From NCBI GenBank assembly GCA_964569695.1, contig CAZMUA010000016.1:5270-69269 (forward strand): 64,000 nucleotides of DNA. The letters run 5' to 3'. A program made the position numbers and the translations under genes. Under the pieces are notes generated by a model. The model did not search any database and was not told the origin of the DNA. It worked only from the letters and a program-made list of their open reading frames with translations. This DNA is from an uncultured Woeseiaceae bacterium. Lineage in GTDB: Bacteria; Acidobacteriota; Vicinamibacteria; Vicinamibacterales; UBA823. Position 1 is the first letter of the stretch; every line of letters starts with the position of its first letter. Below are positions 1 through 64,000 of the stretch, piece after piece.

Positions 1-2449
1 AGAGTCTGGCTACACCTTCTTCCGTCATGATGAAGGCGCCTGTTGCATCGGGTGGGGTAGTTGGGCCGTAGTCTGGGACGTCACCATCCCATTCACGCCC
101 ATTCCAAGCAATTCCAGAACGTGTCGTATCCCACGGAGTTCCAGCCTGGTCAGCTGATGCTCGGTTGTAGAGTACCCGACGGTTGAGTGGCCAACTCCAT
201 GCCCAGCCGTGATGCATACCTAGACCGGTTGGGTCTTCAGTGCCCCGTCTGGCCATCAAATTTCCTTCTTCGGGGTAACTGCCACAATAGAGCCAATTGC
301 CAGATGTGGTCGTGCCGTCGTCCTTTAGATCACCAAACGACGACAGGCGGTTACCTGTCCGGGTGTCGAAGCCGTTTATTTCCTGTGCCAATTCTGGCAG
401 CGTTGGTTCACGTGGATTGAGATAGTTCCATGTGAGATGCTGGATCGGCTCGTCATACGCGCCGCCTTCCTGCTTGTAGAGTTCCTTCACGCGCCAGAAC
501 AACTCGGACAAGATCCAGGTGTCTGATTTAACGCCGTGTGGCGCATCGATAGCCTTTTGCTTCCATTGGGCCCATCGTCCACTATTGGTGAATGAACCGT
601 CGCGTTCGATCCAATGTGTAGTCGGCAGATACAGGACCTCGGTGTCAATGTCCTCCGGCTTCATCCCAGGCGCCTTCCAGAATTCTGCTGTATCTAGCAT
701 GAAAGGATCGATGACGACCTTCCACTTAAGTCTTGACATCGCCTCAAGCAGTCGCGGCACGTCGGGTCCAGCTAGGAGTGGGTTAAACCCGAGAGTTACG
801 AATCCTTCGAGTTTGCCTTGGTGCGCTTTGTCCCAGATCGATAACCAGGTAGCATCGTCGGCCATCTTACCGAGGTAGTGATAGCCGAATTCGTTGTCTG
901 ACTGTGCATGATCGCCAAACCACGCTTTGAGTTGTGAGATTAAGAATTTTGGATAGTTTGCCCAGTAGTTCACAGCGTCGCGGACCAGTGGACGGGGAGT
1001 CGAATCACGTAAATGATCTGCGAGAGACTCTTGCTCAGGTTCAGGTACGCGCAGGTAGCCAGGAAGGATGCCCGCGACTATCGCATGGTCGGTCGCACCT
1101 TGAACGTTCGCGTGGCCACGCAGCGCATTAATACCTCCGCCAGGTCGTCCGATGTTACCGAGCAACAATTGGAGAATGGCAGCGGTACGAATAATCTGAC
1201 TGCCAACGGTGTGCATCGTCCAACCAACCGCGTACATGATAGTGCCGACTTGATCGGAGGTACCGGTCGAACAGATAATGTTCGCGATCTTAAGGAAGTC
1301 CTTTTCCGAGCAACCCGTGATTCGAGCTACCGTGTCAGGTGTGTATCGACTAAAGTGCTGCCTCAAAAGTTGAAAGACGCAGCGTGGGTGCTCCAGCGTC
1401 GCGTCGCGTTTCGCATATCCATCTGCATCTCGCTCGTAGTTCCAAGTATCTCTGTCGTACTGGTTGGTAGCTTCGTCAAATCCTGAGAAGAGTCCATCTT
1501 CAAAAGAAAACTGTTCGGTAACGATAAAGGAGGCGTTGGTGTGGGCCCTTACGTAGTCGTCATGGAAGAGATTGTTTTCGAGGACGTGCTTGACGAGACC
1601 GCCGAGGAGTGCAATATCGGAGCCGGGTCGAATTTGGAGATGATGATCGGCAACTGCCGAAGTTCGTGTAAATCGAGGATCGATCGTGACGAGGGTAGCG
1701 CCACGTGTTTCCCTGGCCTCGAGTGCCCACTTAAATCCGCACGGGTGATTTTCTGCCGGGTTGGCGCCCATGACCAAAATCACATCGGCGTTCTTGATGT
1801 CTTTCCAGTGATTGGTCATCGCACCGCGACCGAAGGTGGCGGCCAAACTGGCCACCGTGGGACTGTGTCATATGCGAGCCTGGTGATCGATGTACACCAG
1901 TCCCATACTTCGCATGGTTTTGGTGATGAGATAGGCGTCTTCGTTCGCGACGGTGGCACTGCCGACCCACGCAATGCCTTCACAGCGGTTCACGGTGTGA
2001 TCCGTTGCGTCTCGTTCAACAAACGACGCATCACGCGAATCTTTAAACCGACGTGCAAACCAGTCCAGCGCTTCATCCCAGGAAATTTCTCGCCATTCAG
2101 ATGATTTGGCGTCACGCATCATGGGGGTTTTTCGCAGTCTCGGGCTAATGGCGAGTTGCATTTGCGACGCACCTTTGGGACAAAGCGTTCCGCCATTTAT
2201 TGGATTGTCCGGATCGCCTTCAACGTGAATCACAGTAGGTGTCGTGTTTAACCCGCCACTGCCGTGCACATATGCGATGGTGCCGCAGCCAACTGCACAA
2301 TAGGGACAAACCGTTCGGTACTCACGCGCATTCCGGATTTTTAGTTGCCGAACTGCTGCTTGTGCAGGCCGGAGGTCGAATCCCAGCAGGCTGACCGATA
2401 ACCCACCAACGGTGGATGCTTTTAGAAAATTTCGTCTTGAGAGGTCCAT
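1..2449 (-). CDS. fdnG: Formate dehydrogenase catalytic alpha subunit (FdnG/FdoG-type molybdopterin oxidoreductase), selenocysteine-containing; the 3' end lies outside the window
   Basis: Tat signal MDLSRRNFLK. 4Fe-4S Cys cluster CPYCAVGCG. Active-site context HQARI-(TGA)-HSPTVASLAATFGRGAMTNHW. The frame stays open for 622 codons after the TGA to position 2 (translated by hand line by line). Later motifs GGGINALRGHANVQG and NRRVLYNRASAD are typical of FdnG. Confidence 0.9.
1835..1870 (-). promoter_or_regulatory. In-frame UGA selenocysteine codon (1868-1870) plus SECIS-like hairpin (stem GGUGGCC/GGCCGCC, loop AGUUU, 1838-1856)
   Basis: The minus-strand RNA reads UGA CACAGUCCCAC GGUGGCC AGUUU GGCCGCC ACC. 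This gives a 7-bp stem (one G-U pair) starting 12 nt after the UGA. The apical loop contains GU about 20 nt downstream of the UGA, the geometry expected for bacterial SECIS elements. Confidence 0.6.
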
Positions 2450-2537
2450 GGTGCTATCAACGATGATCGATATACGGGAGAACTTTCACGTCTCACTGAT
2501 ACGGCCCGGACGCGTCAGTATAACAGGTCACGTATAG

Positions 2538-3005
2538 TTACCAGCCAACACGAGTCTCGACTTCTCGATTGACTAAATCCGATTGCAGAAACTTCAGTTT
2601 AATTTGGTCGTCCTGAACCACCATATACGCGCTTTCCATCCAAAACGAATGGATGAGAGTCTGTTCTGTTGTTTCAAACAGTCCCTTATTCAAATAGGCG
2701 ACATGTGCTGACTGTTCCTGAATGGAAACAACAAAGTCAGAGAGAGTCCAGCTTGTGCTCACCGTGGTTGTTTGCGCTTCGTGAATGAAGGCATCAAAGG
2801 TGTCCAAGGTGAAATCTTGACCCATTTCAAAAATATGGAAGTCGTCGGTGACGATTTGAGACAGTGCGTTCTTGTCGTACTGCTCGATGTCGAGCAACTC
2901 AAAGAACTCATGCAATTTCGCGATCGCTGCCTCTTCCGTCATTTGTACAGATTGATTGCAGCCAACGGTCAGCAACAAGAGTGCCAGCAAACATAAGTTA
3001 CGCAT
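2538..3005 (-). CDS. Small lipoprotein, NTF2/SnoaL-like (DUF4440-like) fold
   Basis: Lipobox LLLTVGC. Its size and alternating pattern resemble NTF2-like proteins. Its start codon overlaps the stop of the upstream MBL gene by 1 nt (TAATG). Confidence 0.45.
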   Translation of the reverse strand: MRNLCLLALLLLTVGCNQSVQMTEEAAIAKLHEFFELLDIEQYDKNALSQIVTDDFHIFEMGQDFTLDTFDAFIHEAQTTTVSTSWTLSDFVVSIQEQSAHVAYLNKGLFETTEQTLIHSFWMESAYMVVQDDQIKLKFLQSDLVNREVETRVGW

Positions 3006-3910
3006 TATTGTTCAAGCTCCGCGAAGGCTTTCGTCACAAAGTCGGTCAGTCCACCAATCATCCGTCCGGTTGAGCCCAGGCGTGGATTACGGTCATAGTC
3101 GTCGTACAGGCTCGGCAGTTCCAGGGTTTCGACCGTATCATCAATGCCGCGTCCCATTAACTTGGCTTGTCGGATGGCGGTCACCAGCTCATAGGTGAAA
3201 TCTCCAAATTCTGAGAATGTCGCCCAGTCCGTTACGGTTCGATGACCCGGGATGACAGTATCGACCCCCGAAATACCGGCTAGAGCATCTCGTACTGTGT
3301 CGGGATAGGCGAGAACGCTCCCACCGTTGTTCCGGTCAACAATGGGGACACTGCTGGAGGCAAATAGATCTCCCGTGTGGACTGTACGGAGGGCCGGGAA
3401 GACCACAAACGCATCGCCATCAGTGTGCCCGCGACCGAAATAATACAGATCAATTTGATCGTCCCCGTCAAGCAGACTCATCTGGTTAGCAAAAGTGGTG
3501 GAGGGAAGATAGCGGGCATTGTCCCCATCAAAGATTGGCATACGTTGCATGTTGGCGTCTGTGTTTCTATGCGCCACGATTTCAACCGGTGAAGAGAACT
3601 CATCGTTACTCCCGACATGATCACCGTGAGTATGCGTGTTAATGATCATCGTCACCGGTTTGTCGGTCACCGTCTGAATCTGATCGAGAATCGGCTGACC
3701 CCAGTCGGAGAGTTTGGTGTCCACGACGACCACCCCATCACTTGTAATGAAGGCTGCCGTGTTTCCGCCGCCGCCCGTGATCACGTACAGGTTGTCCTTT
3801 ACCTGTTCCAGTCCAGCGATGTTCGGTTGTGCGTGCGGCGGCGCAATGGTGATGGCCAATATGCCACCCGCGAGAAGACTGATTAGTATGGTGCTTCGCA
3901 TGAGGCCCAT
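3005..3910 (-). CDS. Exported metallo-beta-lactamase (MBL)-fold hydrolase
   Basis: Signal peptide present. HxHxDH motif INTHTHGDHVGSN. Later GHTDGD and PGH metal ligands. Paralogue of 16741-17628. Confidence 0.85.
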   Translation of the reverse strand: MGLMRSTILISLLAGGILAITIAPPHAQPNIAGLEQVKDNLYVITGGGGNTAAFITSDGVVVVDTKLSDWGQPILDQIQTVTDKPVTMIINTHTHGDHVGSNDEFSSPVEIVAHRNTDANMQRMPIFDGDNARYLPSTTFANQMSLLDGDDQIDLYYFGRGHTDGDAFVVFPALRTVHTGDLFASSSVPIVDRNNGGSVLAYPDTVRDALAGISGVDTVIPGHRTVTDWATFSEFGDFTYELVTAIRQAKLMGRGIDDTVETLELPSLYDDYDRNPRLGSTGRMIGGLTDFVTKAFAELEQ

Positions 3911-3914
3911 CCTT

Positions 3915-5012
3915 TCATACCGTAAAGAATACTCTTTCTACGAACCAATAGGCACCTGCCAGCATGACAACAACTGAGCCGGTGATGGTAATCCGGTGAC
4001 TGGTTACGGCGCTGCGCTGGCGAATTGCGGCTAACCCTGTTGCAATCAGAGCTACGATAACAAGTTGTCCGAGTTCTACGCCGATATTAAATGACGCTAG
4101 CGTCCACCCAAGGGCTTGGCGTGGCAGGTCCATATCTGCGAGGACACCGGCAAACCCGAACCCATGGATAAAACCAAAGGCGAGAGCAATCCACGCTCGC
4201 ACATCACGCCCCTCTTGACTCACCAGTAAATTATCGGCTCCCACATAGATGATGCTCAACGCAATGGCTGGTTCGACGACGCTTGCCGGCGGCGTGACCA
4301 CGCCGAGCACTGCAAGGGATAGCGTGACGCTATGTGCCAGGGTGAAGGCTGTGACGATCATGATCAGTGATGAGAGACTGCCGCCAAGCAACAGCAGTCC
4401 AAGCAGAAAGAGAATATGGTCAGGTCCAATAACAATATGATGGATACCGACAGGAACGAATCGACCAACGACAGCCCACCTGCCATCGTTCGTACCCGTG
4501 AAATACTCGTGTTCCAACCGGGAGGGGTCAAAAATCCGCTGCGCCACCAGTTCGCCTCGCTCGTAAACATTCAGAAAGGTGAGGTGATTGGGGTCGTAGG
4601 GAAAGAGCAAGGCTTGCACTGCAATATGACCCGGTTCATCATTCAGCTCATACTGCATCGAGAGTTGAACCGATTGTCGCGAGGGAAGGACAGTGATCTG
4701 TCCTGCATCGAAGGGAACAAGGTGGTTATCAACGCGTAGCGTTAACCGATCTCGCAGAAGATTGAAAAGGTTAGTCCGTTCCATCTCAACCTGCTCTTGC
4801 TGTAAAAGTTGGACGGGATCCTCAATGCCTAATTCGTAAGCAAAATCAATTGCGTGTACGACAAGTGTGGCTTGAATGTGCCCATCACGTAGATTGAGAT
4901 CGAGATAGCTGAACGGAGCAGGATGGGCGACAGCTGACTGTGCCAACAAGCTCACATGGAGGATTATCACCGCTAACAGATAGCGAAGGCGAAACACACG
5001 GTTGCGAAGCAT
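3915..5012 (-). CDS. HupE/UreJ-family (HupE_UreJ_2-like) metal-transport membrane protein with a ~190-aa N-terminal periplasmic domain
   Basis: Motifs IGPDHILFLLGLLLL, TAFTLAHSVTL, FGFIHGFGFAG and FNIGVELGQL. Signal peptide ending AVA|HPAPF, which would give an N-terminal His on the mature protein. It ends 4 nt before the MBL gene start. Confidence 0.65.
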   Translation of the reverse strand: MLRNRVFRLRYLLAVIILHVSLLAQSAVAHPAPFSYLDLNLRDGHIQATLVVHAIDFAYELGIEDPVQLLQQEQVEMERTNLFNLLRDRLTLRVDNHLVPFDAGQITVLPSRQSVQLSMQYELNDEPGHIAVQALLFPYDPNHLTFLNVYERGELVAQRIFDPSRLEHEYFTGTNDGRWAVVGRFVPVGIHHIVIGPDHILFLLGLLLLGGSLSSLIMIVTAFTLAHSVTLSLAVLGVVTPPASVVEPAIALSIIYVGADNLLVSQEGRDVRAWIALAFGFIHGFGFAGVLADMDLPRQALGWTLASFNIGVELGQLVIVALIATGLAAIRQRSAVTSHRITITGSVVVMLAGAYWFVERVFFTV

Positions 5013-5127
5013 TCAGTGTGTAAGTTACCGTACTTGATCAATACTTAGATCAGTTGAGTTTTTGAAGTCTATTCGGTCTTTCTTGTGTATTCCTAACTTA
5101 ATGATGTGTTTCTAATATTTTTATAGA

Positions 5128-7851
5128 TTGACCGAAGTGCAGGATAATGACTTAGTGGACTCTGGGCAAGACGTGACATTCTTTCGAGCGCTCCTTATTC
5201 GATCAGCAGTCGCCGCACTGATTGGCTTACTCATGTTGTTAGGGGTGGGTCAGGTGCAGGCAAACGAAATGATTGAGTCGGTTCAAGGGACAAGCCAGCT
5301 TGAGGGTCTGGACCAGCGTGTGATCGACTTTGGAGGTGTGAATGTCGGGTCCAACGCGACTGCAACGCTTACTATTACGAACAGTGGTACTGCGCCACTA
5401 ACGTGGACGGGACTGGACACAGGCGCAAGTGTGGTTTCGTCCAGTGCGGTCAGTGGTAACGTGGCTGCTGGCGCATCCATGACGATCACTCTGACGTTCA
5501 CGCCTACAGTGGCCACCACGTATAGCGGTGTGCTAACCGTCACCGGCAACCAGACCAGCGGTACGAATACCATTACTTGGACGGGAACTGGGACGACGCC
5601 TGAACCAGCCGCAACCCGGATCATAGGGCTTTCTGGAACCACGAATTTTGTCACTACTACTCCTGATGGGATCTACGGTCCGCCGCCACCGGTTGCTCCC
5701 GCTGTCGTCCGTCGAGACAACCAGGGACGAGTGACGGTACGAGCTGTACGTCTCGAGGAGTCACTGCGTGTTGATGGTCAATTGGACGAGTCGATTTACG
5801 CCAACGTGGCTACGGTGTCTAATTTTCTTCAACAAGAGCCTCGAGAAGGTGACCCGTCAACTGAAAAAACGGAATTCTGGGTTTTCTTTGATGATGACAC
5901 TTTTTATCTCTCAGTGAGAGTTTGGGATTCTGACATGGCAAATGTCGTGACTAGGGAGATGCGGCGTGGCCATTCCGGAGTTTCCCAGGACGATAGCATC
6001 ACGCTCACGTTGGATACATTCTACGATCGACGGAATGGTTACTATTTTCAAACCAATTCCAGGGGAACCATTTATGATGCGCTCATTGCTGACGAACGCA
6101 GCGAAAATATGGATTGGGATACGGTGTTTAGGACCAAATCTGCGCGGTTCGACTGGGGCTGGAGCATGGAGTTGGCGATTCCGTTTAAATCACTACGCTA
6201 TCCAGGAAGCGGTGAGCAAATCTGGGGAATCAACGTGCGAAGGACGATGCCGCGACAAAACGAGCTGGCTTACCTGAGTCCGCCACCGGCCTCCTATGGC
6301 CGTGTCGGGATCTGGAAATTTTCATCTTCTGCAACACTGGTTGGCTTGGAAGCTCCACGTCGTTCAATCAATCTCGAATTCAAACCGTATGGGATCGCGG
6401 ACTTCAAGTCTGATACCACCGTAAGTCCGGCAATCGATAATGAATTCACTCGCAGTGGCGGCTTCGATTTGAAGTACGGGCTTACTAGAGGATTAGTCGC
6501 GGATTTTACGTATAAGACAGATTTCGCGCAGGTCGAAGTCGATGACGCGATGATAAATCTAACGCGATTTGGTATGTACTTTCCCGAAAAACGGCAGTTT
6601 TTCTTGGAAGGGCAGGATCTTTTTTCGTTTGGCGGCGCAGGTCCTCGGTTTTCAGGCACTCCGCCTGGAGACACACCGGTCCTATTTTTTAGTCGCCGAA
6701 TTGGTTTGTCCGATGGAACACCGGTACCCATTATTGGTGGGGGACGAGTGACCGGACGAGCTGGACCATACAGCATTGGCTTACTTAACATCCATACAGA
6801 GGAATCGCCCAGCATGGGCGTTGGAAAAACAGCATTCTCAGTCGTCCGGTTGAAACGGAATATTTTTCAACGGAGCAGTATTGGTGTAATCGGCACGCAG
6901 CGTTCCCTGAATAAGCAGGGAACCGGTTCGAATGAGGTGTATGGTGTTGATGGCAGATTGGCACTCCTGTCAAACTTTTTTGTCGATGCTTACTATGCGC
7001 GGTCAGATACAGTCGGTCGTACGGGTAATAACGCGAGTTATCGTCTGCGCATCGAAAACAATGGTGATCGATATGGGTTCCAAGTCGAACACCTCCTCGT
7101 CGGAAAAGATTTCAATCCAGAAGTTGGCTTTCTTCGCCGAGACGATTTCCGGCGGAATCTAGGGCAATTGCGTTTTAGTCCGCGGCCAGAGATGGGTTCG
7201 GCCGTCCGTAAGTACACCTACGAAGTGAATTTCGATCAATTTGCGTCAGATTCCACTGGTCTCATCGAGAGCCAAGAAATTAAAGGCCGGTTTCGGACGG
7301 AGTTCCAGAGTGCTGATCGTATTGACGTGGACTACGTGAACCAGTACGAATACCTAACGAAGCCCTTTAAGATTAGCGACGGTGTAGTGATCCCAGTTGG
7401 CGGGTATTACTTCGAAAATGTTCGGGCAAGCATTCTGTTCGCTCGGCACCGGCGGTTTAATGGCACCCTCAAAATACAGGCTGGCGATTTTTTTGGTGGA
7501 ACACGAACAGAGGTTAGTTATAAAGGTCGGGCGCAATTGACCACAGGATTTGTGATTGAGCCAAGCGTTGCTGTTAACTGGATTGATTTACCGCAAGGAA
7601 AATTTTCAACCGAGATCGGTCAAATGCGTTTCATCTATTCGATGACGCCTCGGATGTTTGTCGAGGCCTTGACACAGTACACCTCGAGGGACAAATCCGT
7701 GAGTTCGAATGTGCGGTATCGCTGGGAGTATCAACCGGGCAGCGATGTCTACATCGTGTACAGTGAGGGCCGTGATTCGCGGATGCGTGGATTTTCCGGG
7801 CTCCTAAATCGTGGTGTTGCCATTAAATTTACTAGACTCTTGCGCTTTTAG
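5128..7851 (+). CDS. Large exported protein: Ig-like N-terminal domain, CBM9/DOMON-like domain and DUF5916-type beta-rich C-terminus
   Basis: TTG start and hydrophobic signal. The segment VDGQLDESIYANV...FWVFFDDDTFYLSVRVWDSD...DDSITLTLDTFYDRRNGYYFQTN...WSMELAIPFKSLRY...WGINVRR is the pattern I associate with CBM9-like/DUF5916 proteins. Confidence 0.55.
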   Translation: MTEVQDNDLVDSGQDVTFFRALLIRSAVAALIGLLMLLGVGQVQANEMIESVQGTSQLEGLDQRVIDFGGVNVGSNATATLTITNSGTAPLTWTGLDTGASVVSSSAVSGNVAAGASMTITLTFTPTVATTYSGVLTVTGNQTSGTNTITWTGTGTTPEPAATRIIGLSGTTNFVTTTPDGIYGPPPPVAPAVVRRDNQGRVTVRAVRLEESLRVDGQLDESIYANVATVSNFLQQEPREGDPSTEKTEFWVFFDDDTFYLSVRVWDSDMANVVTREMRRGHSGVSQDDSITLTLDTFYDRRNGYYFQTNSRGTIYDALIADERSENMDWDTVFRTKSARFDWGWSMELAIPFKSLRYPGSGEQIWGINVRRTMPRQNELAYLSPPPASYGRVGIWKFSSSATLVGLEAPRRSINLEFKPYGIADFKSDTTVSPAIDNEFTRSGGFDLKYGLTRGLVADFTYKTDFAQVEVDDAMINLTRFGMYFPEKRQFFLEGQDLFSFGGAGPRFSGTPPGDTPVLFFSRRIGLSDGTPVPIIGGGRVTGRAGPYSIGLLNIHTEESPSMGVGKTAFSVVRLKRNIFQRSSIGVIGTQRSLNKQGTGSNEVYGVDGRLALLSNFFVDAYYARSDTVGRTGNNASYRLRIENNGDRYGFQVEHLLVGKDFNPEVGFLRRDDFRRNLGQLRFSPRPEMGSAVRKYTYEVNFDQFASDSTGLIESQEIKGRFRTEFQSADRIDVDYVNQYEYLTKPFKISDGVVIPVGGYYFENVRASILFARHRRFNGTLKIQAGDFFGGTRTEVSYKGRAQLTTGFVIEPSVAVNWIDLPQGKFSTEIGQMRFIYSMTPRMFVEALTQYTSRDKSVSSNVRYRWEYQPGSDVYIVYSEGRDSRMRGFSGLLNRGVAIKFTRLLRF

Positions 7852-7876
7852 CGTTCGTTTACCTTTCTCTCAACGT

Positions 7877-9214
7877 TTACACCGTCGGTAGCGTCCATGG
7901 CTGTCGATAGTGTGCTCGCATGAGGCTATTCGCTTCTGCATTGTCCGTGAATTGCGCCTGGGCAGCGTTCCAGTGCACTTTTTGATTGGTGCGGAATGCG
8001 ATATTGCCAAGATGAGCGTTCACTGCAGCCAATTGTCCTATTTCAGCATTGCAACGGGGCTGGCTGCGAGTCTTCATGCACTCGATAAAATTCTGTGTGT
8101 GTTGATCGAGCCCCGCTGCTCCAGGGCGCACGCGCTGCGTTGGAACCGGTTCCATCTTGTAGTAGGGCGCGGAATTTCGCGTTCCAGTTTCTGGAAAAAC
8201 TTCCCACTTTGCGCGGTCGATGACGAGTGTGCCTTCGTTACCAATAAACGCGACACCATGGTCCCGTTGGAAGGGACCGAGTCCGATGCCGACTGCGTGC
8301 TCCCAGATCATGGTGAAGTCCTCGTATTCATAGATCGCTTGGAGGGTGTCCGGTGTTTCTTCGGCATCGTCGGGATACGCGAACTTACCGCCGCTGGCAA
8401 TGATCGAACGTGGAGCGGTAACGTCCATGCCATACAACACGATGTCGATCAAATGCACCCCCCAGTCCGTCATTAAGCCGCCAGCGTAGTCCCAGAACCA
8501 ACGAAAATTGAAGTGAAATCGATTTCGGTTAAATGGTCGGAGCGGGGCCGGTCCCAGCCACATGTCGTAATTTACTCCAGCAGGAATAGGTTCATCGGGG
8601 ATGTTCGGGATGTCAGGCAGCCAGTCCATGTAGGCCCAGGCTCTCGCCGTACGAATGCGGCCAAGCTTACCTGATCGTAGAAACTTGATCGCGTCATCCC
8701 AGTGCACACCGCTCCGTTGCCATTGTCCGACTTGGACGACTCGGTCATAACGTTTTGCGGCAGCAACCATGATTCGACATACTTCAATGGAATTGGCCAT
8801 TGGTTTTTCGACGTAGACATCCTTTCCGGCCTCACATGCCATGACCATCTGGAGGCAGTGCCAATGGTCAGGGGTGCCGATGACCACGGCATCGATGTTG
8901 TCATCATCTAGGACTCGCCTGAAATCCTCGTAGAGTGCCGGCTTTGTGCCCGTGGTTTGTTCAACGTCTTGGGCACGTCGCTCAAGCACATTACGATCCA
9001 CGTCGCATAAGGCCACACATTCCACTTCAGGGAGTTTCAGCAATGAAGTTAGGTCGGAGTACCCCATGCCGTTGCAGCCGATCACGCCGACCGCAATGCG
9101 ATCACTTGGTGCGACGCCCCAGGGACGTGACGCGAACGTTCTGGCCTCGGTGAGCTTGGTACCTGCGATGGCAGATGCGCCACCAAGAAGAAATGCACGT
9201 CGTGTCGCTTGCAT
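7877..9214 (-). CDS. Tat-exported Gfo/Idh/MocA-family NAD(P)-dependent oxidoreductase
   Basis: Tat motif MQATRRAFLLGG. Rossmann segment IAVGVIGCNGMGYSD. EKP motif VYVEKPMA. Confidence 0.85.
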   Translation of the reverse strand: MQATRRAFLLGGASAIAGTKLTEARTFASRPWGVAPSDRIAVGVIGCNGMGYSDLTSLLKLPEVECVALCDVDRNVLERRAQDVEQTTGTKPALYEDFRRVLDDDNIDAVVIGTPDHWHCLQMVMACEAGKDVYVEKPMANSIEVCRIMVAAAKRYDRVVQVGQWQRSGVHWDDAIKFLRSGKLGRIRTARAWAYMDWLPDIPNIPDEPIPAGVNYDMWLGPAPLRPFNRNRFHFNFRWFWDYAGGLMTDWGVHLIDIVLYGMDVTAPRSIIASGGKFAYPDDAEETPDTLQAIYEYEDFTMIWEHAVGIGLGPFQRDHGVAFIGNEGTLVIDRAKWEVFPETGTRNSAPYYKMEPVPTQRVRPGAAGLDQHTQNFIECMKTRSQPRCNAEIGQLAAVNAHLGNIAFRTNQKVHWNAAQAQFTDNAEANSLMRAHYRQPWTLPTV

Positions 9215-9246
9215 AGTTGATTACCTCATAGAGTTTGGAGGGTGAG

Positions 9247-10263
9247 TTATGGTGTGCTTAGAAAGGATCGAATCTCTTCAAAAGCACGGTCCTGTTCACA
9301 TCGGAACGATTGGTGGCCGCAGTCGTTGTCAAAGACGAGCGTTTGTGAATTCGTTAATTCAGCAAAGGTTAGTGCTGGGCCCGGGGTGACCATATGGTCA
9401 TAGGTGCCCACGACAGCGAGTATCTCAGCTTTGACGGCGTCTGCAGTTACTTGCCATTCACCATCAAAGGATGTTGAAACGTCGTGTGCAATCATAGCTT
9501 GGAGTTGAGCCACGCGGTCATTAATAGCGAGTGTCATGCCCCCTGCCCGTCCATCCTTCAGTAACGCGGCACCTTGGTCGTTGGGATCTTGTCGGGCATG
9601 GAAGTCCGGTGAGTATAGGGCAAGGTGGCTGATCATCCCGGCGACTTCAAGCGCGGTGGTTTCATTGCAGTCGCAATCGAGTGCCTGTTCCAACGCTATC
9701 AATTGGGCAGTCCATAAGAGCAAGTCGTAGGAGGCCAGTCGTGGTGAACCAACAATCGGGACGGCGCGATCCATGAACTCCGGGTAGGCTGTGACCCATT
9801 CGTAGGCTTGCATTCCACCCATGGAAATGCCGATGACCGCATGCAGATGGGTGATACCAAGCACTTCGGTCAGTAGTTGGTGTTGCGACTTCACCATGTC
9901 ACCAATGCTAACTACGGGAAAGTTACGTTGTGGTTGCTGGGTGCTATTGGATGGAGATGATGAGATTCCGTTAGCTAGGGCGTCAACGGTAATGAGAAAA
10001 AACTGTGAGGTATCGACTGCACCCACAGCATCGCTAGTGAAGAGCTCTTCGGATGTGCCGGTGAACCACGTTGGAAACAAAATAACGTTTGATCGGTCTG
10101 CGTTCAGAGTACCCGCGGTTCGATATGCGATTTTGGCATCTTGAATCACATCACCATTTTCGAGTTTAAAATTTCCCAAACTAGCAATTTGAAGTGGGGG
10201 AGCCTCGGCTGCATGAAGCGTTATCGAGAGCAGTAGACAGAGAAGCATGAAGACGGATCGCAT
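9247..10263 (-). CDS. Exported alpha/beta-fold hydrolase (MetX/homoserine acetyltransferase-like fold)
   Basis: I moved the start to the internal ATG at 10263 (MRSVFMLLCLLLSITLHA signal peptide). This removes the overlap with the upstream gene. Nucleophile elbow GISMGGMQA. Confidence 0.7.
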   Translation of the reverse strand: MRSVFMLLCLLLSITLHAAEAPPLQIASLGNFKLENGDVIQDAKIAYRTAGTLNADRSNVILFPTWFTGTSEELFTSDAVGAVDTSQFFLITVDALANGISSSPSNSTQQPQRNFPVVSIGDMVKSQHQLLTEVLGITHLHAVIGISMGGMQAYEWVTAYPEFMDRAVPIVGSPRLASYDLLLWTAQLIALEQALDCDCNETTALEVAGMISHLALYSPDFHARQDPNDQGAALLKDGRAGGMTLAINDRVAQLQAMIAHDVSTSFDGEWQVTADAVKAEILAVVGTYDHMVTPGPALTFAELTNSQTLVFDNDCGHQSFRCEQDRAFEEIRSFLSTP

Positions 10264-10312
10264 AATATTTTGTTTCCTCCAGTTATTTAGGACTCGGTAA
10301 TGATAAATGTTT

Positions 10313-11302
10313 TTAACCTTCTGATAGTTGTTCGAGGTCAACCGATAGTTCAGCTGCAAGGCGCTCTCCATTTGGGCTCGTGTATGTGACGACTCCTGTA
10401 ATTGCTTGGACTTCGAACGAGAACTCACTTAAAGAACGGTTGTCGTTCGTTGGCCGGTTGAACACCACCTCCGTGCGATGTTGGGTTGTCCTCCACTCGC
10501 TAGTTGGGAATACAGCGGCGGTGACCTGGCTTGGGAACCATTCAATATTGTAAGGAAGCACTGTCCATTGCAGAATCATCTCTGGTTTGTCCATGGTCGT
10601 AGGCGTGTGCACACCTGTCCGTAGTTCTGCACTGAAAGGCCGGTTTGGTGCATCGAGACGGGTGGGAACTCGAGTAGACCAATTCTCAAAACGCGCAACG
10701 TTACCATGATTAATGAGCCGTGTTCCTGATATTGAGACTGGTAGTAGTAATTCAATGAATGCTTGTCCGGGTAGGCACTCTTCTTTACACGCCAGCCAAT
10801 TCACAGTGGCCGTTAAATGCCATTCATGATCTGGATCATGGTTGGAGGACTGCACGTCGGTCTGTAGCAAAACCTGATCGCGATAGCCATAGCCATCTAT
10901 TGCGTCTGGTGACCTGACTCGAATAGGGGATGGCCAGCGAAGCCGACCATGTACAAAATCAGGAGGTAATGCGAAATCAACCTGAGTCGGGTCACCAGAT
11001 GCACCTGGATTTTTCCAGTAGATAAACCATCCAGGTTCGATGTCAAGCAGGACTCCAAGTTTAAAGTCGTTTCCAGACTGTATGATGGAAACATCGGCAA
11101 TCAGCTCGACGTTCACCGGTGATGCTTGTGGTGCGAGGGGTCTGATCTCAGCCAGTTCCTGATTTTGAGCACTCGGTTCCAAATCGGTTTCGGACGGACT
11201 TCCACATCCAAAAGAAACACCGAGTATTAAGGTGCTAGTCGTAAGGCTTACGAGTGCGCTGTGGTTAAAGGCTCTCACATTTTTCGAGGCTTGGTAGGAC
11301 AT
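10313..11302 (-). CDS. Lipoprotein with a DsbD N-terminal (DsbD-alpha)-like thiol:disulfide domain
   Basis: Lipobox GVSFGC. Motifs GWFIYWKNPGASGDPT and WLACKEECLPG are characteristic of the DsbD_N family. Confidence 0.6.
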   Translation of the reverse strand: MSYQASKNVRAFNHSALVSLTTSTLILGVSFGCGSPSETDLEPSAQNQELAEIRPLAPQASPVNVELIADVSIIQSGNDFKLGVLLDIEPGWFIYWKNPGASGDPTQVDFALPPDFVHGRLRWPSPIRVRSPDAIDGYGYRDQVLLQTDVQSSNHDPDHEWHLTATVNWLACKEECLPGQAFIELLLPVSISGTRLINHGNVARFENWSTRVPTRLDAPNRPFSAELRTGVHTPTTMDKPEMILQWTVLPYNIEWFPSQVTAAVFPTSEWRTTQHRTEVVFNRPTNDNRSLSEFSFEVQAITGVVTYTSPNGERLAAELSVDLEQLSEG

Positions 11303-11478
11303 GTCGAAAGCTTAAGGCTAAAGGCTGTTTATCTCTGAAGTCAACCCAAGGTTGCCTCAGAAAACAACAATTTTTGTACTTTTTGAACAGTCGATGGTTT
11401 GAGGTCCTCCTTGTGATATTTTTCTTGGACATATGCGTGTTTCGTTGATTGACTGGACTGGCCCAAGGGAGGCTTCGA

Positions 11479-13839
11479 ATGTTTTTTTGGTTGAATGGAA
11501 TCATTGCACGGGTGCTACTGATCGGACTAATTTCTGTTGGCACTGCCCTTTCGGTAATTGCACAGGATAGGCTGTCAGCTGGCGTCGAAGCACTCACGGC
11601 AGAAGATTATGCCCAAGCCGAACAATTCATGAGCTATAACACCGCACCCCTAGTCTCCGGTGCGACCGTGCTGCCAACTTGGCTTGAGAATGATCGTTTT
11701 TGGTACCGCAATATAACAAATGAGGGTACCGAGTTTGTGTTGGTTGATCCTCTTGAGGGTACACGTCAATTGGCATTTGATCATGCTCGCCTGGCCGAAG
11801 CGCTATCGGCAGCGACTAACTCCACATACCGTGCCGAGACGCTCCCGTTTGAAGTTTTCGATTTTGCATCTGACGGCCAGACCGTTGTATTCGAGCTTGA
11901 TGATCAGGCGTGGCGTTGCGATGTAGGGGTGGTTGAATGTGTGACCGGGACGCAAGCCGCATCAGGGTCAAATGAACAATCTCGAAATGATGCTATATCC
12001 CCAGACGGCAGTCTTGCTGCATATCTTCACGATCACAACATTTGGGTACGGAATCAGGAAACAGGTGAGGAAACACAAATCACCTTCGACGGTGTCGAAG
12101 ACCTTGCCTATGCCACTGACAATGCAGGCTGGCGTAGAAGTGATCGTCCAATCGTAGTGTGGTCTCCAGATTCCAAGAAGCTGGCTACCTTTGTGCAAGA
12201 TCAGCAAGATGTGGGGAGGATGCACCTTGTGGAAACCCGGGTAGGGCACCCGATCCTCCATTCGTGGGTGTATCCGCTTCCTGGTGATGACGTCATCACA
12301 ACAATTCAGCGGGTCGTGGTAGATGTCGAGGAAAAGCGCGTTATACGTTTCTTGATGCCGGCTGACCAACACCGGTCCACACTCTGTGACGATCTGCCAT
12401 GTCGAGGTGTGTGGCGCGACGTCCAATGGCATCCGGATAGTTCTCGTGTGGCCTTTGTCTCAACGTCTCGCGATCACAAACAGGCGCACTTGAGGATTGC
12501 TGATGCAATGACTGGAGAGATTCGTGACTTGTTCGAAGAGGTTGTCGAGACGTTCTTTGAATCAGGCAATGGGATGGTGAATTGGCGTTACTTGCCACGT
12601 TCTAACGAGATCATTTGGTTTTCGCAGCGTGATGAGTGGGGCCATCTTTATCTCTACGACCTTCAGTCAGGAGAATTGAAGAAGCAAATTACAACTGGTG
12701 TTGGTAACGTGACGCAGTTGTTACGGGTCGACGAAGAAAACCGTTTACTGTATTTTCTTGGTGTCGGACGAGAACCCGGACGGAATCCCTACTATCGTCA
12801 TCTTTATCGTGTTGGTTTCGATGGTCAGCAACTGAAGTTGTTAACCCCTGAGGACGGCGATCACAATGTGACACTTTCGCCATCGGGTCAATTTTTCATT
12901 GATCGTAATTCAGAACCAGATGTACCACCGGTTGCAACACTACGAGCGGCAGACGGCCAAGACATATTAACGTTAGAGCAAGCGGACATCACTCGACTAA
13001 CTGCCACGGGCTGGCGCCCACCGCTTCCATTCACGGTCAAGGCGCGGGATGGCGTAACTGATTTACATGGTCTTCTGTTTCGACCAACCAATTTTGATGA
13101 AAATCGTCAATATCCGATCATTAATCAAATTTATCCTGGCCCCCAAACAGGAAGTGTCCGTGGTCGTAGCTTTGCAGCTTCGCGTGGAGATGCGCAGGCA
13201 CTGGCCGAACTAGGTTTTGTTGTGGTGCAGATCGATGGGATGGGTACACCTTGGCGTTCTAAATCATTTCATGAGGCGTATTACGGCGACATGGGAGATA
13301 ACACGTTACCAGATCAGGTGACAGGTATGCAGCAATTGGCTGCACGGTTTGCATGGATTGATCTTGAACGGGCCGGCATTTATGGCCACTCAGGTGGTGG
13401 CTATGCAACGGCGGCAGCTATGTTTAGGTACCCTGATTTCTTTAAAGTTGGTGTTTCTGGAGCGGGGAATCATGACAACCGCGTCTATGAAGATGATTGG
13501 GGAGAGAAGTGGCAGGGTTTGCTGACTCGCTCTGCGGACGGTTCGACCAACTACGATAATCAGGCCAATCAGAACATTGCAGAAAATCTATCGGGTAAAC
13601 TGCTTCTCGCTCATGGGACGATGGACACCAACGTACCCGTGTACAACACCTTACTCGTCGTCGATGCGTTGATTAAGGCAAACAAGGATTTTGATTTACT
13701 ACTACTCCCAAATCGCGGACATGGTTTTGGCAATGAGCCCTACTGGATCCGGAAGCGATGGGATTATTTTGTCAGGCACTTACTCGGGGCAGAACCTCCC
13801 CAAGGATATGCACTTCGACCGGCTTCGAGTACTCGCTAA
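11479..13839 (+). CDS. S9B dipeptidyl-peptidase IV-family serine peptidase (beta-propeller plus alpha/beta hydrolase)
   Basis: ATG at 11479 preceded by GGGAGG. Signal peptide present. Nucleophile IYGHSGGGY. Acid and His segments HGTMDTNV and NRGHGF. Confidence 0.85.
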   Translation: MFFWLNGIIARVLLIGLISVGTALSVIAQDRLSAGVEALTAEDYAQAEQFMSYNTAPLVSGATVLPTWLENDRFWYRNITNEGTEFVLVDPLEGTRQLAFDHARLAEALSAATNSTYRAETLPFEVFDFASDGQTVVFELDDQAWRCDVGVVECVTGTQAASGSNEQSRNDAISPDGSLAAYLHDHNIWVRNQETGEETQITFDGVEDLAYATDNAGWRRSDRPIVVWSPDSKKLATFVQDQQDVGRMHLVETRVGHPILHSWVYPLPGDDVITTIQRVVVDVEEKRVIRFLMPADQHRSTLCDDLPCRGVWRDVQWHPDSSRVAFVSTSRDHKQAHLRIADAMTGEIRDLFEEVVETFFESGNGMVNWRYLPRSNEIIWFSQRDEWGHLYLYDLQSGELKKQITTGVGNVTQLLRVDEENRLLYFLGVGREPGRNPYYRHLYRVGFDGQQLKLLTPEDGDHNVTLSPSGQFFIDRNSEPDVPPVATLRAADGQDILTLEQADITRLTATGWRPPLPFTVKARDGVTDLHGLLFRPTNFDENRQYPIINQIYPGPQTGSVRGRSFAASRGDAQALAELGFVVVQIDGMGTPWRSKSFHEAYYGDMGDNTLPDQVTGMQQLAARFAWIDLERAGIYGHSGGGYATAAAMFRYPDFFKVGVSGAGNHDNRVYEDDWGEKWQGLLTRSADGSTNYDNQANQNIAENLSGKLLLAHGTMDTNVPVYNTLLVVDALIKANKDFDLLLLPNRGHGFGNEPYWIRKRWDYFVRHLLGAEPPQGYALRPASSTR

Positions 13840-13853
13840 ATCATGCCTCGCGC

Positions 13854-15101
13854 TTATTGCGTAATTGTTGCGTTCACTAGTTGGGCAATTGCCGCGAGGG
13901 TGGTTTGTGCGGAAGCCAACCCTAATCGAAAGTCGTCGTCTGTGAATGTGTCAAACACATCAGTGGGCTGATGCCAATGTGGGTCCCAGCCGGCACCGAT
14001 GTGAGCGCCACGTTCATTCTCCCGTAAGCTGATGGCCGGCACCAGGTCCATAAAAGGGGTTGAATCGGTATTGGTCATGTGCGGACCAACCGTGGCTGGA
14101 TAATCGGTTGCGTATGCATCATTGGTGGCCTTGAAAAAGAAAGCGAGAGCCCGAGCCTCAGCCGCCAATTCCGCAGTGGATTGGAATTCAATATTGATGT
14201 CCGCTTCAGGTCGTTGGTCTGGACTGACGGTTCCGTCGGCCCGTGGCGCACCGTGATCGAAGAGCATCATGTCGTGTTGCACCATGCCGAGCCATCGCGG
14301 TTCTGGATAGTTACCAGAACCCGGTGGGACTTCTTGCCCCTGTAATGCTGCTCGTTGTTCGACGTACGCTCGACTTCCGTTGAGGCCTGTTTCTTCGTTG
14401 TTCCAGAGGGCAAAGCGGATCGACCGCTCGGTCTGGACATCAGGAGCGTTAAAAATACGTGCCAATTCCAGCACAATTGCCGTGCCAGAGCCATCGTCGT
14501 TGGCGGCCTCTCCCCATCCATGGCCGTCCATATGGGCACCGATAATGTACATTTCACCGGGATTCGTCGTTCCGATTTTCGTGCAATAGACTTCCTGTCG
14601 TGGACCATTAGTCGCTGGTTCACGATTTATTTCACGTAAACGTTCGTTGGGCTGCTTCAGTGGATCGGTATTCACGCCAGTGGCTCCCCGATAACCAAAG
14701 ATTGAACTTCCTCCAGGACCTGAGCCGTTCCGCCCAATCTGTTTGCCTGTTGCCGTGGGGCCATCGACATTTAATGGATTTTGCGATCGGCGGCCTGATG
14801 ACCTGTTGCGTGGAGCTGGATCGTGGATGTAGTCAATTCGTTCAGTGGTCGTACAGCCGACACTTTGCAGCTGAGCTTCAATCCAATCAATCGCCTGACG
14901 ATTGCGTTCAGTGCCTTGCCGTCGATCGCCGAACTGGGTCAATCCTTTAAGCGTCGTCTTGTACTGCGTCAAATCTAGCCGGCTTACCAAGGTTCTGACG
15001 TCCTCGTTGTTCGGATCAGGTTGCTGCGCTTGCGCCGTGGTTACTGAGGAGGTCGCGACTAGGAGCAGGGAAGTGATCACAAGAAAAACGTTTGTTCGCA
15101 T
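13854..15101 (-). CDS. Exported M28-family aminopeptidase
   Basis: Start refined to the ATG at 15101 (signal peptide MRTNVFLVITSLLLVATSSVTTAQA). Zn-ligand segments IGAHMDGHGWGEAANDDGSGTAIVLE and WNNEETGL. Confidence 0.85.
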   Translation of the reverse strand: MRTNVFLVITSLLLVATSSVTTAQAQQPDPNNEDVRTLVSRLDLTQYKTTLKGLTQFGDRRQGTERNRQAIDWIEAQLQSVGCTTTERIDYIHDPAPRNRSSGRRSQNPLNVDGPTATGKQIGRNGSGPGGSSIFGYRGATGVNTDPLKQPNERLREINREPATNGPRQEVYCTKIGTTNPGEMYIIGAHMDGHGWGEAANDDGSGTAIVLELARIFNAPDVQTERSIRFALWNNEETGLNGSRAYVEQRAALQGQEVPPGSGNYPEPRWLGMVQHDMMLFDHGAPRADGTVSPDQRPEADINIEFQSTAELAAEARALAFFFKATNDAYATDYPATVGPHMTNTDSTPFMDLVPAISLRENERGAHIGAGWDPHWHQPTDVFDTFTDDDFRLGLASAQTTLAAIAQLVNATITQ

Positions 15102-15129
15102 GACGTGAAACCTTTCTTGTCTACCTTTG

Positions 15130-15699
15130 TCAGTTATCCTGAAGTGCCGGATTAATATACCCCGCTGGTAACACACGGTCAGGGTCAGGTCGGATACTCA
15201 GATACGTGACGTGATCTTCAACGTGTTGCCAGCCATGAAACAATCCTGCTGGAATGACGATAATGTCGCCTGCTGACACCTGACGACTATACCCATCACG
15301 TGTGGTCGCCGAAGCACCTGGCCCTGCGAGGATGGTTACCGAGTCGCTGTCGGGTGGTCGGGCGACTACATCGAGTAAGGTACCGCCTGTTGTCAGCGTT
15401 CCAGATCCTGACACGACATAGTACACCTCAGTGACTTTTGAATGCGTAAAGCCGGTAACGGCAGTTCCATCAGGCGCTACAGGACCACGATGCAGGATCC
15501 CGATCGCGACCTGCGAATGTCCGGTATCGATGACCCTGACCTGTCGATCGACACCGCCATCAGGGCTGTTAAGCACCGCCTCAATCTCGGCCTTAAGAAT
15601 GTCGGTTGCTGGCAACGCGTCTGCAGTTTCCTGAGCCATCGCGACGACCGGCAGTGATAGGGTGCAGCAAATCAGTATCGTCAGTAAATTTCTTGGCAT
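15130..15699 (-). CDS. Exported cupin-domain protein
   Basis: Start refined to the ATG at 15699 (signal peptide ...LPVVAMAQE). Cupin motifs GFTHSKVTEVYYVVSGSG and GDIIVIPAGLFHGW. Confidence 0.6.
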   Translation of the reverse strand: MPRNLLTILICCTLSLPVVAMAQETADALPATDILKAEIEAVLNSPDGGVDRQVRVIDTGHSQVAIGILHRGPVAPDGTAVTGFTHSKVTEVYYVVSGSGTLTTGGTLLDVVARPPDSDSVTILAGPGASATTRDGYSRQVSAGDIIVIPAGLFHGWQHVEDHVTYLSIRPDPDRVLPAGYINPALQDN

Positions 15700-15755
15700 T
15701 CTGATACTCCAAGTGTCTCTTTTCCTGGGCAATCTTCGACTAATGCGAAAACGGT

Positions 15756-16643
15756 TTAAGGGTCTGGTGGCGTACGAGAACGGCGTTCGTATTGTTGTCT
15801 AAGTTCTGGAGAAAGAGGATAGACGTCGCGAAAACGATGATCTCGCGACCGCAAGAGTTCACGCTGATAATCCTCCGCCAAATCTCCTGCGGCTGCCTGT
15901 TCGAGGATCGTTTCCACGAGGTGAGCTGGGAAAAACAGGATTCCTTCTTCTTCTGCGACGACGATATCTCCAGGCAATACGGTGACCGTGCCGAAACGAA
16001 TTGGCGTGTTCCAGTCTGCGCCGAGCCAGCTCGTGGTATGTACGTCGAAGAATCGCGCAAACACCGGAAAGTCTGCGAAGTCATCTCCTTGGAGTTCACG
16101 AAGGTCGCGGCTCCCACCATCGATCACCACACCCGAAACTCCCCGCAGCTTGATCCCAAGAGCCCCCATGTCGCCAAATAAATTGTGGCCGTCATTGCCT
16201 CCGAGGTCTGCAACAATCACATCACTTGGTTGAGCTTCTTCTGCTGCTCGCGCGTAGTACCGACGGTCCCAGTCACCTTCTTTGGCGAGTGTATCAATCG
16301 CGTCGACAAAGTCAGGACGTGGAGGGAGGAACCGCATCGTTAAAGCACGACCAACAAGCCGAGTCCCAGGTTGGGTACTAGTAAACCCTCGGACATAGTT
16401 GACTTTATAGTCGCCGAGTGCTCCCCAAATTTTTTCAATTTGCAGTGTTTTCAGTTGGTCGAGTTGTGCTTGGGTCACGGTCGTCCGTTGCGAATCAAGT
16501 ACGTCCATAATTGCGGAATAAGACGTTCGATTGGCACGAAAGCCGTCTGGAACTGGGACCGGAGCCTGGAGTTCTTGTGCGAAGCTATTCGCTCCAATGA
16601 GAAGGTATGAAAACGCAAGCAACGAGAGGACCCATGAACGCAT
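15756..16643 (-). CDS. Exported RraA / HMG-CHA aldolase-family protein with a ~100-aa N-terminal extension
   Basis: Signal peptide MRSWVLSLLAFSYLLIGANSFAQE. Core VIVADLGGNDGHNLFGDMGALGIKLRGVSGVVIDGGSRDLRELQ matches the RraA-family signature (V.V.D.GG...GD..A....G..G.V.DG..RD). Confidence 0.75.
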   Translation of the reverse strand: MRSWVLSLLAFSYLLIGANSFAQELQAPVPVPDGFRANRTSYSAIMDVLDSQRTTVTQAQLDQLKTLQIEKIWGALGDYKVNYVRGFTSTQPGTRLVGRALTMRFLPPRPDFVDAIDTLAKEGDWDRRYYARAAEEAQPSDVIVADLGGNDGHNLFGDMGALGIKLRGVSGVVIDGGSRDLRELQGDDFADFPVFARFFDVHTTSWLGADWNTPIRFGTVTVLPGDIVVAEEEGILFFPAHLVETILEQAAAGDLAEDYQRELLRSRDHRFRDVYPLSPELRQQYERRSRTPPDP

Positions 16644-16740
16644 GAACAGTCTCCTTGAAGGGGCAAACCATGCTGGAATGCGAGCAGAACTATCCTATGA
16701 AACGTAAGAGCCTTTGAACGGCTACAGGACCACGTGTGTG

Positions 16741-17628
16741 TTATTGCTCCGCGTTAAGTTCAGCGTAGATTGCTTCGACATTGGCTGCAGCGCTGGCGAT
16801 TTGACCCACTTGCAATTGGTAGTCGGCATAGCGGGCTGGCAAGTTCAGCGACTCGGTGGTCTCTTGCGCCGACTTACCCTCGGCCATACCGCGTCGCACT
16901 GCTGCGAGGAAATCACGGTTGAATTCTCCGAACTCTCGGAAATCGGCCCAGCTTGAGATTTCGCGGTGTCCAGGGATTACAGTATCGACGCCAGTAATGC
17001 CGTCTGCAGCCCCTAACACCGTATCCGGGTACTCGACGCCACTGCCACCGTTGTTGGTGTCAATGAATGGCGTTCCTTTCCAAGCAAATAGATCGCCCGT
17101 ATGGGCTACGCCCAGCGAGGGAAAGACGATAATGGCGTCACCATTCGTGTGGCCTCTCCCAAAGTAATACAGATCGATTTGGTCGTCTCCCTCAAGCAGT
17201 GTGAGTGTGTTGTCAAAGGTTCGACTTGGTAAATACTGTTGCCCTGCCGCAGTCTGAAACTGTTCCATCTTTTCCATGTTGATCTTGGTATTCGCATGCG
17301 CAACTACTTCGACTGGCTGTGCAAAATCCGTATTACTACCCACATGATCAAAATGCGTATGGGTATTGAGAATCATCGTGACTGGTTGGTCAGTTACGGT
17401 CCGAATCTTGTCAAGAATCGCATTCCCCCAATTGGGCACTTTGGTGTCGACCACCACCACACCGTTCTCTGTAACAAACGCCGCAGTATTGCCACCCCCA
17501 CCCGTAATGACGTACAGGTTGTCTTTCACCTGTTCGATTTCAGCGACGTTCTCTTGGGCACCTGGCCCAGTCACTATGGCCACCACGCCTACAGCGATCA
17601 GTACAATCGATGCCAGAGCTCGCTTCAT
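16741..17628 (-). CDS. Exported MBL-fold hydrolase, paralogue of 3005-3910
   Basis: Signal peptide present. LNTHTHFDHVGSN. EQVKDNLYVITGGGGNTAAF is identical in both copies. RBS GGGAGG. Confidence 0.85.
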   Translation of the reverse strand: MKRALASIVLIAVGVVAIVTGPGAQENVAEIEQVKDNLYVITGGGGNTAAFVTENGVVVVDTKVPNWGNAILDKIRTVTDQPVTMILNTHTHFDHVGSNTDFAQPVEVVAHANTKINMEKMEQFQTAAGQQYLPSRTFDNTLTLLEGDDQIDLYYFGRGHTNGDAIIVFPSLGVAHTGDLFAWKGTPFIDTNNGGSGVEYPDTVLGAADGITGVDTVIPGHREISSWADFREFGEFNRDFLAAVRRGMAEGKSAQETTESLNLPARYADYQLQVGQIASAAANVEAIYAELNAEQ

Positions 17629-17739
17629 TATTCGCCTCCCAAGAAAAATGTGTACAACAGCGGAAGTATACCTGAGTCTGGTTCGGAACAGCCAGAGACT
17701 CCGTCACTTTCCCTGTTTAGCTTGTTGCTAGGTATCACC

Positions 17740-18426
17740 TTAGCGGGTCCGTGGTGAGGTGCCAAGTACGTCTCCTTCCGTCGTCACGCCTAAGCCATTG
17801 AGCACACGGTTTGCATAATTAAAGTAGGACACCACCTGATTCGCTTCAAGAATCTCACCATCTGTCGCACCGGCGCTCCGGAGTCGCTCAATATCTCCTT
17901 TTTCGAGATGTCTCGGTGTGAGGGTGAGTTGTCGCGCGTAATGGAGTAAGGCGAGTTCCTTTCCTGAAAAGGCCATAGCGGGTTGATCGCTTTCGAGCGC
18001 TTCAAGAATCGTATCCGTTCGTTTGTCCTGATTTAACGCATGACGAAGCCCAAGAGCATGATGTGCCACACTGTAGTCCCCGTGGTTTAAAAGACTCGTG
18101 TAGACACCAAGTGTTTCAAGAAACCATGCCGGCAGTTGATTCGCTGGGTCATGCAGCACAGAGCGGTACAGCGTGTAGTGACCTTCCAGGGTGTGAGGGC
18201 GAAGGCTGTGCACCTTCACCACATTGTCAATATTTCCGCTAGCGCCACCAACGATATCGTAGAGGCGCCGAAGCTCACCTTGGGATGCCTCGTAAGGCAC
18301 TACACGAATCCAACTGAAGGGTACAGTGACCCCTTGCGAGTCGCTGTCCGATTGCTCAGTGGCAGGTATGGGCAGACTCAGCAGCAAAAACCCCATGGTG
18401 AGTAACAAGCTGGGCTTCGAACACAT
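17740..18426 (-). CDS. Exported AhpD/carboxymuconolactone-decarboxylase-like (peroxidase-related) protein lacking the CxxC cysteines
   Basis: Start refined to the ATG at 18426 (RBS GAGGTG, signal peptide). The motif SLLNHGDYSVAHH aligns position for position with the family signature S..N.C.YC..HH. Confidence 0.6.
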   Translation of the reverse strand: MCSKPSLLLTMGFLLLSLPIPATEQSDSDSQGVTVPFSWIRVVPYEASQGELRRLYDIVGGASGNIDNVVKVHSLRPHTLEGHYTLYRSVLHDPANQLPAWFLETLGVYTSLLNHGDYSVAHHALGLRHALNQDKRTDTILEALESDQPAMAFSGKELALLHYARQLTLTPRHLEKGDIERLRSAGATDGEILEANQVVSYFNYANRVLNGLGVTTEGDVLGTSPRTR

Positions 18427-18570
18427 GACACACCTCACTTCAAGCAACTAGGTTAGAGACTTTTGCCATAACACCCTCGAACCCTGTTTTCGGTCCGGGT
18501 GACTAAAAAAAGTATACCTTGACGTACTGGGGGTCGTAAGTTGAGATAGGAGTTACAGCAGGAGGAGTGC

Positions 18571-19803
18571 ATGAATCGACGGACTTTACTCAAGACTGGC
18601 AGTATGGCGGCTCTAGGATTCGGTTTTGGTGGTTGTGCGGCCCCGAAACAGATGACAAACATCGCGTTGCCGTCACGGCGGCCCATGTTTTATCTACCAC
18701 CAATCCGAGCTTCTTGGGATCGCGTGATTCGTACAACGGTCGGTTTGCGCCCTCATCGGCCTACGGGGTTCAGGCTCGAGGCTGAGAAATTTGATGGCAA
18801 GACCGTCATTCATAATTACGGACATGGCGGGGCTGGTCTTTCGTTGTGTTGGGGGACTGGCGCCATGGCGGCTGATATGGCCTTGGACGCGATCAATGGC
18901 GATCGCAAAGTCGCGGTTCTCGGGTCTGGAGCTTTGGGCCTTGCTGCTACGCGACAGCTCCAACGTCGTGGTTGTGACGTGACGATTTATACGGCCGCAG
19001 TGCCGCCTCATACGACGTCGAATATGGCATACGGTGTGTTTTCACCGACATCAGGGCTTCTGTCGGCTCGACGTGCGTCAGCCTGGGAAGTGCAATTCCG
19101 TGAGGCGGTTGAGATTTCCTACCGTCAGCTTCAGTTGTTTGCGGGTGCCAACTACGGCGTCTCTTGGATGGATTCGTACGGCACGATGGAGGAGTTGCCC
19201 ACCTCAAGGAGACGAGCTGAACGCCCCCGTGATCCGGACGCGGAAGGATTGTTGCCTTCGTCTATAGCCAATCTGGAGGCCGGACGAGAGGTCCTTCACC
19301 CAGGCGAGCACCCATTTACGACGCCGTATGCCTCCCGACGGATCTCGATGCGAATTGAGCCGACGCTGTTTCTTGAAGCCATGCTCCGGGAAGTGCGTCT
19401 ATTCGGTGGGCGGACCGTGATCAGAAAGTTCGCGTCCCCGGGCGACCTCATGATGCTTAAAGAGTCAGTGATTGTTAACTGCACTGGCCTGGGCGCACGA
19501 GATATCTTTGCGGATCAAACGCTGCTTCCGTTTAAGGGACAATTGACGTTTCTGGTGCCGCAGCCTGAGGTGAACTACCAGTTTGGATGCATGCCACGGT
19601 CGGATGGCATTGCGCTCGGGAGTACCAGGGAGCGTGGTGTGTGGTCGATGGAGCCAGATTTAGAGGTCCAACAGCGGATTGTTGACCGCGCGATCAGCCG
19701 GTTTGCTCTTCTCCGCGAGCCGCAAGCGGGTAGTCGAATGGCAAGGACGCGCCCTTTACGCAGCACGCCCAGTGTCGAGAATTTTTTCGACCTGGAATCC
19801 TAA
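18571..19803 (+). CDS. Tat-exported FAD-dependent D-amino-acid-oxidase-like oxidoreductase, circularly permuted
   Basis: RBS GGAGGAG. Tat motif MNRRTLLK. VIHNYGHGGAGLSLCWG (normally C-terminal in DAAO) precedes the Rossmann segment KVAVLGSGALGLAATRQL. VIVNCTGLGARD...LPFKGQL follows. Confidence 0.8.
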   Translation: MNRRTLLKTGSMAALGFGFGGCAAPKQMTNIALPSRRPMFYLPPIRASWDRVIRTTVGLRPHRPTGFRLEAEKFDGKTVIHNYGHGGAGLSLCWGTGAMAADMALDAINGDRKVAVLGSGALGLAATRQLQRRGCDVTIYTAAVPPHTTSNMAYGVFSPTSGLLSARRASAWEVQFREAVEISYRQLQLFAGANYGVSWMDSYGTMEELPTSRRRAERPRDPDAEGLLPSSIANLEAGREVLHPGEHPFTTPYASRRISMRIEPTLFLEAMLREVRLFGGRTVIRKFASPGDLMMLKESVIVNCTGLGARDIFADQTLLPFKGQLTFLVPQPEVNYQFGCMPRSDGIALGSTRERGVWSMEPDLEVQQRIVDRAISRFALLREPQAGSRMARTRPLRSTPSVENFFDLES

Positions 19804-19823
19804 ACACTCTGGAGAGAATTGTA

Positions 19824-19859
19824 CAAAAATACGCCCGAGGGTTTTTCTCTCCCCGGGCG
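19824..19859 (-). terminator. Rho-independent terminator downstream of the PQQ dehydrogenase gene
   Basis: The minus-strand RNA reads CGCCCGGGG-AGAGAAAAA-CCC(U)CGGGCG followed by UAUUUUUG. This is a 9-bp GC-rich stem with one bulge and a U-tract. It lies between convergent genes. Confidence 0.55.
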
Positions 19860-19897
19860 CAGTGGTTCTATTTTGCACGGCAGCCGTCGTGATCGGC

Positions 19898-22024
19898 TCA
19901 GTGCGCTACAGCGTCTTGGACCAGACCCGGCAACCGTAGTGCTACGAGCGAACTTGGATACTGCTGACCGCCAATCTGGACAACGATATGCTGCACGCCG
20001 TGGTGCGCATAAGTCATCATCCCATATTGTCCCGTCGTTGGAATTTCAACCGTGCCCACTAGAGCTCCAGTCGTTTTATCAACGGCATGGAGGACCGGTT
20101 CACCTCGACGCCCGTCGGTCATGACAAGCAGGTCGCCAGCCACCATCGAAATTGCTGGCCCTCCACCACCAGTCCGGCCTTCATCACGGAGCCAATCACC
20201 TAAGCTCCTCCCGTCACCATTGTTGATGTTCTGAAGGGCGTCGTGGTTCCAGATTCGTTCGGGCGTAGCGCCGCTGGGAACCCACCAGAGGTGTTCCCCT
20301 GTATTCATGTCGACTGCTGTAATGCGGCTATATGGTGGCTTGAAAATCGGAAGTCCTTGAGGGCCCGTAAGTCGTCCACCAGGACCCGCAACCCAATCCA
20401 CGATCGTTACGCCGGTCGTCATTGGATTGTCAGGTTCGTCATTGTCAACGCCAGGAGCCACCGAACCCGCACTGCAACCCATATTTGACGAGACGTACAT
20501 AATGCCGGTCGTTGGATCCATTGAGACTGGATGCGTAATGTTCACGCCACCGCTACAACGCACATTCGCTTCGACTCCAACAGTATTGCCTTCATGCAAC
20601 CGTGGCATGTAGGGGCCACCAACGTTGTAGCGGCTCATGATTTCGAGCGCCTCGGCATGTAATTCCGGTGTGAAGTCGATCACGTTGTCTTCAGTCAAGC
20701 CAATCGGTTCCACCGGGTCGGGTTTTGTTGGGAACGGCTGTGTTGGTGAGGTCCAGTTACCTGGCACCACGGTCTCGGGAACCTCACGCTCTTCAATTGG
20801 CCAGATGGGTTCCCCGGTTTCCCGGTTGAAGGCGAATATCAACCCCTGTTTCGTATTCTGGATCACGGCGGGAACCTGCTCGCCATCCACTGTGAGGTCA
20901 GCCACAATCGGGACGTTAGGGAGGTCGTAGTTCCACTGATCATTATGAACGGTTTGGAAGTGCCACACTCGCTCGCCTGTCTGGACATCGAGCGCAATAA
21001 CGCTTGTGCCGTACAGATTGTCTCCAGGTCGATGACCACCGTAGTAGTCAATGGTTGGCGGATTAGTCGGGATAAAGACGAGCCCACGTTCTTCATCGGC
21101 CGACAATGGGGCCCAGGAGGAAACATCCCCAGTGTACTGCCAAGCATCATTTAACCAGGTGTCGTGTCCGAATTCACCCGGTCGTGGAATGACGTGGAAT
21201 TTCCAGAGGTGTTCACCAGTTGCTGCATCATATCCAAGGATATCGCCAGGTACGTTTTCCGCACGAGTTTGGTTGTAGCCTTGTTCCGCTGAATTACCTA
21301 CAACAACAACGCCATTCACCACAATAGCTGGAGAGGAGCTTGTGATATAGCCGAGGTCTTTCGGAATACCGTAGTCTGGGTCGAAAGGCTGGTTATAAGC
21401 TTGCCAAGGTCCCCAATCTTCCAACAGGTCCGGTAAGAGGTCGACGACACCTGTTTTGGGAAAGCCCGGGAGTGGTACAGCTTGTCCCCAGTTTTCCAAG
21501 TGTGCACCCGTTTTGGCGTCAAGGGCGTGGAGGAAAAAAGCTGGGGTAATCACATAGATGATTCCGCGACCATTAATTTCGTTATAGGCCACACCCTTGC
21601 CGTAGCTGGCTCGCATCGAGCGCTCCCACCGCTTGGTGCTGGGTTCACGGTAGGTCCAGAGTGTCTCTCCTGTACTGGGCTCGATCGCCACCACCGTGCG
21701 ACGTTCACCGGCAACGGTGTACAGAAGGCCGTCGATGTAGGTTGGGGTAGATTTAGAAGTCGAGACTGGCGTTCGACCAAAGTTTCCACCCTCCCAAATC
21801 CAGGCCACTTCAAGGTCCTCGAAGTTATCGGCGTTAATTTGTGTCAAGGGGGAGTAGCGGGTTCCCCAGGCGTCGGCACTCTGGTATCGCCATTCCCCAT
21901 AGACGTTGCCACGGTCTGGTGCGACTTGCGCTAGGGCCAAATTAGACGTTACGACCAGAAGGCCTAGGCTCAGCACGGCATAAGAACAGGAGGGGCGCCA
22001 ACAGCGCGTCGGGCTTACACTCAT
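19898..22024 (-). CDS. Exported PQQ-dependent dehydrogenase (8-bladed beta-propeller quinoprotein family)
   Basis: Signal peptide present. N-terminal WRYQSADAWGTRYSPLTQINADNFEDLEVAW. Repeated W-containing propeller motifs. Length 708 aa. Confidence 0.85.
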   Translation of the reverse strand: MSVSPTRCWRPSCSYAVLSLGLLVVTSNLALAQVAPDRGNVYGEWRYQSADAWGTRYSPLTQINADNFEDLEVAWIWEGGNFGRTPVSTSKSTPTYIDGLLYTVAGERRTVVAIEPSTGETLWTYREPSTKRWERSMRASYGKGVAYNEINGRGIIYVITPAFFLHALDAKTGAHLENWGQAVPLPGFPKTGVVDLLPDLLEDWGPWQAYNQPFDPDYGIPKDLGYITSSSPAIVVNGVVVVGNSAEQGYNQTRAENVPGDILGYDAATGEHLWKFHVIPRPGEFGHDTWLNDAWQYTGDVSSWAPLSADEERGLVFIPTNPPTIDYYGGHRPGDNLYGTSVIALDVQTGERVWHFQTVHNDQWNYDLPNVPIVADLTVDGEQVPAVIQNTKQGLIFAFNRETGEPIWPIEEREVPETVVPGNWTSPTQPFPTKPDPVEPIGLTEDNVIDFTPELHAEALEIMSRYNVGGPYMPRLHEGNTVGVEANVRCSGGVNITHPVSMDPTTGIMYVSSNMGCSAGSVAPGVDNDEPDNPMTTGVTIVDWVAGPGGRLTGPQGLPIFKPPYSRITAVDMNTGEHLWWVPSGATPERIWNHDALQNINNGDGRSLGDWLRDEGRTGGGGPAISMVAGDLLVMTDGRRGEPVLHAVDKTTGALVGTVEIPTTGQYGMMTYAHHGVQHIVVQIGGQQYPSSLVALRLPGLVQDAVAH

Positions 22025-22066
22025 AATATTTCTCCCAAAGAAAACGATGGAACACTAAGTGTCGTG

Positions 22067-22075
22067 ATTATAGCA
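22067..22075 (-). promoter_or_regulatory. Extended -10 promoter element (TGCTATAAT) for the PQQ dehydrogenase gene
   Basis: A perfect TATAAT preceded by TGn on the minus strand. It lies about 40 nt upstream of the ATG at 22024 and is followed by the RBS GGGAGA. No good -35 element is present. Confidence 0.35.
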
Positions 22076-22213
22076 AGAGTCGAGAGGATGAGGTGCTAAT
22101 CATTCTCTTCCCTCTGCTTTTGTGGCTTATGTGTGGTGTTGGGACAACTTATGTGACTGTTTAAGAGACTTCACGTCGTCAGTGCGCGCTGCGCAGCACG
22201 CTTGTTGGTCACA

Positions 22214-22555
22214 TCATCGTGAGTGAGGTTCGGCCGATTGGATAATATCGTGCAGTTCAAAGACGTTGTCCCCAGCAAACATTTCTGGGGGCGGACGATC
22301 AGCATGTGCCGTCCGAAAATCTTCACTATCGGTCCAAGCGACGAAGTCTTCAACACGGTTCCAGTACGTCAGCACGACGTGGTAAGCGGAATGTCCCATG
22401 ACTCGGCCGTGCATTGTGACTTGGGTTGGTTTGAGAATCTCAAGTCGCATAAACCCGTTATGTCCTTCAACGAGTCCAGCTCGACTACGAAAGCGTTCAG
22501 CAAACGAAGCTTCTTGACCCGGTGCTACTGGAATTCGATTGGAAACGACAATCAT
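22214..22555 (-). CDS. Antibiotic-biosynthesis-monooxygenase (ABM/IsdG-like) domain protein
   Basis: 113 aa. Ferredoxin-like ABM pattern MIVVSNRIPV...F.ERF...GF..LEILKP...YHVVLTYW...DF..W. RBS AAAGGA. Confidence 0.7.
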   Translation of the reverse strand: MIVVSNRIPVAPGQEASFAERFRSRAGLVEGHNGFMRLEILKPTQVTMHGRVMGHSAYHVVLTYWNRVEDFVAWTDSEDFRTAHADRPPPEMFAGDNVFELHDIIQSAEPHSR

Positions 22556-22707
22556 GTGATCCTTTCAGTCTAGACGTGATTACGAACATTCGCGTTGCAG
22601 CAATGATGCGACAAATTCGGCACCCATACGGCGATTGATCAAAAGTTTATACTATCTTGGTAATAACCTTATGGTTGAGGCCTTTGTTGGTTTTGGTAGA
22701 GGGCGTT

Positions 22708-23787
22708 ATGCGACTTCACCACACAGGTCACCTCATCACAGTGGCCGTGCTGTTTGCTGCATGCAGTGGTAGTTCGGGCTCCAGTCCAATTGCGCCAAGT
22801 GCGACTACGAATCAAATTTCGACTCCTCTCACATTTGGCTCGCCGCAGTGGGTCCTCATTGGTCAGGTGCGCTCGTCCGTGACTACTCATCCCGTGACTA
22901 ATGCGCAGCTTACATTGACCACGCCAGCGCTTGGTGCCGTTACGGCATGGGACGGTGTATTCCGTCTGAAACACCCTGGCAACCCTGGAGGCGAGATTCC
23001 CTATGTGGAGTTTTCACGTGAAGGATTCCTGACGCGGAAGGTCTCGTTACCGTGGCTCCAAACAAATATCACTCCGTGGACGAACGTAGCCACGACGCAG
23101 GCGCTCACGATGATTGAAACCCTCGCACCATTTAATGACACGATGTGGCGTGATTTGATCTACGGTCAATTCGATTCACCCGACACCTTACAGTCGAGTT
23201 ATTCCAGACGATTGAATAACTTGAATCCAAATTTTTATATTCGACTAGGCAATGAGGCGGGACAACGTGTGGTCTCGGATATCGATCGGGATATGATTCG
23301 GAAGTACGTGCCGAAGATTGTGCCGCAAATCACCGGGCAACCATACACTGGCCGTATTGAAGAGGGTCTTACCGATCGTGATGAAATCGGATGGATCACT
23401 ATCGAGGTCCAAGATATCGATCAGAATATTTGCGGGAAGGCATATGTTGGGCGACCGAATGGACGCATCATCCTCAACCGGAATCAATCGAAGTGTCCTT
23501 CCCATGCAGCCATTTGGCGATGCAGTTCGAGTGACTATGTTCGTACCGAAACGCTGACGCATGAAATTGGACATGCTTTCGGTCTCCGTCATACTCGAGG
23601 TCGATACGACATTATGTGGCCGTATGCGAAAGCCACCTGCGACCGTTGGACTTTTAACGATCAAGAACAGTACCACGCTAACCTTGCCTATCAGAGGCCG
23701 CGCTATAGTCAATATCCCGATAGCGATCCTCAATCAGTGGTGTATCAAGCCACGACGGCCGGCAACTCAATTCTCGTTGTTAATTAA
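22708..23787 (+). CDS. Metzincin-type zinc metalloprotease lipoprotein (matrixin-like catalytic domain)
   Basis: ATG at 22708 with lipobox LFAACSG. Zinc motif HEIGHAFGLRH. Met-turn DIMWPY. Confidence 0.75.
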   Translation: MRLHHTGHLITVAVLFAACSGSSGSSPIAPSATTNQISTPLTFGSPQWVLIGQVRSSVTTHPVTNAQLTLTTPALGAVTAWDGVFRLKHPGNPGGEIPYVEFSREGFLTRKVSLPWLQTNITPWTNVATTQALTMIETLAPFNDTMWRDLIYGQFDSPDTLQSSYSRRLNNLNPNFYIRLGNEAGQRVVSDIDRDMIRKYVPKIVPQITGQPYTGRIEEGLTDRDEIGWITIEVQDIDQNICGKAYVGRPNGRIILNRNQSKCPSHAAIWRCSSSDYVRTETLTHEIGHAFGLRHTRGRYDIMWPYAKATCDRWTFNDQEQYHANLAYQRPRYSQYPDSDPQSVVYQATTAGNSILVVN

Positions 23788-23814
23788 TTACGATGCACAC
23801 ACCGGTGAAATGAT

Positions 23815-24579
23815 ATGCGTAAGCCTACTCCCTACTGCAGTGGCTTGGTAAGTGTCGCACTCATGACAGTGAGTGTTACGGTGTCTGCACAAGAGGTGAG
23901 TCCAGTTGTGGAGGCATCGTGGCTTCCCGCCGCAGATACGATATCTGATTTTCGTCCCTACCAACCTCTTGACGTTTCCAGGCAGGTTCGTTGGTGGCGT
24001 AATTCCTCAGCACGCATCCAACAGGATCCTTCAACGAAGCCGTCGTGTTCGGCCTGCGGTTTCGTCCTGGGTGTGGGCCTAGGCTTTGTCGCGCACGAGA
24101 GTGGTCATCTTCTCGCCAATGGAATATTGGGCACTGACGTATACTTCAAAAAGGTAACGGCTGCTGGGCTGCCGTTTTTCGCGATTGCCCACCGGGAAGT
24201 GTTATCACCGCGACAGGAATTCGTAGTGTCGTCAGCAGGTTTCTTAGCTCAGTTTGCGTCGGTTGAATGGGTGCTTACACGGACACCGGAAATGAGGGAT
24301 CGACCGGCTTCCGTGAGCAAGGGGGTGCTCGCGTTTCATCTTGGGACCTCGGCTATGTACGCCATCGCCGGCTTGGGACACTTAGGACCTTTGGAACGAG
24401 ACACACGGGGAATGGCGACGAGTCTTGGCATTGATGAACGGTGGGTCGGTGTCGCCGTGTTGGCTCCGGCGATGCTGGACACTTATCGATATTTTCGGCC
24501 TTCGTCAAAATGGGCGCGGTGGGCCAGTCGCATCTCCAAGATCGTAATTTTCATTCCTTTATTCACATCCTTATCATGA
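23815..24579 (+). CDS. Membrane protein of unknown function with an HExxH motif in a hydrophobic segment
   Basis: Signal peptide present. GFVAHESGHLLANG lies within a predicted TM region, and several more hydrophobic segments follow. I recognise no family. Confidence 0.4.
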   Translation: MRKPTPYCSGLVSVALMTVSVTVSAQEVSPVVEASWLPAADTISDFRPYQPLDVSRQVRWWRNSSARIQQDPSTKPSCSACGFVLGVGLGFVAHESGHLLANGILGTDVYFKKVTAAGLPFFAIAHREVLSPRQEFVVSSAGFLAQFASVEWVLTRTPEMRDRPASVSKGVLAFHLGTSAMYAIAGLGHLGPLERDTRGMATSLGIDERWVGVAVLAPAMLDTYRYFRPSSKWARWASRISKIVIFIPLFTSLS

Positions 24580-24624
24580 ACAGGTCGGAGTAGAATCGAG
24601 TCCTCTAGCAGGAACAGGTCTGGC

Positions 24625-26010
24625 ATGGCAGAACCATGGAGCGAAGTGACACGGCCCTCGGAATCGTCAGACGACGCTGACCGCACCGCATTGACTCGCG
24701 AGTTGTCGTTGTTCGATGCGCTCATGATCAATGTCGGGATCACACTGGGGTCAGCCATCTTCATTGTTCCGGCGATCATTATCGCGAACGTTGGGACGGC
24801 GTTTATGTCGGGCGTCGTGTGGATTATCGCCGGCGTGCTGTCCTGGTTTGGCGCAGTCACGTTTGCTGAATTGGCGGTGCTCTATCCACGTGCTGGAGGT
24901 GAGTATGTCTACTTAGAAAAGGCGTACACTCGCTTCTGGGGATTTTTGTACGGTTGGACTCTCTTCAGTGTCATTCAGACAGCGTCGATTGCCGCTGTGG
25001 CGGTCGCATTCATGACCTACTTCGATTACTTTGTCCCGATGAGTCCAACCATTCTTAATATGAGCGCCATCGGGTTGATTCTGATTCTCTCGATTTGGAA
25101 CTGTATTAGTCTCCGCACTAGTGCGAACACGCAAAATTCAACCACCGTTGCGAAGCTCGCACTGGTGGCGGTCATGGTCGCTTCGTGCTTTTGGTACGGT
25201 GGGGATGGTGTTAATGCGTTTCGTCAGATGGTTCCGACCGACCCGGCGACCCGCACCGTGGCCGGATTTGGCGCGGCGATGGTTGCGGCGCTCTGGGCCT
25301 TTGATGGGTGGGTCAGCGTCACGTTCGTCGGGGGCGAAGTGAAGGACCCCAGTCGGGCATTGCCACGCGCATTATCGTACTCGGCGCTCGGTTTGATCGG
25401 CATCTATCTACTAATCACGAATGGTTATATCTACGCACTGCCGGTTGGGGAGATGGCGCTCTCGGAACGGGTGGCCGCGGATGCTGTCGAGAATGTTTTC
25501 GGCAATGTTGGCGGTGGCCTCGTCTCACTGGCCGTTGTAGTTTCCTGCTTCGCTGCACTGAATGGGTTCATTTTTACTGGCGCCCGTGTGTACTACGCTA
25601 TGGCTCTTGATGGCGCGTTCTTCGGGTGGGCGGCAAAACTCAGCGCCCGCAAGATTCCGGTCTACGCCATTCTCGCCCAGGGTATCTGGGCAAGCGCCTT
25701 GGTCTTGACTGGGCGTTACGATCAACTGTTCACCTACGTCGTCTTTACGTCCTGGCTGTTTTATATGCTCGGAGCGTTTGGCGTCATCGTACTGCGATAC
25801 CGGGAACCACACCGGCCGCGACCTTATCGGGCGTTCGGCTATCCAGGAATCCCGATTTTCTTCGCCGTCTTTGCGGCGGCACTGTTGCTCCAGACGCTCT
25901 GGGACAATCCACGGGATTCGCTTATTGGGTTGGGGATCATGTTGATTGGAGTACCGGCGTACTACTATTGGACGCGGAACCCCGCCGGGCACGACCGGAT
26001 CAGTCCTTAA
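24625..26010 (+). CDS. APC-superfamily amino acid permease
   Basis: 12-TM pattern. N-terminal LSLFDALMINVGITLGSAIF...FAELAVLYPRAGGEYVY is typical of APC/LAT permeases. Confidence 0.85.
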   Translation: MAEPWSEVTRPSESSDDADRTALTRELSLFDALMINVGITLGSAIFIVPAIIIANVGTAFMSGVVWIIAGVLSWFGAVTFAELAVLYPRAGGEYVYLEKAYTRFWGFLYGWTLFSVIQTASIAAVAVAFMTYFDYFVPMSPTILNMSAIGLILILSIWNCISLRTSANTQNSTTVAKLALVAVMVASCFWYGGDGVNAFRQMVPTDPATRTVAGFGAAMVAALWAFDGWVSVTFVGGEVKDPSRALPRALSYSALGLIGIYLLITNGYIYALPVGEMALSERVAADAVENVFGNVGGGLVSLAVVVSCFAALNGFIFTGARVYYAMALDGAFFGWAAKLSARKIPVYAILAQGIWASALVLTGRYDQLFTYVVFTSWLFYMLGAFGVIVLRYREPHRPRPYRAFGYPGIPIFFAVFAAALLLQTLWDNPRDSLIGLGIMLIGVPAYYYWTRNPAGHDRISP

Positions 26011-26110
26011 TTGCGCAGAGCCTGGGGGCTTGAAACCGTTCCTTCTACAACTTGGTATCATGTCTGGGAACTCGGTCGCACCATAAAACTCGACTACGCT
26101 ACAAGAACCT

Positions 26111-27226
26111 ATGGACGTTAAGCCTCGTGACCCGATGCCGCCGGACGGCATAACACTGCCAGCCCGGTACTACACGGACCCCACGCTGTTCACAGCTGAG
26201 CTTGAGCGGTTTTTCCGCCGTATGTGGGTGTGTGTGGCTCGTACGGATGAGCTTCCGGAAGTTGGCAGTTACGTTCTCCGAGATCTAGCCGGCGAAAGTG
26301 TCATTGTCGTTCGCCATGCAGCGGATGGCATTTCTGCGTATCACAACATCTGCCGACATCGTGGCACAAGACTCTGCACGGACGCTGATGGACAGTTCGC
26401 CGGGCAGATCCAATGTCCGTATCACGCCTGGACCTATGACCTCGCCGGTCGCTTGGTTGGTGCGCCACACATGGAAGAGGTGCCACATTTCGAGAAGGCT
26501 GACTATCCGCTGCAGTCGCTCTCGGTGGCTTGCTGGGATGGCCATGTGTTTTTGCACCGGGCGACAGAGCCGGAGCCACTCGACCAACAGCTTGCCGGCT
26601 TGCTAGATAAATTTCGACCTTGGTGCATGGAGGACCTTCGACGTGGCACACGGATCACCTATGACGTCAAGGCCAACTGGAAACTGATTGTGCAGAACTA
26701 CAGTGAATGTCTCCACTGTCCGGTTATCCATCCTGAGCTCAGTCAGCTGTCCCATTACCTCAGTGGCGAGAATGAGCCATTGCAGCCCACCTATATGGGC
26801 GGGCGCATGGACTTTCGCGACGGGGTTGACACGCTGACGGGTGATGGAGTTCGACGACGTGCCTGTTTGCCAGCGCTCAGTCCAGAGGATCAACGCCGCG
26901 CATATTTTTATGCGGTGTTTCCCAATCTGTTACTCAGCTTGCATCCCGATTACATGCTCACTCACACGCTGTGGCCGCTTGCGTCGGATCAGACGCGGGT
27001 CATCTGCGAGTGGCACTTTCATCCTGACGAAATGTCGAAGTCGGACTTCGACCCGCACGACGCCGTCGACTTCTGGGACAAGACCAATCGGCAGGATTGG
27101 CGAGTCTCGGAACTGGCGCAAGAAGGAATTTCCTCACCCGCGTATTGTCCCGGTCCTTATTCCAATCGTGAAGATCTGCTGTACGCGTTCGATCGATTCA
27201 TCGTGCAAGGGCATGCCTCCGATTAG
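26111..27226 (+). CDS. Rieske [2Fe-2S] non-heme-iron oxygenase, alpha subunit
   Basis: Rieske motif CRHRGTRL...CPYHAW. Mononuclear iron motif NYSECLHCPVIHPEL (H-x4-H). Confidence 0.85.
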   Translation: MDVKPRDPMPPDGITLPARYYTDPTLFTAELERFFRRMWVCVARTDELPEVGSYVLRDLAGESVIVVRHAADGISAYHNICRHRGTRLCTDADGQFAGQIQCPYHAWTYDLAGRLVGAPHMEEVPHFEKADYPLQSLSVACWDGHVFLHRATEPEPLDQQLAGLLDKFRPWCMEDLRRGTRITYDVKANWKLIVQNYSECLHCPVIHPELSQLSHYLSGENEPLQPTYMGGRMDFRDGVDTLTGDGVRRRACLPALSPEDQRRAYFYAVFPNLLLSLHPDYMLTHTLWPLASDQTRVICEWHFHPDEMSKSDFDPHDAVDFWDKTNRQDWRVSELAQEGISSPAYCPGPYSNREDLLYAFDRFIVQGHASD

Positions 27227-27315
27227 GCCACAAGGTCGTTTGTCATGCTGGCGTGGCATACTATCGACGGTCGCAGTCAGGCCGTGGGTCCGCGACACAG
27301 AAAGGATGTGGCAGG

Positions 27316-27780
27316 ATGACCGAAGCGATTGATCAGTTGGTGGCACGGTACGACTCAAGACAGTTAACGCGGCGGCAGTTGGTACAGGCTCTTGGCGTCT
27401 TGGTTGCGGCCAGCCGACCAGCGTCGGCCAAGCAGTCACCCTTCCAGGGCGTCTCGCTGAATCACACTTCACTGGCCGTGTCTGATGTCGCTCGTGCCCA
27501 GGCGTTTTATCAGGATTTACTGGGTCTTGATGTGGTGAGCCGACAGGCAAACGGCGTGAATCTCGGTCTTGGAAGTAGTTTTCTGGGGTTGTATCAGATC
27601 GACCCACCTGGACATACGCATCATTGCTGTATTGGTGTCGAGGATTTCGATCTTGAACAGGCGGCGGACACGCTACGCGAGCACGACCTGGAACCCTCTT
27701 TCAATCGCGGTGTGGAAGTGTATTTCAGGGACCCGGATGGAACGCTGGTACAACTCGCGGCCAAGGATTATCGGGGATAG
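27316..27780 (+). CDS. Tat-signal VOC-family (glyoxalase/bleomycin-resistance/dioxygenase) protein
   Basis: ATG at 27316. LTRRQLVQALGVLVAASRPASA. VOC pattern LNHTSLAVSDVARAQAFYQDLLGL...HHCCIGVEDF...YFRDPDG. Confidence 0.7.
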   Translation: MTEAIDQLVARYDSRQLTRRQLVQALGVLVAASRPASAKQSPFQGVSLNHTSLAVSDVARAQAFYQDLLGLDVVSRQANGVNLGLGSSFLGLYQIDPPGHTHHCCIGVEDFDLEQAADTLREHDLEPSFNRGVEVYFRDPDGTLVQLAAKDYRG

Positions 27781-27790
27781 GTGATAGGCG

Positions 27791-28552
27791 ATGAAGCCGA
27801 TGAAGCGAGGAATCATGCCCAAGCTAACGCGTCGCGAATGGTTTGAAACTGCCACTGCTGTCGCAGGCAGTCTTCTGGTGCCTTCAGTGCACGGAGCAGA
27901 TCTGGTGCGAGGACAGGGCACGCCGTCCATACCGGATGTGGATCATCTGATCTGGGGTGTTGCGGACTTGGAGGCCGGTATTGATCACTTGGAGCGGCTG
28001 ACCGGGGTGCGGGCGGCGGTCGGGGGGAGTCATCCGAATCGCGGAACCCGCAATGGCATTTTGGCGCTGGGCAGAAGGCAGTACATCGAAATCCTGGCTC
28101 CGGACCCGCAGCAGCCGCATATAGCAACACCGCGCGTGACGTTACTTAAACAGCTCCAGACACCTCGGCTGATGACGTGGTGTGCGCTTGGTCAAGACGT
28201 CGACGCACTCGCAAGGCAGGTGCAGGGGGCTGGGGAAACGGTCGATGAAATTCGAGATGGTGCGAGGGAACGGCCGGATGGGGTGGTGCTGCGTTGGCGA
28301 AATTTATATATCGCCGGTCACCAGGGTGACGTCATTCCATATGTCATCGAATGGGGTGTGGGGGTGCCGCATCCGAGTGCCGATGCATCGCAAGGCGGTA
28401 CGCTTCAGTTGCTCACACTGCACCATCCTGAGGCCAGTCGGATGAATGTCTTACTGGAAGCCTTGGGACTGTCTCTACGGGTCGAGTCTGGGCCGACGGC
28501 ACAGCTCACCGCGGAACTGGATACTCCACTCGGCAGGGTTGTCCTCGAGTAG
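27791..28552 (+). CDS. Tat-signal glyoxalase-like-domain (Glyoxalase_3-type VOC) protein
   Basis: LTRREWFETATAVAG. DHLIWGVADLEAGIDHLERLTGV...GTRNGILALG..QYIEILAPDP. Confidence 0.6.
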   Translation: MKPMKRGIMPKLTRREWFETATAVAGSLLVPSVHGADLVRGQGTPSIPDVDHLIWGVADLEAGIDHLERLTGVRAAVGGSHPNRGTRNGILALGRRQYIEILAPDPQQPHIATPRVTLLKQLQTPRLMTWCALGQDVDALARQVQGAGETVDEIRDGARERPDGVVLRWRNLYIAGHQGDVIPYVIEWGVGVPHPSADASQGGTLQLLTLHHPEASRMNVLLEALGLSLRVESGPTAQLTAELDTPLGRVVLE

Positions 28553-28602
28553 TCGCGCGGCGTCGGCAAGCGCCGGGCAGTGTGAATGCTGTCACTCGGG
28601 GA

Positions 28603-29745
28603 TTACACCCACCCTTTTTGTCGAAACATTCGAAGTGCATCCGTGAACCGTTCCAGTTCCTCGGGAGTGGCCGAGAGGGAGAGGCGGTTAAACGATGCCA
28701 GGGGTGGAAAAGCGCGACCGACAAGGATGTCTTGTTCTTCCATGCGGCGTCGGTATGCACCATGGTCCCCATGGATCTCATGAAACAGAAACGCGGTATG
28801 GCTTGGAAAGTACTTCAGTTCGAGTTGGTCGAGACAGGTCGTGACTATCTCACGGCATTGTGCCCAAATGCGAAGGCTCTTGGCGGTCCAGGTTGTATCC
28901 TCCAGTGCGGCGAGTGCGGCGGCAAGGCCTAGCATGTTGGGGCGACTGTGATTGGCAAACTGTTCTAGACGCTGGGCGGTGCTGGCTGCGCAGAGACCGT
29001 ATCCGACTCGCAATCCCGCCATCCCGTAGAGTTTTGAGAAGGTGCGCAATACCAAGACGTTTGAACGTGTCTGTATCCACTTGTCGGCTGACCAGTAGCT
29101 GGGGTCATTAACGAAGGGGAAGTAGGCTTCGTCGATCACAAAAAAGACATTATCGTGGGCCGAGGCGATCCATTCATCGACAGCAGCACTGGGTGTAAGG
29201 GTGCCAGTCGGGTTGTGAGGATTACAGATGTACACCAGTGTTGGCTCCTGCCATCGTGCAGCCATCGCACTCATCCGTTCAATATCGTGGGCGGCATCAC
29301 TGGTTAACGCGACTTTTTCTAGGTGGTAGGGAAATGGCTCACCGTACTCCATCGCATTTTCGTATGTTGGGTCCGCCTGGAGAATACGACTTCCGGGTGA
29401 GGCGTACGCCTGGACCGCACAGCGAATTAATTCAGTCGAGCCAGCTCCCAGAATGACTTGCTCATCACTGAGTCCATGGAGGGCTGCTAGGCGCGCTCGG
29501 AGTTGACCTCGTCGCGCACGTGGATAATGCGGAACTTCCGCGAGCGTCTCAAGGATTGCCGCTTGGGCGGTTGGCGGCAGGCCCAACGGATTGGAATTGT
29601 GATTTAACTGCAAGATACGGCGACCGGTTGTTTGGTTCTCTGTCATGTGCATGACGGGATTGGAATCCGCAAACGTGTGATTAGCGGACACAGTGAGTGC
29701 TGCCCAGGCACTGGTTCCCGCAGTCAAAAATGTTCGTCGGTCCAC
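28603..29745 (-). CDS. Tat-exported class I/II PLP aminotransferase (histidinol-phosphate aminotransferase family)
   Basis: GTG start with RBS AAGGAG. Tat motif MDRRTFLTAG...HTFA. PLP-Lys segment RTFSKLYGMAGLRVGY. ICNPHNPTG. Confidence 0.8.
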   Translation of the reverse strand: MDRRTFLTAGTSAWAALTVSANHTFADSNPVMHMTENQTTGRRILQLNHNSNPLGLPPTAQAAILETLAEVPHYPRARRGQLRARLAALHGLSDEQVILGAGSTELIRCAVQAYASPGSRILQADPTYENAMEYGEPFPYHLEKVALTSDAAHDIERMSAMAARWQEPTLVYICNPHNPTGTLTPSAAVDEWIASAHDNVFFVIDEAYFPFVNDPSYWSADKWIQTRSNVLVLRTFSKLYGMAGLRVGYGLCAASTAQRLEQFANHSRPNMLGLAAALAALEDTTWTAKSLRIWAQCREIVTTCLDQLELKYFPSHTAFLFHEIHGDHGAYRRRMEEQDILVGRAFPPLASFNRLSLSATPEELERFTDALRMFRQKGWV

Positions 29746-29754
29746 GGTATCTCC

Positions 29755-30240
29755 TTATGGTTGAATCGGATTGACAGCTACGTAGTCGTCAGCCAGTTTG
29801 TCCACTTGGTTGATCACGTCGTTGATGATCGTCGGCAGTCGTGTCGCGCTCACTCTGCCCAATGCCGCAATCGACCAGATGGTCGCAACGGTCACTTGGC
29901 CAGTTTCAACCAGCGTCACGGACGTGTTCACTTGCAGGTCAATACTGTAGGCGTAAAAGTCTTCATTAATGGCAAAGGAATTAACGTGCAAAACAATGTA
30001 CGGGTCAGCCGTCTTACTGAGTGAAATGCCAGACTGGTGGAGGCGGTCTTCGACTACTGCTTGCAGCATCGCACGAGTCAGTTGGCCGCGTTCCAAATCA
30101 GGCTTGACGTCTTCAATAATGAGATCAAGAGGGCCAATACCTTTGAGATTATCGCGCTGACTGCTCTGCGCCGTCGTCGTGGGATTGTTGCCCACGAGGA
30201 TCACGATCGTGGTGAATGCGATAAGCAGTTGTCGATGCAT
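29755..30240 (-). CDS. Small exported protein of unknown function
   Basis: 161 aa with an N-terminal hydrophobic signal. Its stop lies 9 nt before the aminotransferase start, and its last codons contain that gene's RBS. Confidence 0.5.
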   Translation of the reverse strand: MHRQLLIAFTTIVILVGNNPTTTAQSSQRDNLKGIGPLDLIIEDVKPDLERGQLTRAMLQAVVEDRLHQSGISLSKTADPYIVLHVNSFAINEDFYAYSIDLQVNTSVTLVETGQVTVATIWSIAALGRVSATRLPTIINDVINQVDKLADDYVAVNPIQP

Positions 30241-30281
30241 AACAAGTCTGTGTCAGTTGCTGACTCATTCGTTGTGATTCG

Positions 30282-32735
30282 CTATGTGACACGCCATTCG
30301 ATAAGTCCAAATTCTCGCCATTCGATGTCTTCGTCGAGAAACAGTGCTGCGGGCGGACCGATGTCACCTACCTTGTATGATTCTGTCTGCGGTTCAACCT
30401 CGAGACGGACGGCCGTTGTGGTTACGGGATCAAAGGTTACCGTGCTAAAGGTATCGTGTGCGACAGTGTACGTGTCCCGGGTGGCGACTGGGTGCCACTG
30501 GTCCTCGTGCAGATAGAGAATACGCCACGAGGACGGAAACTTACAGAACCGCTTATCGTCGAACCAATAGGTTTCGGCCGAGGAAATTTCGGTCGGCTGT
30601 TTGAAGACGTACTCCAACCATGCTGGCTCACCCACTGGTGGTCGCATTCGAAAGAAACGGTGCGATTGGTCAGCGGAATTGAGCGGCTCACGTCCGTCAT
30701 ACACCGATGCAAGATCGTCATTCTGATCGTTGTAACCGGTCCAGCCTTTTGGCACGCCACCTGAAGTGCGCACCTCGCTGATGTGTTTGGGTGGCAACGG
30801 TGGAAGCCAAGCTTGAGTTGGCGTACGAGCCATCCAGACGGCCATTTCACCCATTCCTCGATTGGCCCACAGGTAGTAAGGAATGGCCGTGAGTTGGTGG
30901 GTGACCGTGCGAGTCGTCGAGTTACCGTTGTCGCGCCGTTCGATTGCTTGCACAGATCCGGAGATGACTTGGATACCTTCGAGCAGGTCTGGTTGGAACT
31001 CCGTCTCGAGCTCGGCGTCATCGGGTACCACAATGTTCAGCGCCCGCCCGCCATTATCCGGCCACTCGGCGCAGTACACGAGTGGCCCTCGTTGCAAGGC
31101 AACGCGACCTCGGTCGTCCTCAACATTTGGGTGGGCCACAACCTGCCGCACCGGCATCGGCAGATTTAATTCCATAAGATCTCCAGCGTTCCACGTGCGG
31201 TCGAGTCTGACGTAACCCTGCTCCACGACCAGAGGTATAGGTTCTCCATTAAGACGAACGGTCGGCGGGGTGGGGGTGTCACCAATGAACTGGTAGAGTT
31301 CTCCTGGCATGACGGCCTCGCCGGTCCATCCAGGAATCCGTAGGTAGATGGTGAACCTCGTAGCACTCTCAGGATCGACATGGAGGCTGACCTGGCCATC
31401 CCAGGGATACCGGGTATCCTGGCGGAGGGTCACGGTTGTTTCATTGAGTGTCACCTCTGCTGTGCTGTCGACGAATAAGTTGACGTATAACTCATTCGAG
31501 AGGTACCTGGCGTAGATGTATTCGCCGACTGACGCCACCATGCGGACGACGTTGGGAGGACAACATGGCACATTAATCCATTCAAAGCGTTCGTAATCAC
31601 CAAACGACTTCAGAGGATTCTGGTAGAAGAAACGGTCACCTTGAAGATTAACCCCGACCAGCAGGGCGTTGTAGAGCACCCGTTCCATCACGTCGATGTA
31701 CTTGGCATCTTTGTCACGGAGGAACAGGCGATGATTCCAGACGACCATTCCGTAAGCCGCGCAGGTTTCGTTCCAGGCACTTAAGTTGGGTAATTCGTAG
31801 GCTTCACCAAATTGCTCGTGGAATCGGATGGAACCAATACCGCCCGTGAGATAGGTCTTGTAATGGATCGTATCTTGCCAGATAGCGTCAACGGCATTGT
31901 TGTACGCATCGCTTTGGGCCAATGTGCCGATATCGGTCATGGGAATGTAGAGGAAGGTAGCTCGCACGCAGTGACCCACCGCTTCAGCTTGGTCGATGAC
32001 CGGAGCGTGGTCTTGTGCCATTGTGCGATCGCGGGCATATTCCCCGAGCCGTTCGTAATCTTCTTTTCCTCGCTCGTCCGCAAAAAACTTTGCAAGTTTC
32101 CAGTACCGGTCGTCTCCGGTATTGCGATAGAGTGCGATGAGGCCCATCTTCATACCTTGGTGCCCCGAAATGTATGTGTCTTTGCCAGGTCCGTATCCCT
32201 GATCAATTTGGTCGGCAGCTTTTAGTGCTGCTTCTAAAATTTGCCGTTTTCCGGTTGCTTTGTAATACGCGGTTGCAGCTTCAAGAAAATGTCCGGACAC
32301 CCGAACCGCTTGGTTGGCGCTCTCTAGTCGGCTGTCAAGAGATGCCAACATTTCGTTGATGGTTTGGTCCGTGGAAGTTTCTAGTTGTTGATCCGGTCGG
32401 TCGGTCAACATGTACGCAGCTGCTTCCACTAGTTTTGCAACATTAAAGACGCTCCCGCTTTCAAACCTGACCAAGCAGTGGTCGAGTGACACGTTCCGGT
32501 TCGCTTCCATTCGTGGGCGCCAAAATGAATCGGTGATTGTGACTTGGTCAAGTGGAACGGCCTGAGCACTATAATTTTCGACTGTTTGCAGCGTTGGGAT
32601 GACGGACACGCCGTTCGTGTTTACGAACCGTTTATTCGTCCCGGCGTACCCAAGGGTCCGACCAGTGGGAGAAAGAGTAATTAACCCCATGGCAGCCGCA
32701 GCTTGAAGAAAACGTCGACGATCGATCGAACTCAT
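30282..32735 (-). CDS. Tat-exported glycoside hydrolase family 127 (DUF1680, beta-L-arabinofuranosidase-like) with a C-terminal discoidin/CBM32-like domain
   Basis: Start refined to the ATG at 32735 (RBS AAGGA; MSSIDRRRFLQAAAAMG). The DUF1680-type core includes CCPPNVVR. The C-terminal ~150 aa are beta-rich. Confidence 0.75.
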   Translation of the reverse strand: MSSIDRRRFLQAAAAMGLITLSPTGRTLGYAGTNKRFVNTNGVSVIPTLQTVENYSAQAVPLDQVTITDSFWRPRMEANRNVSLDHCLVRFESGSVFNVAKLVEAAAYMLTDRPDQQLETSTDQTINEMLASLDSRLESANQAVRVSGHFLEAATAYYKATGKRQILEAALKAADQIDQGYGPGKDTYISGHQGMKMGLIALYRNTGDDRYWKLAKFFADERGKEDYERLGEYARDRTMAQDHAPVIDQAEAVGHCVRATFLYIPMTDIGTLAQSDAYNNAVDAIWQDTIHYKTYLTGGIGSIRFHEQFGEAYELPNLSAWNETCAAYGMVVWNHRLFLRDKDAKYIDVMERVLYNALLVGVNLQGDRFFYQNPLKSFGDYERFEWINVPCCPPNVVRMVASVGEYIYARYLSNELYVNLFVDSTAEVTLNETTVTLRQDTRYPWDGQVSLHVDPESATRFTIYLRIPGWTGEAVMPGELYQFIGDTPTPPTVRLNGEPIPLVVEQGYVRLDRTWNAGDLMELNLPMPVRQVVAHPNVEDDRGRVALQRGPLVYCAEWPDNGGRALNIVVPDDAELETEFQPDLLEGIQVISGSVQAIERRDNGNSTTRTVTHQLTAIPYYLWANRGMGEMAVWMARTPTQAWLPPLPPKHISEVRTSGGVPKGWTGYNDQNDDLASVYDGREPLNSADQSHRFFRMRPPVGEPAWLEYVFKQPTEISSAETYWFDDKRFCKFPSSWRILYLHEDQWHPVATRDTYTVAHDTFSTVTFDPVTTTAVRLEVEPQTESYKVGDIGPPAALFLDEDIEWREFGLIEWRVT

Positions 32736-32879
32736 TTCATTTTTCCTTAAGAGACAGCGCAGGCTTTCTGCCCTGCGATGTGACAATCCTACGTGGCTCC
32801 GGCAGTGCCGTCAAACGAACGTGCATTGCATGTAAGAGAAATCTTAGATAGTGTCTTTTGCAGGTTGAAGGAGATCGCA

Positions 32880-34517
32880 ATGCGTCATTCAAAACAGATA
32901 GGTTCGGCGGTAATCGGAGCGCTCCTGGTGCTTGGTTGCAATAATCCAATCAGCATTGAGGAGTCTAAGAACGCCAGTCAGCCCGAAACCGCCAACGCCC
33001 GACCGAACATTCTGTTACTCGTTGCCGACGATATGGGGTACACCGATCTTGGGTCGTTCGGCAGTGAGATTCCGACACCGAACTTGGATGCTCTCGCGTT
33101 TGATGGCGTGCGCTTTGTGAACTTCCACGCTGCGCCCAGTTGTGCACCGACTCGGGCCATGCTGATGTCGGGTCTGACCGGCGGTGAAGCAGGCGTGACG
33201 GACACCATGGCTCCCGTGTTGGCAAACAACGTCGCAGCTTTACCTGCGCTCCTTCAGGATGCGGGTTACCGCACCTACATGGCCGGTAAATGGCATCTCG
33301 GCATTGAACGCGACCAGAGTCCGACCGCCCGAGGGTTCGATGCCTCGTTCGCATTGCTTCGAGGTGGGGACAGTCACTTGGGAGCTAGTCATTTTGCACC
33401 TCAGACTGTGGCCTATCGTGAAAACGGTCAGCTCGTCCAAGTTCCTACCGACTGGTTTTCAAGCAGGCTCTACACAGACAAACTCATCGAGATGATTCGC
33501 TCTGGCGAAGACAACCGAAGCCCGTGGTTCGGGTATTTGGCGTTTACCGCACCACATTGGCCACTGCAGGCACCGGCGAACTGGCGAGATCGGTCAGCCG
33601 ACCGTTACGATGGAGGATACGACCTCCTACGAGCAGCTCGCATCAACCGCGCCGGGGAACTTGGGATTATTCCAGATACCACCAGTGTCGAGGATTACGC
33701 CGGTCTTGCGCCCGCCTGGGAAGACCTAGATGCCGAAGCGCGTCAGAAGAACTCACGAGCGATGGAGTTGTATGCGGCCATGGTCGAAAACATGGACTAC
33801 CATATTGGACGTCTCTTGGAGTACCTGCGAACAACCAACCAGTTCGACAACACAGTGATCCTCTTCTTCTCCGACAACGGTGCGTCTGGTTCCGATTCCA
33901 GTTTCCGACCGAGAATGCCTTGGAAGCCGGACCTCGCTTGGAATAATAGTTTGCCCAATATGGGTCAGGCAGGGTCGTTTGTTGCGATTGGGCGGGGGTG
34001 GGCAGAAGCGACGACAGCCCCATATCGTGATGTGAAAGGATCGCTATACGAAGGCGGTACACGGGCTGCAGCCTTTATGCATCATGAGTCGCTTTTGCAT
34101 GGTGGGAACATCGATCGTGGGTATCTGACGGTGATGGATGTACTCCCGACGTTGCTCGAGATTGGAGGAACGGCGCATCCCGGTGCTGAATTTCAGGGCC
34201 GTTCCGTACTTCCCATCCGAGGACGGTCATTTTGGTCACGAGTTCAGGGTCAATCGGAACCAGTGCACGGTGACAACGACGCCATACCATGGATAAGCTC
34301 GTCTCCGAGATCTCGAGGTCCGCAAGCAGCTCTTGTCCGGGGAGACTGGAAAATCGTGCGAGAGCGAGAACCTTCCAGTGTTCCTGAAGCCGCACCTGTG
34401 TGGAGGTTGTATCACTTGGCGACCGATCCCGGAGAGACTACCGATGTGGCGGAGCAGTGGCCCGACCTTCTAGAAGAATTAATTGCGCTGTGGAATGTTT
34501 ACGAGGCAGGACTGTAG
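32880..34517 (+). CDS. Cys-type arylsulfatase (sulfatase family S1) lipoprotein
   Basis: ATG at 32880 with RBS GAAGGAG. Lipobox LVLGC. LLVADDMGYTDLG. Formylglycine motif SCAPTRAMLMSG. Confidence 0.9.
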   Translation: MRHSKQIGSAVIGALLVLGCNNPISIEESKNASQPETANARPNILLLVADDMGYTDLGSFGSEIPTPNLDALAFDGVRFVNFHAAPSCAPTRAMLMSGLTGGEAGVTDTMAPVLANNVAALPALLQDAGYRTYMAGKWHLGIERDQSPTARGFDASFALLRGGDSHLGASHFAPQTVAYRENGQLVQVPTDWFSSRLYTDKLIEMIRSGEDNRSPWFGYLAFTAPHWPLQAPANWRDRSADRYDGGYDLLRAARINRAGELGIIPDTTSVEDYAGLAPAWEDLDAEARQKNSRAMELYAAMVENMDYHIGRLLEYLRTTNQFDNTVILFFSDNGASGSDSSFRPRMPWKPDLAWNNSLPNMGQAGSFVAIGRGWAEATTAPYRDVKGSLYEGGTRAAAFMHHESLLHGGNIDRGYLTVMDVLPTLLEIGGTAHPGAEFQGRSVLPIRGRSFWSRVQGQSEPVHGDNDAIPWISSSPRSRGPQAALVRGDWKIVREREPSSVPEAAPVWRLYHLATDPGETTDVAEQWPDLLEELIALWNVYEAGL

Positions 34518-34547
34518 CGTAACATTTGTAGGAGGAGACGTACTTTT

Positions 34548-35939
34548 GTGAGACGGACAAAAATTATCGCGACGATTGGACCCGCGAGCGACACTGACGA
34601 GGCAGTCGATGCTCTGATAGCAGCTGGCGTCGACATCTTTCGTATCAACTTTTCTCATGGCGATCGCGCAAGCCAGCAACGAATGTATGAACGTATTCGT
34701 GCGGCTGCAGACCGAGCTGGTCAGTTGGTCGCTATTATGCAAGATCTGGCTGGTCCGAAGATTCGTACAGGTCGCTTGAATGAAGGCGAGGCTGTGCGGT
34801 TGCAGGAAGGCGCGATGCTGCGAATTGCTACTGGAGACTTCGTGGGTACGGTGGATCGCCTCTCTACCACCTTTGCGGGTCTGGCGAAAGCGGTGACGGC
34901 TGGAACACGTTTATTACTTGACGATGGGCGTATTGAACTCCGCGTGTGTGACAGTGATGGGTCTGAAGTTGTTACCGAAGTGGTCCATGGTGGTGTGCTG
35001 GGAGAACACAAAGGCATTAATGCGCCTGGTGTGGCGCTCGCGGCCTCGGCACTTACGGAAAAGGATGTCGAGGATCTGAAATTTGGTGTGAATCTGGGTG
35101 TTGATTTTGCAGCAGTAAGCTTTGTCCAAACTTCAGAGGACTTACAACGCGCCCGCGAAGTGGCGGGGTCAGCGGTGGCTCTGGTCGCGAAGATCGAACG
35201 TCCTCAGGCGGTAGAACGTTTCAGCGAGATTTTGCAGGTGGCCGACGCGATTATGGTAGCGCGCGGTGATCTCGGGTTGGAGATCCCTCTAGAACATGTT
35301 CCGCGGGTGCAGAAGGAATTGACTCAGCAGGCCCGAGCCGTTGGGATTCCAGTGATCGTTGCGACACAGGTACTCGACACCATGCGGTTTGAGCCACGCC
35401 CAACGAGGGCTGAGGTGAATGATGCGGCGAATGCGGTCTACGATGGAGTGGATGCCATCATGCTGGCAGGTGAAACCGCAGTCGGTGAATTTCCTGCGCT
35501 GACCGTTGAAACACTTGCCTCGGTGATCGTCGATGCTGAGAGTGTGCCGCCGACGGTGCAAGCCTCTCCGAGTACGCCGGGTCAACACCATGGCCGTGCG
35601 CTTTGTGAAGCCGCCCTGAAATTGGCGACGTCGTTTCAGGCCGCTGTGATTGTTGCGGTAACCCGCCGCGGTGCTACGGCACAACAACTGGCAGCGCTCA
35701 GGCCTCCGGTACCTATTTTTGCAGTGACCGATGAGCCCGCGATTGCACGTCGGCTTACGTTGTCCTGGGGCGTAGTGTCGTCTACTTTAGACGCGTCCGA
35801 GTTGGACACAGCCTCAATTCAACAAACACTCTTGCAGCAAGAAACCCTACGGTCCGGTGATACCGTTGTCTTTGTTAGAGTCCATTCCGATCTGACGCTG
35901 GCCGCTGGCAATTTTCTTAAACTGCAGACACTTCCATAG
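34548..35939 (+). CDS. pyk: Pyruvate kinase
   Basis: GTG start after GGAGGAG. RRTKIIATIGPAS...RINFSHGD...DLAGPKIR...MVARGDLG. Confidence 0.9.
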   Translation: MRRTKIIATIGPASDTDEAVDALIAAGVDIFRINFSHGDRASQQRMYERIRAAADRAGQLVAIMQDLAGPKIRTGRLNEGEAVRLQEGAMLRIATGDFVGTVDRLSTTFAGLAKAVTAGTRLLLDDGRIELRVCDSDGSEVVTEVVHGGVLGEHKGINAPGVALAASALTEKDVEDLKFGVNLGVDFAAVSFVQTSEDLQRAREVAGSAVALVAKIERPQAVERFSEILQVADAIMVARGDLGLEIPLEHVPRVQKELTQQARAVGIPVIVATQVLDTMRFEPRPTRAEVNDAANAVYDGVDAIMLAGETAVGEFPALTVETLASVIVDAESVPPTVQASPSTPGQHHGRALCEAALKLATSFQAAVIVAVTRRGATAQQLAALRPPVPIFAVTDEPAIARRLTLSWGVVSSTLDASELDTASIQQTLLQQETLRSGDTVVFVRVHSDLTLAAGNFLKLQTLP

Positions 35940-35976
35940 CGCACGTAACAAGCTGGTTTGCACAAATGGGGGAGCA

Positions 35977-36357
35977 GTGGTGCATTGGTTTGGATTGCTT
36001 GCGGATGTTGTAGTGCTCGCCCATATGGGCTTTGTGCTCTTTGTGGTGCTTGGTGGTCTAGCCGTATATTGGCGGCCATGGGTTCTCTGGTGGCACGTCC
36101 CGGCCGTTCTTTGGGGGGTCGGTATTGAATGGGTCGGCGCAATCTGTCCGTTGACACTGGTGGAGAACTGGCTACGAAATCAAGCGGGTGAGGACGGGTA
36201 TGCTGGTGACTTTATTCAACAGTACCTACTGCCGACTCTGTATCCAGCAGGTCTGACGCGTGAGATTCAAATAATGTTAGGGGCGGCAGCTCTTACGATT
36301 AACATCGCTGTGTACTTCTGGCTGTGGCGGCGGCATTGCGGTTCTATCAAACGATAG
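35977..36357 (+). CDS. DUF2784-like small membrane protein
   Basis: Three to four TM segments. The conserved CPLT..EN.LR motif is present as ICPLTLVENWLR. Confidence 0.55.
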   Translation: MVHWFGLLADVVVLAHMGFVLFVVLGGLAVYWRPWVLWWHVPAVLWGVGIEWVGAICPLTLVENWLRNQAGEDGYAGDFIQQYLLPTLYPAGLTREIQIMLGAAALTINIAVYFWLWRRHCGSIKR

Positions 36358-36412
36358 CTTCGTTTGAGCAAGCATTGCCACGGGGACAGAAGGTGCCGGC
36401 GACTACCGCAGG

Positions 36413-37585
36413 TTATTGTTTCCCAAGCGTGGGTCCTCCCGTGTCGACCTGATTGGGCACTCGGTCTGCTGCAGCAGGTAAAAGTGGAAAAGGTACGTGG
36501 GGTTCGTCTTGGTACCAGTATGCCACCGTGTACCAATTATCTGCCCGATGGTTACCGTGTCCGTGTTCCATAGTGACACGAATGGAATCCTGGAAGGCGA
36601 CCGGTGACTCGGTGTGATGGCGATAGACCATCCATTCGGCTCCGCGATTGTCTCCGCCGTTCATCGGGTTACCGTAACGCTGGAATGCGAATGTGGGTTT
36701 GGCGTGTCCAAACGGGTTGATACCACAGCCGCCGTAACACCAGGCACCCAGATAGTAATCCTCAGAGCCGGTTCCAATAATCTGTGGCGCAGTGGCACCA
36801 TCAATGAAGATCATTTCGTCACCAGCTCCCCACCAGTCACCTTGATTTTGCAAGATGCTGTGGCTGACGCCCACGTAGTGCCCGCGTCCTGCGGTTTCAA
36901 GGATGACGTAGTTGTCCTCACCGTTGAGGTTGGCGTGGTCTGCAATAAGGGGATCCATAGTCAAATTCCAGTCAGTCGTCCAGACCTCTGGCGGGGTAGC
37001 CTGTCGGTACTGTGCGTGAAAATATGCCAAGTTATTGTCTAGGCTCAAATGTTTCTCGTAATCGATGTTGTAGTAGTACGCGCTAATTGGCTGTTCACCT
37101 TCATTGGTTACTGTAATCCGTGCGGACTCATGAAATGGCATCGGAAAGAACGAATTGAGGGCCTTCAACGCTCCGACGGACAAGAGGGATGATTCGTAGA
37201 CAAAGTACTGGCCGAGGCCAAGGCCGAAGAAGTCGCCGATGGGTGCTTCCACGCTCGGTTCGGTTTCGCCATCCCAATACATGCGAAGTACAATTTTCTT
37301 CAGGTGATACCACTCTGGGGAGTCGAGCGTAATCCAGATATGGCTAATGATTGCCGGGCCTTCGATTTCGGCCATGGTCCGGGTTTCTCCAGGACCGATC
37401 GGATTCACGCGCCCACCATCATCGTTGCGACCGGAGCGATCGTAACTGGACACGCGATGGTTTTCGTAACTGCGGAACCGCGCGAGGTCGCTCAACTCAT
37501 TACCCACCGGCTGCGCTCCTGCTAGGTGTGCCGACAGTAGAAGCACGGCGAGTATCAGGTGTCCGTACATTCGTGGATAGATCAT
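36413..37585 (-). CDS. Exported DUF2961 (GH172-like) protein
   Basis: Signal peptide present. SSYDRSGRNDDG and the jelly-roll-type pattern are typical of DUF2961. Confidence 0.65.
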   Translation of the reverse strand: MIYPRMYGHLILAVLLLSAHLAGAQPVGNELSDLARFRSYENHRVSSYDRSGRNDDGGRVNPIGPGETRTMAEIEGPAIISHIWITLDSPEWYHLKKIVLRMYWDGETEPSVEAPIGDFFGLGLGQYFVYESSLLSVGALKALNSFFPMPFHESARITVTNEGEQPISAYYYNIDYEKHLSLDNNLAYFHAQYRQATPPEVWTTDWNLTMDPLIADHANLNGEDNYVILETAGRGHYVGVSHSILQNQGDWWGAGDEMIFIDGATAPQIIGTGSEDYYLGAWCYGGCGINPFGHAKPTFAFQRYGNPMNGGDNRGAEWMVYRHHTESPVAFQDSIRVTMEHGHGNHRADNWYTVAYWYQDEPHVPFPLLPAAADRVPNQVDTGGPTLGKQ

Positions 37586-37712
37586 GACCAGAGTCCTTCC
37601 TTGGTTCGATACTAATGAATAAATGGACCTTTGAATTTCACTTGCGTGGACGTCACGGAGTTGATAGTACCACGGGAAGAATTAATTCCCGAGACGTCGG
37701 AGGAGGGGTGTA

Positions 37713-39398
37713 ATGCGCACAGGAGCAGAGAGCACTTGGCGAGTAACGTGGCGTAAACCATTCGTACGCCGACTCGCTCTGCTCGGCGCCTTACTCCTGA
37801 TAGTCGCTGGTTCGATGTTGCTGAAGTCTGGGACTATTGCCTTTTGGCAGGTTGCTAGTGGAACGGGACGCCTAGTGATGACGATTGTCGACGATACATC
37901 AGGAGTCTCTACTCCGGTTCGCATTCGGTTGACCAATGCGCAGGGTGAACCTGTCGTCCCGCCGGATAACGCACTCGCCGTGATGTGGGGCCGGTTCGAT
38001 GCGGCAGAGAATTTCGCCTCGTTACCAAATGGTGACTTTTACACGGAAGGTGCGTTTGAGTTAACCCTGCCGGCCGGGATCTATCAGTTAAGGATCTCGA
38101 AAGGGTATGAGTACCTCGAACAGGAACACGAGGTCGTCATTGCGGCGGACGAAGAGGTCTTGGAAACCTACCGGATGGCGCGTTGGGTAGATATGCCGTC
38201 CCGTGGTTGGGTATCAGCGGACGATCACATTCATCTTCGACGGTCGCCACGGGATAACCCGGCCATTCTTGGGTGGATTGCGGCTGAGGATCTGCAGGTA
38301 GGCACTCTCCTCCAGATGGGTGACTTTTGGGCGACGTATTACTCACAGTATGCGTGGGGCCTCGATGGGGTCTATCACGTGGAAGACCGCTTATTGGCGT
38401 CTGGGCAGGAAGACCCTCGGACGCACGAGCGGGGACACACGATCTCATTAGCTGCTGATGACTTCGTACGCCTCGAGGATCCTGCACTCAGCCAGGGTCC
38501 GAGTGGGTACTATTATTATGATCAAGTGTTTGACCGGATTCATGAACTGGGTGGTATGACAGGCTATGCGCACCAAGCCGTCACATTTCATGGCTATCGT
38601 GGTCTGACGCTCGACGTCCTTCGCGATAAAGTCGACTTCTTGGAATTGTTGCAGTTCTGCGCGGCAGACGGGCCTCTCCATACGGACCATTATTATCATT
38701 TCCTCAATCTTGGGTTTGAATTGACCGCAACTGCCGGATCAGATTTTCCTTGGTGTGGTCGGTCTCCGAATAGTGCCGACCCGCGAATCGGCGACGCTCG
38801 CTTTTACGCCTACGTTGGTGATGAGTTCACTTTTGAGACTTGGCGCGAGAGCGTGCGTGACGGGCACACCTTTGTTACCAGTGGTCCGATCGTTGAATTG
38901 ACGGTCAATGAAGCAATGCCTGGTGACCGGGTTGATATCGAATCGGGGTCGGCGCTCAGAATTACTGCGCGCGCTCAAGGGCACGCCACGCAGATTCCAT
39001 TGGAGGAGCTTGAGATTGTGGCTCATGGAGTAGTCATCGAATCGGTGTCAGCTCGCGATCCGAATCAGTCGTCAGAACGTCTTGCGGTGACCATGAGTCT
39101 CCCGGTGGATCACGGTGTCTGGATTGCCGCCCGCACGAGAGCTGGCCCGACGCAAATAGCGCATTCAACGCCAGTGTATGTGACCGTGTCAGGTTCGGGC
39201 TTTCACAGTCCTGACACGCTTGAGGAATATCTTGATTTAAGCGGGCAGTATCTCGATGAACTACAGGAAGAAATTGCTCAGCCGAACGACTCACTCGACC
39301 ATCTAGCTTGGCGAGATCGTGACGGCCTGGAAGAACAGATTGCCGAAACCCGAGAGGTGATTGCAAAACTTCGGCGGGAACTCGGCGACGGAGAATAA
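37713..39398 (+). CDS. Membrane-anchored putative metal-dependent hydrolase (PHP/CehA-like) with an N-terminal beta-sandwich and a C-terminal coiled coil
   Basis: RBS AGGAGG. One N-terminal TM segment. GWVSADDHIHLRRSP, GYAHQ and AGSDFP look like PHP-type metal ligands. The family call is tentative. Confidence 0.4.
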   Translation: MRTGAESTWRVTWRKPFVRRLALLGALLLIVAGSMLLKSGTIAFWQVASGTGRLVMTIVDDTSGVSTPVRIRLTNAQGEPVVPPDNALAVMWGRFDAAENFASLPNGDFYTEGAFELTLPAGIYQLRISKGYEYLEQEHEVVIAADEEVLETYRMARWVDMPSRGWVSADDHIHLRRSPRDNPAILGWIAAEDLQVGTLLQMGDFWATYYSQYAWGLDGVYHVEDRLLASGQEDPRTHERGHTISLAADDFVRLEDPALSQGPSGYYYYDQVFDRIHELGGMTGYAHQAVTFHGYRGLTLDVLRDKVDFLELLQFCAADGPLHTDHYYHFLNLGFELTATAGSDFPWCGRSPNSADPRIGDARFYAYVGDEFTFETWRESVRDGHTFVTSGPIVELTVNEAMPGDRVDIESGSALRITARAQGHATQIPLEELEIVAHGVVIESVSARDPNQSSERLAVTMSLPVDHGVWIAARTRAGPTQIAHSTPVYVTVSGSGFHSPDTLEEYLDLSGQYLDELQEEIAQPNDSLDHLAWRDRDGLEEQIAETREVIAKLRRELGDGE

Positions 39399-39441
39399 TT
39401 TGGTGCGTCGAATTACGTTCGCGAGGCATTAAAGGTGGCGC

Positions 39442-40347
39442 ATGGAACCTGACACAAGACATTTCGGTATCCTGTCAAAAGTTGCTTTCCCGGCGACGAT
39501 GCTAGGTGCTTTTACCGTGAATACCACGCTAGTCTCGATGGGATGGTCGATTCTGGGAGCTTCGTATGTTGCGGTCGTGTTGGCGGCAGCTGCCGTCACG
39601 TGTTTTGAGTTCGTCATTCCCTATGACAAATCCTGGCAACCGCGGTGGACCGATGTAAAGAATGACCTATTGTTCATGGTTACGATTCAGATGGTACTCC
39701 CGCAACTGCTCGGATTGGTGGCGGCATTGACGGCACTTGGATACTTCGAGTCTCTCGATTGGTCGTTCAAGCAAATGTGGCCTAGCCAGTTGCCGTTGAT
39801 TCTTCAAGTAGCTTTGATGCTTTTGACCGCCGAACTGTTTCGGTACCCGCTGCACGTCGCGGCGCATAACACTAAAACCCTGTGGCGACTTCACGCAGTG
39901 CATCATTCACCCAAGAAGCTCTACTGGCTCAATGTTGGGCGGTTTCATCCTGTCGAAAAAGCACTGCAGTATTCGCTCGACACTCTGCCGTTTATGTTGG
40001 TTGGAGTCGGTGGGGATGTTGTTGCTCTCTATTTTCTCTTCTATGCAATCAACGGCTTTTACCAGCATTCCAATGTCGATGTCTGTTACGGGCCTCTCAA
40101 TTATTTAGTGAGTGGACCTGAATTGCATCGTTGGCACCATTCGAAGCTGGTGGATGAATCGAATCGCAACTACGGTAACAACCTGATTGTCTGGGACCTT
40201 CTGTTTGGCACTTGGTTCTTACCAAAACGTATGCGGGTCGGCGAGTTAGGTCTCTTTAATCGTGATTACCCATTGGACTTTGTCGGTCAGATGACGGCAC
40301 CCCTAACCCCAGGTCTTGACAAGCAGTCACCACCTCATGGTCGCTAA
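39442..40347 (+). CDS. Fatty-acid hydroxylase / sterol desaturase superfamily membrane di-iron enzyme
   Basis: N-terminal TM helices. Three His boxes: HVAAH, HAVHH, HRWHH. Confidence 0.8.
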   Translation: MEPDTRHFGILSKVAFPATMLGAFTVNTTLVSMGWSILGASYVAVVLAAAAVTCFEFVIPYDKSWQPRWTDVKNDLLFMVTIQMVLPQLLGLVAALTALGYFESLDWSFKQMWPSQLPLILQVALMLLTAELFRYPLHVAAHNTKTLWRLHAVHHSPKKLYWLNVGRFHPVEKALQYSLDTLPFMLVGVGGDVVALYFLFYAINGFYQHSNVDVCYGPLNYLVSGPELHRWHHSKLVDESNRNYGNNLIVWDLLFGTWFLPKRMRVGELGLFNRDYPLDFVGQMTAPLTPGLDKQSPPHGR

Positions 40348-40378
40348 TACTTTGCTCAATTGTGCACTCTGGGTGCGC

Positions 40379-42028
40379 ATGCAAATCCTTCGGTGGACTC
40401 ATTGGCGACCGTTCGTGCACGCGGCCAAACATCCGGGACAGATTCAGCGAACGTTGTTGCAGCAACTGTTGCGTCGTAACACTACGACGAGATTTGGGCG
40501 TGAGCATCGCCTAAACACAGTGAGAAGCTACGATGACTTTATCGGCGCAGTTCCGGTGCAAACTTATGAAACCCTACGCCCCTATATTGAGGACCAAGAG
40601 CAGACGGGCGAACCGGCGCTCAATATTGCGCAGCCGGTTATGTATGCGAAGACGAGTGGAACGACTGGGCAAGCGAAGTTGATTCCAATACTGCCGGCAA
40701 CCCTCCAGGAACATAAGCGAAGCCAAGCCATCCAATCCTACGTGCAGTTTACGACCGAGCCGCGGGCCTACTATGGACGCTGCGTCGCAATCGTCAGTCC
40801 GGCTGAAGAAGGAACGCTCGACACTGGCACGCCGTATGGATCCACCTCGGGGTTCATGTACCAGAACATGCCGAGACTCGCCAAGGTGAAGTACGTGTTG
40901 CCCTATCAGGTGTTTGAGATCGAAGACTATGACCTCAAGTATCTTCTTATTTTGCGACTGGGTGTTGCATACCGTGATGTGACGCATCTCGCGTGCGCGA
41001 ATCCATCTACCTTGGTTAAGCTGCTTGCGGTTCTTGTAGCCAATCGCACTTCATTGTTGCGCGACATCACGCAGCAGACATTTTCTCGAATCGACGAACT
41101 GCCGGTCGACGTGCAGGCTGTCATTCGTCGACGGTTGGCGTGCATGCCGCGCCGCGTCGCCGAACTGCAGACGATTCTCACGTTGCCAGAGCCGACATTC
41201 GCCGATCTTTGGCCAGAGTTGCAGATGGTCTCTACCTGGACTGGAGGAAGTTGTGGGATTCCGCTGGCACGTGTGCGTCCAACCCTCCCACCGACTGCAC
41301 GCGTGGCCGAGTTGGGTTATTTAGCGAGTGAACTCCGAGGAACATTGATGGTTGACTTGAAGCGGAATATTGGCATTCCAACCATCCATGAAAACTTTTT
41401 CGAGTTTGTAGAACGCGACGATTGGGATGCGGGTCGTCAGGTGTTCCTTACGATTGATCAACTCACAGAGGGCAAGGAGTACTATATTTTTCCAACGACC
41501 GCGACTGGCCTCTATCGCTATTTTATGAATGATATCGTGCGCGTCACCGGGCTGTTTTACAACACGCCGACGATTGAGTTTGTGCAAAAAGGGAAGGGCG
41601 TTACGAATATTACAGGGGAAAAACTGTATGAAAGTCAGGTGATTTCTGCGGTACGTGCCACTGAAAATACTACTGGGTTCGTGTCAGGATTTTTTCTTAT
41701 GTTCGCCGATGCTGTTCAAGAACGTTATCGCCTCGTGGTCGAATGTGCCACGCCGACTGATAACTGGATACAGCAAACAGTGGAATCGGTTGAACGGCAC
41801 CTTATGGCCGGTAACGTCGAATATGCAGCCAAGCGGGCGAGTGGACGCCTGCAGCCACTGGAACTGCTTCCAGTCCGATCCGGAACGGGCGACGCGTATA
41901 AACAGGATTGTCTCAAGCAGGGACAGCGGGAAGGGCAATTTAAGCTGATCGCTCTCCAGTATCAGGCCGACTGCCAGTTTCCTTTCGCTGAGTTCCGGGC
42001 GGACTTAACTACACCCTCGGTAGACTAG
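40379..42028 (+). CDS. GH3-family ATP-dependent acyl-acid amido synthetase homologue
   Basis: N-terminal FG....SYDDF...VPVQTYE.L.PYI followed by YAKTSGTTGQAKLIP. Length ~550 aa. The start is ambiguous: the alternative at 40316 would overlap the upstream gene. Confidence 0.85.
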   Translation: MQILRWTHWRPFVHAAKHPGQIQRTLLQQLLRRNTTTRFGREHRLNTVRSYDDFIGAVPVQTYETLRPYIEDQEQTGEPALNIAQPVMYAKTSGTTGQAKLIPILPATLQEHKRSQAIQSYVQFTTEPRAYYGRCVAIVSPAEEGTLDTGTPYGSTSGFMYQNMPRLAKVKYVLPYQVFEIEDYDLKYLLILRLGVAYRDVTHLACANPSTLVKLLAVLVANRTSLLRDITQQTFSRIDELPVDVQAVIRRRLACMPRRVAELQTILTLPEPTFADLWPELQMVSTWTGGSCGIPLARVRPTLPPTARVAELGYLASELRGTLMVDLKRNIGIPTIHENFFEFVERDDWDAGRQVFLTIDQLTEGKEYYIFPTTATGLYRYFMNDIVRVTGLFYNTPTIEFVQKGKGVTNITGEKLYESQVISAVRATENTTGFVSGFFLMFADAVQERYRLVVECATPTDNWIQQTVESVERHLMAGNVEYAAKRASGRLQPLELLPVRSGTGDAYKQDCLKQGQREGQFKLIALQYQADCQFPFAEFRADLTTPSVD

Positions 42029-43155
42029 TGATGCACCTTGCTCTCTTTCGAGTCGAGATTCCCTTTACGACGACCTTTACCCATAAGTCGGCTAGCCGTG
42101 CTGCGACCCAGAGCGTCTGGGTTGTCGCGCAGACTGGGGAGTTCATTGGCGTTGGCGAAGGGTGTCCCCGTGAGTACGTTACGGGAGAAAGTCTCGTGTC
42201 GGTGCAAGCATTTTTCGAGGAACATTGTGAGTCCCTTTGTCGCACGGTCCAGTCCGTTGCGGACTTGCGTACATGGGTGGACACTCATACGGCAATCATT
42301 GATGTGAACCCGGCAGCCTGGTGCGCGATGGAATTGGCGATGCTGGAAATGTTTGCGCGCCGCGAGGGGGTACCAGTCGAGCACGTCTTGGACTTGCCGA
42401 TTACGACAGGAGTCTTTAAATATTCCGCGATCGTGAGCGATAGCGAGACCAAACAGTTTCGGAGCACGGTCGCACGGTATCGGGCGATGGGGTTCGTCGA
42501 TTTTAAATTAAAACTTTCTGACGACCTGAATCACAACCACGAGAAGATTGAGAGTATGCGGACGGAGCATGAACAAACACCACTCCGGATTCGAGTTGAT
42601 GCGAACAACCTCTGGGACGATGTCGACACGGCGGTGCGAGATCTGAGAGAGTTGGCATGGGATTTCGTCGGTATTGAGGAGCCACTGTCGCCAAACGCGT
42701 TTGGCGACATGCGCAAGATATCGGAGTGTATGGGTTCCCCGATCATTCTGGACGAAAGCTGCCTGCGGGTCGACCAGGTCGCGGCGCTTGCTCGGGATGC
42801 GGAGCGATGGATCATCAATGTGCGTGTGTCCAAGATGGGCGGGCTGTTCCGGTCACTGGCAGTGGTGCAAGCCGCAGGCCAAACCGGCATTCCCGTGATT
42901 GTGGGTGCGCAGGTTGGTGAGACCAGCGTCCTTACACGGGCCGCGCTGATCGTGGCGCGAGCGGCTGGGTCCAATCTCGTGGCGCAAGAAGGAGCCTTTG
43001 GAACGCATCTGCTTCAGACGGACGTCGCGAACCCAGTCCTTATGTTTGGCGAAAGCGGTATCCTCAAGGCTGACGAGTATGGTTTCGCTACCGCCAGCGG
43101 GTGGGGACTCACGTTGCGGCCGACACAAGACTTTGCCGTGAGTTTGTCTGAATGA
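42028..43155 (+). CDS. Enolase-superfamily enzyme, muconate-lactonizing-enzyme subgroup (racemase/epimerase/OSBS-like)
   Basis: KxK DFKLKLS. Metal ligands RVDANN, IEEPL, ILDES. Second catalytic Lys VSKMGG. The GTG at 42028 overlaps the GH3 TAG stop (TAGTG); an ATG at 42031 is the alternative start. Confidence 0.85.
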   Translation: MMHLALFRVEIPFTTTFTHKSASRAATQSVWVVAQTGEFIGVGEGCPREYVTGESLVSVQAFFEEHCESLCRTVQSVADLRTWVDTHTAIIDVNPAAWCAMELAMLEMFARREGVPVEHVLDLPITTGVFKYSAIVSDSETKQFRSTVARYRAMGFVDFKLKLSDDLNHNHEKIESMRTEHEQTPLRIRVDANNLWDDVDTAVRDLRELAWDFVGIEEPLSPNAFGDMRKISECMGSPIILDESCLRVDQVAALARDAERWIINVRVSKMGGLFRSLAVVQAAGQTGIPVIVGAQVGETSVLTRAALIVARAAGSNLVAQEGAFGTHLLQTDVANPVLMFGESGILKADEYGFATASGWGLTLRPTQDFAVSLSE

Positions 43156-43294
43156 CCAACTCAGACGACCGCTGGAGTCATCTTGAAATCCTTGAATGCC
43201 AGCGGTACAGTGCTGAGTGGTCATCGTGGCCGGAGAGCATTGTGCCAACACTGGCTGAACAGTCGCCTAACAGTCGAGCAGCATTTCCAGTCGA

Positions 43295-45280
43295 GTGTGT
43301 CGGAGTCGGGACGAGATAGTGACGAACTGGCACTGGCCCGGATGGATACGTTTCGGCGGGTTCGTCGTGTTGGCGGGTGTTTCTGCGATTACCCTGTACG
43401 CACGCACCTACCAAACCTTTGATCGGGTTCGGGTGCCAGTCATCACCGGCGAGCATCTGCCGGCCGATGGCCTCTTAACCGTATCCCTTCCGGAGGCCCC
43501 AGGCCTCACCGGCCGGCCCACGGCAATCATTGTCCGGTTGCTGAACGCGGCGCGTTCTAGTCGCACCATCACGATTACTTTGAATGAGACAGATCTAACG
43601 CGCGTTGATCTTCGACCAGCGGAGACACGACGGATTGACCTCAGTGTACCCACCGGTGTTGAGTCGGGCGACATGCTTGAGTTGCGTGGTGATGGATCGG
43701 GTTGGGTGCTCTCCGACTTGGAAATCGGCACCGCGCACGGATTTTCTCATGGCCTGTTCAGCCTGGTCATTGTGCCAGGGATCGTAAATCACTACGAATC
43801 CGTTTCCACACTCGGAGCGATGGGCCTATTTGTGGGACTGCTGGTCTTGTCCTGTACTTTGTTCCGCTTCGAAACGCGGGCTTTTGTTCGACGCCTTGAG
43901 ACGAGTCTGATCAGCATTATCGTCGCCTTCTTTTGTCTTATCTGGCTTATCCCGACTGTGTCACCGTACAAGGTTCTGCTTTCCTGGAGTGCGTTGCTCA
44001 TCTGTTTGGGCGTCTTGTATTTACCGGTCGTGATCCCGGGTGTGCAGCGACTGTGGCGCGGGTGCGTGACCCTGTGGCACCTCATGCTCAATTTTTATCA
44101 TGCCAGGAAAAGCAGTCTGACACGGATTGGTCTCAGGACACTCTGTGGTGGTTTGGTTGCACTCTTTCTTGTTTCGGTGAGTGGCTTTTACGCGACCGAG
44201 ACCGGATTTACTTCCCTCATCTTGTTTGGAGAGCGGTACGAGGCGCAGGCATTACCAACGGTAAAAGCCTTGCCGCACTATGTGGACTCATCGCCGGGTT
44301 ACGACGGACAGTTTTATGCGCAGTTAGCCTTGGATCCTTTCTTCCAAGATCCGTTCATTGAACGCGCGATTGACACGTTTTCGTATCGTGCGCCCCGCAT
44401 TCTTTTTTCCTGGACCGCGTTTCTCTTGGGTATGGGGCAACCGTCGTGGATTTTGCAAGCCTATGCGGTCCAGAACATCCTGTACTGGTTCATCTTGGCG
44501 TGGTTGCTGCTGCGTTGGGTGCCACCGGTCACTTTTACCAATGTGTTGTTGTGGACTGGTTGTCTGTTTGGGTACGGTTTGATTTCCTCAGTGCGGCTTT
44601 CACTGTTAGCCGGCCCAAGTTTGTTGCTCTTGGTGTTGGCGATGATAGCGCTTGAGCGGGGCCGACCATGGACGGCCACGGCTGTTCTCGGGCTAGCGGG
44701 CCTTGGGCGAGAAACGAATCTACTGGCTGGCGTCGTGGTGCTCCCTCGCACTCGGCCTGGATTTCGATTGCACGATCTCTTGGTGCCCGTCGCTCGTGGC
44801 GGCGTGGTGGCAATGCCGTTCGTACTGTGGCTCGCGTACCTGTATTGGTCCGACTACGGGGTAGTGCTCTCGTCGGGAGAACACAACCTCGCGCTGCCCT
44901 TGTCGGCCATCATCACTAAGTGGCAGGTGACGCTGTTGGAAATCTGGATTAATCCTTGGTCGGAAACGTTTGCCCGCTTTAGTTTTCTTACTTTACTCAG
45001 CTTAACGATCCAAGCGATCTTTCTCCTCTGGCAGCGCGATTGGACGTCACCGTGGTGGCGGGTGGGCGTTGCGTATGTGGGTCTGATGTGCATTTTGGGT
45101 CCAGCCGTGTGGGACGGGCATCAATTTGCGGCGAGTCGTGTGTTGTTGCCCATGACCGTCGCTTTTAATGTGCAACTTGCCCGGATGGGAGGTCTCTGGC
45201 CACTGGCCGTCCTTGGTAATGTCTCCGTGGTCGCTGGGTTGGAAACGCTCCGCGTGCCATGGCTATGGCACTATCTCTGA
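43295..45280 (+). CDS. Polytopic integral membrane protein of unknown function (more than 10 TM segments, ~150-aa extracytoplasmic N-terminal domain)
   Basis: Long hydrophobic repeats. Conserved-looking loop GYDGQFYAQLALDPF. I recognise no catalytic family with confidence. Confidence 0.5.
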   Translation: MCRSRDEIVTNWHWPGWIRFGGFVVLAGVSAITLYARTYQTFDRVRVPVITGEHLPADGLLTVSLPEAPGLTGRPTAIIVRLLNAARSSRTITITLNETDLTRVDLRPAETRRIDLSVPTGVESGDMLELRGDGSGWVLSDLEIGTAHGFSHGLFSLVIVPGIVNHYESVSTLGAMGLFVGLLVLSCTLFRFETRAFVRRLETSLISIIVAFFCLIWLIPTVSPYKVLLSWSALLICLGVLYLPVVIPGVQRLWRGCVTLWHLMLNFYHARKSSLTRIGLRTLCGGLVALFLVSVSGFYATETGFTSLILFGERYEAQALPTVKALPHYVDSSPGYDGQFYAQLALDPFFQDPFIERAIDTFSYRAPRILFSWTAFLLGMGQPSWILQAYAVQNILYWFILAWLLLRWVPPVTFTNVLLWTGCLFGYGLISSVRLSLLAGPSLLLLVLAMIALERGRPWTATAVLGLAGLGRETNLLAGVVVLPRTRPGFRLHDLLVPVARGGVVAMPFVLWLAYLYWSDYGVVLSSGEHNLALPLSAIITKWQVTLLEIWINPWSETFARFSFLTLLSLTIQAIFLLWQRDWTSPWWRVGVAYVGLMCILGPAVWDGHQFAASRVLLPMTVAFNVQLARMGGLWPLAVLGNVSVVAGLETLRVPWLWHYL

Positions 45281-45342
45281 GCAATGAGGTGCGTTAGTAT
45301 CAGAACGGCACACCGCATGATTCCAAGGAGGATGTTTGACTG

Positions 45343-46227
45343 ATGACGACGAAACAGAATATTGACCCTCGAATCTTTGAACTCTATGACGAGTACTGCC
45401 ATGGGCACATCGAGCGGCGCGAATTTCTTCACCGTGCGGCGGTGATGACCGTTGGTGGTGTATCCGCGCTCTGGATGGCAGAAGCCTTACTCCCTCGATA
45501 TGCCGAAGCGCAGACGATTTCGTTTACTGACTCGCGGATGAAGGGAACCTATGTTGAGTATCCGTCGCCCGGTGGTACTTCGGGCACGATGCGGGGGTAT
45601 CTGGTGCAGCCGACGAGTGAGGGACCGCATCCGGCTGTCATGGTTATTCATGAGAACCGTGGTCTGAATCCGCACATCGAAGATGTTGCACGTCGGGCAG
45701 CGGTGGCTGGTTTTCTGGCACTTGCGCCAGATGGCTTGTCGCCTGTCGGAGGGTACCCTGGCAATGATGATGATGGGCGGACATTGCAGCGAAGTCTCGA
45801 TCCGGCACAACTAGATCAGGACATGGTAAATAGTGCACGGTATCTCAAGGACCACGATCTCTCCACGGGTCGTCTTGGGGCGACAGGTTTTTGCTGGGGT
45901 GGCGGGATGACGAACCGTCTCGCGGTGACCCTTGGTCGTGACTTGGCCGCTGGCGTACCATTTTATGGATCCACTGCGCCGAGTGACGAGGTGTCGAAGA
46001 TCACGGCAGCTTTGATGATCATTTATGCTGGCACCGACCCTCGGATCAATGCGATGTGGCCCGAGTATGAAGCCGCCCTGAAGGCTCACGGGGTGTCCTA
46101 TCAGATGCACATGTTTGAAGGGACCCTACACGGCTTCCATAACAATTCCACGCCGCGTTATAACGAAGCAGCCGCAGCACTGGCGTGGAATCGCACTGTC
46201 GGTTTCTTTCGGGAGCACTTGGCTTAA
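45343..46227 (+). CDS. Dienelactone hydrolase-family protein with a Tat-type signal
   Basis: RBS AAGGAGG. ERREFLHRAAVMTVGG. HENRGLNPHIEDVARR. Nucleophile region GFCWGG. Confidence 0.8.
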   Translation: MTTKQNIDPRIFELYDEYCHGHIERREFLHRAAVMTVGGVSALWMAEALLPRYAEAQTISFTDSRMKGTYVEYPSPGGTSGTMRGYLVQPTSEGPHPAVMVIHENRGLNPHIEDVARRAAVAGFLALAPDGLSPVGGYPGNDDDGRTLQRSLDPAQLDQDMVNSARYLKDHDLSTGRLGATGFCWGGGMTNRLAVTLGRDLAAGVPFYGSTAPSDEVSKITAALMIIYAGTDPRINAMWPEYEAALKAHGVSYQMHMFEGTLHGFHNNSTPRYNEAAAALAWNRTVGFFREHLA

Positions 46228-46291
46228 GCGTGGTTCGTTGGAAACACTTCGTTGCAGTGCCTAGCACTCAACGGTAGACTCGCAACTAATA

Positions 46292-46939
46292 ATGCACATT
46301 CTCGTACTTGCGACACTAAGTACACCACTTCTCGCGCAACCTGATCTTGAGGATTTACGTAGACGTGCGGATGAAGGGTATGTGCGGGCGCAGTACAACT
46401 TGGCCTTGATGTACGACACGGGCCAAGGAGTTCCGGAAGACAACATGGAGGCCGTGCGCTGGTATCGCAAGGCCGCGGATCAAGGGAATGTGAGAGCACA
46501 GAACAACCTTGGGGTGATGTACGACGCTGGTGAGGGCGTGCCAGAAGACAATACAGAAGCGGTGCGCTGGTATCGTATGGCTGCAGAGCAGGGGGACGCC
46601 TCGGCTCAGTACAACCTTGGGGTGATGTACGACACTGGTGAGGGCGTTCCGGAAGACGACACGGCCGCGGTGCGCTGGTATCGCGAAGCTGGGGAGCAAG
46701 GAGATGTAAGAGCGCTGCACAACTTGGGCTTGAAGTACTCCAATGGTCGAGGCGCTCCGCAGGATCGGATGTCGTCATATATGTGGTTTGACATTGTGGC
46801 GTCACGAACCACGGGAAGCTTACGACACGTTGCCATGCTCAATCGCGATCAAGAGAAGGCTTTCTTGACACCTGCCCAAGTTGCTGAAGCGCAACAACTC
46901 GCCCGAGCATGGAATGCGGCACATCCGCGCGAGCCGTAG
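46292..46939 (+). CDS. Exported Sel1-like repeat (SLR/TPR-like) protein
   Basis: Signal peptide MHILVLATLSTPLLAQ. Four consecutive 36-aa repeats of the form A..QGn..AQ.NLG.MY..GeGVPeD...AVRWY. Confidence 0.9.
   Translation: MHILVLATLSTPLLAQPDLEDLRRRADEGYVRAQYNLALMYDTGQGVPEDNMEAVRWYRKAADQGNVRAQNNLGVMYDAGEGVPEDNTEAVRWYRMAAEQGDASAQYNLGVMYDTGEGVPEDDTAAVRWYREAGEQGDVRALHNLGLKYSNGRGAPQDRMSSYMWFDIVASRTTGSLRHVAMLNRDQEKAFLTPAQVAEAQQLARAWNAAHPREP
46361..46792 (+). repeat. Four tandem 108-nt coding repeats (Sel1 units)
   Basis: The strings gcggtgcgctggtatcg and ggggtgatgtacgac recur at a 108-nt period. The repeats also create a long spurious antisense ORF. Confidence 0.85.
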
Positions 46940-47071
46940 GTGCCTCATCGGTTACATCTACTGGCAAAACGGCTCCGTTGAAGTATGCTGTTACGAGAAA
47001 GAGCCTAATCCTTATCGCAGAGAGAGAAGACGCTGCGGCAGTTGAACTGTTAACGGAACCTGACATTGGTG

Positions 47072-47485
47072 ATGACGCAGCCAGAGGAATCAAGCGCTCC
47101 AGAACCCGTGGGCGCCTATCCGCATGCACGCCGGGTAGGAAATCTGCTGTTTCTGTCTGGAATCGGTCCGCGGGTGAGAGGACAACAGGAAATTCCAGGT
47201 GTTACGCGAGATGACGATGGAAGTGTGGTTGCCCATGACATTGAAGCGCAGTGTCGGTCGGTCTTCGAGAATGTGCGTACCGTTCTAACGGAATCCGGGT
47301 CCACGTGGGAACAATTGATCGACGTGACGGTCTTTCTGACGAATATGGCGGATGACTTCGAGACGTTCAACACGGTATACGCTGAGTATTTCTCGACGAA
47401 TCAACCATGCCGCACGACGGTGGAAGTGAGTTGCTTACCTACGCCGATCGCAATCGAGCTGAAATGTATTGCTCTAGTGGACTGA
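47072..47485 (+). CDS. RidA/YjgF/Endoribonuclease L-PSP-family deaminase (possible 2-aminomuconate deaminase)
   Basis: PVGAYPHARRVGNLLFLSGIGPR...VTVFLTNMADDFETFNTVYAEYF. It ends 16 nt before the HAAO gene. The start is ambiguous (TTG 47066, GTG 47069 or ATG 47072). Confidence 0.8.
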   Translation: MTQPEESSAPEPVGAYPHARRVGNLLFLSGIGPRVRGQQEIPGVTRDDDGSVVAHDIEAQCRSVFENVRTVLTESGSTWEQLIDVTVFLTNMADDFETFNTVYAEYFSTNQPCRTTVEVSCLPTPIAIELKCIALVD

Positions 47486-47501
47486 ATTGAGGAGTGAGAG
47501 A

Positions 47502-48014
47502 ATGCGCGAACTGAAGGCCTTTAACTTCAAGCAATGGATTGACGAGCATCGAGAGTTCCTCAAGCCTCCCGTTGGGAACAAGCTGGTGTTTCAAGATGCC
47601 GAGTTCATCGTGATGGTAGTGGGCGGGCCAAACAAACGAACGGATTATCACTACGACGAGAGCGAAGAGTTTTTCTATCAAGTGGAAGGCGACATTGTAC
47701 TCAAGATCATAGAGAACGACACGCCGGTCGATATTCCGATTCGCGAAGGAGAGATCTTCCTGTTGCCACCCAGAGTGCCACATTCTCCGCAGCGCGGGCC
47801 CAACACCGTCGGCTTGGTCATCGAGCGGAAACGGACCGAGCACGAGAAGGACGGGCTCATCTGGTTCTGCGAGAAATGCCACCACAAACTCTACGAGGAA
47901 TATTTTCATCTAGAGAACATCGAGACTCAATTACCAACGGTCTTTAACCACTTCTATAGCTCGACTGAGCATCGTACGTGTACGGACTGTGGCACGGTGA
48001 TGGCGCAACCGTAG
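47502..48014 (+). CDS. nbaC: 3-hydroxyanthranilate 3,4-dioxygenase
   Basis: ATG at 47502 after GGAG. FNFKQWIDEH...LKPPVGNK...MVVGGPN.RTDYH....EEFFYQ.EGD...GEIFLLP..VPHSPQR. C-terminal Cys4 site CEKC...CTDC. Confidence 0.9.
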   Translation: MRELKAFNFKQWIDEHREFLKPPVGNKLVFQDAEFIVMVVGGPNKRTDYHYDESEEFFYQVEGDIVLKIIENDTPVDIPIREGEIFLLPPRVPHSPQRGPNTVGLVIERKRTEHEKDGLIWFCEKCHHKLYEEYFHLENIETQLPTVFNHFYSSTEHRTCTDCGTVMAQP

Positions 48015-48049
48015 CGTCAATCCTGTTAGGGATGACTGCTGCCTGAGAC

Positions 48050-49063
48050 ATGATGCTAAAAGTTGATATCCATACGCACATCCTCCCCGAGACTTGGCCC
48101 GATTTGAAGGAGCGCTACGGCTATGGTGGATTCGTGCAACTTGAACAGCATGGTTCCGGGTGCGGGCGCATGTCGATTGACGGTCGAGTGTTTCGAGAGG
48201 TCGGTAAGAACTGTTGGGATCCCAAAGCACGTTTAACGGACTGCGATGAACATGGGGTAGATGTGCAGGTGCTCTCGACTGTTCCAGTGATGTTTAGTTA
48301 CTGGGCCAAGCCCGAGGATGCGCATGACTTGTCCCAACTACTGAATGATCACCTCGCGGGTGTCGTTGCGGATCATCCTCAGCGGTTCGTCGGCTTGGGG
48401 ACCGTGCCGATGCAGGACCCGACTCGGGCGGTTCAGGAACTTGAACGATGTGTGAAGACGCTCGGCATGGCGGGCATTCAGATCGGCACCCATGTCAACG
48501 GCCAAAACTTGGATGATGAACGACTGTTTCCCGTTTTTGAGGCGGCCGAGGCGCTAGGGGCTGCAATCTTCGTGCACCCTTGGGACATGCTGGGGGGTGA
48601 ACGGATGTCAAAGTACTGGCTGTCTTGGCTCGTGGGTATGCCGTCCGAGACCGCGCTCGCGATTTGCGCGATGATGTTTGGCGGCATTTTCGATCGCCTG
48701 CCTCGGCTGCGCGTCGCATTCGCTCACGGTGGTGGGGCGTTTCCTGGTACGGTGGGACGCATCGACCATGGATTCAAGGTGCGTCCCGATCTCTGCGCGG
48801 TGAACGTCGAGATAAATCCACGCGAGCAGTTACGCCGCTTCTATGTCGATGCGCTCGTGCACGATGCCGACGCATTGCTGTCGCTGATCAAGCTATTCGG
48901 GTCGAACCGCGTGGCGCTTGGTACCGATTATCCATTCCCGTTGGGGGAACACGCACCGGGCGCACTAATTGAATCTTTACCATTGGATATGGTGACCCGC
49001 CAGCGGCTGCTCGGTGCCTCGGCACTGGACTGGTTGAATCTTGATCCGATACGATTTTCGTGA
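48050..49063 (+). CDS. nbaD: 2-amino-3-carboxymuconate-6-semialdehyde decarboxylase (amidohydrolase_2 family)
   Basis: [16 protein letters not shown]...[10 protein letters not shown]. Later FVHPWDM and AHGGGAFP motifs match ACMSD. Confidence 0.85.
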
Positions 49064-49093
49064 CGCTAGTGGGGGACGACTAGAGGAGGGGAT

Positions 49094-50881
49094 ATGGGCG
49101 TGAGGTGGAGATTTTGCGGTGTCCTCCTAATCGTGTTGGGAACCGCAGCAGCTTGTTCGCAGACTGGTGAGCAATTAGGGTCCGAACGCCAGGACGCAGA
49201 CACTGGAATTACCGTTGATGAGTTCGTAATACGCGCGGATGCCGTCTGCGCTCCTAATATTCCGCTGGCGCCCGACCAGGCCAGTTACGGGATGGATGCG
49301 ACCACCGGTCGCTTCCAGCACCCAGCGGCGACGCCGCATCAACATGAGGCACAACCATTTGACGGTGAGCTCGAGACTTGGGATACGAACGAGTACATCG
49401 ACAACATGACGATTGAGGCTTATTATCCGGATATCGTCGAACCGTTTCATACTTGGCAGAACATAGTCGACTTCGCTGGACGGCGCTATCTGTATCAGTA
49501 CGTCCGTCGCGATATGAAAATCTTCGACATCACCGATCCGAAGGCCGTGAACCTGATGCAAGAAAAGGGTCATTCGTGGGACCTGAACGGGCCGGGCGAG
49601 GAGAGGAATCCTTTCGCACCTGGCGACATGTTTGGTGCGGCCTCCATTCAGTGGAATGACGAACTCGACATGTATGTCATGGTGCAGGCGTTCGAGGTGC
49701 AGCGGTTCGGTGTGATCGATAACAAACGTGCGGATCCGGAGGGGGTTGCCCGCCATCGAAACGCGGATCATTTAAAAGGTTTCAAGGTATATGCGATGCA
49801 CGGTCCCATGCCGGAAGAGTGGGAACTGTTGGCAGAGATGACAACCGATGTGGAGCATCCGGATGTGCCAATAGGTCAACAACAGGGCTCTGGTGTACGG
49901 GACATTCCGACCTATTTCGGTGGTCAGTACATGTTCGTTGCGGCCGCACCTGATGCGAGCTATGCCTTGACCGAGTATCCCACGGATTTGTATTCCGCAG
50001 GGTACCAGGCGTGGGATATGTCGGACCCAGCAGAGCCGATCTTTGTGGGACAGTTTACGGCGCCCGGTCAGCGCTTGGGCGACGAAGAGGCATACAAACA
50101 GAATCCTAGGTGCGGAAACCGCACCTCATGGTTTGGTGCCCGTATGTCGATCTTCATGCCAACACCGGTCGAAGACGGAGGTCGGTATGGCTACGCTGCG
50201 ATGGGAGGGCTCGGCTTCTACGTGCTTGACATTTCCGACCCTGCGAACATTGCGGCGGTTGGACATTTGGATTTTCCGCCAAGTGTGGCCGGAACTGAAG
50301 GCGACAATATTGACGTGTCACAGGTCGAGCAGACGGGCATCGTGTATTACAGTGGCTATCCGCTCGCGGAGGACTGTTGGGAGCCCTACAAGGACATCTA
50401 TATGATCGATGTCAACGATCCAACCAACCCGACGATTCGTGGCACGCTGCCGCGACCCGTCCCACCTCCTGACGCGCCGTTCACCGATTACTGCCAACGT
50501 CGAGGCAGCTTTGGCCCGAAACGCTCGGGGTACTACACGCAGCCCGGTATCGGACGAGCTGGGATTGTACCCTATGCGTTCTACAATGCCGGCGTGCAGA
50601 TCTTCGATGTGAGTGGTCAGTCTAATCCGACCATCGTGGCCTATTTTGTCCCTCGCTTCGACACTGAGCGGGTACCTGACTACGCGCGTGGTAATCTCGC
50701 GCACGGTATTTACGTGGAGTACGACCGAAACCTTATTTGGCTCTTTGCAAATCATGGTATGTACGTGCTGTCGACACCTGTCCTTGGTGAACCGAGTTTC
50801 GAGGCGCCGGCCAAGCCTTGGCCTCGCCGACAGCGAGCGTCTCACGAAGAACTGAACATGTCGGGTAGCATCACGAACTAG
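49094..50881 (+). CDS. Lipoprotein with LVIVD-type beta-propeller repeats
   Basis: RBS GGAGGGG. Lipobox GTAAAC. Recurrent h.hhDhsDP..P motifs: KIFDITDPKAV, AWDMSDPAEP, YVLDISDPANI, IYMIDVNDPTNP, IFDVSGQSNP. Confidence 0.6.
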   Translation: MGVRWRFCGVLLIVLGTAAACSQTGEQLGSERQDADTGITVDEFVIRADAVCAPNIPLAPDQASYGMDATTGRFQHPAATPHQHEAQPFDGELETWDTNEYIDNMTIEAYYPDIVEPFHTWQNIVDFAGRRYLYQYVRRDMKIFDITDPKAVNLMQEKGHSWDLNGPGEERNPFAPGDMFGAASIQWNDELDMYVMVQAFEVQRFGVIDNKRADPEGVARHRNADHLKGFKVYAMHGPMPEEWELLAEMTTDVEHPDVPIGQQQGSGVRDIPTYFGGQYMFVAAAPDASYALTEYPTDLYSAGYQAWDMSDPAEPIFVGQFTAPGQRLGDEEAYKQNPRCGNRTSWFGARMSIFMPTPVEDGGRYGYAAMGGLGFYVLDISDPANIAAVGHLDFPPSVAGTEGDNIDVSQVEQTGIVYYSGYPLAEDCWEPYKDIYMIDVNDPTNPTIRGTLPRPVPPPDAPFTDYCQRRGSFGPKRSGYYTQPGIGRAGIVPYAFYNAGVQIFDVSGQSNPTIVAYFVPRFDTERVPDYARGNLAHGIYVEYDRNLIWLFANHGMYVLSTPVLGEPSFEAPAKPWPRRQRASHEELNMSGSITN

Positions 50882-50916
50882 CTGGTAGCCATGGCCATTC
50901 ACTGGAGATCACACTT

Positions 50917-52293
50917 ATGACGACGTCGCAAGAGCGTGGGATGTGGGGTACACGGCTTGGGTTCATTCTGGCGGCGGCTGGCTCCGCCGTTGGGCTCGGC
51001 AACATTTGGGGATTTCCCACGCGGGTAGGTCAAGGTGGCGGCGCTGTATTCGTTGTCATTTACCTCTTCTGCATCGTGCTAATCTGTGCGCCGATTTTGG
51101 TGGCCGAGTTCGTCCTTGGTCGCGGATCGAGACAATCGCCGGTTGGTGCCTTCAAGCACTTTAGCTCGGGAACGCGTTGGTGGTGGGTCGGTGCACTCGG
51201 CGTCATCACGAGCGTTGCCATCGTGGCCTTCTACTCGGTGATTGGAGGTTGGACCATCGGCTACGTCTGGTATGCAGCGACTGGAGCACTCAGTAGCGGT
51301 GGTGAAGGGGCTGGAGATTTCTTTACCCGATTTACGGGCAATGGCTTTAAGGGTGTGTTTTGCACGTTTCTATTTCTTGGATGCGCAGCGGCAGCAAACA
51401 TCGGTGGCGTGCGTACGGGGATAGAGCGAGTTGCCAAGACTTTGATGCCAGCCTTGCTAGTGCTGCTTGTCCTGTTGGCTGTCCGTTCACTTACCTTGCC
51501 AGGTGCAGCTGAAGGGTTGGCGTACTACATGCGTCCCGATTTTAGCCAAGCCTTTAATATGTCGGTGTTTGGGGCTGCCCTCGGGCAGGCGTTCTTTTCA
51601 CTGAGTCTCGGGAATGGCGCCATGCTCACCTACGGCAGTTACCTACGCCGGTCAGAAGGTATCGGTCGGGTGGTGCTTTGGGTGGTGCTGCTGGACACTT
51701 TTATTGCGTTACTGGCAGGTCTCATCATTTTTCCTGCAGGGTTCTCGATAGCAGGATTCGATCCCGCTAGCACCGGCCCGGGATTAATCTTCGCGGTTCT
51801 GCCTGAATTGTTCGCCACGCTGGTCGGCGGCCGCCTTTTTGGTGGGGCGTTTTTTGTCCTGCTTGTCATAGCGGCCTTGACTTCAGCCATCTCGCTCCTA
51901 GAGGTCCCAGTTGCCCACGTGATTGATCGCCGGCAGTGGTCCAGAACGAAAGCGGTACTCATCGTGACTGGTTCAGCGTTTCTTCTATCGATTCCTTGCG
52001 CGTTGGGCTTCGGTGCGGTTGGGTCTCTAACCGATTTTGTGCCGGCACAGTGGGGTGGAAATTTCCTGGGCTTGGTTGCGACACTCTGCAATAACTTCTC
52101 GCTTCCGATCGGGGGCATGCTGATTGCCATCTTTGTCGGCTATGTCTGGCGAGTGGATCGCGCAGTCGCCGAGTTACTCGCCGAACATGCGTGGTTTCCG
52201 GCTCCGAGACTTTGGGGTTTGTTGATTCGCTATGTCTCCCCACTAGGTATTTCTATCATTCTCGTTATCAGTATCGTGGCGGTGATCCTGTGA
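50917..52293 (+). CDS. Neurotransmitter:sodium symporter (NSS/SNF) family transporter
   Basis: W.TRLGFILAAAGSAVGLGNIWGFP is the hallmark NSS TM1 motif. About 11-12 TM segments. Confidence 0.9.
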   Translation: MTTSQERGMWGTRLGFILAAAGSAVGLGNIWGFPTRVGQGGGAVFVVIYLFCIVLICAPILVAEFVLGRGSRQSPVGAFKHFSSGTRWWWVGALGVITSVAIVAFYSVIGGWTIGYVWYAATGALSSGGEGAGDFFTRFTGNGFKGVFCTFLFLGCAAAANIGGVRTGIERVAKTLMPALLVLLVLLAVRSLTLPGAAEGLAYYMRPDFSQAFNMSVFGAALGQAFFSLSLGNGAMLTYGSYLRRSEGIGRVVLWVVLLDTFIALLAGLIIFPAGFSIAGFDPASTGPGLIFAVLPELFATLVGGRLFGGAFFVLLVIAALTSAISLLEVPVAHVIDRRQWSRTKAVLIVTGSAFLLSIPCALGFGAVGSLTDFVPAQWGGNFLGLVATLCNNFSLPIGGMLIAIFVGYVWRVDRAVAELLAEHAWFPAPRLWGLLIRYVSPLGISIILVISIVAVIL

Positions 52294-52421
52294 GCGATCA
52301 CGAGAAAAGGCAGTTTACGTGCGTGTCATCGTTGCAGTGCTAGAATCAGCACCTCGTTCCCGCTGAATGAAGGATGTGCAATTTAGACATTCTTCCGCGC
52401 AGAAAGACAAGGGGTTTCATC

Positions 52422-55400
52422 ATGAGTCGACGAGTCATTACTATCATCGCTTGCCTCGCAGTTCTGTCCACGGTTCTAGACAGCGTGCAGCCGGCTAGTG
52501 CCCAGTCCGCAGAGGACTTCATCAATCAACTCGAGTGGCGGAATATCGGCCCTGCGAATATGGGAGGCCGGATCAATGACCTCGCAGTAGTCGAGTCGGA
52601 CCCCGACATTGTGTTTATCGCGACCGCTTCTGCTGGCGTGTGGCGCACCACGAACAACGGCGTGACATGGGAACCAGTGTTCGACGCTCAACCGGTGAGC
52701 AGCATTGGTGATATTGCCGTCGCACCCTCTGATCCTTCCATCGTGTGGGTCGGTAGTGGGGAATCGAACAACCGTCAGAGTTCCTCTTGGGGTAACGGGG
52801 TTTACAAGTCGACCGATGGCGGTGATACCTGGATGCACGTTGGATTGGATGACACGTTGCACATCGGACGCCTGCTGATACATCCCACTAATCCGGAAGT
52901 AGTCTATGTTGCTGCGACGGGTCATCTCTGGGGTCCCAATACTGAGCGCGGAGTGTATAAGACCAACGATGGTGGATTGACCTGGACGAACACGTTATTC
53001 ATTGACGAGGACACTGGGATCACCGACTTGGCAATGGACCCGATCAGTCCCGGCACGCTTTATGCAGCAGCGTATCAGCGACGCCGCACAGCCTTTGGCT
53101 TCAACGGGGGTGGTTCCGGGAGTGGGATCTATAAGACCACCGACGGTGGCTCAACTTGGATGCGGTTGACGAACGATTTACCTGGCGGTGTTACTGGTCG
53201 AATTGGTCTCGACATTTACCGAGCCGATCCTCGTATCGTCTATGCCATTGTCCAGCACACGGACGGTGGCGTGTTTCGGTCGGAGGATCGTGGGCAGTCG
53301 TGGACGCGTATGAGTGACACGAATCCCCGTCCGATGTACTACAGTCAAATCAGGATTGATCCGTCAAACGACCAGCGGATCTGGGCCGCTGGAGCACGGA
53401 TGGCATATTCGCAGGATGGGGGTAAGACGTTTGTTAACGATTGGATTCAGACGATACACGGCGACTTTCATGCGCTTTGGATCAACCCTGCTGATTCCGA
53501 TCACATGATGACCGGTTCTGACGGTGGCATGCATTACTCTTACGACCGAGGACGCACATGGGATTTTGTGAACACGATGGCGCTCGGTCAGTTTTATGAG
53601 ATTGGGTACGACATGGAGATGCCGTACAACGTCTACGGTGGATTACAGGACAACGGGAGTTGGGGTGGTCCAGTCCGAACGCTCTACCAGCGCGGTATTA
53701 CGAACGAAGACTGGTTTCGAGTCGGTGGTGGTGATGGGTTCTACACACAGGTTGATCCGAATGATCCGGCGACGCTTTACTTGGAATCTCAGAACGGAAA
53801 CGTCTCGCGCCTCAATTTGGAGACGACCGAGCGAAAAGCGATTCGTCCGGAACCGGACGATGAGAGCGAACGTTATCGCTTTGACTGGAACAGTCCGATC
53901 CTGATTTCTCCGCACAACTCACAGACGATCTATTACGGTGGCAACCGACTTTTCAAATCGACTAATCGCGGCGACACGTGGAGTCGAACTGATGACTTAA
54001 GTAAGAATCAGGACCGGGACGAGATGCCGATTATGGCTGTGGAAGTGACAGACGAAACACTGTCACGCCATGATGGAATTTCTTCATTTGGTCAGATCAT
54101 CTCGATTAGTGAGTCGCCGCGTCTCGAAGGCTTGCTCTACGTGGGTATGGATGATGGCAATTTACAGGTATCGCAGGATGGAGCTGCGAGTTGGCAGGAA
54201 GTGTCTGGAGTGATTCCGGATTTGCCTGAGGGCACGTATGTCAGCCGGGTGCAAGCCTCCTCTCATGCCGATGCTCGTGTGTACGCCACGATGGATGGTC
54301 ATCGGAATGATGACTACAGCGTGTACGTGTATGTCAGTGAAGATTATGGGGACAGTTGGGAATCTCTCGCGTCGAACCTGCCCGACGGTCATACGATGAA
54401 CGTGATCCGAGAACATCCTCGAAACGAAAACCTATTGGTGCTTGGCGGAGAATTCGGTGCTTACATTACGATTGATCGAGGTGAAGAGTGGCATCAGATT
54501 AAGGGCGCGGTGCCGACGGTGCCGGTCGACGACATCGCGATCCATCCGCGGGACAACGACCTGATTCTTGGAACGCATGGCCGGAGTATCTGGGTGCTTG
54601 ATGATATGACCCCTCTCGAGGAGTTGAGCGAGCAGGTGCTCGCGTCCGAGTTGCACAGTTTCGACGTTCGGGACGCGGTCGCGTATCGCCTGTCCAACCA
54701 CAAGGGCAACACCGGTCACAAGATGTTCATCGCGCCAAATCCGCCGGAGGGTGCGCTCATTCATTACTATTTGAATGATGACACAACCGGAGAACATGCC
54801 GTGGAGATTACGATTCACGGTGAGGCGGATAAAACCATTCGCACACTGCACGGGTCGGGTGCGGCGGGTCTCAATCGCGTGAACTGGGATCTGCGGCACG
54901 AGCCGCCCTTGCCGCCGACGGGGCAGGGCGGGTTTGGTGGTCCGCCAGCGGGGCCACGGGCGCTACCTGGAACCTACAGTGTGCGGATTACGGCAGGAAA
55001 TTCTCAGAGCAGCACGACAGTGACAGTCTTTGACGATCCCAGGATCAATGTACCGGAAGCCGATCGTCAGGCGCAACGGGATGCCCTCCTCGGACTTGGT
55101 GGTTTGATGGTAGGCCTCGATGTAGCACACCAAACAGCGGAGCGTTTCACAGGACAACTGGAATTACTTGCCGAGTCGCTGGAGGCTGGTGAGGTTCCCG
55201 TAGCAGTTTCGTCTATGGTCGGGTCAGTCAGCGATCAGATGGGCGCGTTGGAAGGTAAGCTCGCGCGCGGTGGTGGGTTTGGCGGTGATAGCCCGCGCCC
55301 ACTGTCATCTCGAATAACTCGACTTTACCGGAGCCTGGGGAGTTATACGGAGCGACCAAATGCGTTCCAGGTTGCACGGATCGAGGCATATACCCAGGAA

Positions 55401-55502
55401 TTTAATGGGTTGCTGGAGGAGTTGGATCAGTTCATTGCGAATGAGATCGCCACTTTGAACAGCACGATAGAACAACACGGCATACAGCGCATCACTCAGT
55501 GA
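52422..55502 (+). CDS. Exported BNR/Asp-box repeat (sortilin/VPS10-like double propeller) protein
   Basis: ATG at 52422 with a signal peptide. At least 9 Asp-boxes, including STDGGDTW, TNDGGLTW, TTDGGSTW, SEDRGQSW, SYDRGRTW, STNRGDTW and SEDYGDSW. Confidence 0.75.
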   Translation: MSRRVITIIACLAVLSTVLDSVQPASAQSAEDFINQLEWRNIGPANMGGRINDLAVVESDPDIVFIATASAGVWRTTNNGVTWEPVFDAQPVSSIGDIAVAPSDPSIVWVGSGESNNRQSSSWGNGVYKSTDGGDTWMHVGLDDTLHIGRLLIHPTNPEVVYVAATGHLWGPNTERGVYKTNDGGLTWTNTLFIDEDTGITDLAMDPISPGTLYAAAYQRRRTAFGFNGGGSGSGIYKTTDGGSTWMRLTNDLPGGVTGRIGLDIYRADPRIVYAIVQHTDGGVFRSEDRGQSWTRMSDTNPRPMYYSQIRIDPSNDQRIWAAGARMAYSQDGGKTFVNDWIQTIHGDFHALWINPADSDHMMTGSDGGMHYSYDRGRTWDFVNTMALGQFYEIGYDMEMPYNVYGGLQDNGSWGGPVRTLYQRGITNEDWFRVGGGDGFYTQVDPNDPATLYLESQNGNVSRLNLETTERKAIRPEPDDESERYRFDWNSPILISPHNSQTIYYGGNRLFKSTNRGDTWSRTDDLSKNQDRDEMPIMAVEVTDETLSRHDGISSFGQIISISESPRLEGLLYVGMDDGNLQVSQDGAASWQEVSGVIPDLPEGTYVSRVQASSHADARVYATMDGHRNDDYSVYVYVSEDYGDSWESLASNLPDGHTMNVIREHPRNENLLVLGGEFGAYITIDRGEEWHQIKGAVPTVPVDDIAIHPRDNDLILGTHGRSIWVLDDMTPLEELSEQVLASELHSFDVRDAVAYRLSNHKGNTGHKMFIAPNPPEGALIHYYLNDDTTGEHAVEITIHGEADKTIRTLHGSGAAGLNRVNWDLRHEPPLPPTGQGGFGGPPAGPRALPGTYSVRITAGNSQSSTTVTVFDDPRINVPEADRQAQRDALLGLGGLMVGLDVAHQTAERFTGQLELLAESLEAGEVPVAVSSMVGSVSDQMGALEGKLARGGGFGGDSPRPLSSRITRLYRSLGSYTERPNAFQVARIEAYTQEFNGLLEELDQFIANEIATLNSTIEQHGIQRITQ

Positions 55503-55515
55503 GAGGAGGAGACGC

Positions 55516-57330
55516 GTGGCAAATCTATGGACTCGCCGGAGTGTGACGGCGGTCATCATGCTCGTGGGGGTCTGTTGGACCGCAACGGTAGCGGCGCAAG
55601 AGGTGGCTTATACCGTCGCGATGCCGCAGCTGACGACGGGTCTGTTGCATGTGACGCTGGACATTCGAAACGTACCGGATGACACGCTTGAGGTCGCGAT
55701 GCCGGTGTGGTCACCCGGTGGCTACGGACTGCACTGGGCTTCCAAAAACGTGCAAGAGTTGTGGGCGGAGGATGGAGAGGGGCAAGGCTTGGACGTGGTC
55801 CAGGTGGATACCAGCCGGTGGCGCATACGCCCAGTCACATCGAGGGCTTACGTGCACTATAAGGTGTTCGTTGGCCAGCGTGCCATGGATGACTCGCACG
55901 CCAGAATCAGTGGGACGCGATCATTAATGTACGTCGTGGGGCAAGCCCCATACCCGGCAGGTGGGCCGGTTACGATTACCGTCAATGGGCCAGACGGATG
56001 GATGTTTGCCACGGGTCTTGACGCGATCGGCCCCGGGGTCTTCACGGCTCCCGACTACGACACACTCATCGACTCACCGATTGAAGTCGCCGAACATTTA
56101 GATCAGTTCGCGTTCGAGGACCACGGTGCGCGTTACGAAATCGCGATCCGGAACCCGCACGGGTATGACAGGGATTTACTGCGGGACGAAATACAAGCCA
56201 TCGTGGCTGAGCAGGTAGAAATGATGGGCGGTGCGCCATTCGACCGCTATGTCTTTCTGCTCACGGGGCAGAACCGTCGCGGCGGTGGCCTCGAGCATCT
56301 GAACTCGACGACGATCAGTTTCAAACGCTTCGATAGCTTAACCTCAGCGGATTATCATCGCCTGCAATTCCTCATTGCTCACGAGTTTTTCCATCTGTGG
56401 AATGTGAAACGTATTCGACCAGAGATTCTTGGGCCGTTTGATTACTCGGGGCCGCAACACACACGCAATTTGTATGTGTCTGAAGGGATGTCCGACTATT
56501 ACGGCTACCTGTCGGTGACGCGTGCCGGCTTGTGGTCCCGGCAGGAATTCTACGCCGAGTTAGCTTCGGTCATCCAAACACTTCAGCGTGCGCCGGGACG
56601 CCTGATTACGTCAGTTGAGTCGGCGAGTTGGAATACCTGGACGCGATCAGATAACGCCGCGCACACTGGAATATCGTACTACATCAAGGGAAGTCTCATT
56701 GGACTCCTTATCGATTTGGAGATGCGCGCACGCACGAACGGGCGCAAGAGCCTCGATGATGTATTTCGCTATTTGTTGTCCGAGCATGGACTTCCGAAGC
56801 CGGGCTTTGCCGAGCAGGGCGGCTTTCGTGAGGCAGTCGAAACAATTACCGCTGAAGGCGGTGGCGGATCGGACTTCTCAGCTTTCTTTCGCCGATACGT
56901 CTCGGGTGTCGAGGAACTCAAGTACAATGCTGCGCTGGATCACGTCGGCCTTCGGCTTGAGACCATTGAGGGGTCGGTGCGGCGCTCGCTTGGTGTTACG
57001 ACGTCGGTTGATGCCGATCGACTCATCGTCACCGCGATGTCGCCGAGTGGGGCAGGCTATGAGAATGGACTGATGGCCGGCGATATTCTATTGATGCTCG
57101 ACGGTGACCGCGCCGTTCCCTCAACTCTGGAGGCGCGCCTGCAAGCTCACGCTGTGGGTGACGAGGTGGAGTTACTGGTGGTTCGCGGCGATCGGCTGGT
57201 GACCGTTTCGGTGGAACTCCAAGAAGATAGGGAGACCACGTATCAGATTGTCGAGACCGCGAACGCCTCACCCCGTGCCCTCTCGTTGCGGGATGCTTGG
57301 CTCGAGCCCTATGTGTCTCAGGTGCACTAA
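55516..57330 (+). CDS. Exported M61-family glycyl aminopeptidase with a C-terminal PDZ domain
   Basis: GTG after GAGGAGG. Signal peptide present. Zinc motif AHEFFHLWNVKRIRP. The C-terminal GLMAGDILLMLDG is PDZ-like. Confidence 0.85.
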   Translation: MANLWTRRSVTAVIMLVGVCWTATVAAQEVAYTVAMPQLTTGLLHVTLDIRNVPDDTLEVAMPVWSPGGYGLHWASKNVQELWAEDGEGQGLDVVQVDTSRWRIRPVTSRAYVHYKVFVGQRAMDDSHARISGTRSLMYVVGQAPYPAGGPVTITVNGPDGWMFATGLDAIGPGVFTAPDYDTLIDSPIEVAEHLDQFAFEDHGARYEIAIRNPHGYDRDLLRDEIQAIVAEQVEMMGGAPFDRYVFLLTGQNRRGGGLEHLNSTTISFKRFDSLTSADYHRLQFLIAHEFFHLWNVKRIRPEILGPFDYSGPQHTRNLYVSEGMSDYYGYLSVTRAGLWSRQEFYAELASVIQTLQRAPGRLITSVESASWNTWTRSDNAAHTGISYYIKGSLIGLLIDLEMRARTNGRKSLDDVFRYLLSEHGLPKPGFAEQGGFREAVETITAEGGGGSDFSAFFRRYVSGVEELKYNAALDHVGLRLETIEGSVRRSLGVTTSVDADRLIVTAMSPSGAGYENGLMAGDILLMLDGDRAVPSTLEARLQAHAVGDEVELLVVRGDRLVTVSVELQEDRETTYQIVETANASPRALSLRDAWLEPYVSQVH

Positions 57331-57337
57331 GTAGCTC

Positions 57338-57796
57338 GTGAAAAGCATCAGGCATTACGAGGCGTGTGTTTTGGTGACCGCGGTCTTGTGCACTGCGTGT
57401 GGCGGAGGCACGGGAACGAGTCCATACGCACCCACTTCGACTACCTCCTCGTCTAACCCAACGGTGGCCTTTAGTGCGACCGATTTGACCGTCACGACTG
57501 GAGCGCAGGCGGCTAACGGTGACAGTTTGACGGCGACTTACTCTGGCTGGTTGTATGACCAGGCGGCGCCAGAGAACAAAGGCTCGTTGTTCGATTCCAC
57601 TAGTGATGGCTTTACGTTTGTGCTTGGTGCCGGTCAGGTGATCACAGGCTGGGACCAGGGCCTCGTGGGCATGCGGGTCGGCGCGAAACGCCGCTTGGTC
57701 ATTCCACCGTCAATGGCGTATGGCGCGACCGGGGTAGGCAGTATTCCTGGCAACGCGACTCTCGTGTTTGAGGTGGTCTTAGTGAGTATTCAGTAA
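57338..57796 (+). CDS. FKBP-type peptidyl-prolyl cis-trans isomerase, exported or lipoprotein
   Basis: [29 protein letters not shown]....[16 protein letters not shown]. Confidence 0.85.
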
Positions 57797-57831
57797 GCAC
57801 CATCACAGACAGTATCGGTCACGTGGTAGCT

Positions 57832-59280
57832 TCACTCGAAGTACTTCTGCACGATCCAATCCGGTTGCCACTGATCCGGAAATCGGTCGGCATCACTCAG
57901 GTCAATTGTGGCTGGTTCCGGTGATGGAACGGTAAGTGCTTGAGTATCTCCGAGTTGGTGCTGCCAATTTCTTAATAAGGCCGTGAGGTAGTCGATGCGC
58001 TCTGAGTAGACTTCGTCGTTAGCCAAGTTATGGAGTTCATCCGGATCGGCTTGTAAATCGAACAGTTGCGTATGATCAATCTGAGGGTACCGAATGAGTT
58101 TGTATCGATCGTCGCGCACGGCGCGTGCCACATCACGATATGCCAAAAACAGGGAGTCTCGAATTGATTCCTGTGTGCCCTGCCAGAGGCTCGACAGGTC
58201 GTGTCCATCGATCGCGTCGAGTGGAGGGGTGTTCGTGAGCCTACTGATGGTCGGTACGAGATCGAAAAGATAAGTGAGTGCTGTAGTTTCGCCGTGGGGG
58301 ACGTCCGGGCCGACAATGATCAGAGGGCTTTGCTGGCTATGTTCGTACACGGACTGCTTACCGAGCAGCCCATGTGAACCGACAGCGAGTCCATGGTCAG
58401 CGGCGTAGATGACATACGTGTTGTCGGCGTGATTTGACTCGGCGAGGCCATCGAGGATGCGACCGACTTCAGCATCGAGATGGGAGATGAGCCCGTAATA
58501 TTCGGCTAATTGTTCCTGGATCACCTCCGGGGTCCGCGGCCAACCGGCCAGTCGTTCATCGCGACCCGTTAGGTCGCTGTCGCTATTATTGAAAGGATGT
58601 TGCGGTAAGAAGTTTGTTGGGAGTGGAGGCGGATTTTCGTAATACTGATTCCGATACGGGACGGGTGGCTGTCGCGGATCGTGCGGTGCGGTAAAAGCGA
58701 CATAGGCATAAAATGGCGCCTCTTCCTTATAGTTTTGCAAGAAGTCAATAACGGCGTCGGCAAACACGGTGCTGGAAAAGCCGTCGACCCGATCGTTGAC
58801 CAAGTTACCGTTTTCGTCGAGATCTTGCAGCGGCACCAGGGTATGGTCACTCATACCGCCGAAGAATACAGCCGTACCGCGTTGGAAACTTCGTAACCAG
58901 GAGGCTGGGCCGTTGTGCCACTTCCCGGTCGCGAAGGTGGTGTAACCTTCAGCGCCAAGCACTTCGGGAAGGAGTACCGTGTCACGCAAATCTGGTTCTA
59001 GGCGAAAGTAACTTTTTCCACTGTTGACCATCGCGCGACTGGGGATACACACGGCTCCATGCATGCTGCCCAAATTGTAGTTAGCACGGAAGCTGAATCC
59101 CTCGCGAGCTAATTGATCAAGATGGGGTGTTTCAATGTGAGGATTTCCCCACGCCCCAATCGTATCGGCGCGTTGATCGTCTGCGAATAAAAATAAGATA
59201 TTCGGCCGTGAGGGTGTTGCTGATGTGCATCCAAGGCTGAGAAGGATCGGAGCGAGCCAGTAGAGGTTTCGTGTGTGCAT
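57832..59280 (-). CDS. Cys-type sulfatase (arylsulfatase A family) lipoprotein
   Basis: Start refined to the ATG at 59280 (lipobox LSLGC). NILFLFADDQRAD. Formylglycine motif VCIPSRAMVNSG. Confidence 0.9.
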   Translation of the reverse strand: MHTRNLYWLAPILLSLGCTSATPSRPNILFLFADDQRADTIGAWGNPHIETPHLDQLAREGFSFRANYNLGSMHGAVCIPSRAMVNSGKSYFRLEPDLRDTVLLPEVLGAEGYTTFATGKWHNGPASWLRSFQRGTAVFFGGMSDHTLVPLQDLDENGNLVNDRVDGFSSTVFADAVIDFLQNYKEEAPFYAYVAFTAPHDPRQPPVPYRNQYYENPPPLPTNFLPQHPFNNSDSDLTGRDERLAGWPRTPEVIQEQLAEYYGLISHLDAEVGRILDGLAESNHADNTYVIYAADHGLAVGSHGLLGKQSVYEHSQQSPLIIVGPDVPHGETTALTYLFDLVPTISRLTNTPPLDAIDGHDLSSLWQGTQESIRDSLFLAYRDVARAVRDDRYKLIRYPQIDHTQLFDLQADPDELHNLANDEVYSERIDYLTALLRNWQHQLGDTQALTVPSPEPATIDLSDADRFPDQWQPDWIVQKYFE

Positions 59281-59293
59281 GGATATCTTCTTG

Positions 59294-60130
59294 TTAAGTG
59301 AGGTTTCGTGTTGCCAAAATTTCACGCACCGGCGTTCGATCGCCATTGGCGCTAATCCGTCGTGGCGCAGCGAGGTACCGTATCTTGTAGTCGAGTCGAC
59401 GATAGAGTGCGCGAATGCGACGCGTAGCCTGGTTCACGAGAATGACCGGTCCTGGGTGCTCAACAAGCCATTCGGCGGTTCGCACCTGATCGTCCCACGT
59501 GAAACCTTCTTTTGCATAAGCCGTAAATTGAACATCGTATGGTGGATCGGCATAGACAAAATCTGTCGGCTGGAGTACGAGATCGGAAAAATCTCCAGTA
59601 GTCAATTTCCAATGGTTGAAGATCTTTCGGTAGGACAGAAAGTCGCGGGCGTAATGGATGGTTTTATACCGTCCAAAGGGTACGTTGAACTCGTCGCGTC
59701 GATTGAAGCGACATAATCCGTTGTAGCCCGTGCGGTTTAAATAATAGAACAGTGACGCGGCTTCACGGGTGTGGCTTTTACCGTCCCGGAGTAGGGCATT
59801 AAACCGTGTACGGTGTGTGGTGAAGAGCGAGGCATCATTCTTCATCGCGATCTCAGATTGAAGGCCTTTCTTGAGCCAACGATAAAAGTTAATTAGGTGT
59901 GGATTCACATCGTTGAGGAGTGCCCGTCGTGGTTGGAGTCCAAGCGTGACGGCGAGTCCCCCACAGAAGGGTTCGACCAGGCGACACTTTGTGTGGCCTG
60001 TCCAGAGCGGAAGTAACTGAGGTAATTGCCAGCGTTTTCCACCTGCCCACTTTAATGGTGGGGAGGTTGGGTCATTGGTAGATGTTACTGGGGGCATTTC
60101 CCTACTAGTATTCTCGAAAACTCGGTACAC
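59294..60130 (-). CDS. dam: DNA adenine methyltransferase (Dam/D12-class N6-adenine MTase), no cognate nuclease nearby
   Basis: PLKWAGGKRW, EPFCGGLAV (SAM motif I) and YADPPYD (motif IV). The start is either GTG 60130 or ATG 60097. One 60-nt line sampled in this gene is 47% G+C, against 62% for a line in the neighbouring sulfatase gene. Confidence 0.9.
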   Translation of the reverse strand: MYRVFENTSREMPPVTSTNDPTSPPLKWAGGKRWQLPQLLPLWTGHTKCRLVEPFCGGLAVTLGLQPRRALLNDVNPHLINFYRWLKKGLQSEIAMKNDASLFTTHRTRFNALLRDGKSHTREAASLFYYLNRTGYNGLCRFNRRDEFNVPFGRYKTIHYARDFLSYRKIFNHWKLTTGDFSDLVLQPTDFVYADPPYDVQFTAYAKEGFTWDDQVRTAEWLVEHPGPVILVNQATRRIRALYRRLDYKIRYLAAPRRISANGDRTPVREILATRNLT

Positions 60131-60231
60131 TGCACGCCGTTCCTGCTCAAGGACCGACGACTTACGGTAGGATCATATTGTTGTGGCACCTTGTGGCGAT
60201 GACCTGTTGGCCACCTTGAGGAGGACCAGCG

Positions 60232-61035
60232 ATGTTGTTTCACCGACAAACTTATAGTGTTTGCATACTTGCGGCCGGGTTTTGGCTTAGTGCTGGGTCG
60301 GTTAGTGCGCAGTCGAACCTACCACTTGTGTTCATCCTAGCAGGGCAGTCCAACATGGTGGGCCAAGGTGTGACGGCCGAGTTAACGGCTGACCAGATGA
60401 CCACACCATCCAATGTGACTTATCTCATGGAGACCGGTGAGACAGGGTTGTTCGATCGGGCACGGTTCGGACCCGAAGTGAGTCTAGTGCCACGTTTGGC
60501 GCAGGCTTGGCCAGATCGGGAACTAATTTTCGTGAAACATGCAGTCGGAGGAACCTCACTGCTGGCGTGGGCTCCGGTGTGGGACGCCGCGCGAGCGGAA
60601 CTTACTCGGAACGCGGAGGTCGGCCCACTCTATACTCAACTGCTCGCGATTCTCGACCGGCATGAGTTGCGCGGGGAAGCTGAGATTGGGGCGGTGTTCT
60701 GGATGCAGGGGGAGTCGGATGCGCGGTATCCAGAAGTCGCCGCCGAATATCTTGATAATCTCACCACTCTCATTGCCGCCTTTCGAGACGATTTGCAGAA
60801 TACCGAATTATTGTTCTTGATGGGGCGGGCTAATCCGAGCCCCGAGAGGTATACGGAATTGCCAGTCGTGCAGCGTGCGCAGCAACGCACCGCCGACGAA
60901 TTGGCAGCCGTTCGGGTCATCGACACCGAGGAGCTGTCCAAGCGTGATGACGGCGTGCATTACGATACTGCCGGCGTGCTTGACCTTGGGCACCGATTTG
61001 CAGCGGCCTTGATGGCCGAGCTTCGTAATCCGTGA
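60232..61035 (+). CDS. Exported sialate O-acetylesterase-like (DUF303/CE6-type SGNH) esterase
   Basis: RBS GAGGAGG. Signal peptide present. FILAGQSNMVGQG, GGTSLLAW, WMQGESDA. Confidence 0.75.
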   Translation: MLFHRQTYSVCILAAGFWLSAGSVSAQSNLPLVFILAGQSNMVGQGVTAELTADQMTTPSNVTYLMETGETGLFDRARFGPEVSLVPRLAQAWPDRELIFVKHAVGGTSLLAWAPVWDAARAELTRNAEVGPLYTQLLAILDRHELRGEAEIGAVFWMQGESDARYPEVAAEYLDNLTTLIAAFRDDLQNTELLFLMGRANPSPERYTELPVVQRAQQRTADELAAVRVIDTEELSKRDDGVHYDTAGVLDLGHRFAAALMAELRNP

Positions 61036-61631
61036 GTGATGCGATGAAGCGAACCGTTGTCCTTTTAGTTGTCCTCAGTATGCTTCCCGTCGGCTATCTG
61101 GTGGTAGGCCCGTATCTCACCCTTAATGCCATCAGAACGGCTCTGGAAACCGAAGACCTTGAGCGTTTGACTAAGTATGTGGATTTTCCGGAGTTGCGGC
61201 GTAATGTGCAGTCCCAAGTCCAGGCATTACTGGCCAAGCGGAATCCTACGCCTGATGACGCAGCCCGTGGCAGTGTCGTCGTAGGTGACGTCATCGTGGA
61301 GGCGTTGGTCGAGCGGTTTGTGACGCCGGCGACCATTCTCAGTTGGGCAGCGGGTGAATCAACTGCTCCAATCGCCGAGGCAGAGACGTCAGCGAACCCT
61401 GATGACAGCGTGGTCACACCGGAGACACCACCGCCGTCCAAGACTTTCTTTGGAGACGTCCGCACAAGTTACGAGTCGATCAGCCGCTTTGCGATCTGGG
61501 TGTCGAACGACCGGGACGAGGAGGTCGGCTTTATCCTAACGCGGCGTGGGTTTGTCTGGAAACTGACCAATATTGTTCTACCAGAACACGAACTGCAACA
61601 ACGCACCCTCACCGGTTGGAGTGGTTTGTAA
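61032..61631 (+). CDS. DUF2939-like membrane-anchored protein
   Basis: N-terminal TM followed by L..I..A....D...L..YVDFPELR..V. The start (61032 or ATG 61044) overlaps or abuts the esterase stop. Confidence 0.45.
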   Translation: MSDAMKRTVVLLVVLSMLPVGYLVVGPYLTLNAIRTALETEDLERLTKYVDFPELRRNVQSQVQALLAKRNPTPDDAARGSVVVGDVIVEALVERFVTPATILSWAAGESTAPIAEAETSANPDDSVVTPETPPPSKTFFGDVRTSYESISRFAIWVSNDRDEEVGFILTRRGFVWKLTNIVLPEHELQQRTLTGWSGL

Positions 61632-61824
61632 AAAGGATACGGAGGAACGTACTTTTTAAGGCCGTCGCATTGCATGCCCTGTTCACATTGCGCTACCCAG
61701 CCCGCAGCAGTAAAATCTTCGCCTATGCGTGCATCATCGTGATTAGTGGAGGACAGAACTGACTTCTCCGACGGGGAGCACATCATCGTATGCTGACGAT
61801 AACAGCACCGCATACCGTCTGCTG

Positions 61825-62550
61825 TTGGAGATCGAGGTGGTCCTTCGCGAGCTCGTCGCTCAAGCGTATAAGGACGAATACGGGAAGGGTTGGGAAAAGC
61901 AACTACCAGGGGATTTGCGAGTAGTTATTAAAGAGAGGCAGGATGATGAAACCGGCCGGAAAGAATTTGATTTCAGAACGCTCGGTGCGCTCTATTACTT
62001 ATCTTTTGGTGACCTGGTTAAGGTCTTGAGCCAAAATGTCGGGAAAGAAGTTACAGCACAATTTGGTGGCGCTGCGTTCCATAAGGAACTGGAGAAATTG
62101 CTGATTCCGCGCAATGCGGTCGCTCATAGTCGCCCCGTTTCATCTGTAGGACTTCAGGCGGTGAAACTCGTGCACGGCAAGCTAGAGAGTGCGTTAACGC
62201 GGGACGGCATGGATGCACGCCTAAAGGATCCCGCGGTAGGTTTGACTCCCAGTGAAGTGATTCCGGACCTGCGTGTGTGGGTCCAGAAGGTGATCAAGAC
62301 CACCGAGAAACTCGATGGTCCCTGTGACGTGTCTACAGATTACGCGCGAGCGTCTGCCCAGTACTGGTGGGGAGATTCTGCGCTCGCAGGGTTTGACACG
62401 ACCTCGGTCGATGCTTTTGTTGGAGTGGTCGAACAGTACAATGCACTACCCGAGATGTTGGGTGTGGCTGAGCAGCGGCGCCAACTCTTGAGCAAGACGG
62501 ACTGGACAGGCCTATCATCGAGAGTACTAGAGAGCCTCGGGGAGGAGTGA
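61825..62550 (+). CDS. Swt1-like HEPN-domain protein (predicted RNase) with an uncharacterised ~115-aa C-terminal domain
   Basis: TTG start. LEIEVVLRELVAQAY...GKGWEKQLP...LYYLSFGDLVKVL...LEKLLIPRNAVAHSRPVS contains the Rx4H HEPN catalytic motif in the Swt1-like context. Confidence 0.7.
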   Translation: MEIEVVLRELVAQAYKDEYGKGWEKQLPGDLRVVIKERQDDETGRKEFDFRTLGALYYLSFGDLVKVLSQNVGKEVTAQFGGAAFHKELEKLLIPRNAVAHSRPVSSVGLQAVKLVHGKLESALTRDGMDARLKDPAVGLTPSEVIPDLRVWVQKVIKTTEKLDGPCDVSTDYARASAQYWWGDSALAGFDTTSVDAFVGVVEQYNALPEMLGVAEQRRQLLSKTDWTGLSSRVLESLGEE

Positions 62551-62557
62551 TATCCAC

Positions 62558-64000
62558 TTGTCGCATCAACCGAATCCCTACGTGCGTGCGCCCATTAAGG
62601 ATCGAGAGAACCTCGCTGGGCGACGCCAAGAACTAAAGGACATTGAGTACTACTTTAGTCTCACCGCAGCAGATCAAAATCCACACCTCGCGCTGATTGG
62701 GGAACGTGGATCTGGGAAGACCAGCCTCCTCAATGTCGCGGAAGCAGTAGCTCAAAAGAAAAAACTCTTGACGCTTCGCCTCGACCTAGATGAACAGAAG
62801 GTTGAATCCATGGGGCGTTTCTGGACCAGCTTCTACAGCGCGCTCTGTTCGCAGGCAGCTAAGGCTGGTTGCTGGGGAGGCGAGAAGGGACCTATATACC
62901 AAGCGCTGCTACAGATGCTACACACCAACACGGTGCCTGACAATGCGATGGCGGTCTTAACATTTCCCATGGTGCGCGCAAGTCACACGGGCACTCCAGC
63001 TGATCTCGATTGCGCGGACGAAGTCATTGTTGACGATCTAGACCGTCTTATTCATGACAGCCTGAAGGAACGGGGACTCCAAGGGTTAGTGGTTTTGATC
63101 GATGAGGCTGACTGTTTAGGGCAGAACAAACCCCTCTTACAGAAACTTCGCAATGTGTTCCAGAGGCTCTCAGGTGCGTCGTTGGTTTTGGCTGGTACTA
63201 ACAACATCTTCCCGACCATGGAGGAGGTGTTTTCTCCAATGCCACGGCAATTCCACCAGATCGAGGTGCGTCCGTTTTCAAATTTGTTTGACACATACAG
63301 GATGGTGCAAAGTCCTCTTAAAAACAAAGACCTTAGGCCAGCACTCGATCAGATCGAGTCCTTGCATAGGACATGCGGAGGAGACCCGTCTGTCGTGCAA
63401 TTGTATTGTCACAACATGTACCGGCTCATGATTGAGGAGCGGAAGAACGATCGGATGTCGCTCCACCCAGACGTCTTTAAAGCCGTACTTAGTGAGTTCC
63501 GGACTAATACGTCAGAAGATAACTTGCGAGTACTGGACGCGCTTGACCATCTCCCTGATCAGATTCTTCTCAACTCCCCTTGGCTGTGTTCCAGGAAGTT
63601 GACACCAGACGAGTGGAAGAAATTAGGCCACTTAGTAAGTGGACTTAAAGACGGCCGTAAGGCAACGCCTGCAGCACGTGAGAAGCTAGCAGAAAGGATC
63701 AAGGACAGCCTCAGAATTCTCTTCGAGGCAGGTATCACGACCACAGCTGACCGGTTTCAGCTAAAGGGCGAACCGGTCACAAGCAGTTACTGGACATCTC
63801 TTACGGAACAGAGGAAAGAAAAAGAGTGGAAATGGAGAGATGGAAGTTGGTCCGAGGAGGCCATAAACCTTGTTGAAAATGGTCTCGTGGGTGATCCGAA
63901 GTTAAATGGAATTCGACCGGGCACGGACGTGGAGGACACAGAGGCAAGCGAGCAGAGTTTTTATGCAGCGTTGAATCGAATAAGGACGGGTCAACCGCTG
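62558..64000 (+). CDS. STAND/AAA-type P-loop ATPase (arch-ATPase/ORC-Cdc6-like), 3' partial. It is absent from the supplied ORF track because it has no stop codon in the window.
   Basis: The frame is open for 481 codons from TTG 62558 to the window end (hand-translated). The RBS GGAGGAG lies 11 nt upstream, inside the end of the HEPN gene. N-terminal RENLAGRRQELKDIEYYF. Walker A GERGSGKTS. Walker B GLVVLIDEAD. Helical-lid segment TCGGDPSVVQLYCHNMY. Confidence 0.75.
   Translation, partial: MSHQPNPYVRAPIKDRENLAGRRQELKDIEYYFSLTAADQNPHLALIGERGSGKTSLLNVAEAVAQKKKLLTLRLDLDEQKVESMGRFWTSFYSALCSQAAKAGCWGGEKGPIYQALLQMLHTNTVPDNAMAVLTFPMVRASHTGTPADLDCADEVIVDDLDRLIHDSLKERGLQGLVVLIDEADCLGQNKPLLQKLRNVFQRLSGASLVLAGTNNIFPTMEEVFSPMPRQFHQIEVRPFSNLFDTYRMVQSPLKNKDLRPALDQIESLHRTCGGDPSVVQLYCHNMYRLMIEERKNDRMSLHPDVFKAVLSEFRTNTSEDNLRVLDALDHLPDQILLNSPWLCSRKLTPDEWKKLGHLVSGLKDGRKATPAAREKLAERIKDSLRILFEAGITTTADRFQLKGEPVTSSYWTSLTEQRKEKEWKWRDGSWSEEAINLVENGLVGDPKLNGIRPGTDVEDTEASEQSFYAALNRIRTGQPL

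What the first reader, a model, noticed from the sequence alone, without database searches (positions are those of the whole stretch)
18571..19803. Circularly permuted, Tat-exported D-amino-acid-oxidase homologue
In canonical DAAO (for example the human enzyme) the order of segments is:
- N-terminal Rossmann (VVVIGAGVIGL)
- …VIVNCTG…
- …LEPTL…
- GFRPVRPQIRLE
- C-terminal VIHNYGHGGYGLT

In this protein, the Tat signal is followed directly by DRVIRTTVGLRPHRPTGFRLE…VIHNYGHGGAGLSLCWG. Only then come KVAVLGSGALGLAATRQL, VIVNCTGLGARD…LPFKGQL and a C-terminus (…VQQRIVDRAISRFALL). That C-terminus corresponds to the region just before the canonical GFRP segment.

The old termini therefore appear fused, and new termini opened at about DAAO residue 276. 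Combined with Tat export and a lipobox-like GFGGC, this indicates a periplasmic flavoenzyme of unusual topology.
Basis: partly seen in the sequence, partly recalled or inferred. Interest (0 to 1): 0.6.

Follow-up and report, generated by a model that had tools for sequence, protein, structure and literature searches.

The report
Circularly permuted, exported DAAO-like flavoenzyme
This gene encodes a relative of D-amino-acid oxidase whose normally last ~65 residues come first, behind an export and lipid-anchor signal; it belongs to a large family in Acidobacteriota and Gemmatimonadota for which I found no publication or curated model, so it is a natural rewiring of a textbook flavoenzyme fold.

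Summary

**The permutation**
- ORF 18571-19803 (+), 410 aa, has a strong ribosome-binding site and is intact.
- Residues ~45-110 match the C-terminal segment of DAAO/DDO. This segment carries the carboxylate-clamp Arg and the HNYGHGG motif.
- Residues 112-385 match DAAO/DDO residues ~4-265.
- Against a single canonical acidobacterial DAAO-like protein, BLAST gives two out-of-order matches. Against a tandem duplicate it gives one continuous, higher-scoring match. This held in 4 of 4 tests.
- An MSA-based AlphaFold model is confident (pLDDT 87.7). Its best structural matches are human DAAO and DDO.

**Export signal**
- The twin-arginine motif is conserved family-wide.
- The lipobox Cys22 is conserved in 111 of 112 aligned sequences.

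**Distribution**
- The sampled counts are 39 of 301 Acidobacteriota genomes, 45 of 301 Gemmatimonadota genomes, at least 585 species genomes, and 292 clusters at 50% identity.
- This 2.5 Mb genome has three copies.
- Canonical-order relatives in the same phylum lack signal peptides. They were not found together with the permuted form.

**Open points**
- Function is inferred, not shown. The most likely role is extracytoplasmic oxidation of D-amino-acid-like substrates.
- Substrate and electron acceptor are unknown.
- A conserved C-terminal ESFFDLES tail is unexplained.

I found no publication or curated family. This scan has already found and confirmed the same family on other genomes.

The parts
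18560..18565 (+). Shine-Dalgarno AGGAGG, 5 nt upstream of the ATG
   Evidence: Read directly from the sequence. It supports 18571 as the true start. Only 7 in-frame codons lie upstream before a stop.
18571..19803 (+). Complete gene for the permuted DAAO-like flavoprotein (410 aa plus stop)
   Evidence: ORF list and translation. Pfam DAO PF01266 E 1.3e-23. More than 4000 homologues, with full-length hits at 54-92% identity.
18571..18636 (+). Signal peptide, residues 1-22: twin-arginine motif NRRTLLK, h-region, and lipobox GFGGC with Cys22
   Evidence: TIGR01409 16.4 bits (cut-off 16.7) and Pfam TAT_signal 15.3 bits (cut-off 22.7). R3 and R4 are at least 90% conserved and Cys22 is conserved in 111 of 112 sequences.
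18637..18702 (+). Variable, low-confidence tether, residues 23-44, between the lipid-anchor Cys and the folded core
   Evidence: pLDDT 48-69. Length and sequence vary in alignment A1.
18703..18900 (+). Transplanted segment, residues 45-110, equivalent to DAAO/DDO residues ~270-335. It comprises three strands (52-62, 68-74, 77-83) and a helix (86-107). It carries R60 (equivalent to DAAO R283 / DDO R278) and HNYGHGG (81-87).
   Evidence: PDB phmmer alignments. Tandem-duplicate BLAST. Alignment to canonical acidobacterial proteins. pLDDT 93-98. R60, R63 and H81 are invariant in 112 sequences.
18892..18906 (+). Junction, residues 108-112 (AINGDRK region), where the ancestral C- and N-termini are fused
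   Evidence: The helix ends at 107 and the Rossmann beta1 starts at 113. R112 is invariant in A1.
18907..19725 (+). Main body, residues 113-385, collinear with DAAO/DDO residues ~2-265. It comprises the Rossmann beta-alpha-beta with GSGALG (118-123), TTSN (148-151), VNCTGLG (302-308), KGQ (322-324), Y336, MPRSDG (341-346) and the last core helix 364-379.
   Evidence: Pfam DAO profile positions 1-304 on residues 113-385. PDB alignments. Foldseek top hits human DAAO 6kbp and DDO 6rkf, E about 5e-12, about 280 aligned columns.
19183..19320 (+). Family-specific insertion, residues ~205-250: a variable acidic/basic loop followed by the conserved PGEHPF motif
   Evidence: Absent from the canonical acidobacterial DAAO-likes in the alignment. 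H247 is conserved in 111 of 112 sequences and F249 in 112 of 112. pLDDT is 69-82 over 211-240.
19726..19800 (+). C-terminal extension, residues 386-410, ending in the conserved tail PSVENFFDLES
   Evidence: Consensus P-x-VESFFxxES in A1. Only the two long paralogues carry it in this genome. pLDDT is 50-65. It is absent from the ~370-aa subfamily.

Best explanation
The gene encodes a natural circular permutant of the D-amino-acid oxidase / D-aspartate oxidase branch of the DAO (GR2) flavoenzyme family.

**Architecture.**
- The ancestral C-terminal unit is a strand bearing the substrate-carboxylate clamp Arg, a beta-hairpin, the HNYGHGG FAD/active-site loop and the final helix. It now precedes the Rossmann beta-alpha-beta, joined to it by about 5 residues.
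- The new termini lie in the loop that in DAAO separates the ...LEPTL helix from that strand.
- The fold itself is unchanged.

**Proposed route and activity (inferred).**
1. The protein binds FAD and folds in the cytoplasm.
2. It is exported by the Tat pathway.
3. It is lipidated on Cys22 and tethered by a flexible ~20-residue linker on the periplasmic side.
4. There it most likely oxidises a D-alpha-amino-acid-like substrate to the imino acid, which then gives a keto acid plus ammonium. The flavin is re-oxidised by O2 (giving H2O2) or by another acceptor.
5. This would act as part of extracytoplasmic scavenging of peptide and cell-wall-derived amino acids.

**Shown:** the permutation, fold conservation, conservation of FAD motifs and the clamp Arg, conservation of the signal peptide, and family size.

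**Inferred:** Tat rather than Sec export, lipidation, substrate class and electron acceptor.
For: **Permutation.**
- Out-of-order PDB matches.
- Pfam profile positions 297-353 lie upstream of positions 1-312.
- The de-permuted sequence aligns across the junction in one domain.
- The tandem-duplicate BLAST gives one continuous HSP in 4 of 4 cases.
- A full collinear alignment of de-permuted members with canonical acidobacterial DAAO-likes.

**Fold.**
- AF2 with 112 sequences gives pLDDT 87.7 and pTM 0.85. The order of elements is beta-beta-beta-alpha followed by beta-alpha-beta.
- The Foldseek top 33 hits are all DAAO/DDO (E 5e-12 to 1e-8). Glycine oxidase and MnmC follow only at about 1e-7.

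**Catalytic and FAD residues.** R60, R63, H81, N151, Y336, R343 and D345 are invariant in 112 sequences. GxGxxG, TTS and NCTG are shared with the canonical forms.

**Export.**
- RR and Cys22 are conserved.
- TIGR01409 scores 16.4 and 17.2 bits against a cut-off of 16.7.
- The ten canonical-order relatives start directly at the Rossmann strand without a signal.

**Not an artefact.**
- More than 4000 homologues.
- 292 clusters at 50% identity with E<=1e-30.
- At least 585 species genomes.
- 39 of 301 Acidobacteriota and 45 of 301 Gemmatimonadota genomes.
- Three paralogues in this genome.

**Context.**
- Exported peptidases, an amino-acid permease and other exported enzymes lie around this copy.
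- The C8 paralogue sits in a tight same-strand MFS - DAO - S9 peptidase run.
- S9 prolyl oligopeptidase (6 loci) and amidase (5 loci) recur next to homologues.
Against: - No biochemical data exist for any member.
- The equivalent of DAAO Tyr228 is Gly in this protein and is absent from the whole tail-bearing subfamily. Substrate binding therefore differs from the textbook DAAO.
- Gene neighbourhood is not conserved: no flanking family occurs in more than 11 of 80 loci.
- The Tat model score is just below its cut-off for this copy. A 21-residue signal is short for Tat, so Sec/SPII export cannot be excluded.
No circular-permutation-aware superposition was run.
- Oxidase and dehydrogenase activity cannot be told apart from sequence.
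Confidence: 0.72

Rival explanations
1. The protein has the same permuted fold and is exported, but it is not a D-amino-acid oxidase. Either it acts on another carboxylate-bearing amine or hydroxy acid (for example glycine/sarcosine-type amines, opines, or a peptide- or peptidoglycan-bound D-residue). Or it is a dehydrogenase that passes electrons to a periplasmic or membrane acceptor rather than to O2.
For: - The Tyr228 equivalent is missing in this subfamily.
- The family has its own invariant residues (N151, H247, F249, Y336, D345) and a PGEHPF insertion.
- No NCBIfam equivalog reaches its cut-off.
- A PQQ dehydrogenase, also a periplasmic redox enzyme, lies within the 6-kb flank in 7-11 of 80 loci and is adjacent here.
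- Lipid anchoring would suit electron transfer at a membrane.
Against: - The closest sequence and structure relatives are DAAO/DDO by a wide margin.
- The carboxylate clamp Arg and the HNYGHGG loop are invariant.
- The short subfamily keeps the Tyr228 equivalent.
Confidence: 0.3
2. Export is by the Sec pathway as an ordinary SPII lipoprotein. FAD would be acquired outside the cytoplasm or the protein exported unfolded. The RR pair would be only a basic n-region.
For: - TIGR01409 scores 16.4 bits, below the 16.7 cut-off.
- Pfam TAT_signal scores 15.3 bits, below the 22.7 cut-off.
- The signal is only 21 residues long.
- Only 39 of 117 members of the short subfamily match a strict Tat regular expression.
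Against: - RR followed by x-[LF]-[LI]-K is conserved in at least 90% of the long subfamily.
- From general knowledge, non-covalent FAD enzymes of this fold need cytoplasmic cofactor insertion, which is the classic reason for Tat use.
- The C8 paralogue passes the TIGR01409 cut-off.
Confidence: 0.15
3. This is not a true permutation. The N-terminal segment would be an extra partial duplicate, with the real C-terminal segment degenerate or lost. Or the gene would be an assembly or fusion artefact or a pseudogene.
For: The protein has a 25-residue C-terminal extension after the last core helix, which could be a relic.
Against: - The short subfamily ends right after the core helix with no extension, yet keeps the same motif order.
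- No second GHGG or GxRPxR motif is present.
- The order is identical in thousands of sequences, including closed chromosomes from two phyla.
- The frame is intact and has a good ribosome-binding site.
- The N-terminal segment is modelled as an integral part of the fold at pLDDT 93-98.
Confidence: 0.02

Closest known systems
Human D-aspartate oxidase (DDO/DASPO, EC 1.4.3.1; PDB 6RKF)
   Same: - It is the best sequence match (E 4.6e-24 native order, 7.5e-26 de-permuted) and a top structural match (E 5e-12, rmsd 3.4-4.1 over about 280 columns).
- It shares the GxGxxG Rossmann motif, TTS, NC(S/T)GLG, (R/K)GQ, the GLRPxR clamp Arg (DDO R278 = R60) and HxYGHG(G/S).
   Different: - DDO is collinear, peroxisomal and soluble. 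This protein is circularly permuted at about DDO residue 265 and carries a signal peptide and lipobox.
- By the alignment, DDO Tyr223 falls in a five-residue DDO segment with no counterpart in this protein, and DDO Arg216 aligns with Gln337.
- This protein has extra insertions and a C-terminal tail.
Mammalian and yeast D-amino-acid oxidase (DAAO, EC 1.4.3.3; PDB 1KIF/1DAO, 2DU8, 6KBP, 1C0I, 7CT4)
   Same: It has the same two-domain fold and FAD motifs. The Arg283 equivalent is invariant. These are the top Foldseek hits.
   Different: - The order of segments differs and the location is different (exported).
- The Tyr228 equivalent is Gly339 here.
- The PROSITE-type DAO signature, recalled from memory, is matched by eye except at its last position.
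- Activity is untested.
Canonical-order DAAO-like proteins of Acidobacteriota (unnamed; loci L089-L098, about 315-330 aa)
   Same: - They are the closest collinear relatives found. They align end to end with the de-permuted protein, at 34-47% identity over the matched stretches in the genome search and 25-30% for the main-body HSP in pairwise BLAST.
- They share VNCTGLGAR, P(I/V)(R/K)GQ, (I/M)PRxD..LGGT, VGLRPxRP and HNYGHGGxG..(S/A)WG.
   Different: - They start directly at the Rossmann strand with no signal peptide.
- They lack the PGEHPF insertion and the tail.
- They form a separate clade (SH-aLRT 99, branch length 2.2).
- They were found in 10 of 301 sampled genomes, none of which also has the permuted form.
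Glycine oxidase ThiO, sarcosine oxidase, MnmC C-terminal domain and DadA-type D-amino-acid dehydrogenases (other PF01266 members)
   Same: They belong to the same Pfam family and general fold.
   Different: - They are much more distant. PDB sequence E is above 0.1 and Foldseek E is 1e-7 or worse.
- NCBIfam scores are far below the cut-offs, for example ThiO 36 bits against 250.8.
- All are collinear.

Membership tests
DAO superfamily (Pfam PF01266, FAD-dependent oxidoreductase) | Significant match to the family HMM above the gathering score | tested here: met
   84.6 bits against a cut-off of 27.9, E 1.3e-23, in two stretches in permuted order.
DAO superfamily (Pfam PF01266) | Rossmann beta-alpha-beta with GxGxxG for the FAD ADP moiety | tested here: met
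   G118-S-G120-A-L-G123 is invariant. The model shows beta 113-117, alpha 121-132 and beta 136-141.
DAAO/DDO clade (EC 1.4.3.3 / 1.4.3.1) | Closest relatives by sequence and structure are DAAO/DDO rather than other DAO-family enzymes | tested here: met
   - The 17 best PDB sequence hits are all DAAO/DDO, and the next hit has E 0.004.
- The Foldseek top 33 are DAAO/DDO.
DAAO/DDO clade | Arg that clamps the substrate alpha-carboxylate (DAAO R283 / DDO R278) in the G-x-R-P-x-R strand | tested here: met
   R60 in VGLRPHRP aligns with DDO R278 and is invariant in 112 sequences.
DAAO/DDO clade | HNYGHGG(x)G loop near the flavin (contains DAAO G313) | tested here: met
   H81-N-Y-G-H-G-G87 is present. 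H81 is invariant, and Y83, H85 and G87 are at least 92% conserved.
DAAO/DDO clade | Active-site Tyr (DAAO Y228 / DDO Y223) four residues before the (I/M)P(G/R) turn | tested here: not met
   By alignment with canonical acidobacterial proteins the position is Gly339 here. Tyr is present in 47 of 112 family members, all in the short subfamily.
DAAO/DDO clade | Collinear order: Rossmann motif at the N-terminus and the GHGG segment at the C-terminus | tested here: not met
   The order is reversed. This is the finding itself.
DAAO/DDO clade | FAD-dependent oxidative deamination of D-amino acids with O2 as acceptor | not testable with these tools
   This needs an enzyme assay. No characterised member was found in the literature searches.
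Tat-exported lipoproteins | Twin-arginine motif (S/T-R-R-x-F-L-K type) before an h-region | tested here: inconclusive
   - NRRTLLK is present and RR is at least 90% conserved.
- TIGR01409 scores 16.4 bits against a cut-off of 16.7 for this copy and 17.2 bits for the C8 paralogue.
- Pfam TAT_signal scores 15.3 bits against 22.7.
Tat-exported lipoproteins | Lipobox with an invariant Cys at the cleavage site | tested here: met
   - GFGGC is present, with Cys22 in 111 of 112 sequences and +1 Ala in 92 of 112.
- It fits the PROSITE PS51257-type pattern as I recall it. No dedicated predictor was available.

The most novel reading that the evidence does not exclude
The permutation is functionally coupled to export. 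Moving the termini away from the buried Rossmann beta1 would allow an N-terminal Tat signal and lipid anchor. In the long subfamily the new C-terminus carries a conserved acidic-aromatic tail (P-x-VESFFDLES). That tail would replace the lost Tyr228-type lid residue and gate the active site, or dock an unknown periplasmic electron-acceptor or partner protein. This would give a membrane-tethered periplasmic D-amino-acid dehydrogenase/oxidase system of a kind not described before. It could be important for recycling D-amino acids from peptidoglycan debris in marine and soil organic nitrogen.
Probability: 0.15. Interest if true: 0.78.

Novelty: new variant of a known kind. Interest (0 to 1): 0.6.

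Why it matters
[quoted passage not shown] It serves as a mechanistic paradigm, a drug target, a step in industrial 7-ACA production, a biosensor component and a chemogenetic H2O2 generator.

**What a natural permutant offers.**
- A natural, abundant circular permutant shows that the fold tolerates re-threading at the FAD-domain/interface-domain boundary.
- It gives ready-made new termini for protein engineering.
- It provides a clean natural test case for how circular permutations arise. Canonical cytoplasmic forms and permuted exported forms both occur in one phylum.

**Possible ecological role.** An extracytoplasmic, lipid-anchored D-amino-acid-type oxidase is present in about 13-15% of sampled Acidobacteriota and Gemmatimonadota genomes, with three copies in this streamlined 2.5 Mb genome. 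This would point to periplasmic processing of D-amino acids from cell-wall debris, a sizeable pool of soil and marine organic nitrogen. It could also be a periplasmic source of H2O2.

**Annotation.** Databases currently label these proteins only as 'FAD-dependent oxidoreductase' or 'D-amino-acid oxidase', with no note of the topology.

Tried and rejected
1. **Single-sequence AlphaFold** gave pLDDT 34.8 and was useless. It was replaced by the MSA-based model.
2. **Conserved gene neighbourhood.**
   - tblastn of 11 window neighbours against 80 related loci found none conserved: CMD-like 0, M28 0, RraA 0, S9 0, PQQ dehydrogenase 11.
   - De novo clustering of flanking ORFs found no family in more than 9 loci.
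   - Operon-based function assignment was therefore dropped.
   - The divergent pairing with a CMD/AhpD-like gene, noted earlier by the scan in a close relative, is not a family-wide feature.
3. **C-terminal ESFF tail as a general sorting signal.** It was rejected because, among 3203 open frames of at least 120 aa in this genome, only the two long paralogues carry it.
4. **Partial duplication instead of permutation.** It was rejected because no second GHGG or GxRPxR motif exists and the short subfamily has no extension.
5. **Intermediates such as tandem-fused DAAO.** None was found among the 390 collected proteins. The one apparent canonical-order hit (P0138) is a fragment or chimera.
6. **Rooting the permuted/canonical tree** with distant PF01266 paralogues left permuted monophyly formally unresolved (support 29), although the canonical clade is separated with support 99.
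8. **CE-CP-type superposition.** Model coordinates are not exposed to the Python box.
9. **Literature.** Six full-text searches found no description of a permuted or exported DAAO.
Full report
**What is there.** The window holds an intact ORF at 18571-19803 on the plus strand, 410 aa.
- It is preceded by AGGAGG five bases before the ATG. Only seven in-frame codons separate the ATG from an upstream stop.
- It is flanked by genes on the opposite strand: a weak CMD/AhpD-like gene at 17740-18447 and a PQQ-dependent dehydrogenase at 19898-22024. It is therefore transcribed on its own.
- Pfam assigns it to DAO (PF01266; 84.6 bits; cut-off 27.9). No NCBIfam model comes near its cut-off.

**Is the motif order really permuted?** Yes, by five independent tests.
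1. phmmer against all PDB sequences returns DAAO/DDO as the 17 best hits. The matched stretches are out of order. Residues 53-110 align to human DDO (6rkf chain numbering) 280-340. Residues 112-160 align to 13-63, and residues 260-375 align to 148-268.
2. In a six-frame search of the whole genome with the Pfam DAO model, profile positions 297-353 lie immediately upstream of positions 1-312 in the same frame.
3. An artificial de-permuted sequence (residues 111-385 followed by 44-110) aligns to DDO and DAAO in a single HMMER domain running straight through the junction. It scores 80.7 bits, against 39.6 and 33.5 bits for the separate pieces.
4. Searching 301 genomes of the same phylum with the de-permuted sequence gave a natural control.
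   - All permuted genes split into two matches at query position about 275.
   - Ten genomes instead gave single matches crossing that position. Examples are query 3-336 in a 338-aa frame and 153-336 in a 336-aa frame.
   - These ten are canonical-order DAAO-like genes of about 315-330 aa.
   - Against a single copy, BLASTP gives two out-of-order HSPs. The main body scores 66-79 bits and the N-terminal segment 50-58 bits.
   - Against a tandem duplicate it gives one continuous HSP from query residue ~51 to ~400, at 104-117 bits and E 1e-28 to 1e-32.

The break lies between the helix ending ...LEP(T/S)L and the strand carrying the clamp Arg, which is about DAAO residue 270. The old termini are fused with essentially no added linker: helix 86-107, then AINGDRK, then beta1 at 113-117.

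**Structure.**
- A single-sequence AlphaFold run failed.
- With a 112-sequence alignment built from two homologue searches, the model reaches mean pLDDT 87.7 and pTM 0.85.
- The element order is strand 52-62, strand 68-74, strand 77-83 and helix 86-107. The classic beta-alpha-beta follows (113-117, 121-132, 136-141), then the rest of the two-domain fold, ending with helix 364-379.
- The transplanted segment and the junction are among the most confident parts (pLDDT 93-98).
- Foldseek against the PDB returns human DAAO, human DDO, pig DAAO and yeast/fungal DAAO as the top 33 hits, at E 5e-12 to 1e-8.
- The better superpositions cover about 280 columns, which is the size of the collinear body (for example rmsd 3.4-4.1 for 6rkf). 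Glycine oxidase and MnmC follow only at about 1e-7.
- Model coordinates are not exposed, so a circular-permutation-aware superposition could not be run.

**Signal peptide.**
- The N-terminus reads MNRRTLLKTGSMAALGFGFGGC.
- The twin arginines are at least 90% conserved. Cys22 is conserved in 111 of 112 aligned homologues, usually followed by Ala.
- TIGR01409 (TAT_signal_seq) scores 16.4 bits against a cut-off of 16.7 for this copy, and 17.2 bits for the paralogue on contig 8.
- Pfam TAT_signal is sub-threshold at 15.3 bits against a cut-off of 22.7.
- The ten canonical-order relatives begin directly with the Rossmann strand (for example MQIVVIGAG, MTLRIAVVGSG) and have no signal.
- In the sampled genomes of this phylum, canonical order therefore goes with a cytoplasmic protein and permuted order with an exported one. 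I rate Tat export at about 75-80% and lipidation at about 80%. Neither is shown.

**Family and distribution.**
- The word-indexed search found more than 4000 relatives. The best 120 are full-length with 54-92% identity. They carry only generic names, from Vicinamibacterales, Acidobacteria, SAR202 and marine metagenomes.
- The exhaustive search of 50%-identity representatives gave 292 clusters at E<=1e-30. All listed full-length hits are collinear with the permuted query.
- Motif order GxRPxR < HxYGHGG < GxGxxG < NCTGLG holds in 108 of 119 full-length hits from the first search. No genuine canonical-order protein occurs among the 390 collected proteins.
- Sampling gave 39 of 301 Acidobacteriota genomes, concentrated in the window's own order and a few families. 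It gave 45 of 301 genomes of the phylum of two Gemmatimonadota-labelled loci.
- This 2.49 Mb genome has three copies: this one, C8:103374-104669 (-) and C15:36911-38062 (+).

**Phylogeny.**
- I built a tree of de-permuted members, the ten canonical proteins and four distant PF01266 paralogues.
- It separates the canonical clade (SH-aLRT 99, branch length 2.2) from two permuted subfamilies.
- One subfamily is the ~400-aa tail-bearing clade that includes this gene (support 99). The other is a ~370-aa clade that includes the C15 paralogue (support 94).
- One origin of the permutation is the most parsimonious reading. It is also backed by shared derived insertions and the shared signal and Cys.
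- The distant outgroup leaves the root formally unresolved (support 29).

**Active site and likely function.**
- Shared with canonical DAAO-likes and invariant in 112 family members are the clamp Arg (R60, equivalent to DAAO R283 / DDO R278), R63, H81 of HNYGHGG, the TTS-N stretch, NCTG, (K/R)GQ and the (I/M)PRxD turn with R343 and D345.
- Family-specific invariants are N151, H247/F249 in a PGEHPF insertion, and Y336.
- The DAAO Tyr228 equivalent lies four residues before R343. It is Gly339 here.
- That position is Tyr in 47 of 112 sequences, none of which has the C-terminal tail. All 40 tail-bearing sequences lack it. The pattern is confounded by phylogeny but is worth noting.
- The tail P-x-VE(S/N)FFDLES is conserved and modelled with low confidence.
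- In this genome the tail occurs only in the two long paralogues, so it is not a general sorting tag.

**Gene context.**
- Gene context does not define a pathway. No neighbour is conserved across 80 loci.
- There is a loose, recurrent association with exported hydrolases and transporters.
  - Around this copy lie an S9 DPP-IV, an M28 peptidase, an M12-like metallopeptidase and an amino-acid permease.
  - The C8 copy sits in a tight MFS - DAO - S9 peptidase run.
  - S9 prolyl oligopeptidase and amidase lie next to homologues in 6 and 5 loci.

**Best reading.** The protein is most likely an FAD enzyme assembled in the cytoplasm, exported by Tat and tethered by lipid. It would oxidise a D-amino-acid-like, carboxylate-bearing substrate outside the cytoplasm as part of peptide and cell-wall scavenging. 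Substrate identity and electron acceptor (O2 or another) remain open.

**Comparison with what is known.**
- The protein works like, and descends from, the DAAO/DDO clade. It fails two defining features of a textbook member: collinear topology and the Tyr228-type residue. Its activity is untested.
- I therefore file it as a new variant of a known kind, not as a DAAO.
- Six full-text literature searches found no description of a permuted or Tat-exported DAAO. No curated family model exists.

**Earlier findings of this scan.**
- The same family was flagged on at least four other genomes. Two follow-up agents confirmed the permutation.
- My tests were done independently on this window and agree with them.
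- I did not see the following in those summaries:
  - the canonical-order cytoplasmic relatives in the same phylum and their apparent mutual exclusivity with the permuted form;
  - the tandem-duplicate test against them;
  - the two-subfamily structure;
  - the complementary pattern of the tail and Tyr228;
  - the three paralogues here.

**Limits.** There is no experimental evidence of any kind. Prevalence figures come from samples of genomes.

Noticed in passing
Own genome G000: C8:103374-104669 (-) = L001:5375-6628 (-); C15:36911-38062 (+) = L002:5927-7063 (+): There are two further permuted DAAO-like paralogues in this 2.49 Mb genome.
- The C8 copy (417 aa, same ETFFDLES tail, RR plus GC lipobox) lies in a tight same-strand run: MFS transporter, then DAO, then a 941-aa S9 peptidase.
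- The C15 copy (378 aa) belongs to the short subfamily. It has no tail, keeps the Tyr228 equivalent, and has an atypical LASRC in place of the lipobox.
   Followed up: partly
Loci L089-L098 (ten Acidobacteriota genomes): These are canonical-order, signal-less DAAO-like genes of about 315-330 aa. They were found in 10 of 301 sampled genomes of the phylum. None of those ten also has the permuted form, and none of the 39 genomes with the permuted form has a canonical one.
   Followed up: partly
window 19765-19800 (residues 399-410): The conserved C-terminal tail P-x-VE(S/N)FFDLES is specific to the long subfamily. It is present only where the Tyr228-equivalent residue is absent. It is modelled with low confidence and its role is unknown.
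   Followed up: partly
window 13854-18447 (-): This is a same-strand run of M28 peptidase, cupin, RraA/aldolase-like, metallo-beta-lactamase-fold and weak CMD/AhpD-like genes upstream of, and divergent from, the DAO gene. The CMD-like gene has no homologue next to the DAO gene in any of 80 related loci.
   Followed up: partly
window 19898-22024 (-): A 708-aa PQQ-dependent dehydrogenase (PF01011, E 7.6e-153) is convergent with the DAO gene, 95 bp away. Homologues lie within 6 kb of the permuted DAO gene in 7-11 of 80 loci, mostly Vicinamibacterales. This may be synteny among relatives or a weak functional link between periplasmic redox enzymes.
   Followed up: partly
window 11449-13839 (+), 22657-23787 (+), 24625-26010 (+), 26111-27226 (+): The neighbours are an S9 DPP-IV-type peptidase, an M12/reprolysin-like metallopeptidase, an amino-acid permease and a Rieske ring-hydroxylating oxygenase alpha subunit. 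The region is rich in peptide and amino-acid scavenging functions.
   Followed up: no
L035 (JAPPHB010000020.1) and L012, L044, L047, L080: A MAG labelled Gammaproteobacteria (L035) is drawn from the same phylum sample as Gemmatimonadota-labelled genomes (share handles). Four MAGs labelled 'uncultured Bifidobacteriaceae' carry this Acidobacteria/Gemmatimonadota-type gene. These are probably mislabelled records.
   Followed up: no

Follow-up and report, generated by a model that had tools for sequence, protein, structure and literature searches.

Four consecutive ORFs are encoded on the plus strand between positions 39442 and 45280 of the window, i.e. the whole stretch of 64,000 nucleotides analysed, which comes from an uncultured Woeseiaceae bacterium. 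The first gene (39442-40347) encodes a protein of 301 aa with a fatty acid hydroxylase domain (FAH; PF04116, 1e-27), the second (40337-42028) a protein of 563 aa made of GH3 N, M and C domains, and the third (42028-43155) a protein of 375 aa from the MLE subgroup of the enolase superfamily (MR_MLE_C, 1.2e-27). They are followed by a 661-aa membrane-protein ORF (43295-45280) with no Pfam match and by a DLH/YghX hydrolase gene at 45343-46227. The original prediction had joined the four ORFs into one biosynthetic cassette. All of them are present with the strand and coordinates that it gave, the motifs it quoted (YAKTSGTTGQAKLIP, DFKLKLS and VSKMGG) are found in the translations, and the profile searches it proposed matched FA_hydroxylase, the GH3 domains and MR_MLE_C in Pfam.

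The first three genes are packed far more tightly than expected by chance. The longest ORF for GH3 spans 40316-42028 and starts with a TTG at 40316. Since close GH3 homologues are all 562-564 aa long, the start was assigned to the ATG at 40337, so that the GH3 gene shares 11 nt with the end of the hydroxylase gene (stop codon at 40345-40347). This junction had been described as a gap of at most 31 nt and is really an overlap, tighter than supposed, while the overlap described for the next junction, TAG/GTG, stands as it was: the GH3 stop codon TAG (42026-42028) overlaps the GTG of the MLE gene at 42028, for which an alternative ATG exists at 42031. The MLE gene is separated from the 661-aa ORF by 139 nt. 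A promoter and terminator scan of 39000-46500 returned counts equal to the shuffle background and was uninformative.

The GH3 clade comprises 1023 proteins at E <= 1e-30 in the representative library, and 80 genome loci were examined. In 77 of these loci the genes for the hydroxylase, GH3 and the MLE-type enzyme lie next to one another in the same order, across about 15 phylum-level lineages that include Acidobacteriota, Gemmatimonadota, Alpha-, Beta- and Gammaproteobacteria, and Poribacteria. The lineages are mostly uncultured and of marine, sediment, soil or sponge-associated origin. Two loci (L054 and L070) have enough downstream sequence and are without the MLE gene. The FAH and GH3 genes share one stop-free reading frame in 38 of the 80 loci, many FAH-GH3 fusion proteins of 840-890 aa were found, and one protein of 1207 aa, P0388, is an intact FAH-GH3-MLE triple fusion. 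The pairwise distances of the three proteins are also correlated (r = 0.73-0.81, 68 loci). The conservation of synteny across phyla, the FAH-GH3 fusions and the triple fusion establish the trio as a genuine functional unit, and the gene set in the window is the minimal form of this three-enzyme module. Another candidate fusion, GH3-MLE in P0067, was rejected as a frameshift or assembly artefact, because its GH3 C-terminus is garbled ahead of the MLE part and none of the 80 loci has GH3 and MLE in one frame.

Of the four-gene cassette, then, the hydroxylase-GH3-MLE part holds and the fourth member does not. The 661-aa protein, the DLH hydrolase and a CehA gene adjoin the trio only in a MAG of the same species (L002, GH3 95% identical) and are mere neighbours of the trio. 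For the same confinement, neither an OlsI-like role of DLH/YghX nor a partnership of CehA with the trio was retained. In none of the other 79 loci, among them Vicinamibacterales with 71-74% identical GH3, does the gene of the 661-aa protein lie within about 8 kb of the trio, and its homologues P0127 and P0139 (44-51% identical) reside in unrelated contexts lacking GH3, FAH and MLE. Its NCBIfam score to the AZOBR_p60025 cell-surface glycopolymer formation family is 122.7 bits against a cut-off of 150, and its AF2 model consists of an N-terminal TM helix, a beta-sandwich weakly similar to CBM35/CBM6 and a helical membrane domain, so that it looks like a glycopolymer-formation-type protein with a CBM-like domain. 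The originally proposed role of this polytopic protein, to install or export the product of the trio, draws on its same-strand position directly downstream of the MLE gene, repeated in L002, and is contradicted by the synteny, the homologue contexts and the glycopolymer-type hints. We regard it as highly improbable.

The product of 39442-40347 is a predicted polytopic membrane di-iron oxygenase, OlsE-like and belonging to the fatty acid hydroxylase superfamily. It scores 97.5 bits to PF04116 (cut-off 31), and its sole NCBIfam match is OlsE (NF052566), aligned over residues 11-289 of the protein and 6-284 of the 293 model positions; the superfamily relationship with OlsE was thus rightly proposed. 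All 42 orthologues match the OlsE model, with a best E value of 1.4e-63. The HX3-4H, HX2-3HH and HX2-3HH boxes of the fatty acid hydroxylase/sterol desaturase superfamily are represented by H138x3H142, H151x2HH155 and H229x2HH233 (H138/H142, H151/H154/H155 and H229/H232/H233), which are invariant in the 42 orthologues together with H169 and H209. Because the membrane-embedded hydroxylase is fused to GH3 at many loci, the substrate of the pair is probably lipophilic.

The product of 40337-42028 is a GH3-family acyl-acid amido synthetase, predicted to catalyze adenylation and amide formation. Its N, M and C domains were matched with E values of 2.6e-52, 1e-17 and 1.8e-14 (178.4, 64.4 and 54.8 bits against a cut-off of 23.6; PF03321/PF23571/PF23572). 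The adenylation motifs anticipated for it are all retained: T106SGTTGQAK114, Y328LASE332 and G391LYRYFMND399 correspond to the JAR1/OlsH motifs (S/T)SGT(S/T)xGxxK, YxxSE and GLYRYxxGD-like (PMC12493201), and their key residues are invariant among 12 diverse orthologues (alignment A1). S107 aligns with S115 of OlsH, a residue essential in that enzyme (PMC12493201). The relatives of the protein in the PDB are plant GH3 enzymes, at about 1e-16 and low identity. The view of bacterial GH3 enzymes as essentially uncharacterised is outdated, as OlsH was characterised in 2025: it forms N-acyl ornithine from free fatty acid and ATP in the OlsH/OlsI (with OlsG) pathway of Singulisphaera acidiphila (PMC12493201). 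Likewise, an N-acylation route independent of OlsB, put forward as new, has a published precedent in this GH3-like N-acyl-ornithine synthetase (PMC12493201).

The product of 42028-43155 is predicted to be an N-acyl-amino-acid racemase/epimerase-like enzyme. Both catalytic lysines noted at the outset are kept, and the metal ligands too. The signature of the MLE subgroup, in which KxK closes strand 2, D/E/D binds the metal and a second catalytic Lys closes strand 6, is complete: none of K160, K162, D191, E217/E218, D242 and K269 varies among 49 orthologues, and these residues align to K160/K162, D191, E219, D244 and K268 of YkfB. A profile search against the PDB retrieved the N-succinyl Arg/Lys racemase 2p88 first (2e-45), followed by 3jva (1.5e-42) and 1jpm (5e-39). 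The AF2 model, built from an alignment of database homologues (pLDDT 92.6), has 1jpm, 3q45, 3jva, 2p88 and 2zc8 as its top Foldseek matches with TM scores of about 0.8, and the putative muconate cycloisomerase 2pgw is close behind. Identity to 2p88 and the others is only about 20-23%. The positions of YkfB D321 and D323, which we take to bind the alpha-ammonium group of the dipeptide, are occupied by the invariant G322 and F324 (alignment A5; alignment confidence is modest here), a difference which fits an N-acyl substrate and not a dipeptide. The equivalog models for dipeptide epimerases gave 50.2 bits against 343 and 47.2 against 500, and no NCBIfam equivalog cut-off of any MLE-subgroup family was reached.

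An active site with two lysines would equally suit a dehydratase or a cycloisomerase. An unlikely alternative is that the MLE enzyme is not a racemase and takes the alpha-proton off a hydroxylated or desaturated headgroup, followed by elimination or cyclisation to an N-acyl dehydro-amino acid or a lactone- or proline-like headgroup. Dehydratases and cycloisomerases of the subgroup carry the same KxK/D/E/D/K set, the NCBIfam scores for cis-3-hydroxy-L-proline dehydratase (62 bits) and muconate cycloisomerase (82 bits) are near that for DgcA racemase (86 bits), and an obligatory hydroxylase partner would supply the leaving group. However, the closest solved structures by profile are racemases and epimerases of N-acyl amino acids or dipeptides, even if 2pgw follows closely in Foldseek, and the known position of hydroxylation by OlsE is C4, not beta to the carboxylate.

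OSBS/MenC activity was considered for the MLE enzyme and rejected. The four models gave 65.6 bits against a cut-off of 200.65, 51.9 against 288, 49.5 against 130.55 and 33.3 against 259, and OSBS structures matched in the PDB search at about 1e-14 or weaker, far behind 2p88. The placement of the enzyme outside OSBS/menC, with N-succinyl-amino-acid racemase and dipeptide epimerases as nearest relatives, therefore agrees with the original prediction, as does the lack of men genes among ORFs of at least 200 aa across the whole window. These scores also bear on the reading that GH3 conjugates a non-lipid acid of aromatic, isochorismate-like or hormone-like type and that the MLE enzyme performs OSBS-like or muconate-type chemistry. 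This is quite improbable: solved structures among the relatives of GH3 are confined to plant enzymes and the OSBS models do match weakly, but all lie far under their cut-offs, men or isochorismate genes are neither found among the ORFs of that size in the window nor conserved with the trio, and the fusion to a polytopic membrane hydroxylase favours a lipophilic substrate. On the points set beforehand by the original prediction, namely synteny, separation from the OSBS clade and adenylation motifs, the trio was not refuted.

Several accessory genes were found with the trio at other loci. A CocE/NonD esterase-fold protein, which gave no OlsI match, is linked to it in 19 loci, a second OlsE-like paralogue occurs in three Poribacteria loci, and a P450 and an acyltransferase-like gene lie beside the trio in a Gracilimonas locus. 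A small polytopic membrane protein is encoded near the trio in 52 loci; a Pfam search with this small upstream protein gave nothing significant. Two recurrent neighbours had been hidden by single linkage through fusion proteins in the neighbour clustering and appeared with stricter clustering. These accessory genes fit lipid tailoring. None of the genes conserved with the trio is an O-acyltransferase of OlsI/OlsA type, and its product may therefore be something other than a membrane lipid with two chains; an alpha/beta-hydrolase partner of the kind found in OlsH operons is not conserved either.

The hydrolases allow for another explanation, stereo-inversion or salvage of amino acids, in which GH3 acylates the amino acid, the MLE enzyme racemises it and a hydrolase (CocE/NonD elsewhere, CehA/DLH here) frees the inverted form. 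The best PDB profile match is indeed the N-succinyl Arg/Lys racemase, CocE/NonD accompanies the trio in the loci mentioned above, and hydrolase genes flank the trio here. Nevertheless, we consider this improbable: a hydrolase is missing from most loci and the flanking ones here are not conserved with the trio, ATP-driven acylation followed by hydrolysis is costly, and the invariant, often fused membrane di-iron hydroxylase is left without a role.

Our preferred reading is that the trio is a widespread, self-contained module which makes and modifies an N-acyl amino acid, or lipoamino acid, on the cytoplasmic side of the membrane, with a probability of roughly 0.55. For each of the three enzymes, the nearest relative of known function works on an N-acylated amino acid (OlsH for GH3, OlsE for the hydroxylase, and 2p88, the epimerases and NAAARs for the MLE enzyme), and the catalytic residues of all three enzymes are intact and invariant. 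The substrate identity cannot be transferred from these relatives, because the scores are far under the OlsH, OlsE and MLE equivalog cut-offs. By homology to OlsH and plant GH3 enzymes, GH3 would adenylate a free, probably fatty, carboxylic acid with ATP and Mg2+ and then acylate an amino acid on its alpha-amino group, so that the resulting N-acyl amino acid keeps its alpha-carboxylate free. The OlsE-like oxygenase, which would be translationally coupled to GH3 here and forms a single protein with it in roughly half of the lineages, would then hydroxylate the N-acyl lipid, either in the headgroup, for which OlsE sets the C4 precedent, or in the amide-linked acyl chain. With its two invariant lysines and its Mg2+ site, the MLE enzyme may remove the alpha-proton beside the free carboxylate. 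The likeliest outcome would be epimerisation of the headgroup to the D-form, ahead of dehydration or cyclisation of a headgroup that carries the hydroxyl. The trio chemistry as first read, i.e. N-acylation, epimerisation and hydroxylation, is thus plausible for the three genes.

The tie of this GH3 clade, by synteny and fusion, to an OlsE-like hydroxylase and a racemase-type enzyme predicts a hydroxylated, possibly D-configured N-acyl amino acid. A more far-reaching version, possible but rather doubtful at present, is that the module makes an undescribed lipid class across about 15 phyla, namely N-acyl-D-amino acids that are hydroxylated, or dehydro- or lactone-type derivatives of these, by the first member of the enolase superfamily known to act on a lipid, and that the product serves as a constituent of the membrane, as a surfactant or as a diffusible signal. 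Gamma-hydroxylation of the headgroup could even allow lactonisation to a molecule resembling an acyl-homoserine lactone, formed without a LuxI-type synthase. If the predicted N-acyl amino acid is confirmed, the module would add to the known families of lipids or lipoamino acids, assign a role to a large family within the MLE subgroup, and allow chiral N-acyl amino acid surfactants to be made enzymatically without ACP or CoA. The FAH-GH3 and FAH-GH3-MLE fusions are ready-made expression constructs.

To our knowledge, no MLE-subgroup enzyme has a precedent in a gene context of membrane hydroxylase and GH3, no enolase-superfamily member acts on a lipid, and OlsE fused to a GH3 ligase has not been reported. 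A literature search for GH3 with racemase-type or hydroxylase partners found no description of the trio. GH3-dependent aminolipid synthesis in bacteria was first demonstrated in 2025 in a single planctomycete, and the role of thousands of other bacterial GH3 homologues was left open by the OlsH authors (PMC12493201). Neither that paper (PMC12493201) nor a 2026 review mentions an enolase-superfamily or racemase partner.

The trio shares with the OlsH system the GH3 family, the three nucleotide motifs and a small operon with lipid-tailoring enzymes, and the same ATP/Mg2+-dependent N-acylation by free fatty acid, independent of OlsB and OlsF, would be expected. However, with NCBIfam scores taken as a stand-in for phylogeny of both OlsH and OlsE, the GH3 protein reaches 86.8 bits against a cut-off of 620 for the OlsH model (NF052613), its best stretch covering residues 36-239 only, and this denotes a distant GH3 clade. 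The planctomycete OlsH genes are all in an operon with the alpha/beta-hydrolase O-acyltransferase OlsI (PMC12493201). The partners of OlsH are this enzyme and the methyltransferase OlsG, whereas those of GH3 here are the OlsE-like hydroxylase and the MLE-type enzyme. Plant GH3 enzymes (JAR1/GH3.11, GH3.12 and GH3.15) have the three-domain architecture and the nucleotide motifs in common with GH3 here, whose motif 3, GLYRY...D, is nearer to the plant sequence than that of OlsH; unlike the trio, they are soluble hormone-conjugating enzymes without hydroxylase or racemase partners. OlsE of Rhizobium tropici/Agrobacterium, which hydroxylates C4 of the ornithine-lipid headgroup (PMC12971839), resembles the hydroxylase as a polytopic di-iron enzyme of the fatty acid hydroxylase superfamily, in the His boxes and in the full-length model alignment, but the score of 188.6 bits against 475 shows that the latter is not an OlsE orthologue, and it is fused to a GH3 ligase in many lineages. 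The MLE enzyme shares the fold, KxK, D/E/D Mg2+ ligands and second Lys with the N-succinyl Arg/Lys racemase BC0371 (2p88), the L-Ala-D/L-Glu and dipeptide epimerases 1jpm, 3jva and 3q45 and the N-acylamino-acid racemase (NAAAR) 2zc8, and differs from YkfB in having G322 and F324 in place of the two aspartates. What 2p88, the dipeptide epimerases and the NAAARs have in common is removal of the alpha-proton from N-acylated amino acids whose carboxylate is free, the product class of GH3 enzymes.

Three genes are closely packed on the forward strand of the window: an OlsE-like FA_hydroxylase gene (39442-40347; Pfam FA_hydroxylase, 1e-27), a GH3 gene (40316-42028; three Pfam GH3 domains, 2.6e-52, 1e-17 and 1.8e-14) and an MLE-subgroup gene of the enolase superfamily (42028-43155; Pfam MR_MLE_C, 1.2e-27), here called the trio. 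The close homologues of the GH3 protein all have 562-564 residues, and its start was therefore placed at ATG 40337, giving an 11-nt overlap with the hydroxylase stop codon. The GH3 TAG overlaps GTG 42028, and the next ATG is at 42031. The MLE stop is followed, after a 139-nt gap, by an ORF for a 661-aa protein without Pfam match (43295-45280, same strand). The window has a G+C content of ~54% and its source lineage is marine and acidobacterial. The nearest record is locus L002 from a Tara-derived 'uncultured Acidobacteria' MAG, with a GH3 protein 95% identical, followed by Vicinamibacterales MAGs at 71-74% GH3 identity.

The synteny of the trio was analyzed in the best 80 genome loci encoding GH3 relatives, which were searched by tblastn with the window proteins and in which GH3 identity is as low as 42%. 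In 77 of these loci, the FA_hydroxylase, GH3 and MLE-type genes follow one another directly in this order, all on one strand. The sequence of L023 is truncated on the upstream side of GH3; L072 gave no hydroxylase match by tblastn, though only 1.4 kb of upstream sequence is present there, and an MLE gene was missing from two of the 80 loci (L054 and L070). The loci come from Acidobacteriota, Gemmatimonadota, Planctomycetota, Nitrospinota, Latescibacterota, Alpha-, Beta- and Gammaproteobacteria, Bdellovibrionota, Thermodesulfobacteriota, Poribacteria, Fibrobacteria, Bacteroidota/Balneolota, Verrucomicrobiota, Leptospiria, Binatia and Sericytochromatia. L046 belongs to Candidatus Nitrotoga sp. 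BS. For the three proteins, pairwise distances correlate with r = 0.73-0.81 (68 loci). A single stop-free frame runs across hydroxylase and GH3 in 38 of the 80 loci, and hydroxylase-GH3 fusion proteins of 840-900 aa are plentiful in protein databases. P0113 is one natural hydroxylase-GH3 fusion. An intact triple fusion, FA_hydroxylase-GH3-MR_MLE_C, was also found (P0388, 1207 aa), in which an ordinary linker joins the GH3 C-terminus to the MLE N-terminus.

The original prediction was a cassette of four genes, and its observation is confirmed for three of them. The fourth, encoding the 661-aa protein, is found beside the trio only in L002 among the 80 loci, as are a DLH/YghX hydrolase and a CehA/McbA gene. 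The functional unit is therefore composed of three genes, not four. Two homologues of the 661-aa protein (44-51% identity), on large Vicinamibacterales-type contigs, have unrelated neighbourhoods, and many others are ~385 aa and cover the C-terminal 55-60% only. The NCBIfam model 'AZOBR_p60025 cell surface glycopolymer formation' scores 122.7 bits, below its cut-off of 150. In the AlphaFold (AF2) model (pLDDT 78), a single TM helix at the N-terminus is followed by a beta-sandwich (residues 46-161), whose CBM35/CBM6-like matches are weak (E ~1e-3), and then by a membrane domain of ~12 helices for which no solved relative was found in the PDB. With homologues located elsewhere and a leaning to a glycopolymer family, the protein was rejected as a cassette member and is treated as an unrelated neighbour.

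The hydroxylase possesses the histidines H138x3H142, H151x2HH155 and H229x2HH233, plus H169 and H209, all invariant in 42 orthologues. OlsE, the C4 hydroxylase of the ornithine headgroup in ornithine lipid (PMC12971839), is the sole NCBIfam match for all 42. The window protein aligns over the full length of the OlsE model with 188.6 bits (cut-off 475), and the best orthologue reaches 1.4e-63.

The GH3 protein carries all three nucleotide-binding motifs described from JAR1 and OlsH (PMC12493201), T106SGTTGQAK114, Y328LASE332 and G391LYRYFMND399, and their key residues are invariant in the orthologue alignment. S107 is the counterpart of OlsH S115, mutation of which abolishes activity (PMC12493201). 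OlsH (L0DAW6) is the sole NCBIfam match of the protein, and a very weak one, with 86.8 bits against a cut-off of 620. Its solved relatives are plant GH3 enzymes (~1e-16).

Variants of the family were also observed. P0475 (720 aa) is a GH3 protein with a C-terminal cyclic-nucleotide-binding domain, and the FAH-GH3 fusions P0423 (1086 aa) and P0443 (1017 aa) have 170-200 extra N-terminal residues. In a Longimicrobiales MAG, a second GH3 paralogue (703 aa, ~30% identical; L012 10900-12471 and L083 10423-12534, both reverse strand) is convergent with the trio and lies beside GtrA-like and FMO / lysine-ornithine-oxygenase-like genes, a GH3 context unlike that of the trio.

In the MLE enzyme, K160, K162, D191, E217/E218, D242 and K269 are invariant across 49 orthologues and correspond in the alignment to the catalytic lysines and Mg2+-binding residues of Bacillus subtilis YkfB. 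H19, R24, R48, Y50, T52 and E54, in the 20s and 50s loops, are also invariant in the family. A family profile searched against the PDB gave as top match 2p88 (2e-45), the N-succinyl Arg/Lys racemase of B. cereus (PMC2948282), so annotated in the Foldseek output as well. Next come dipeptide and Ala-Glu epimerases (1e-42 to 1e-36), and OSBS (MenC) structures appear at 1e-14 or weaker. Foldseek with the AF2 model (pLDDT 92.6) ranked the folds likewise, with TM ~0.8. No NCBIfam equivalog cut-off was reached, those of the four OSBS models included. The positions of YkfB D321 and D323, which bind the ammonium group of the dipeptide, are occupied in this family by G322 and F324, both invariant, and this replacement argues against a dipeptide substrate, with modest alignment confidence in this region.

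An N-acylated amino acid is the substrate type of the closest characterised relative of every trio member. OlsH needs neither CoA nor ACP and uses ATP to make N-acyl ornithine with a free fatty acid (PMC12493201). The racemase/epimerase relatives of the MLE enzyme remove the alpha-proton from N-acyl amino acids whose carboxylate is free. Fusion to a polytopic enzyme of the membrane, being conserved, speaks for a lipophilic substrate. In the simplest coherent model, GH3 would couple an amino acid with a fatty acid, the attached membrane oxygenase would hydroxylate the conjugate, and the MLE enzyme would epimerise the headgroup alpha-carbon, or alternatively dehydrate or cyclise it. This function is predicted wholly from homology and genomic context. 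We give the overall model a probability of roughly 0.55 and its single details a lower one; its substrates, regiochemistry and step order are what we infer.

Stricter neighbour clustering revealed two recurrent accessory genes, both lacking in the window. The gene for a small polytopic membrane protein of ~140 aa, without Pfam or NCBIfam family, directly precedes the hydroxylase gene in the same orientation in 52 of 81 loci (L001 8663-9127, L022 6626-7120, L082 7544-7972 and 49 others), Vicinamibacterales relatives among them. In most lineages this protein is a likely fourth member of the system. It was not detectable in the window or L002. A CocE/NonD (Peptidase_S15) esterase-fold hydrolase, with E = 1e-102 to the Rhodococcus cocaine esterase, accompanies the trio in 19 loci (for example L029 5220-7025, L011 5373-7088, L059 10768-12495 and L082 11718-13490), which belong to several phyla. 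It lies upstream in some and downstream in others, and shares the strand of the trio in 15. The window has no homologue of this hydrolase, which may be functionally analogous to the alpha/beta-hydrolase OlsI or act as a product esterase. In Poribacteria, a second, divergent OlsE-like FA_hydroxylase paralogue is sited between the MLE and CocE/NonD genes (L029 4321-5142, L032 4928-5746, L034 5681-6499). A Gracilimonas sediminicola MAG (NZ_CP175953.1; L071 4872-7092) carries, packed directly upstream of its FAH-GH3 fusion, genes for a P450 and for a 261-aa protein whose acyltransferase domain is of the 2-oxoacid-dehydrogenase type, possibly an extended lipid-tailoring operon. Eight proteobacterial loci possess, upstream of the trio, a divergently transcribed Cro/C1-type HTH protein of ~250 aa (L020 3368-4117, reverse strand; L021, L022, L026, L042, L057, L063 and L080), which is a candidate regulator.

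In the window, the place that the small membrane protein takes in related genomes is filled by a CehA/McbA-family metallohydrolase gene (37713-39398, forward strand; NCBIfam NF038032, 199 bits). It is separated by 43 nt from the co-oriented hydroxylase gene downstream, and its link with the trio is conserved only in L002, which is from the same species. Adjacent forward-strand genes for a 3-hydroxyanthranilate 3,4-dioxygenase (47487-48014; PF06052, 6e-64) and an Amidohydro_2 protein (48050-49063) are possibly a fragment of a kynurenine / 2-nitrobenzoate-type pathway.

The trio is a widespread, clearly delimited and unannotated module that is directly testable, and a racemase-type enzyme within a lipid pathway, if true, would surprise specialists. 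No description of it was found in the full-text literature, the coverage of which is incomplete, so that absence is not proof. The original interpretation, an OlsB-independent GH3 route to N-acyl amino acids, is supported in part. Such a route is not new, as it was demonstrated in 2025 for OlsH/OlsI of Singulisphaera (PMC12493201); bacterial GH3 homologues were described there as widespread, still unstudied and possibly using other amino acids. No OlsI-, OlsA- or OlsB-like gene was conserved with the trio in the neighbour analysis, and both that paper and the 2026 review PMC12971839 are silent on any partner of the enolase-superfamily or racemase kind. The type of chemistry, GH3 aminolipid synthesis and OlsE-type hydroxylation, is already known, and the novelty lies in a three-enzyme architecture that is obligatory and fused and in the participation of an MLE-subgroup enzyme.

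Follow-up and report, generated by a model that had tools for sequence, protein, structure and literature searches.

A horizontally acquired two-gene cassette encoding a Swt1-family HEPN protein and a STAND/ORC-Cdc6-like ATPase, a candidate abortive-infection module

In the type I restriction-modification (R-M) system EcoprrI, the prrC gene lies between hsdS and hsdR. Defence genes are strongly overrepresented among the genes lodged inside type I R-M systems, and PrrC occurs almost exclusively in that setting (bioRxiv 10.1101/2024.01.29.577857). Fusions that join a HEPN domain of the Swt1/Abi2 type to a STAND-TPR protein, or, in R-M-like operons, to a DUF499 AAA+ ATPase, have been described (PMC3710099, PMC12839542). 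The first of these fusions, such as Npun_F6454, are predicted conflict or defence proteins (Anantharaman et al. 2013, PMC3710099), while the second (HmaC, or type-1 'BREX-related'; Ava_2192) couples a STAND/ORC-Cdc6 AAA+ ATPase to a Swt1-type HEPN domain at the N-terminus, for which a role as back-up suicide effector has been proposed (PMC3710099, PMC12839542). The PADLOC candidate system PDC-M34 was predicted by Payne et al. in a guilt-by-embedding approach from cassettes inside BREX, DISARM or type I R-M systems. STAND proteins, for their part, have been sorted into 589 clades (PMC13581612).

Here, we analyzed a stretch of 64,000 nucleotides of DNA (hereafter the window), in which position 61660 to the right-hand edge and beyond is a horizontally acquired, mobile cassette of two genes. 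The first gene encodes a predicted HEPN protein and the second a predicted AAA+ NTPase. Our preferred reading, which we consider probable, is that this 3.19-kb cassette is an abortive-infection-type anti-phage module. The features that lie within the window are the following.

61660..61758, + strand: 5′ leader of the HEPN gene and left end of the cassette (junction 61659/61660, from the comparison with contig L038)
61759..62550, + strand: gene for a two-domain Swt1-family HEPN protein, 263 aa when taken from CTG 61759 (ORF list, family alignment, AlphaFold2)
61759..62232, + strand: HEPN domain, about aa 1-158 (HEPN_Swt1 and PDC-M34B profile matches, 93-sequence alignment)
62110..62127, + strand: predicted catalytic HEPN motif R118-N119-A-V-A-H123, Rx4H (sequence, family alignment)
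62236..62547, + strand: C-terminal helical domain, about aa 160-263 (conserved alongside the HEPN domain in both family tiers)
62541..62547, + strand: Shine-Dalgarno-like GGAGGAG for the ATPase gene, inside the HEPN gene (sequence)
62558..64000, + strand: first 481 of 765 codons of the STAND/ORC-Cdc6-like AAA+ ATPase (translation; 100% identical to protein P0024)
62612..62635, + strand: LAGRRQEL, hhGRExE-type motif (L19 and R22 nearly invariant, 43-member alignment)
62699..62725, + strand: Walker A, GERGSGKTS (G48, G51, G53, K54 and S56 invariant, 43-member alignment)
63089..63112, + strand: Walker B, VVLIDEAD (D182 and E183 invariant, 43-member alignment)
63374..63388, + strand: CGGDP, GxP motif of the helical lid after the NTPase core (G275 and P277 invariant, 43-member alignment)

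The mechanical ORF call placed the HEPN gene at 61825-62550 (+ strand), with a TTG start, a TGA stop at 62548-62550 and a product of 241 aa. The true start is probably CTG 61759, 66 nt further upstream: the in-frame residues 5′ of TTG 61825 (…DDNSTAYRLLL) fit the conserved N-terminus of the family alignment, GGAGGA is found 6 nt 5′ of the CTG, and the ortholog on contig L001 (94% identical) has a TTG at the homologous codon. CTG is able to initiate translation in bacteria. The ORF list contains no ATG, GTG or TTG between the upstream stop (61744-61746) and 61825, and since the conserved N-terminus thus has no canonical start (CTG, or else a truncated product from the TTG), the expression or integrity of the gene in the window is uncertain. 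The mutation of the conserved TTG to CTG might mean that this copy is decaying or poorly expressed, and perhaps inactive; clearly degraded copies are present at other loci (L018, L019, L041, L066 and L070). However, both frames are otherwise intact and retain all the invariant residues, and the CTG allele, which follows a good Shine-Dalgarno sequence, is shared with the independent contig L006 (99.98% identical to the window); we consider decay of the window copy quite unlikely. Contig L006 encodes a HEPN protein that is 99% identical to that of the window as well as the 765-aa ATPase P0024, which is 100% identical to the window fragment over all of its 481 aa. These near-identical copies on an independent contig, together with the conserved full-length families, indicate that the two ORFs are real genes and not chance. 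A simple scan of the leader (61660..61758) found no sigma-70-like promoter and no terminator.

The first-pass annotation of this DNA had assigned the first gene to the Swt1-type HEPN proteins. At the level of the family this assignment stood, whereas the window protein taken alone, in addition to the probable change of its start codon, remained below the Pfam threshold, both for PF18731 HEPN_Swt1 (E = 0.079, 13.7 bits against a cut-off of 27.5; aa 26-129 on profile positions 7-97 of 115) and for Abi_2 (E = 0.014). HEPN_Swt1 was matched by 82 of the 93 members of the wider family, with a best E-value of 2.4e-13, and hhalign aligned the close and distant branches of the family over both domains and 250 columns (probability 100%, E = 2.9e-41). 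The PADLOC model PDC-M34B matched the window protein at aa 12-130 (E = 2.7e-11) and all 93 family members. In the sequence PRNAVAHSRP, the arginine lies at 62110-62112 and the histidine at 62125-62127; R118, N119 and H123 of this R-N-x3-H motif are invariant in 93/93 aligned members, as are E26 and R30 in helix 1 of the HEPN domain. The product of the first gene can thus be described from its sequence as a Swt1/Abi2-branch HEPN protein with an intact motif, and is predicted to be an endoribonuclease. Its AlphaFold2 model is all-helical (pLDDT 84), and Foldseek of the whole two-domain model against the PDB returned no match at E < 1, solved HEPN structures included, so that the HEPN call rests on the sequence profiles. 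The C-terminal domain, which carries a WW motif (W203/W204, nearly invariant) and an LP…G motif, had no match in Pfam, the PDB or Foldseek, and it may serve to dock the protein onto the ATPase. Clustered at 50% identity, the family has 444 representatives (E ≤ 0.001), and the 150 relatives that best match the HEPN protein included no HEPN-ATPase fusion.

The second gene had been read in the first-pass annotation as an open frame from TTG 62558, 7 nt after the stop of the HEPN gene, that continues for 481 codons to base 64000, and this is what we found. The GGAGGAG that it reported inside the HEPN gene is present at 62541-62547, and the motifs that it quoted for the two ORFs (Rx4H, Walker A, Walker B and LAGRRQEL) all occur where it had located them. 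It also placed the C-terminus of the ATPase outside the window; indeed, from the full-length gene on L006 the end is expected about 855 nt beyond the edge, and the TPR region lies in this C-terminal part. An hhGRExE-type motif precedes the P-loop in STAND and AAA_16 NTPases, and Leipe and co-workers are said to have named in 2004 its combination with the Walker A and B motifs and a GxP motif in the lid as the hallmarks of STAND proteins. The window fragment matched the Pfam families AAA_22 (36.6 bits, cut-off 27) and AAA_16 (34.0 bits, cut-off 32.6), as well as BrxC_BrxD (28.6 bits, cut-off 22.2), the latter only over the first ~80 residues of the profile. Among the 43 members of the ATPase family, AAA_16 was matched by 42, AAA_22 by 39 and TPR families by up to 17, and positions 590-700 of the family profile matched TPR/PPR proteins of the PDB at E = 1e-7 to 1e-10, with only ~100 residues being clearly TPR. 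No NACHT or nSTAND Pfam match rose above threshold, and there was no match to DUF499. The AlphaFold2 model (pLDDT 88.8) has an AAA+ core, a lid and a winged-helix fold, followed by a helical and alpha+beta middle region and the C-terminal TPR repeats. In Foldseek its top matches were Orc1/Cdc6 (E = 1e-7) and ORC4, and matches were also obtained to RdrA, a defence ATPase, to the plant NLR RPP1, and to the DNA-loading AAA+ proteins MuB and RFC. Together, the motifs and the model point to a STAND/ORC-Cdc6-like AAA+ NTPase, which may act as a sensor. The possibility raised earlier, that the complete protein might turn out to belong to a housekeeping family, is not borne out by this combination of AAA_16/AAA_22 and TPR matches or by the fold matches to Orc1/Cdc6 and then to RdrA and plant NLRs.

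The HEPN and ATPase genes are adjacent and co-oriented in every locus that has room for a second gene, the only loci that enter these counts, amounting to ~49 close and 15 distant relatives from both bacteria and archaea. The ATPase gene lies directly 3′ of the HEPN gene in 20/20 loci, in 14/14 distant loci and at L021, and in 33/33 metagenome loci with room, so that the pair proved to be conserved as neighbours. In many relatives, the HEPN stop and the ATPase start overlap by 4 nt in the gene calls, and the ATPase gene is translationally coupled to the HEPN gene. The proteins also co-diverge: the pairwise identities of the two families are correlated with r = 0.96, a value reached in none of 2000 Mantel permutations. 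Tight gene coupling in a mobile and minimal cassette would be expected of a toxin-antitoxin-like addiction cassette as well, in which the HEPN RNase would be the toxin and the ATPase its neutraliser, acting in post-segregational killing or in the stabilisation of an island or R-M operon with no sensing of phage. HEPN toxins with cognate neutralisers, such as HepT/MntA and RnlAB, are common, and among the genes that adjoin the pair in several loci (transposases, ParDE, AIPR or PIN/NYN genes, with PIN/DUF433 in some) ParDE and PIN/DUF433 are toxin-antitoxin genes. However, at 765 aa, and with TPR repeats and conserved hydrolysis motifs, the NTPase far exceeds known antitoxins in size and complexity, and its layout is that of a STAND sensor-switch. 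Furthermore, searches of phage records and IMG/VR found no copies, and the only plasmid matches were two distant ATPase relatives that lack a HEPN partner. We therefore find an addiction cassette rather improbable, while noting that it overlaps with our preferred reading, since many toxin-antitoxin systems are themselves defence systems.

The boundaries of the cassette could be read from a related Acidobacteria MAG (L038), which is 89.6% identical to the window over 57001-61659. After the equivalent of position 61659, L038 jumps to the sequence that follows the ATPase stop in L006 and L001, and the piece that it lacks is exactly the 3.19-kb two-gene cassette, which is thus accessory DNA that moves as two genes only. 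Flanking genes are unrelated from genome to genome, which, together with the cassette-free relative, places the pair outside core synteny. A survey of 185,579 species representatives turned up only 10 close and 16 distant loci, scattered over unrelated phyla, and nearly all loci retrieved belong to uncultured lineages such as Acidobacteriota, Verrucomicrobiota, Nitrospirota, Hydrogenedentota, cyanobacteria and Archaeoglobi. This distribution bears on a role in housekeeping or stress RNA metabolism, in which the pair would serve the regulated processing or decay of RNA and have no part in conflict with mobile elements. The eukaryotic HEPN proteins Swt1 and Las1 have core roles in RNA surveillance (PMC3710099), and metabolic genes flank the window copy and the distant loci. 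Yet the rare and scattered occurrence, the close relative of the window genome that does without the cassette, and the copies in other genomes that are embedded in R-M operons all argue against such a role, which we regard as highly improbable.

The strongest contextual clue, which had escaped the first-pass annotation, is the embedding of close relatives in type I R-M systems. About half of them have the order hsdM-hsdS-[HEPN]-[ATPase]-hsdR, and this arrangement of the pair was found at 7 distinct genome loci (L005, L009, L010, L012, L015, L019 and L020). Flanking hsd genes were present in 10 of 34 metagenome loci; where there was room, hsdR followed the ATPase gene in 7 and did not follow it in 6. 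No hsd genes lie near the solo copies in the window, in Nitrospira and at 14/14 full-length distant loci, and the 4 distant loci whose flanks were examined have housekeeping neighbours. No defence island surrounds the cassette in the window lineage, where genes for an esterase, a DUF2939 protein and an NHL-repeat protein lie beside it; the sole defence-like neighbour, an orphan methyltransferase of the Dam type, is found at a distance of 1.6 kb on the opposite strand.

This context could also be explained if the pair were an accessory part of type I R-M, with the ATPase, for instance, remodelling or regulating the Hsd complex or loading it on DNA, the HEPN-fold protein serving as a nucleic-acid-binding or regulatory subunit, and the solo copies being remnants. 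Consistent with this, the R-M-embedded copies have hsdS on one side and hsdR on the other, and stop and start codons overlap there, the ATPase fold has its best matches among the DNA-loading AAA+ proteins Orc1/Cdc6, MuB and RFC, and the related ORC-Cdc6-type ATPases BrxC, BrxD and DUF499 are core components of the R-M-like BREX and BR systems (PMC12839542). On the other hand, the window, Nitrospira and 14 full-length distant copies keep intact motifs and co-diverge in the absence of hsd genes, and it is the two genes alone that move. Moreover, the invariance of the R-N-x3-H triad across the HEPN family favours an active RNase over a binding module, and we judge the R-M accessory role to be unlikely.

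A comparison with the described systems revealed both shared parts and consistent differences. As the first-pass annotation had suspected of the split arrangement, neither PADLOC 2.0.0 nor NCBIfam 20.0 recognises the pair as such, and only its HEPN domain resembles a defence model, PDC-M34B. Like PrrC and RloC, the pair combines a HEPN RNase with a P-loop NTPase. It occupies the slot of prrC in about half of the close relatives, though not in the window, and the suggested logic of a latent RNase that backs up restriction is the same. However, PrrC is one polypeptide with an N-terminal ABC-type ATPase and a C-terminal HEPN domain, whereas the cassette encodes two polypeptides, the HEPN protein being that of its first gene; its ATPase is of the STAND/ORC-Cdc6-like AAA+ type with TPR, and its HEPN domain is of the Swt1/Abi2 branch. 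We rejected an assignment to the PrrC/RloC anticodon nucleases on account of the two proteins, the AAA+/STAND-type ATPase and the lack of a match to the PrrC and RloC models of PADLOC.

Compared by domain content, the Npun_F6454-type fusions have the same set of Swt1/Abi2 HEPN, STAND NTPase and TPR, but they unite it in one polypeptide, in some cases together with an S1 domain, in contrast to a separate HEPN protein with its own conserved C-terminal domain. The operon of the HEPN-DUF499 proteins, with an N6-adenine methyltransferase and a helicase-nuclease, parallels the hsdM-hsdS-[HEPN][ATPase]-hsdR order (PMC3710099, PMC12839542); those proteins are nevertheless fused, their ATPase is DUF499/BrxC-like with a wHTH/alpha+beta/wHTH/RRM tail instead of a TPR end, and their partner is Hma/BR rather than a classical type I R-M system. 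PDC-M34B is the only defence-database model that matches the HEPN protein, yet its profiles (147-192 positions) span the HEPN domain and not the C-terminal domain, PDC-M34A matched 0 of 16 family ATPases scanned (that of the window and 15 others), and the PDC-M34 cassette is listed as FAM_01148>>FAM_01657, which, if A and B follow the listing, puts the HEPN-like B second where here HEPN is first. The pair is for these reasons distinct from PDC-M34. The Avs/NLR-like proteins likewise have a STAND-type NTPase with TPR-like helical repeats at the C-terminus and a nuclease as effector, and they share the expected mechanism, in which ligand-induced oligomerisation activates the effector (PMC13581612). 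Their effector is fused N-terminally and their sensor is usually much larger, whereas here the effector is in trans and the TPR part is ~100 residues long; with a separate effector gene and NACHT/nSTAND matches below threshold, an Avs-type STAND assignment was also set aside.

If the cassette is an abortive-infection module, as we favour, the ATPase would in the resting state keep the HEPN protein inactive, probably through the C-terminal domain of the latter. Once the TPR part or the middle region had recognised an infection cue, the ATPase would undergo nucleotide-dependent oligomerisation, and this could gather the HEPN domains into active dimers that cut cellular or phage RNA (tRNA, rRNA or mRNA) and so halt phage production. 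The R-M-embedded copies might plausibly form a second line that fires once restriction is inhibited or overwhelmed, with the window copy being the solo version. We also put forward, as a possible but doubtful extension, that the pair is the first representative of a two-gene immune system, widespread in bacteria and archaea and as yet without a name, in which an NLR-like STAND ATPase controls a Swt1-type HEPN RNase in trans through a docking domain. In this proposal the embedded form would guard type I restriction by sensing anti-restriction proteins, or an Hsd complex that has stalled or been inhibited, and would switch the cell to RNA-level abortive infection, a PrrC-like guard strategy carried out with NLR-type hardware.

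A working defence system of this kind would add to bacterial and archaeal immunity an NLR-like architecture that is split, the sensor-switch being one protein and the RNase effector another. It would also offer a tractable second case of what PrrC exemplifies, an RNase held latent as part of a type I restriction operon, and would make the 'guarding of restriction' testable with a different class of ATPase, while the C-terminal domain that is conserved in the HEPN protein could establish an effector-docking interface of a new kind. Should the pair not act in defence, its strict pairing and R-M embedding would still call for explanation. The pair illustrates gaps in current defence catalogues, and its absence from RefSeq-based screens such as the PDC set may stem from its mostly uncultured carrier lineages.

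The base composition of the pair was less distinctive than had been claimed at first, when it was described as low in G+C. The cassette has 52.3% G+C (51.2% at full length in L006) compared to 54.0% for the window, which corresponds to the 24th percentile of windows of the same size, and lines of 60 nt average 52% within the pair and 54% elsewhere in the window.

The ORF listing places the HEPN gene, ORF1, at 61825-62550 on the plus strand, with a TTG start, 241 aa and a TGA stop at 62548-62550, as in the first-pass annotation. The ATPase gene, ORF2, likewise begins where it had been placed, at a TTG at 62558, 7 bases past the ORF1 stop, and stays open for 481 codons to base 64000. We also confirmed the GGAGGAG sequence at 62541-62547 and located all of the quoted motifs (PRNAVAHSRP, GERGSGKTS, VVLIDEAD, LAGRRQEL and CGGDP). 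The 481 residues of ORF2 are 100% identical to P0024, the full-length ATPase of 765 aa on contig L006. With 99.98% nucleotide identity, L006 represents the same locus; it reaches 1 kb past the ATPase stop, ~1.9 kb past the window edge. The low G+C content previously ascribed to the pair did not hold up: the cassette portion, at 52.3% G+C, falls at the 24th percentile among equal-sized windows, and the 1-kb windows across 61-64 kb have 54%, 55% and 50%, compared to a window mean of 54%. With a composition this near the mean, the low-GC 'island' signal was dropped.

The start of ORF1 required revision. In the homolog alignment, the N-terminus of the HEPN family (consensus M-I-P-F-E-x-D-N-L-x-A-Y-x-L-L-L-R-I-E) lies ~20 residues ahead of the ORF1 TTG, and the in-frame window residues 5' of TTG 61825 read …Y-A-D-D-N-S-T-A-Y-R-L-L-L-E-I-E. 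Since this N-terminus is conserved, no ATG, GTG or TTG occurs between the stop codon at 61744 and TTG 61825, GGAGGA precedes a CTG at 61759, and TTG occupies the homologous codon in ortholog L001 (94% identical), translation likely starts at CTG 61759, giving a predicted protein of 263 aa. Alternatively, the window copy of the HEPN gene could be N-terminally truncated or weakly expressed. An exact-sequence look-up of the 241-aa product gave no match; gene callers had chosen different start codons, and homologs led to the locus instead. No promoter or terminator was detected by scans around the leader.

On its own, ORF1 gave weak Pfam matches to Abi_2 (E = 0.014) and to HEPN_Swt1 (E = 0.079, with most of the profile spanned), no match in NCBIfam, and a PADLOC match to PDC-M34B (E = 2.7e-11). 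A word-indexed search returned only 22 relatives of the HEPN protein; when 1.84 billion cluster representatives were searched exhaustively with the profile, 444 were recovered at E ≤ 0.001. These form two groups, a close one with 35-45% identity to the window protein and a distant one of 255-280-aa proteins matching both domains, which hhalign aligned over 250 columns with a probability of 100% (E = 2.9e-41). In an alignment of 93 members, HEPN_Swt1 was matched by 82 (best 2.4e-13) and PDC-M34B by all 93, and the only invariant columns were E26, R30, R118, N119 and H123, comprising the R-N-x3-H site and two helix-1 residues. These wider-family matches and the invariant motif support the earlier assignment of the protein to HEPN. 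AlphaFold2 predicts an all-helical protein (pLDDT 84). A Foldseek search of the full two-domain model against the PDB gave no match below E = 1, and the family profile gave only chance matches to TatD among PDB sequences (E > 1). Since the whole model found no PDB match, the family is assigned to HEPN by profiles and motif, not by structure. The C-terminal ~100 residues make up a family-specific domain with no known relatives, marked by a WW motif that is nearly invariant and by an LP…G motif.

The N-terminal ~240 residues of the ATPase match AAA_22 and AAA_16 (Pfam) above threshold, while a BrxC_BrxD match (Pfam) is confined to the first ~80. Across 43 family members, AAA_16 was found in 42, AAA_22 in 39 and TPR families in up to 17. 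Conserved positions include the Walker A residues G48, G51, G53, K54 and S56, the Walker B residues D182 and E183, a GxP motif (G275, P277) and the blocks G213-T214, P229-R230-Q231-F232 and Y283-C284-H285; the P-loop is preceded by LAGRxxEL, a motif typical of AAA_16/STAND proteins. Searched against the PDB, the family profile matched TPR/PPR proteins over positions 590-700 (E = 1e-7 to 1e-10). For the AlphaFold2 model of the full protein (pLDDT 88.8, pTM 0.79), the best Foldseek matches were archaeal Orc1/Cdc6 (E = 1e-7), ORC4, FtsH, MuB and RFC, and the RADAR ATPase RdrA and the plant NLR RPP1 were also among the matches. Taken together, the Pfam families, motifs, TPR matches and structural matches of the model identify the ATPase as a STAND/ORC-Cdc6-like AAA+ switch, for which 'STAND proper' and 'ORC-Cdc6-like' both fit. 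Its middle region is helical plus alpha+beta, and a short array of TPR repeats lies close to the C-terminus.

In every locus recovered via either protein, the ATPase gene lies immediately 3' of the HEPN gene on the same strand. This adjacency was found in 20/20 loci of the first set, including 10 independent species genomes, in all 14 distant loci with full-length HEPN genes (retrieved with an 11-sequence alignment subset) as well as in locus L021, and in all 33 further metagenome loci with room; a 4-nt start/stop overlap of the two genes is common. The pairwise identities of the two proteins are strongly correlated (r = 0.96 over 22 loci; r = 0.83 within the close and 0.93 within the distant group), and none of 2000 permutations in a Mantel test reached the observed correlation. 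The mean identities of the two proteins nearly agree, at 45% versus 47% within the close group, 41% versus 41% within the distant group, and 20% versus 21% between groups.

Hosts include Verrucomicrobiota, Hydrogenedentota, Planctomycetota, Nitrospira, Nitrosospira, Ignavibacteria, Actinomycetota, Acidobacteriota, Chloroflexota, cyanobacteria, Deltaproteobacteria, Aerophobetes and Archaeoglobaceae, with only 10 + 16 loci among 185,579 species representatives. Such a sparse, patchy distribution is the pattern expected of horizontally moving accessory genes. Neither 50,697 phage records nor IMG/VR contained a family copy, and plasmids yielded only two distant ATPase relatives, both lacking a HEPN partner. 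One of these, on the Halobaculum limi plasmid NZ_CP120469 (L039:5971-13032), encodes 849 aa (E = 4e-80 to the family profile), with a very large hypothetical protein (>1480 aa) downstream and a PIN-like/DUF433 pair upstream; this may be the same sensor ATPase with a different effector. Six copies of the pair (L018, L019, L041, L066, L070 and L071) carry frameshifts, internal deletions or a deletion at the HEPN-ATPase junction. In the MAGs of L018 and L019 several neighboring genes are fragmented too, which suggests sequencing errors, and genuine decay is possible in the others.

Comparison with L038, a related uncultured marine Acidobacteria MAG, revealed how the pair sits in this lineage. L038 is 89.6% identical to window positions 57001-61659, a stretch that spans the following genes.

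Genes upstream of the cassette in the window
57832-59346, minus strand, sulfatase (cassette flank)
59294-60130, minus strand, Dam-family N6-adenine DNA methyltransferase (MethyltransfD12 in Pfam, 7e-41; TIGR00571, 1.4e-53; PADLOC 'orphan MTase', 1.8e-72)
60232-61035, plus strand, SASA-type carbohydrate esterase (cassette flank)
61032-61631, plus strand, DUF2939 protein (cassette flank; 4-nt overlap with the SASA gene)

The homology ends 28 nt past the DUF2939 stop and picks up at the base after the ATPase stop of L006 and L001, with an NHL-repeat gene beyond the point where it resumes. The two loci therefore differ by the clean presence or absence of 3.19 kb, at 3812-7007 in L006, which holds the two genes of the pair and a leader of ~100 nt but no further cargo. 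Since L038 lacks exactly this cassette, conserved core synteny is excluded; the comparison also suggests that the window organism is related to this Acidobacteriota MAG. The window has no tRNA genes, no integrase or long repeats were seen at the insertion borders, and the sole border feature is a TTAA/TTAG-like microhomology. The sulfatase, SASA and DUF2939 genes are ordinary metabolic or envelope genes with 89-94% identity in related marine Acidobacteria contigs, and no restriction gene was seen adjoining the Dam-type methyltransferase. We rejected DUF2939, SASA and the methyltransferase as parts of the module, since these flank genes occur in L038 without the pair and are missing from all other loci.

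At seven distinct genome loci (L005, L009, L010, L012, L015, L019 and L020), the pair is embedded in a type I R-M operon in the order hsdM-hsdS-[HEPN]-[ATPase]-hsdR. Stop/start codon overlaps are frequent at both ends of the embedded pair; in L010, for instance, where the operon spans 6356-15462, the HEPN gene (9231-10004) opens just before the hsdS end at 9234, and the ATPase gene (10001-12310) overlaps both the HEPN gene and hsdR, which starts at 12307. Flanking hsd genes were found at 10 of 34 metagenome loci, and where ≥250 nt were available past the ATPase gene, hsdR came next in 7 and was absent there in 6. Other close loci adjoin transposases (Nitrospira), ParDE or unrelated housekeeping genes. 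None of the 14 distant full-length loci has hsd genes nearby, and a Pfam scan of the flanks of four distant loci found unrelated housekeeping genes.

Individual operons showed further features. In L005 (1679-9794), an AIPR (abortive infection) gene lies between hsdS and the pair in the same type I R-M locus, and PIN_4 and NYN nuclease genes lie upstream, the whole forming a dense defence island. In the Verrucomicrobiaceae operon L009 (6715-9231), the annotated hsdS product has a match to the transposase-associated DUF772, a short DDE_Tnp_1 ORF follows hsdS, and a separate 71-aa HsdS-like remnant overlaps the HEPN start. This hsdS is probably broken by an IS element, and the apparent disruption suggests that the pair may outlive its host R-M system. 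In a Syntrophaceae type I R-M operon (L037:4405-8544), five or six small genes lie between hsdS and hsdR; one encodes a different Swt1-like HEPN protein (…EPIRNKIAHSKP), two more ORFs have the HEPN-like motifs RNESGH and RNQSDY, and the family ATPase is absent.

The main evidence on the role of the pair comes from its type I R-M embedding, from the co-divergence of the two proteins and from the clean indel. The genes are real, and the first-pass reading as a candidate defence pair was essentially right. In addition, the catalytic motif of the HEPN domain and the hydrolysis motifs of the NTPase are intact, the NTPase has a repeat domain, the two genes are strictly paired, and the pair behaves as mobile accessory DNA that frequently occupies the PrrC slot in type I R-M operons. 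We consider it reasonably probable that the pair is a defence module in which a switch controls an RNase. The more specific possibility, that it guards type I R-M, seems rather unlikely; the family would allow restriction guarding to be tested directly.

HEPN RNases work as dimers, and STAND/AAA+ switches oligomerise upon ligand and nucleotide binding. PrrC, the classical HEPN + NTPase protein embedded in type I R-M, is an anticodon nuclease that EcoprrI keeps latent until a phage anti-restriction peptide releases it. By analogy with these precedents, we infer that the ATPase would hold the HEPN protein inactive in the resting state and, on sensing infection, would oligomerise and license RNA cleavage, so that the infection is aborted. 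The C-terminal domain of the HEPN protein would be the likely docking element, and in the embedded operons the cue may be restriction inhibition.

The expectation that the pair matches no named system was also sustained, as the pair was recognised neither by PADLOC 2.0.0 nor by NCBIfam 20.0, whose models cover the recent DS-numbered antiphage families. A 2013 catalogue (PMC3710099) already lists fusions of Swt1/Abi2-type HEPN domains to STAND-TPR proteins and, in R-M-like operons, to a DUF499 AAA+ ATPase, and the HEPN-DUF499 systems are now named Hma or type-1 BREX-related (PMC12839542). A guilt-by-embedding study (bioRxiv 10.1101/2024.01.29.577857) lists PDC-M34 as a two-gene candidate. The B protein of PDC-M34 has the HEPN domain in common with ORF1, but none of the 16 family ATPases scanned matched the model for its A protein, and the gene order is reversed if A and B follow the order in which that study lists the cassette. 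PDC-M34 was ruled out as the identity of the pair because the A component is missing. A literature search by name for PDC-M34 and HEPN_Swt1 found nothing, and the pair is not described in the main text of the DefensePredictor paper or of the STAND phylogeny with its 589 STAND clades (PMC13581612). On present evidence, the pair is a split, two-polypeptide HEPN + STAND/AAA+ module with its own putative docking domain and a PrrC-like genomic habit. Its domain logic was already foreseen in the literature, while the family itself appears to be unnamed and is widespread in uncultured lineages. A different, fused architecture is found in Methanofastidiosia (L036:588-2747), where a 720-aa ORF, measured stop to stop, carries a strong PDC-M34B/Swt1-like HEPN domain (1.5e-25) in its C-terminal ~140 residues.
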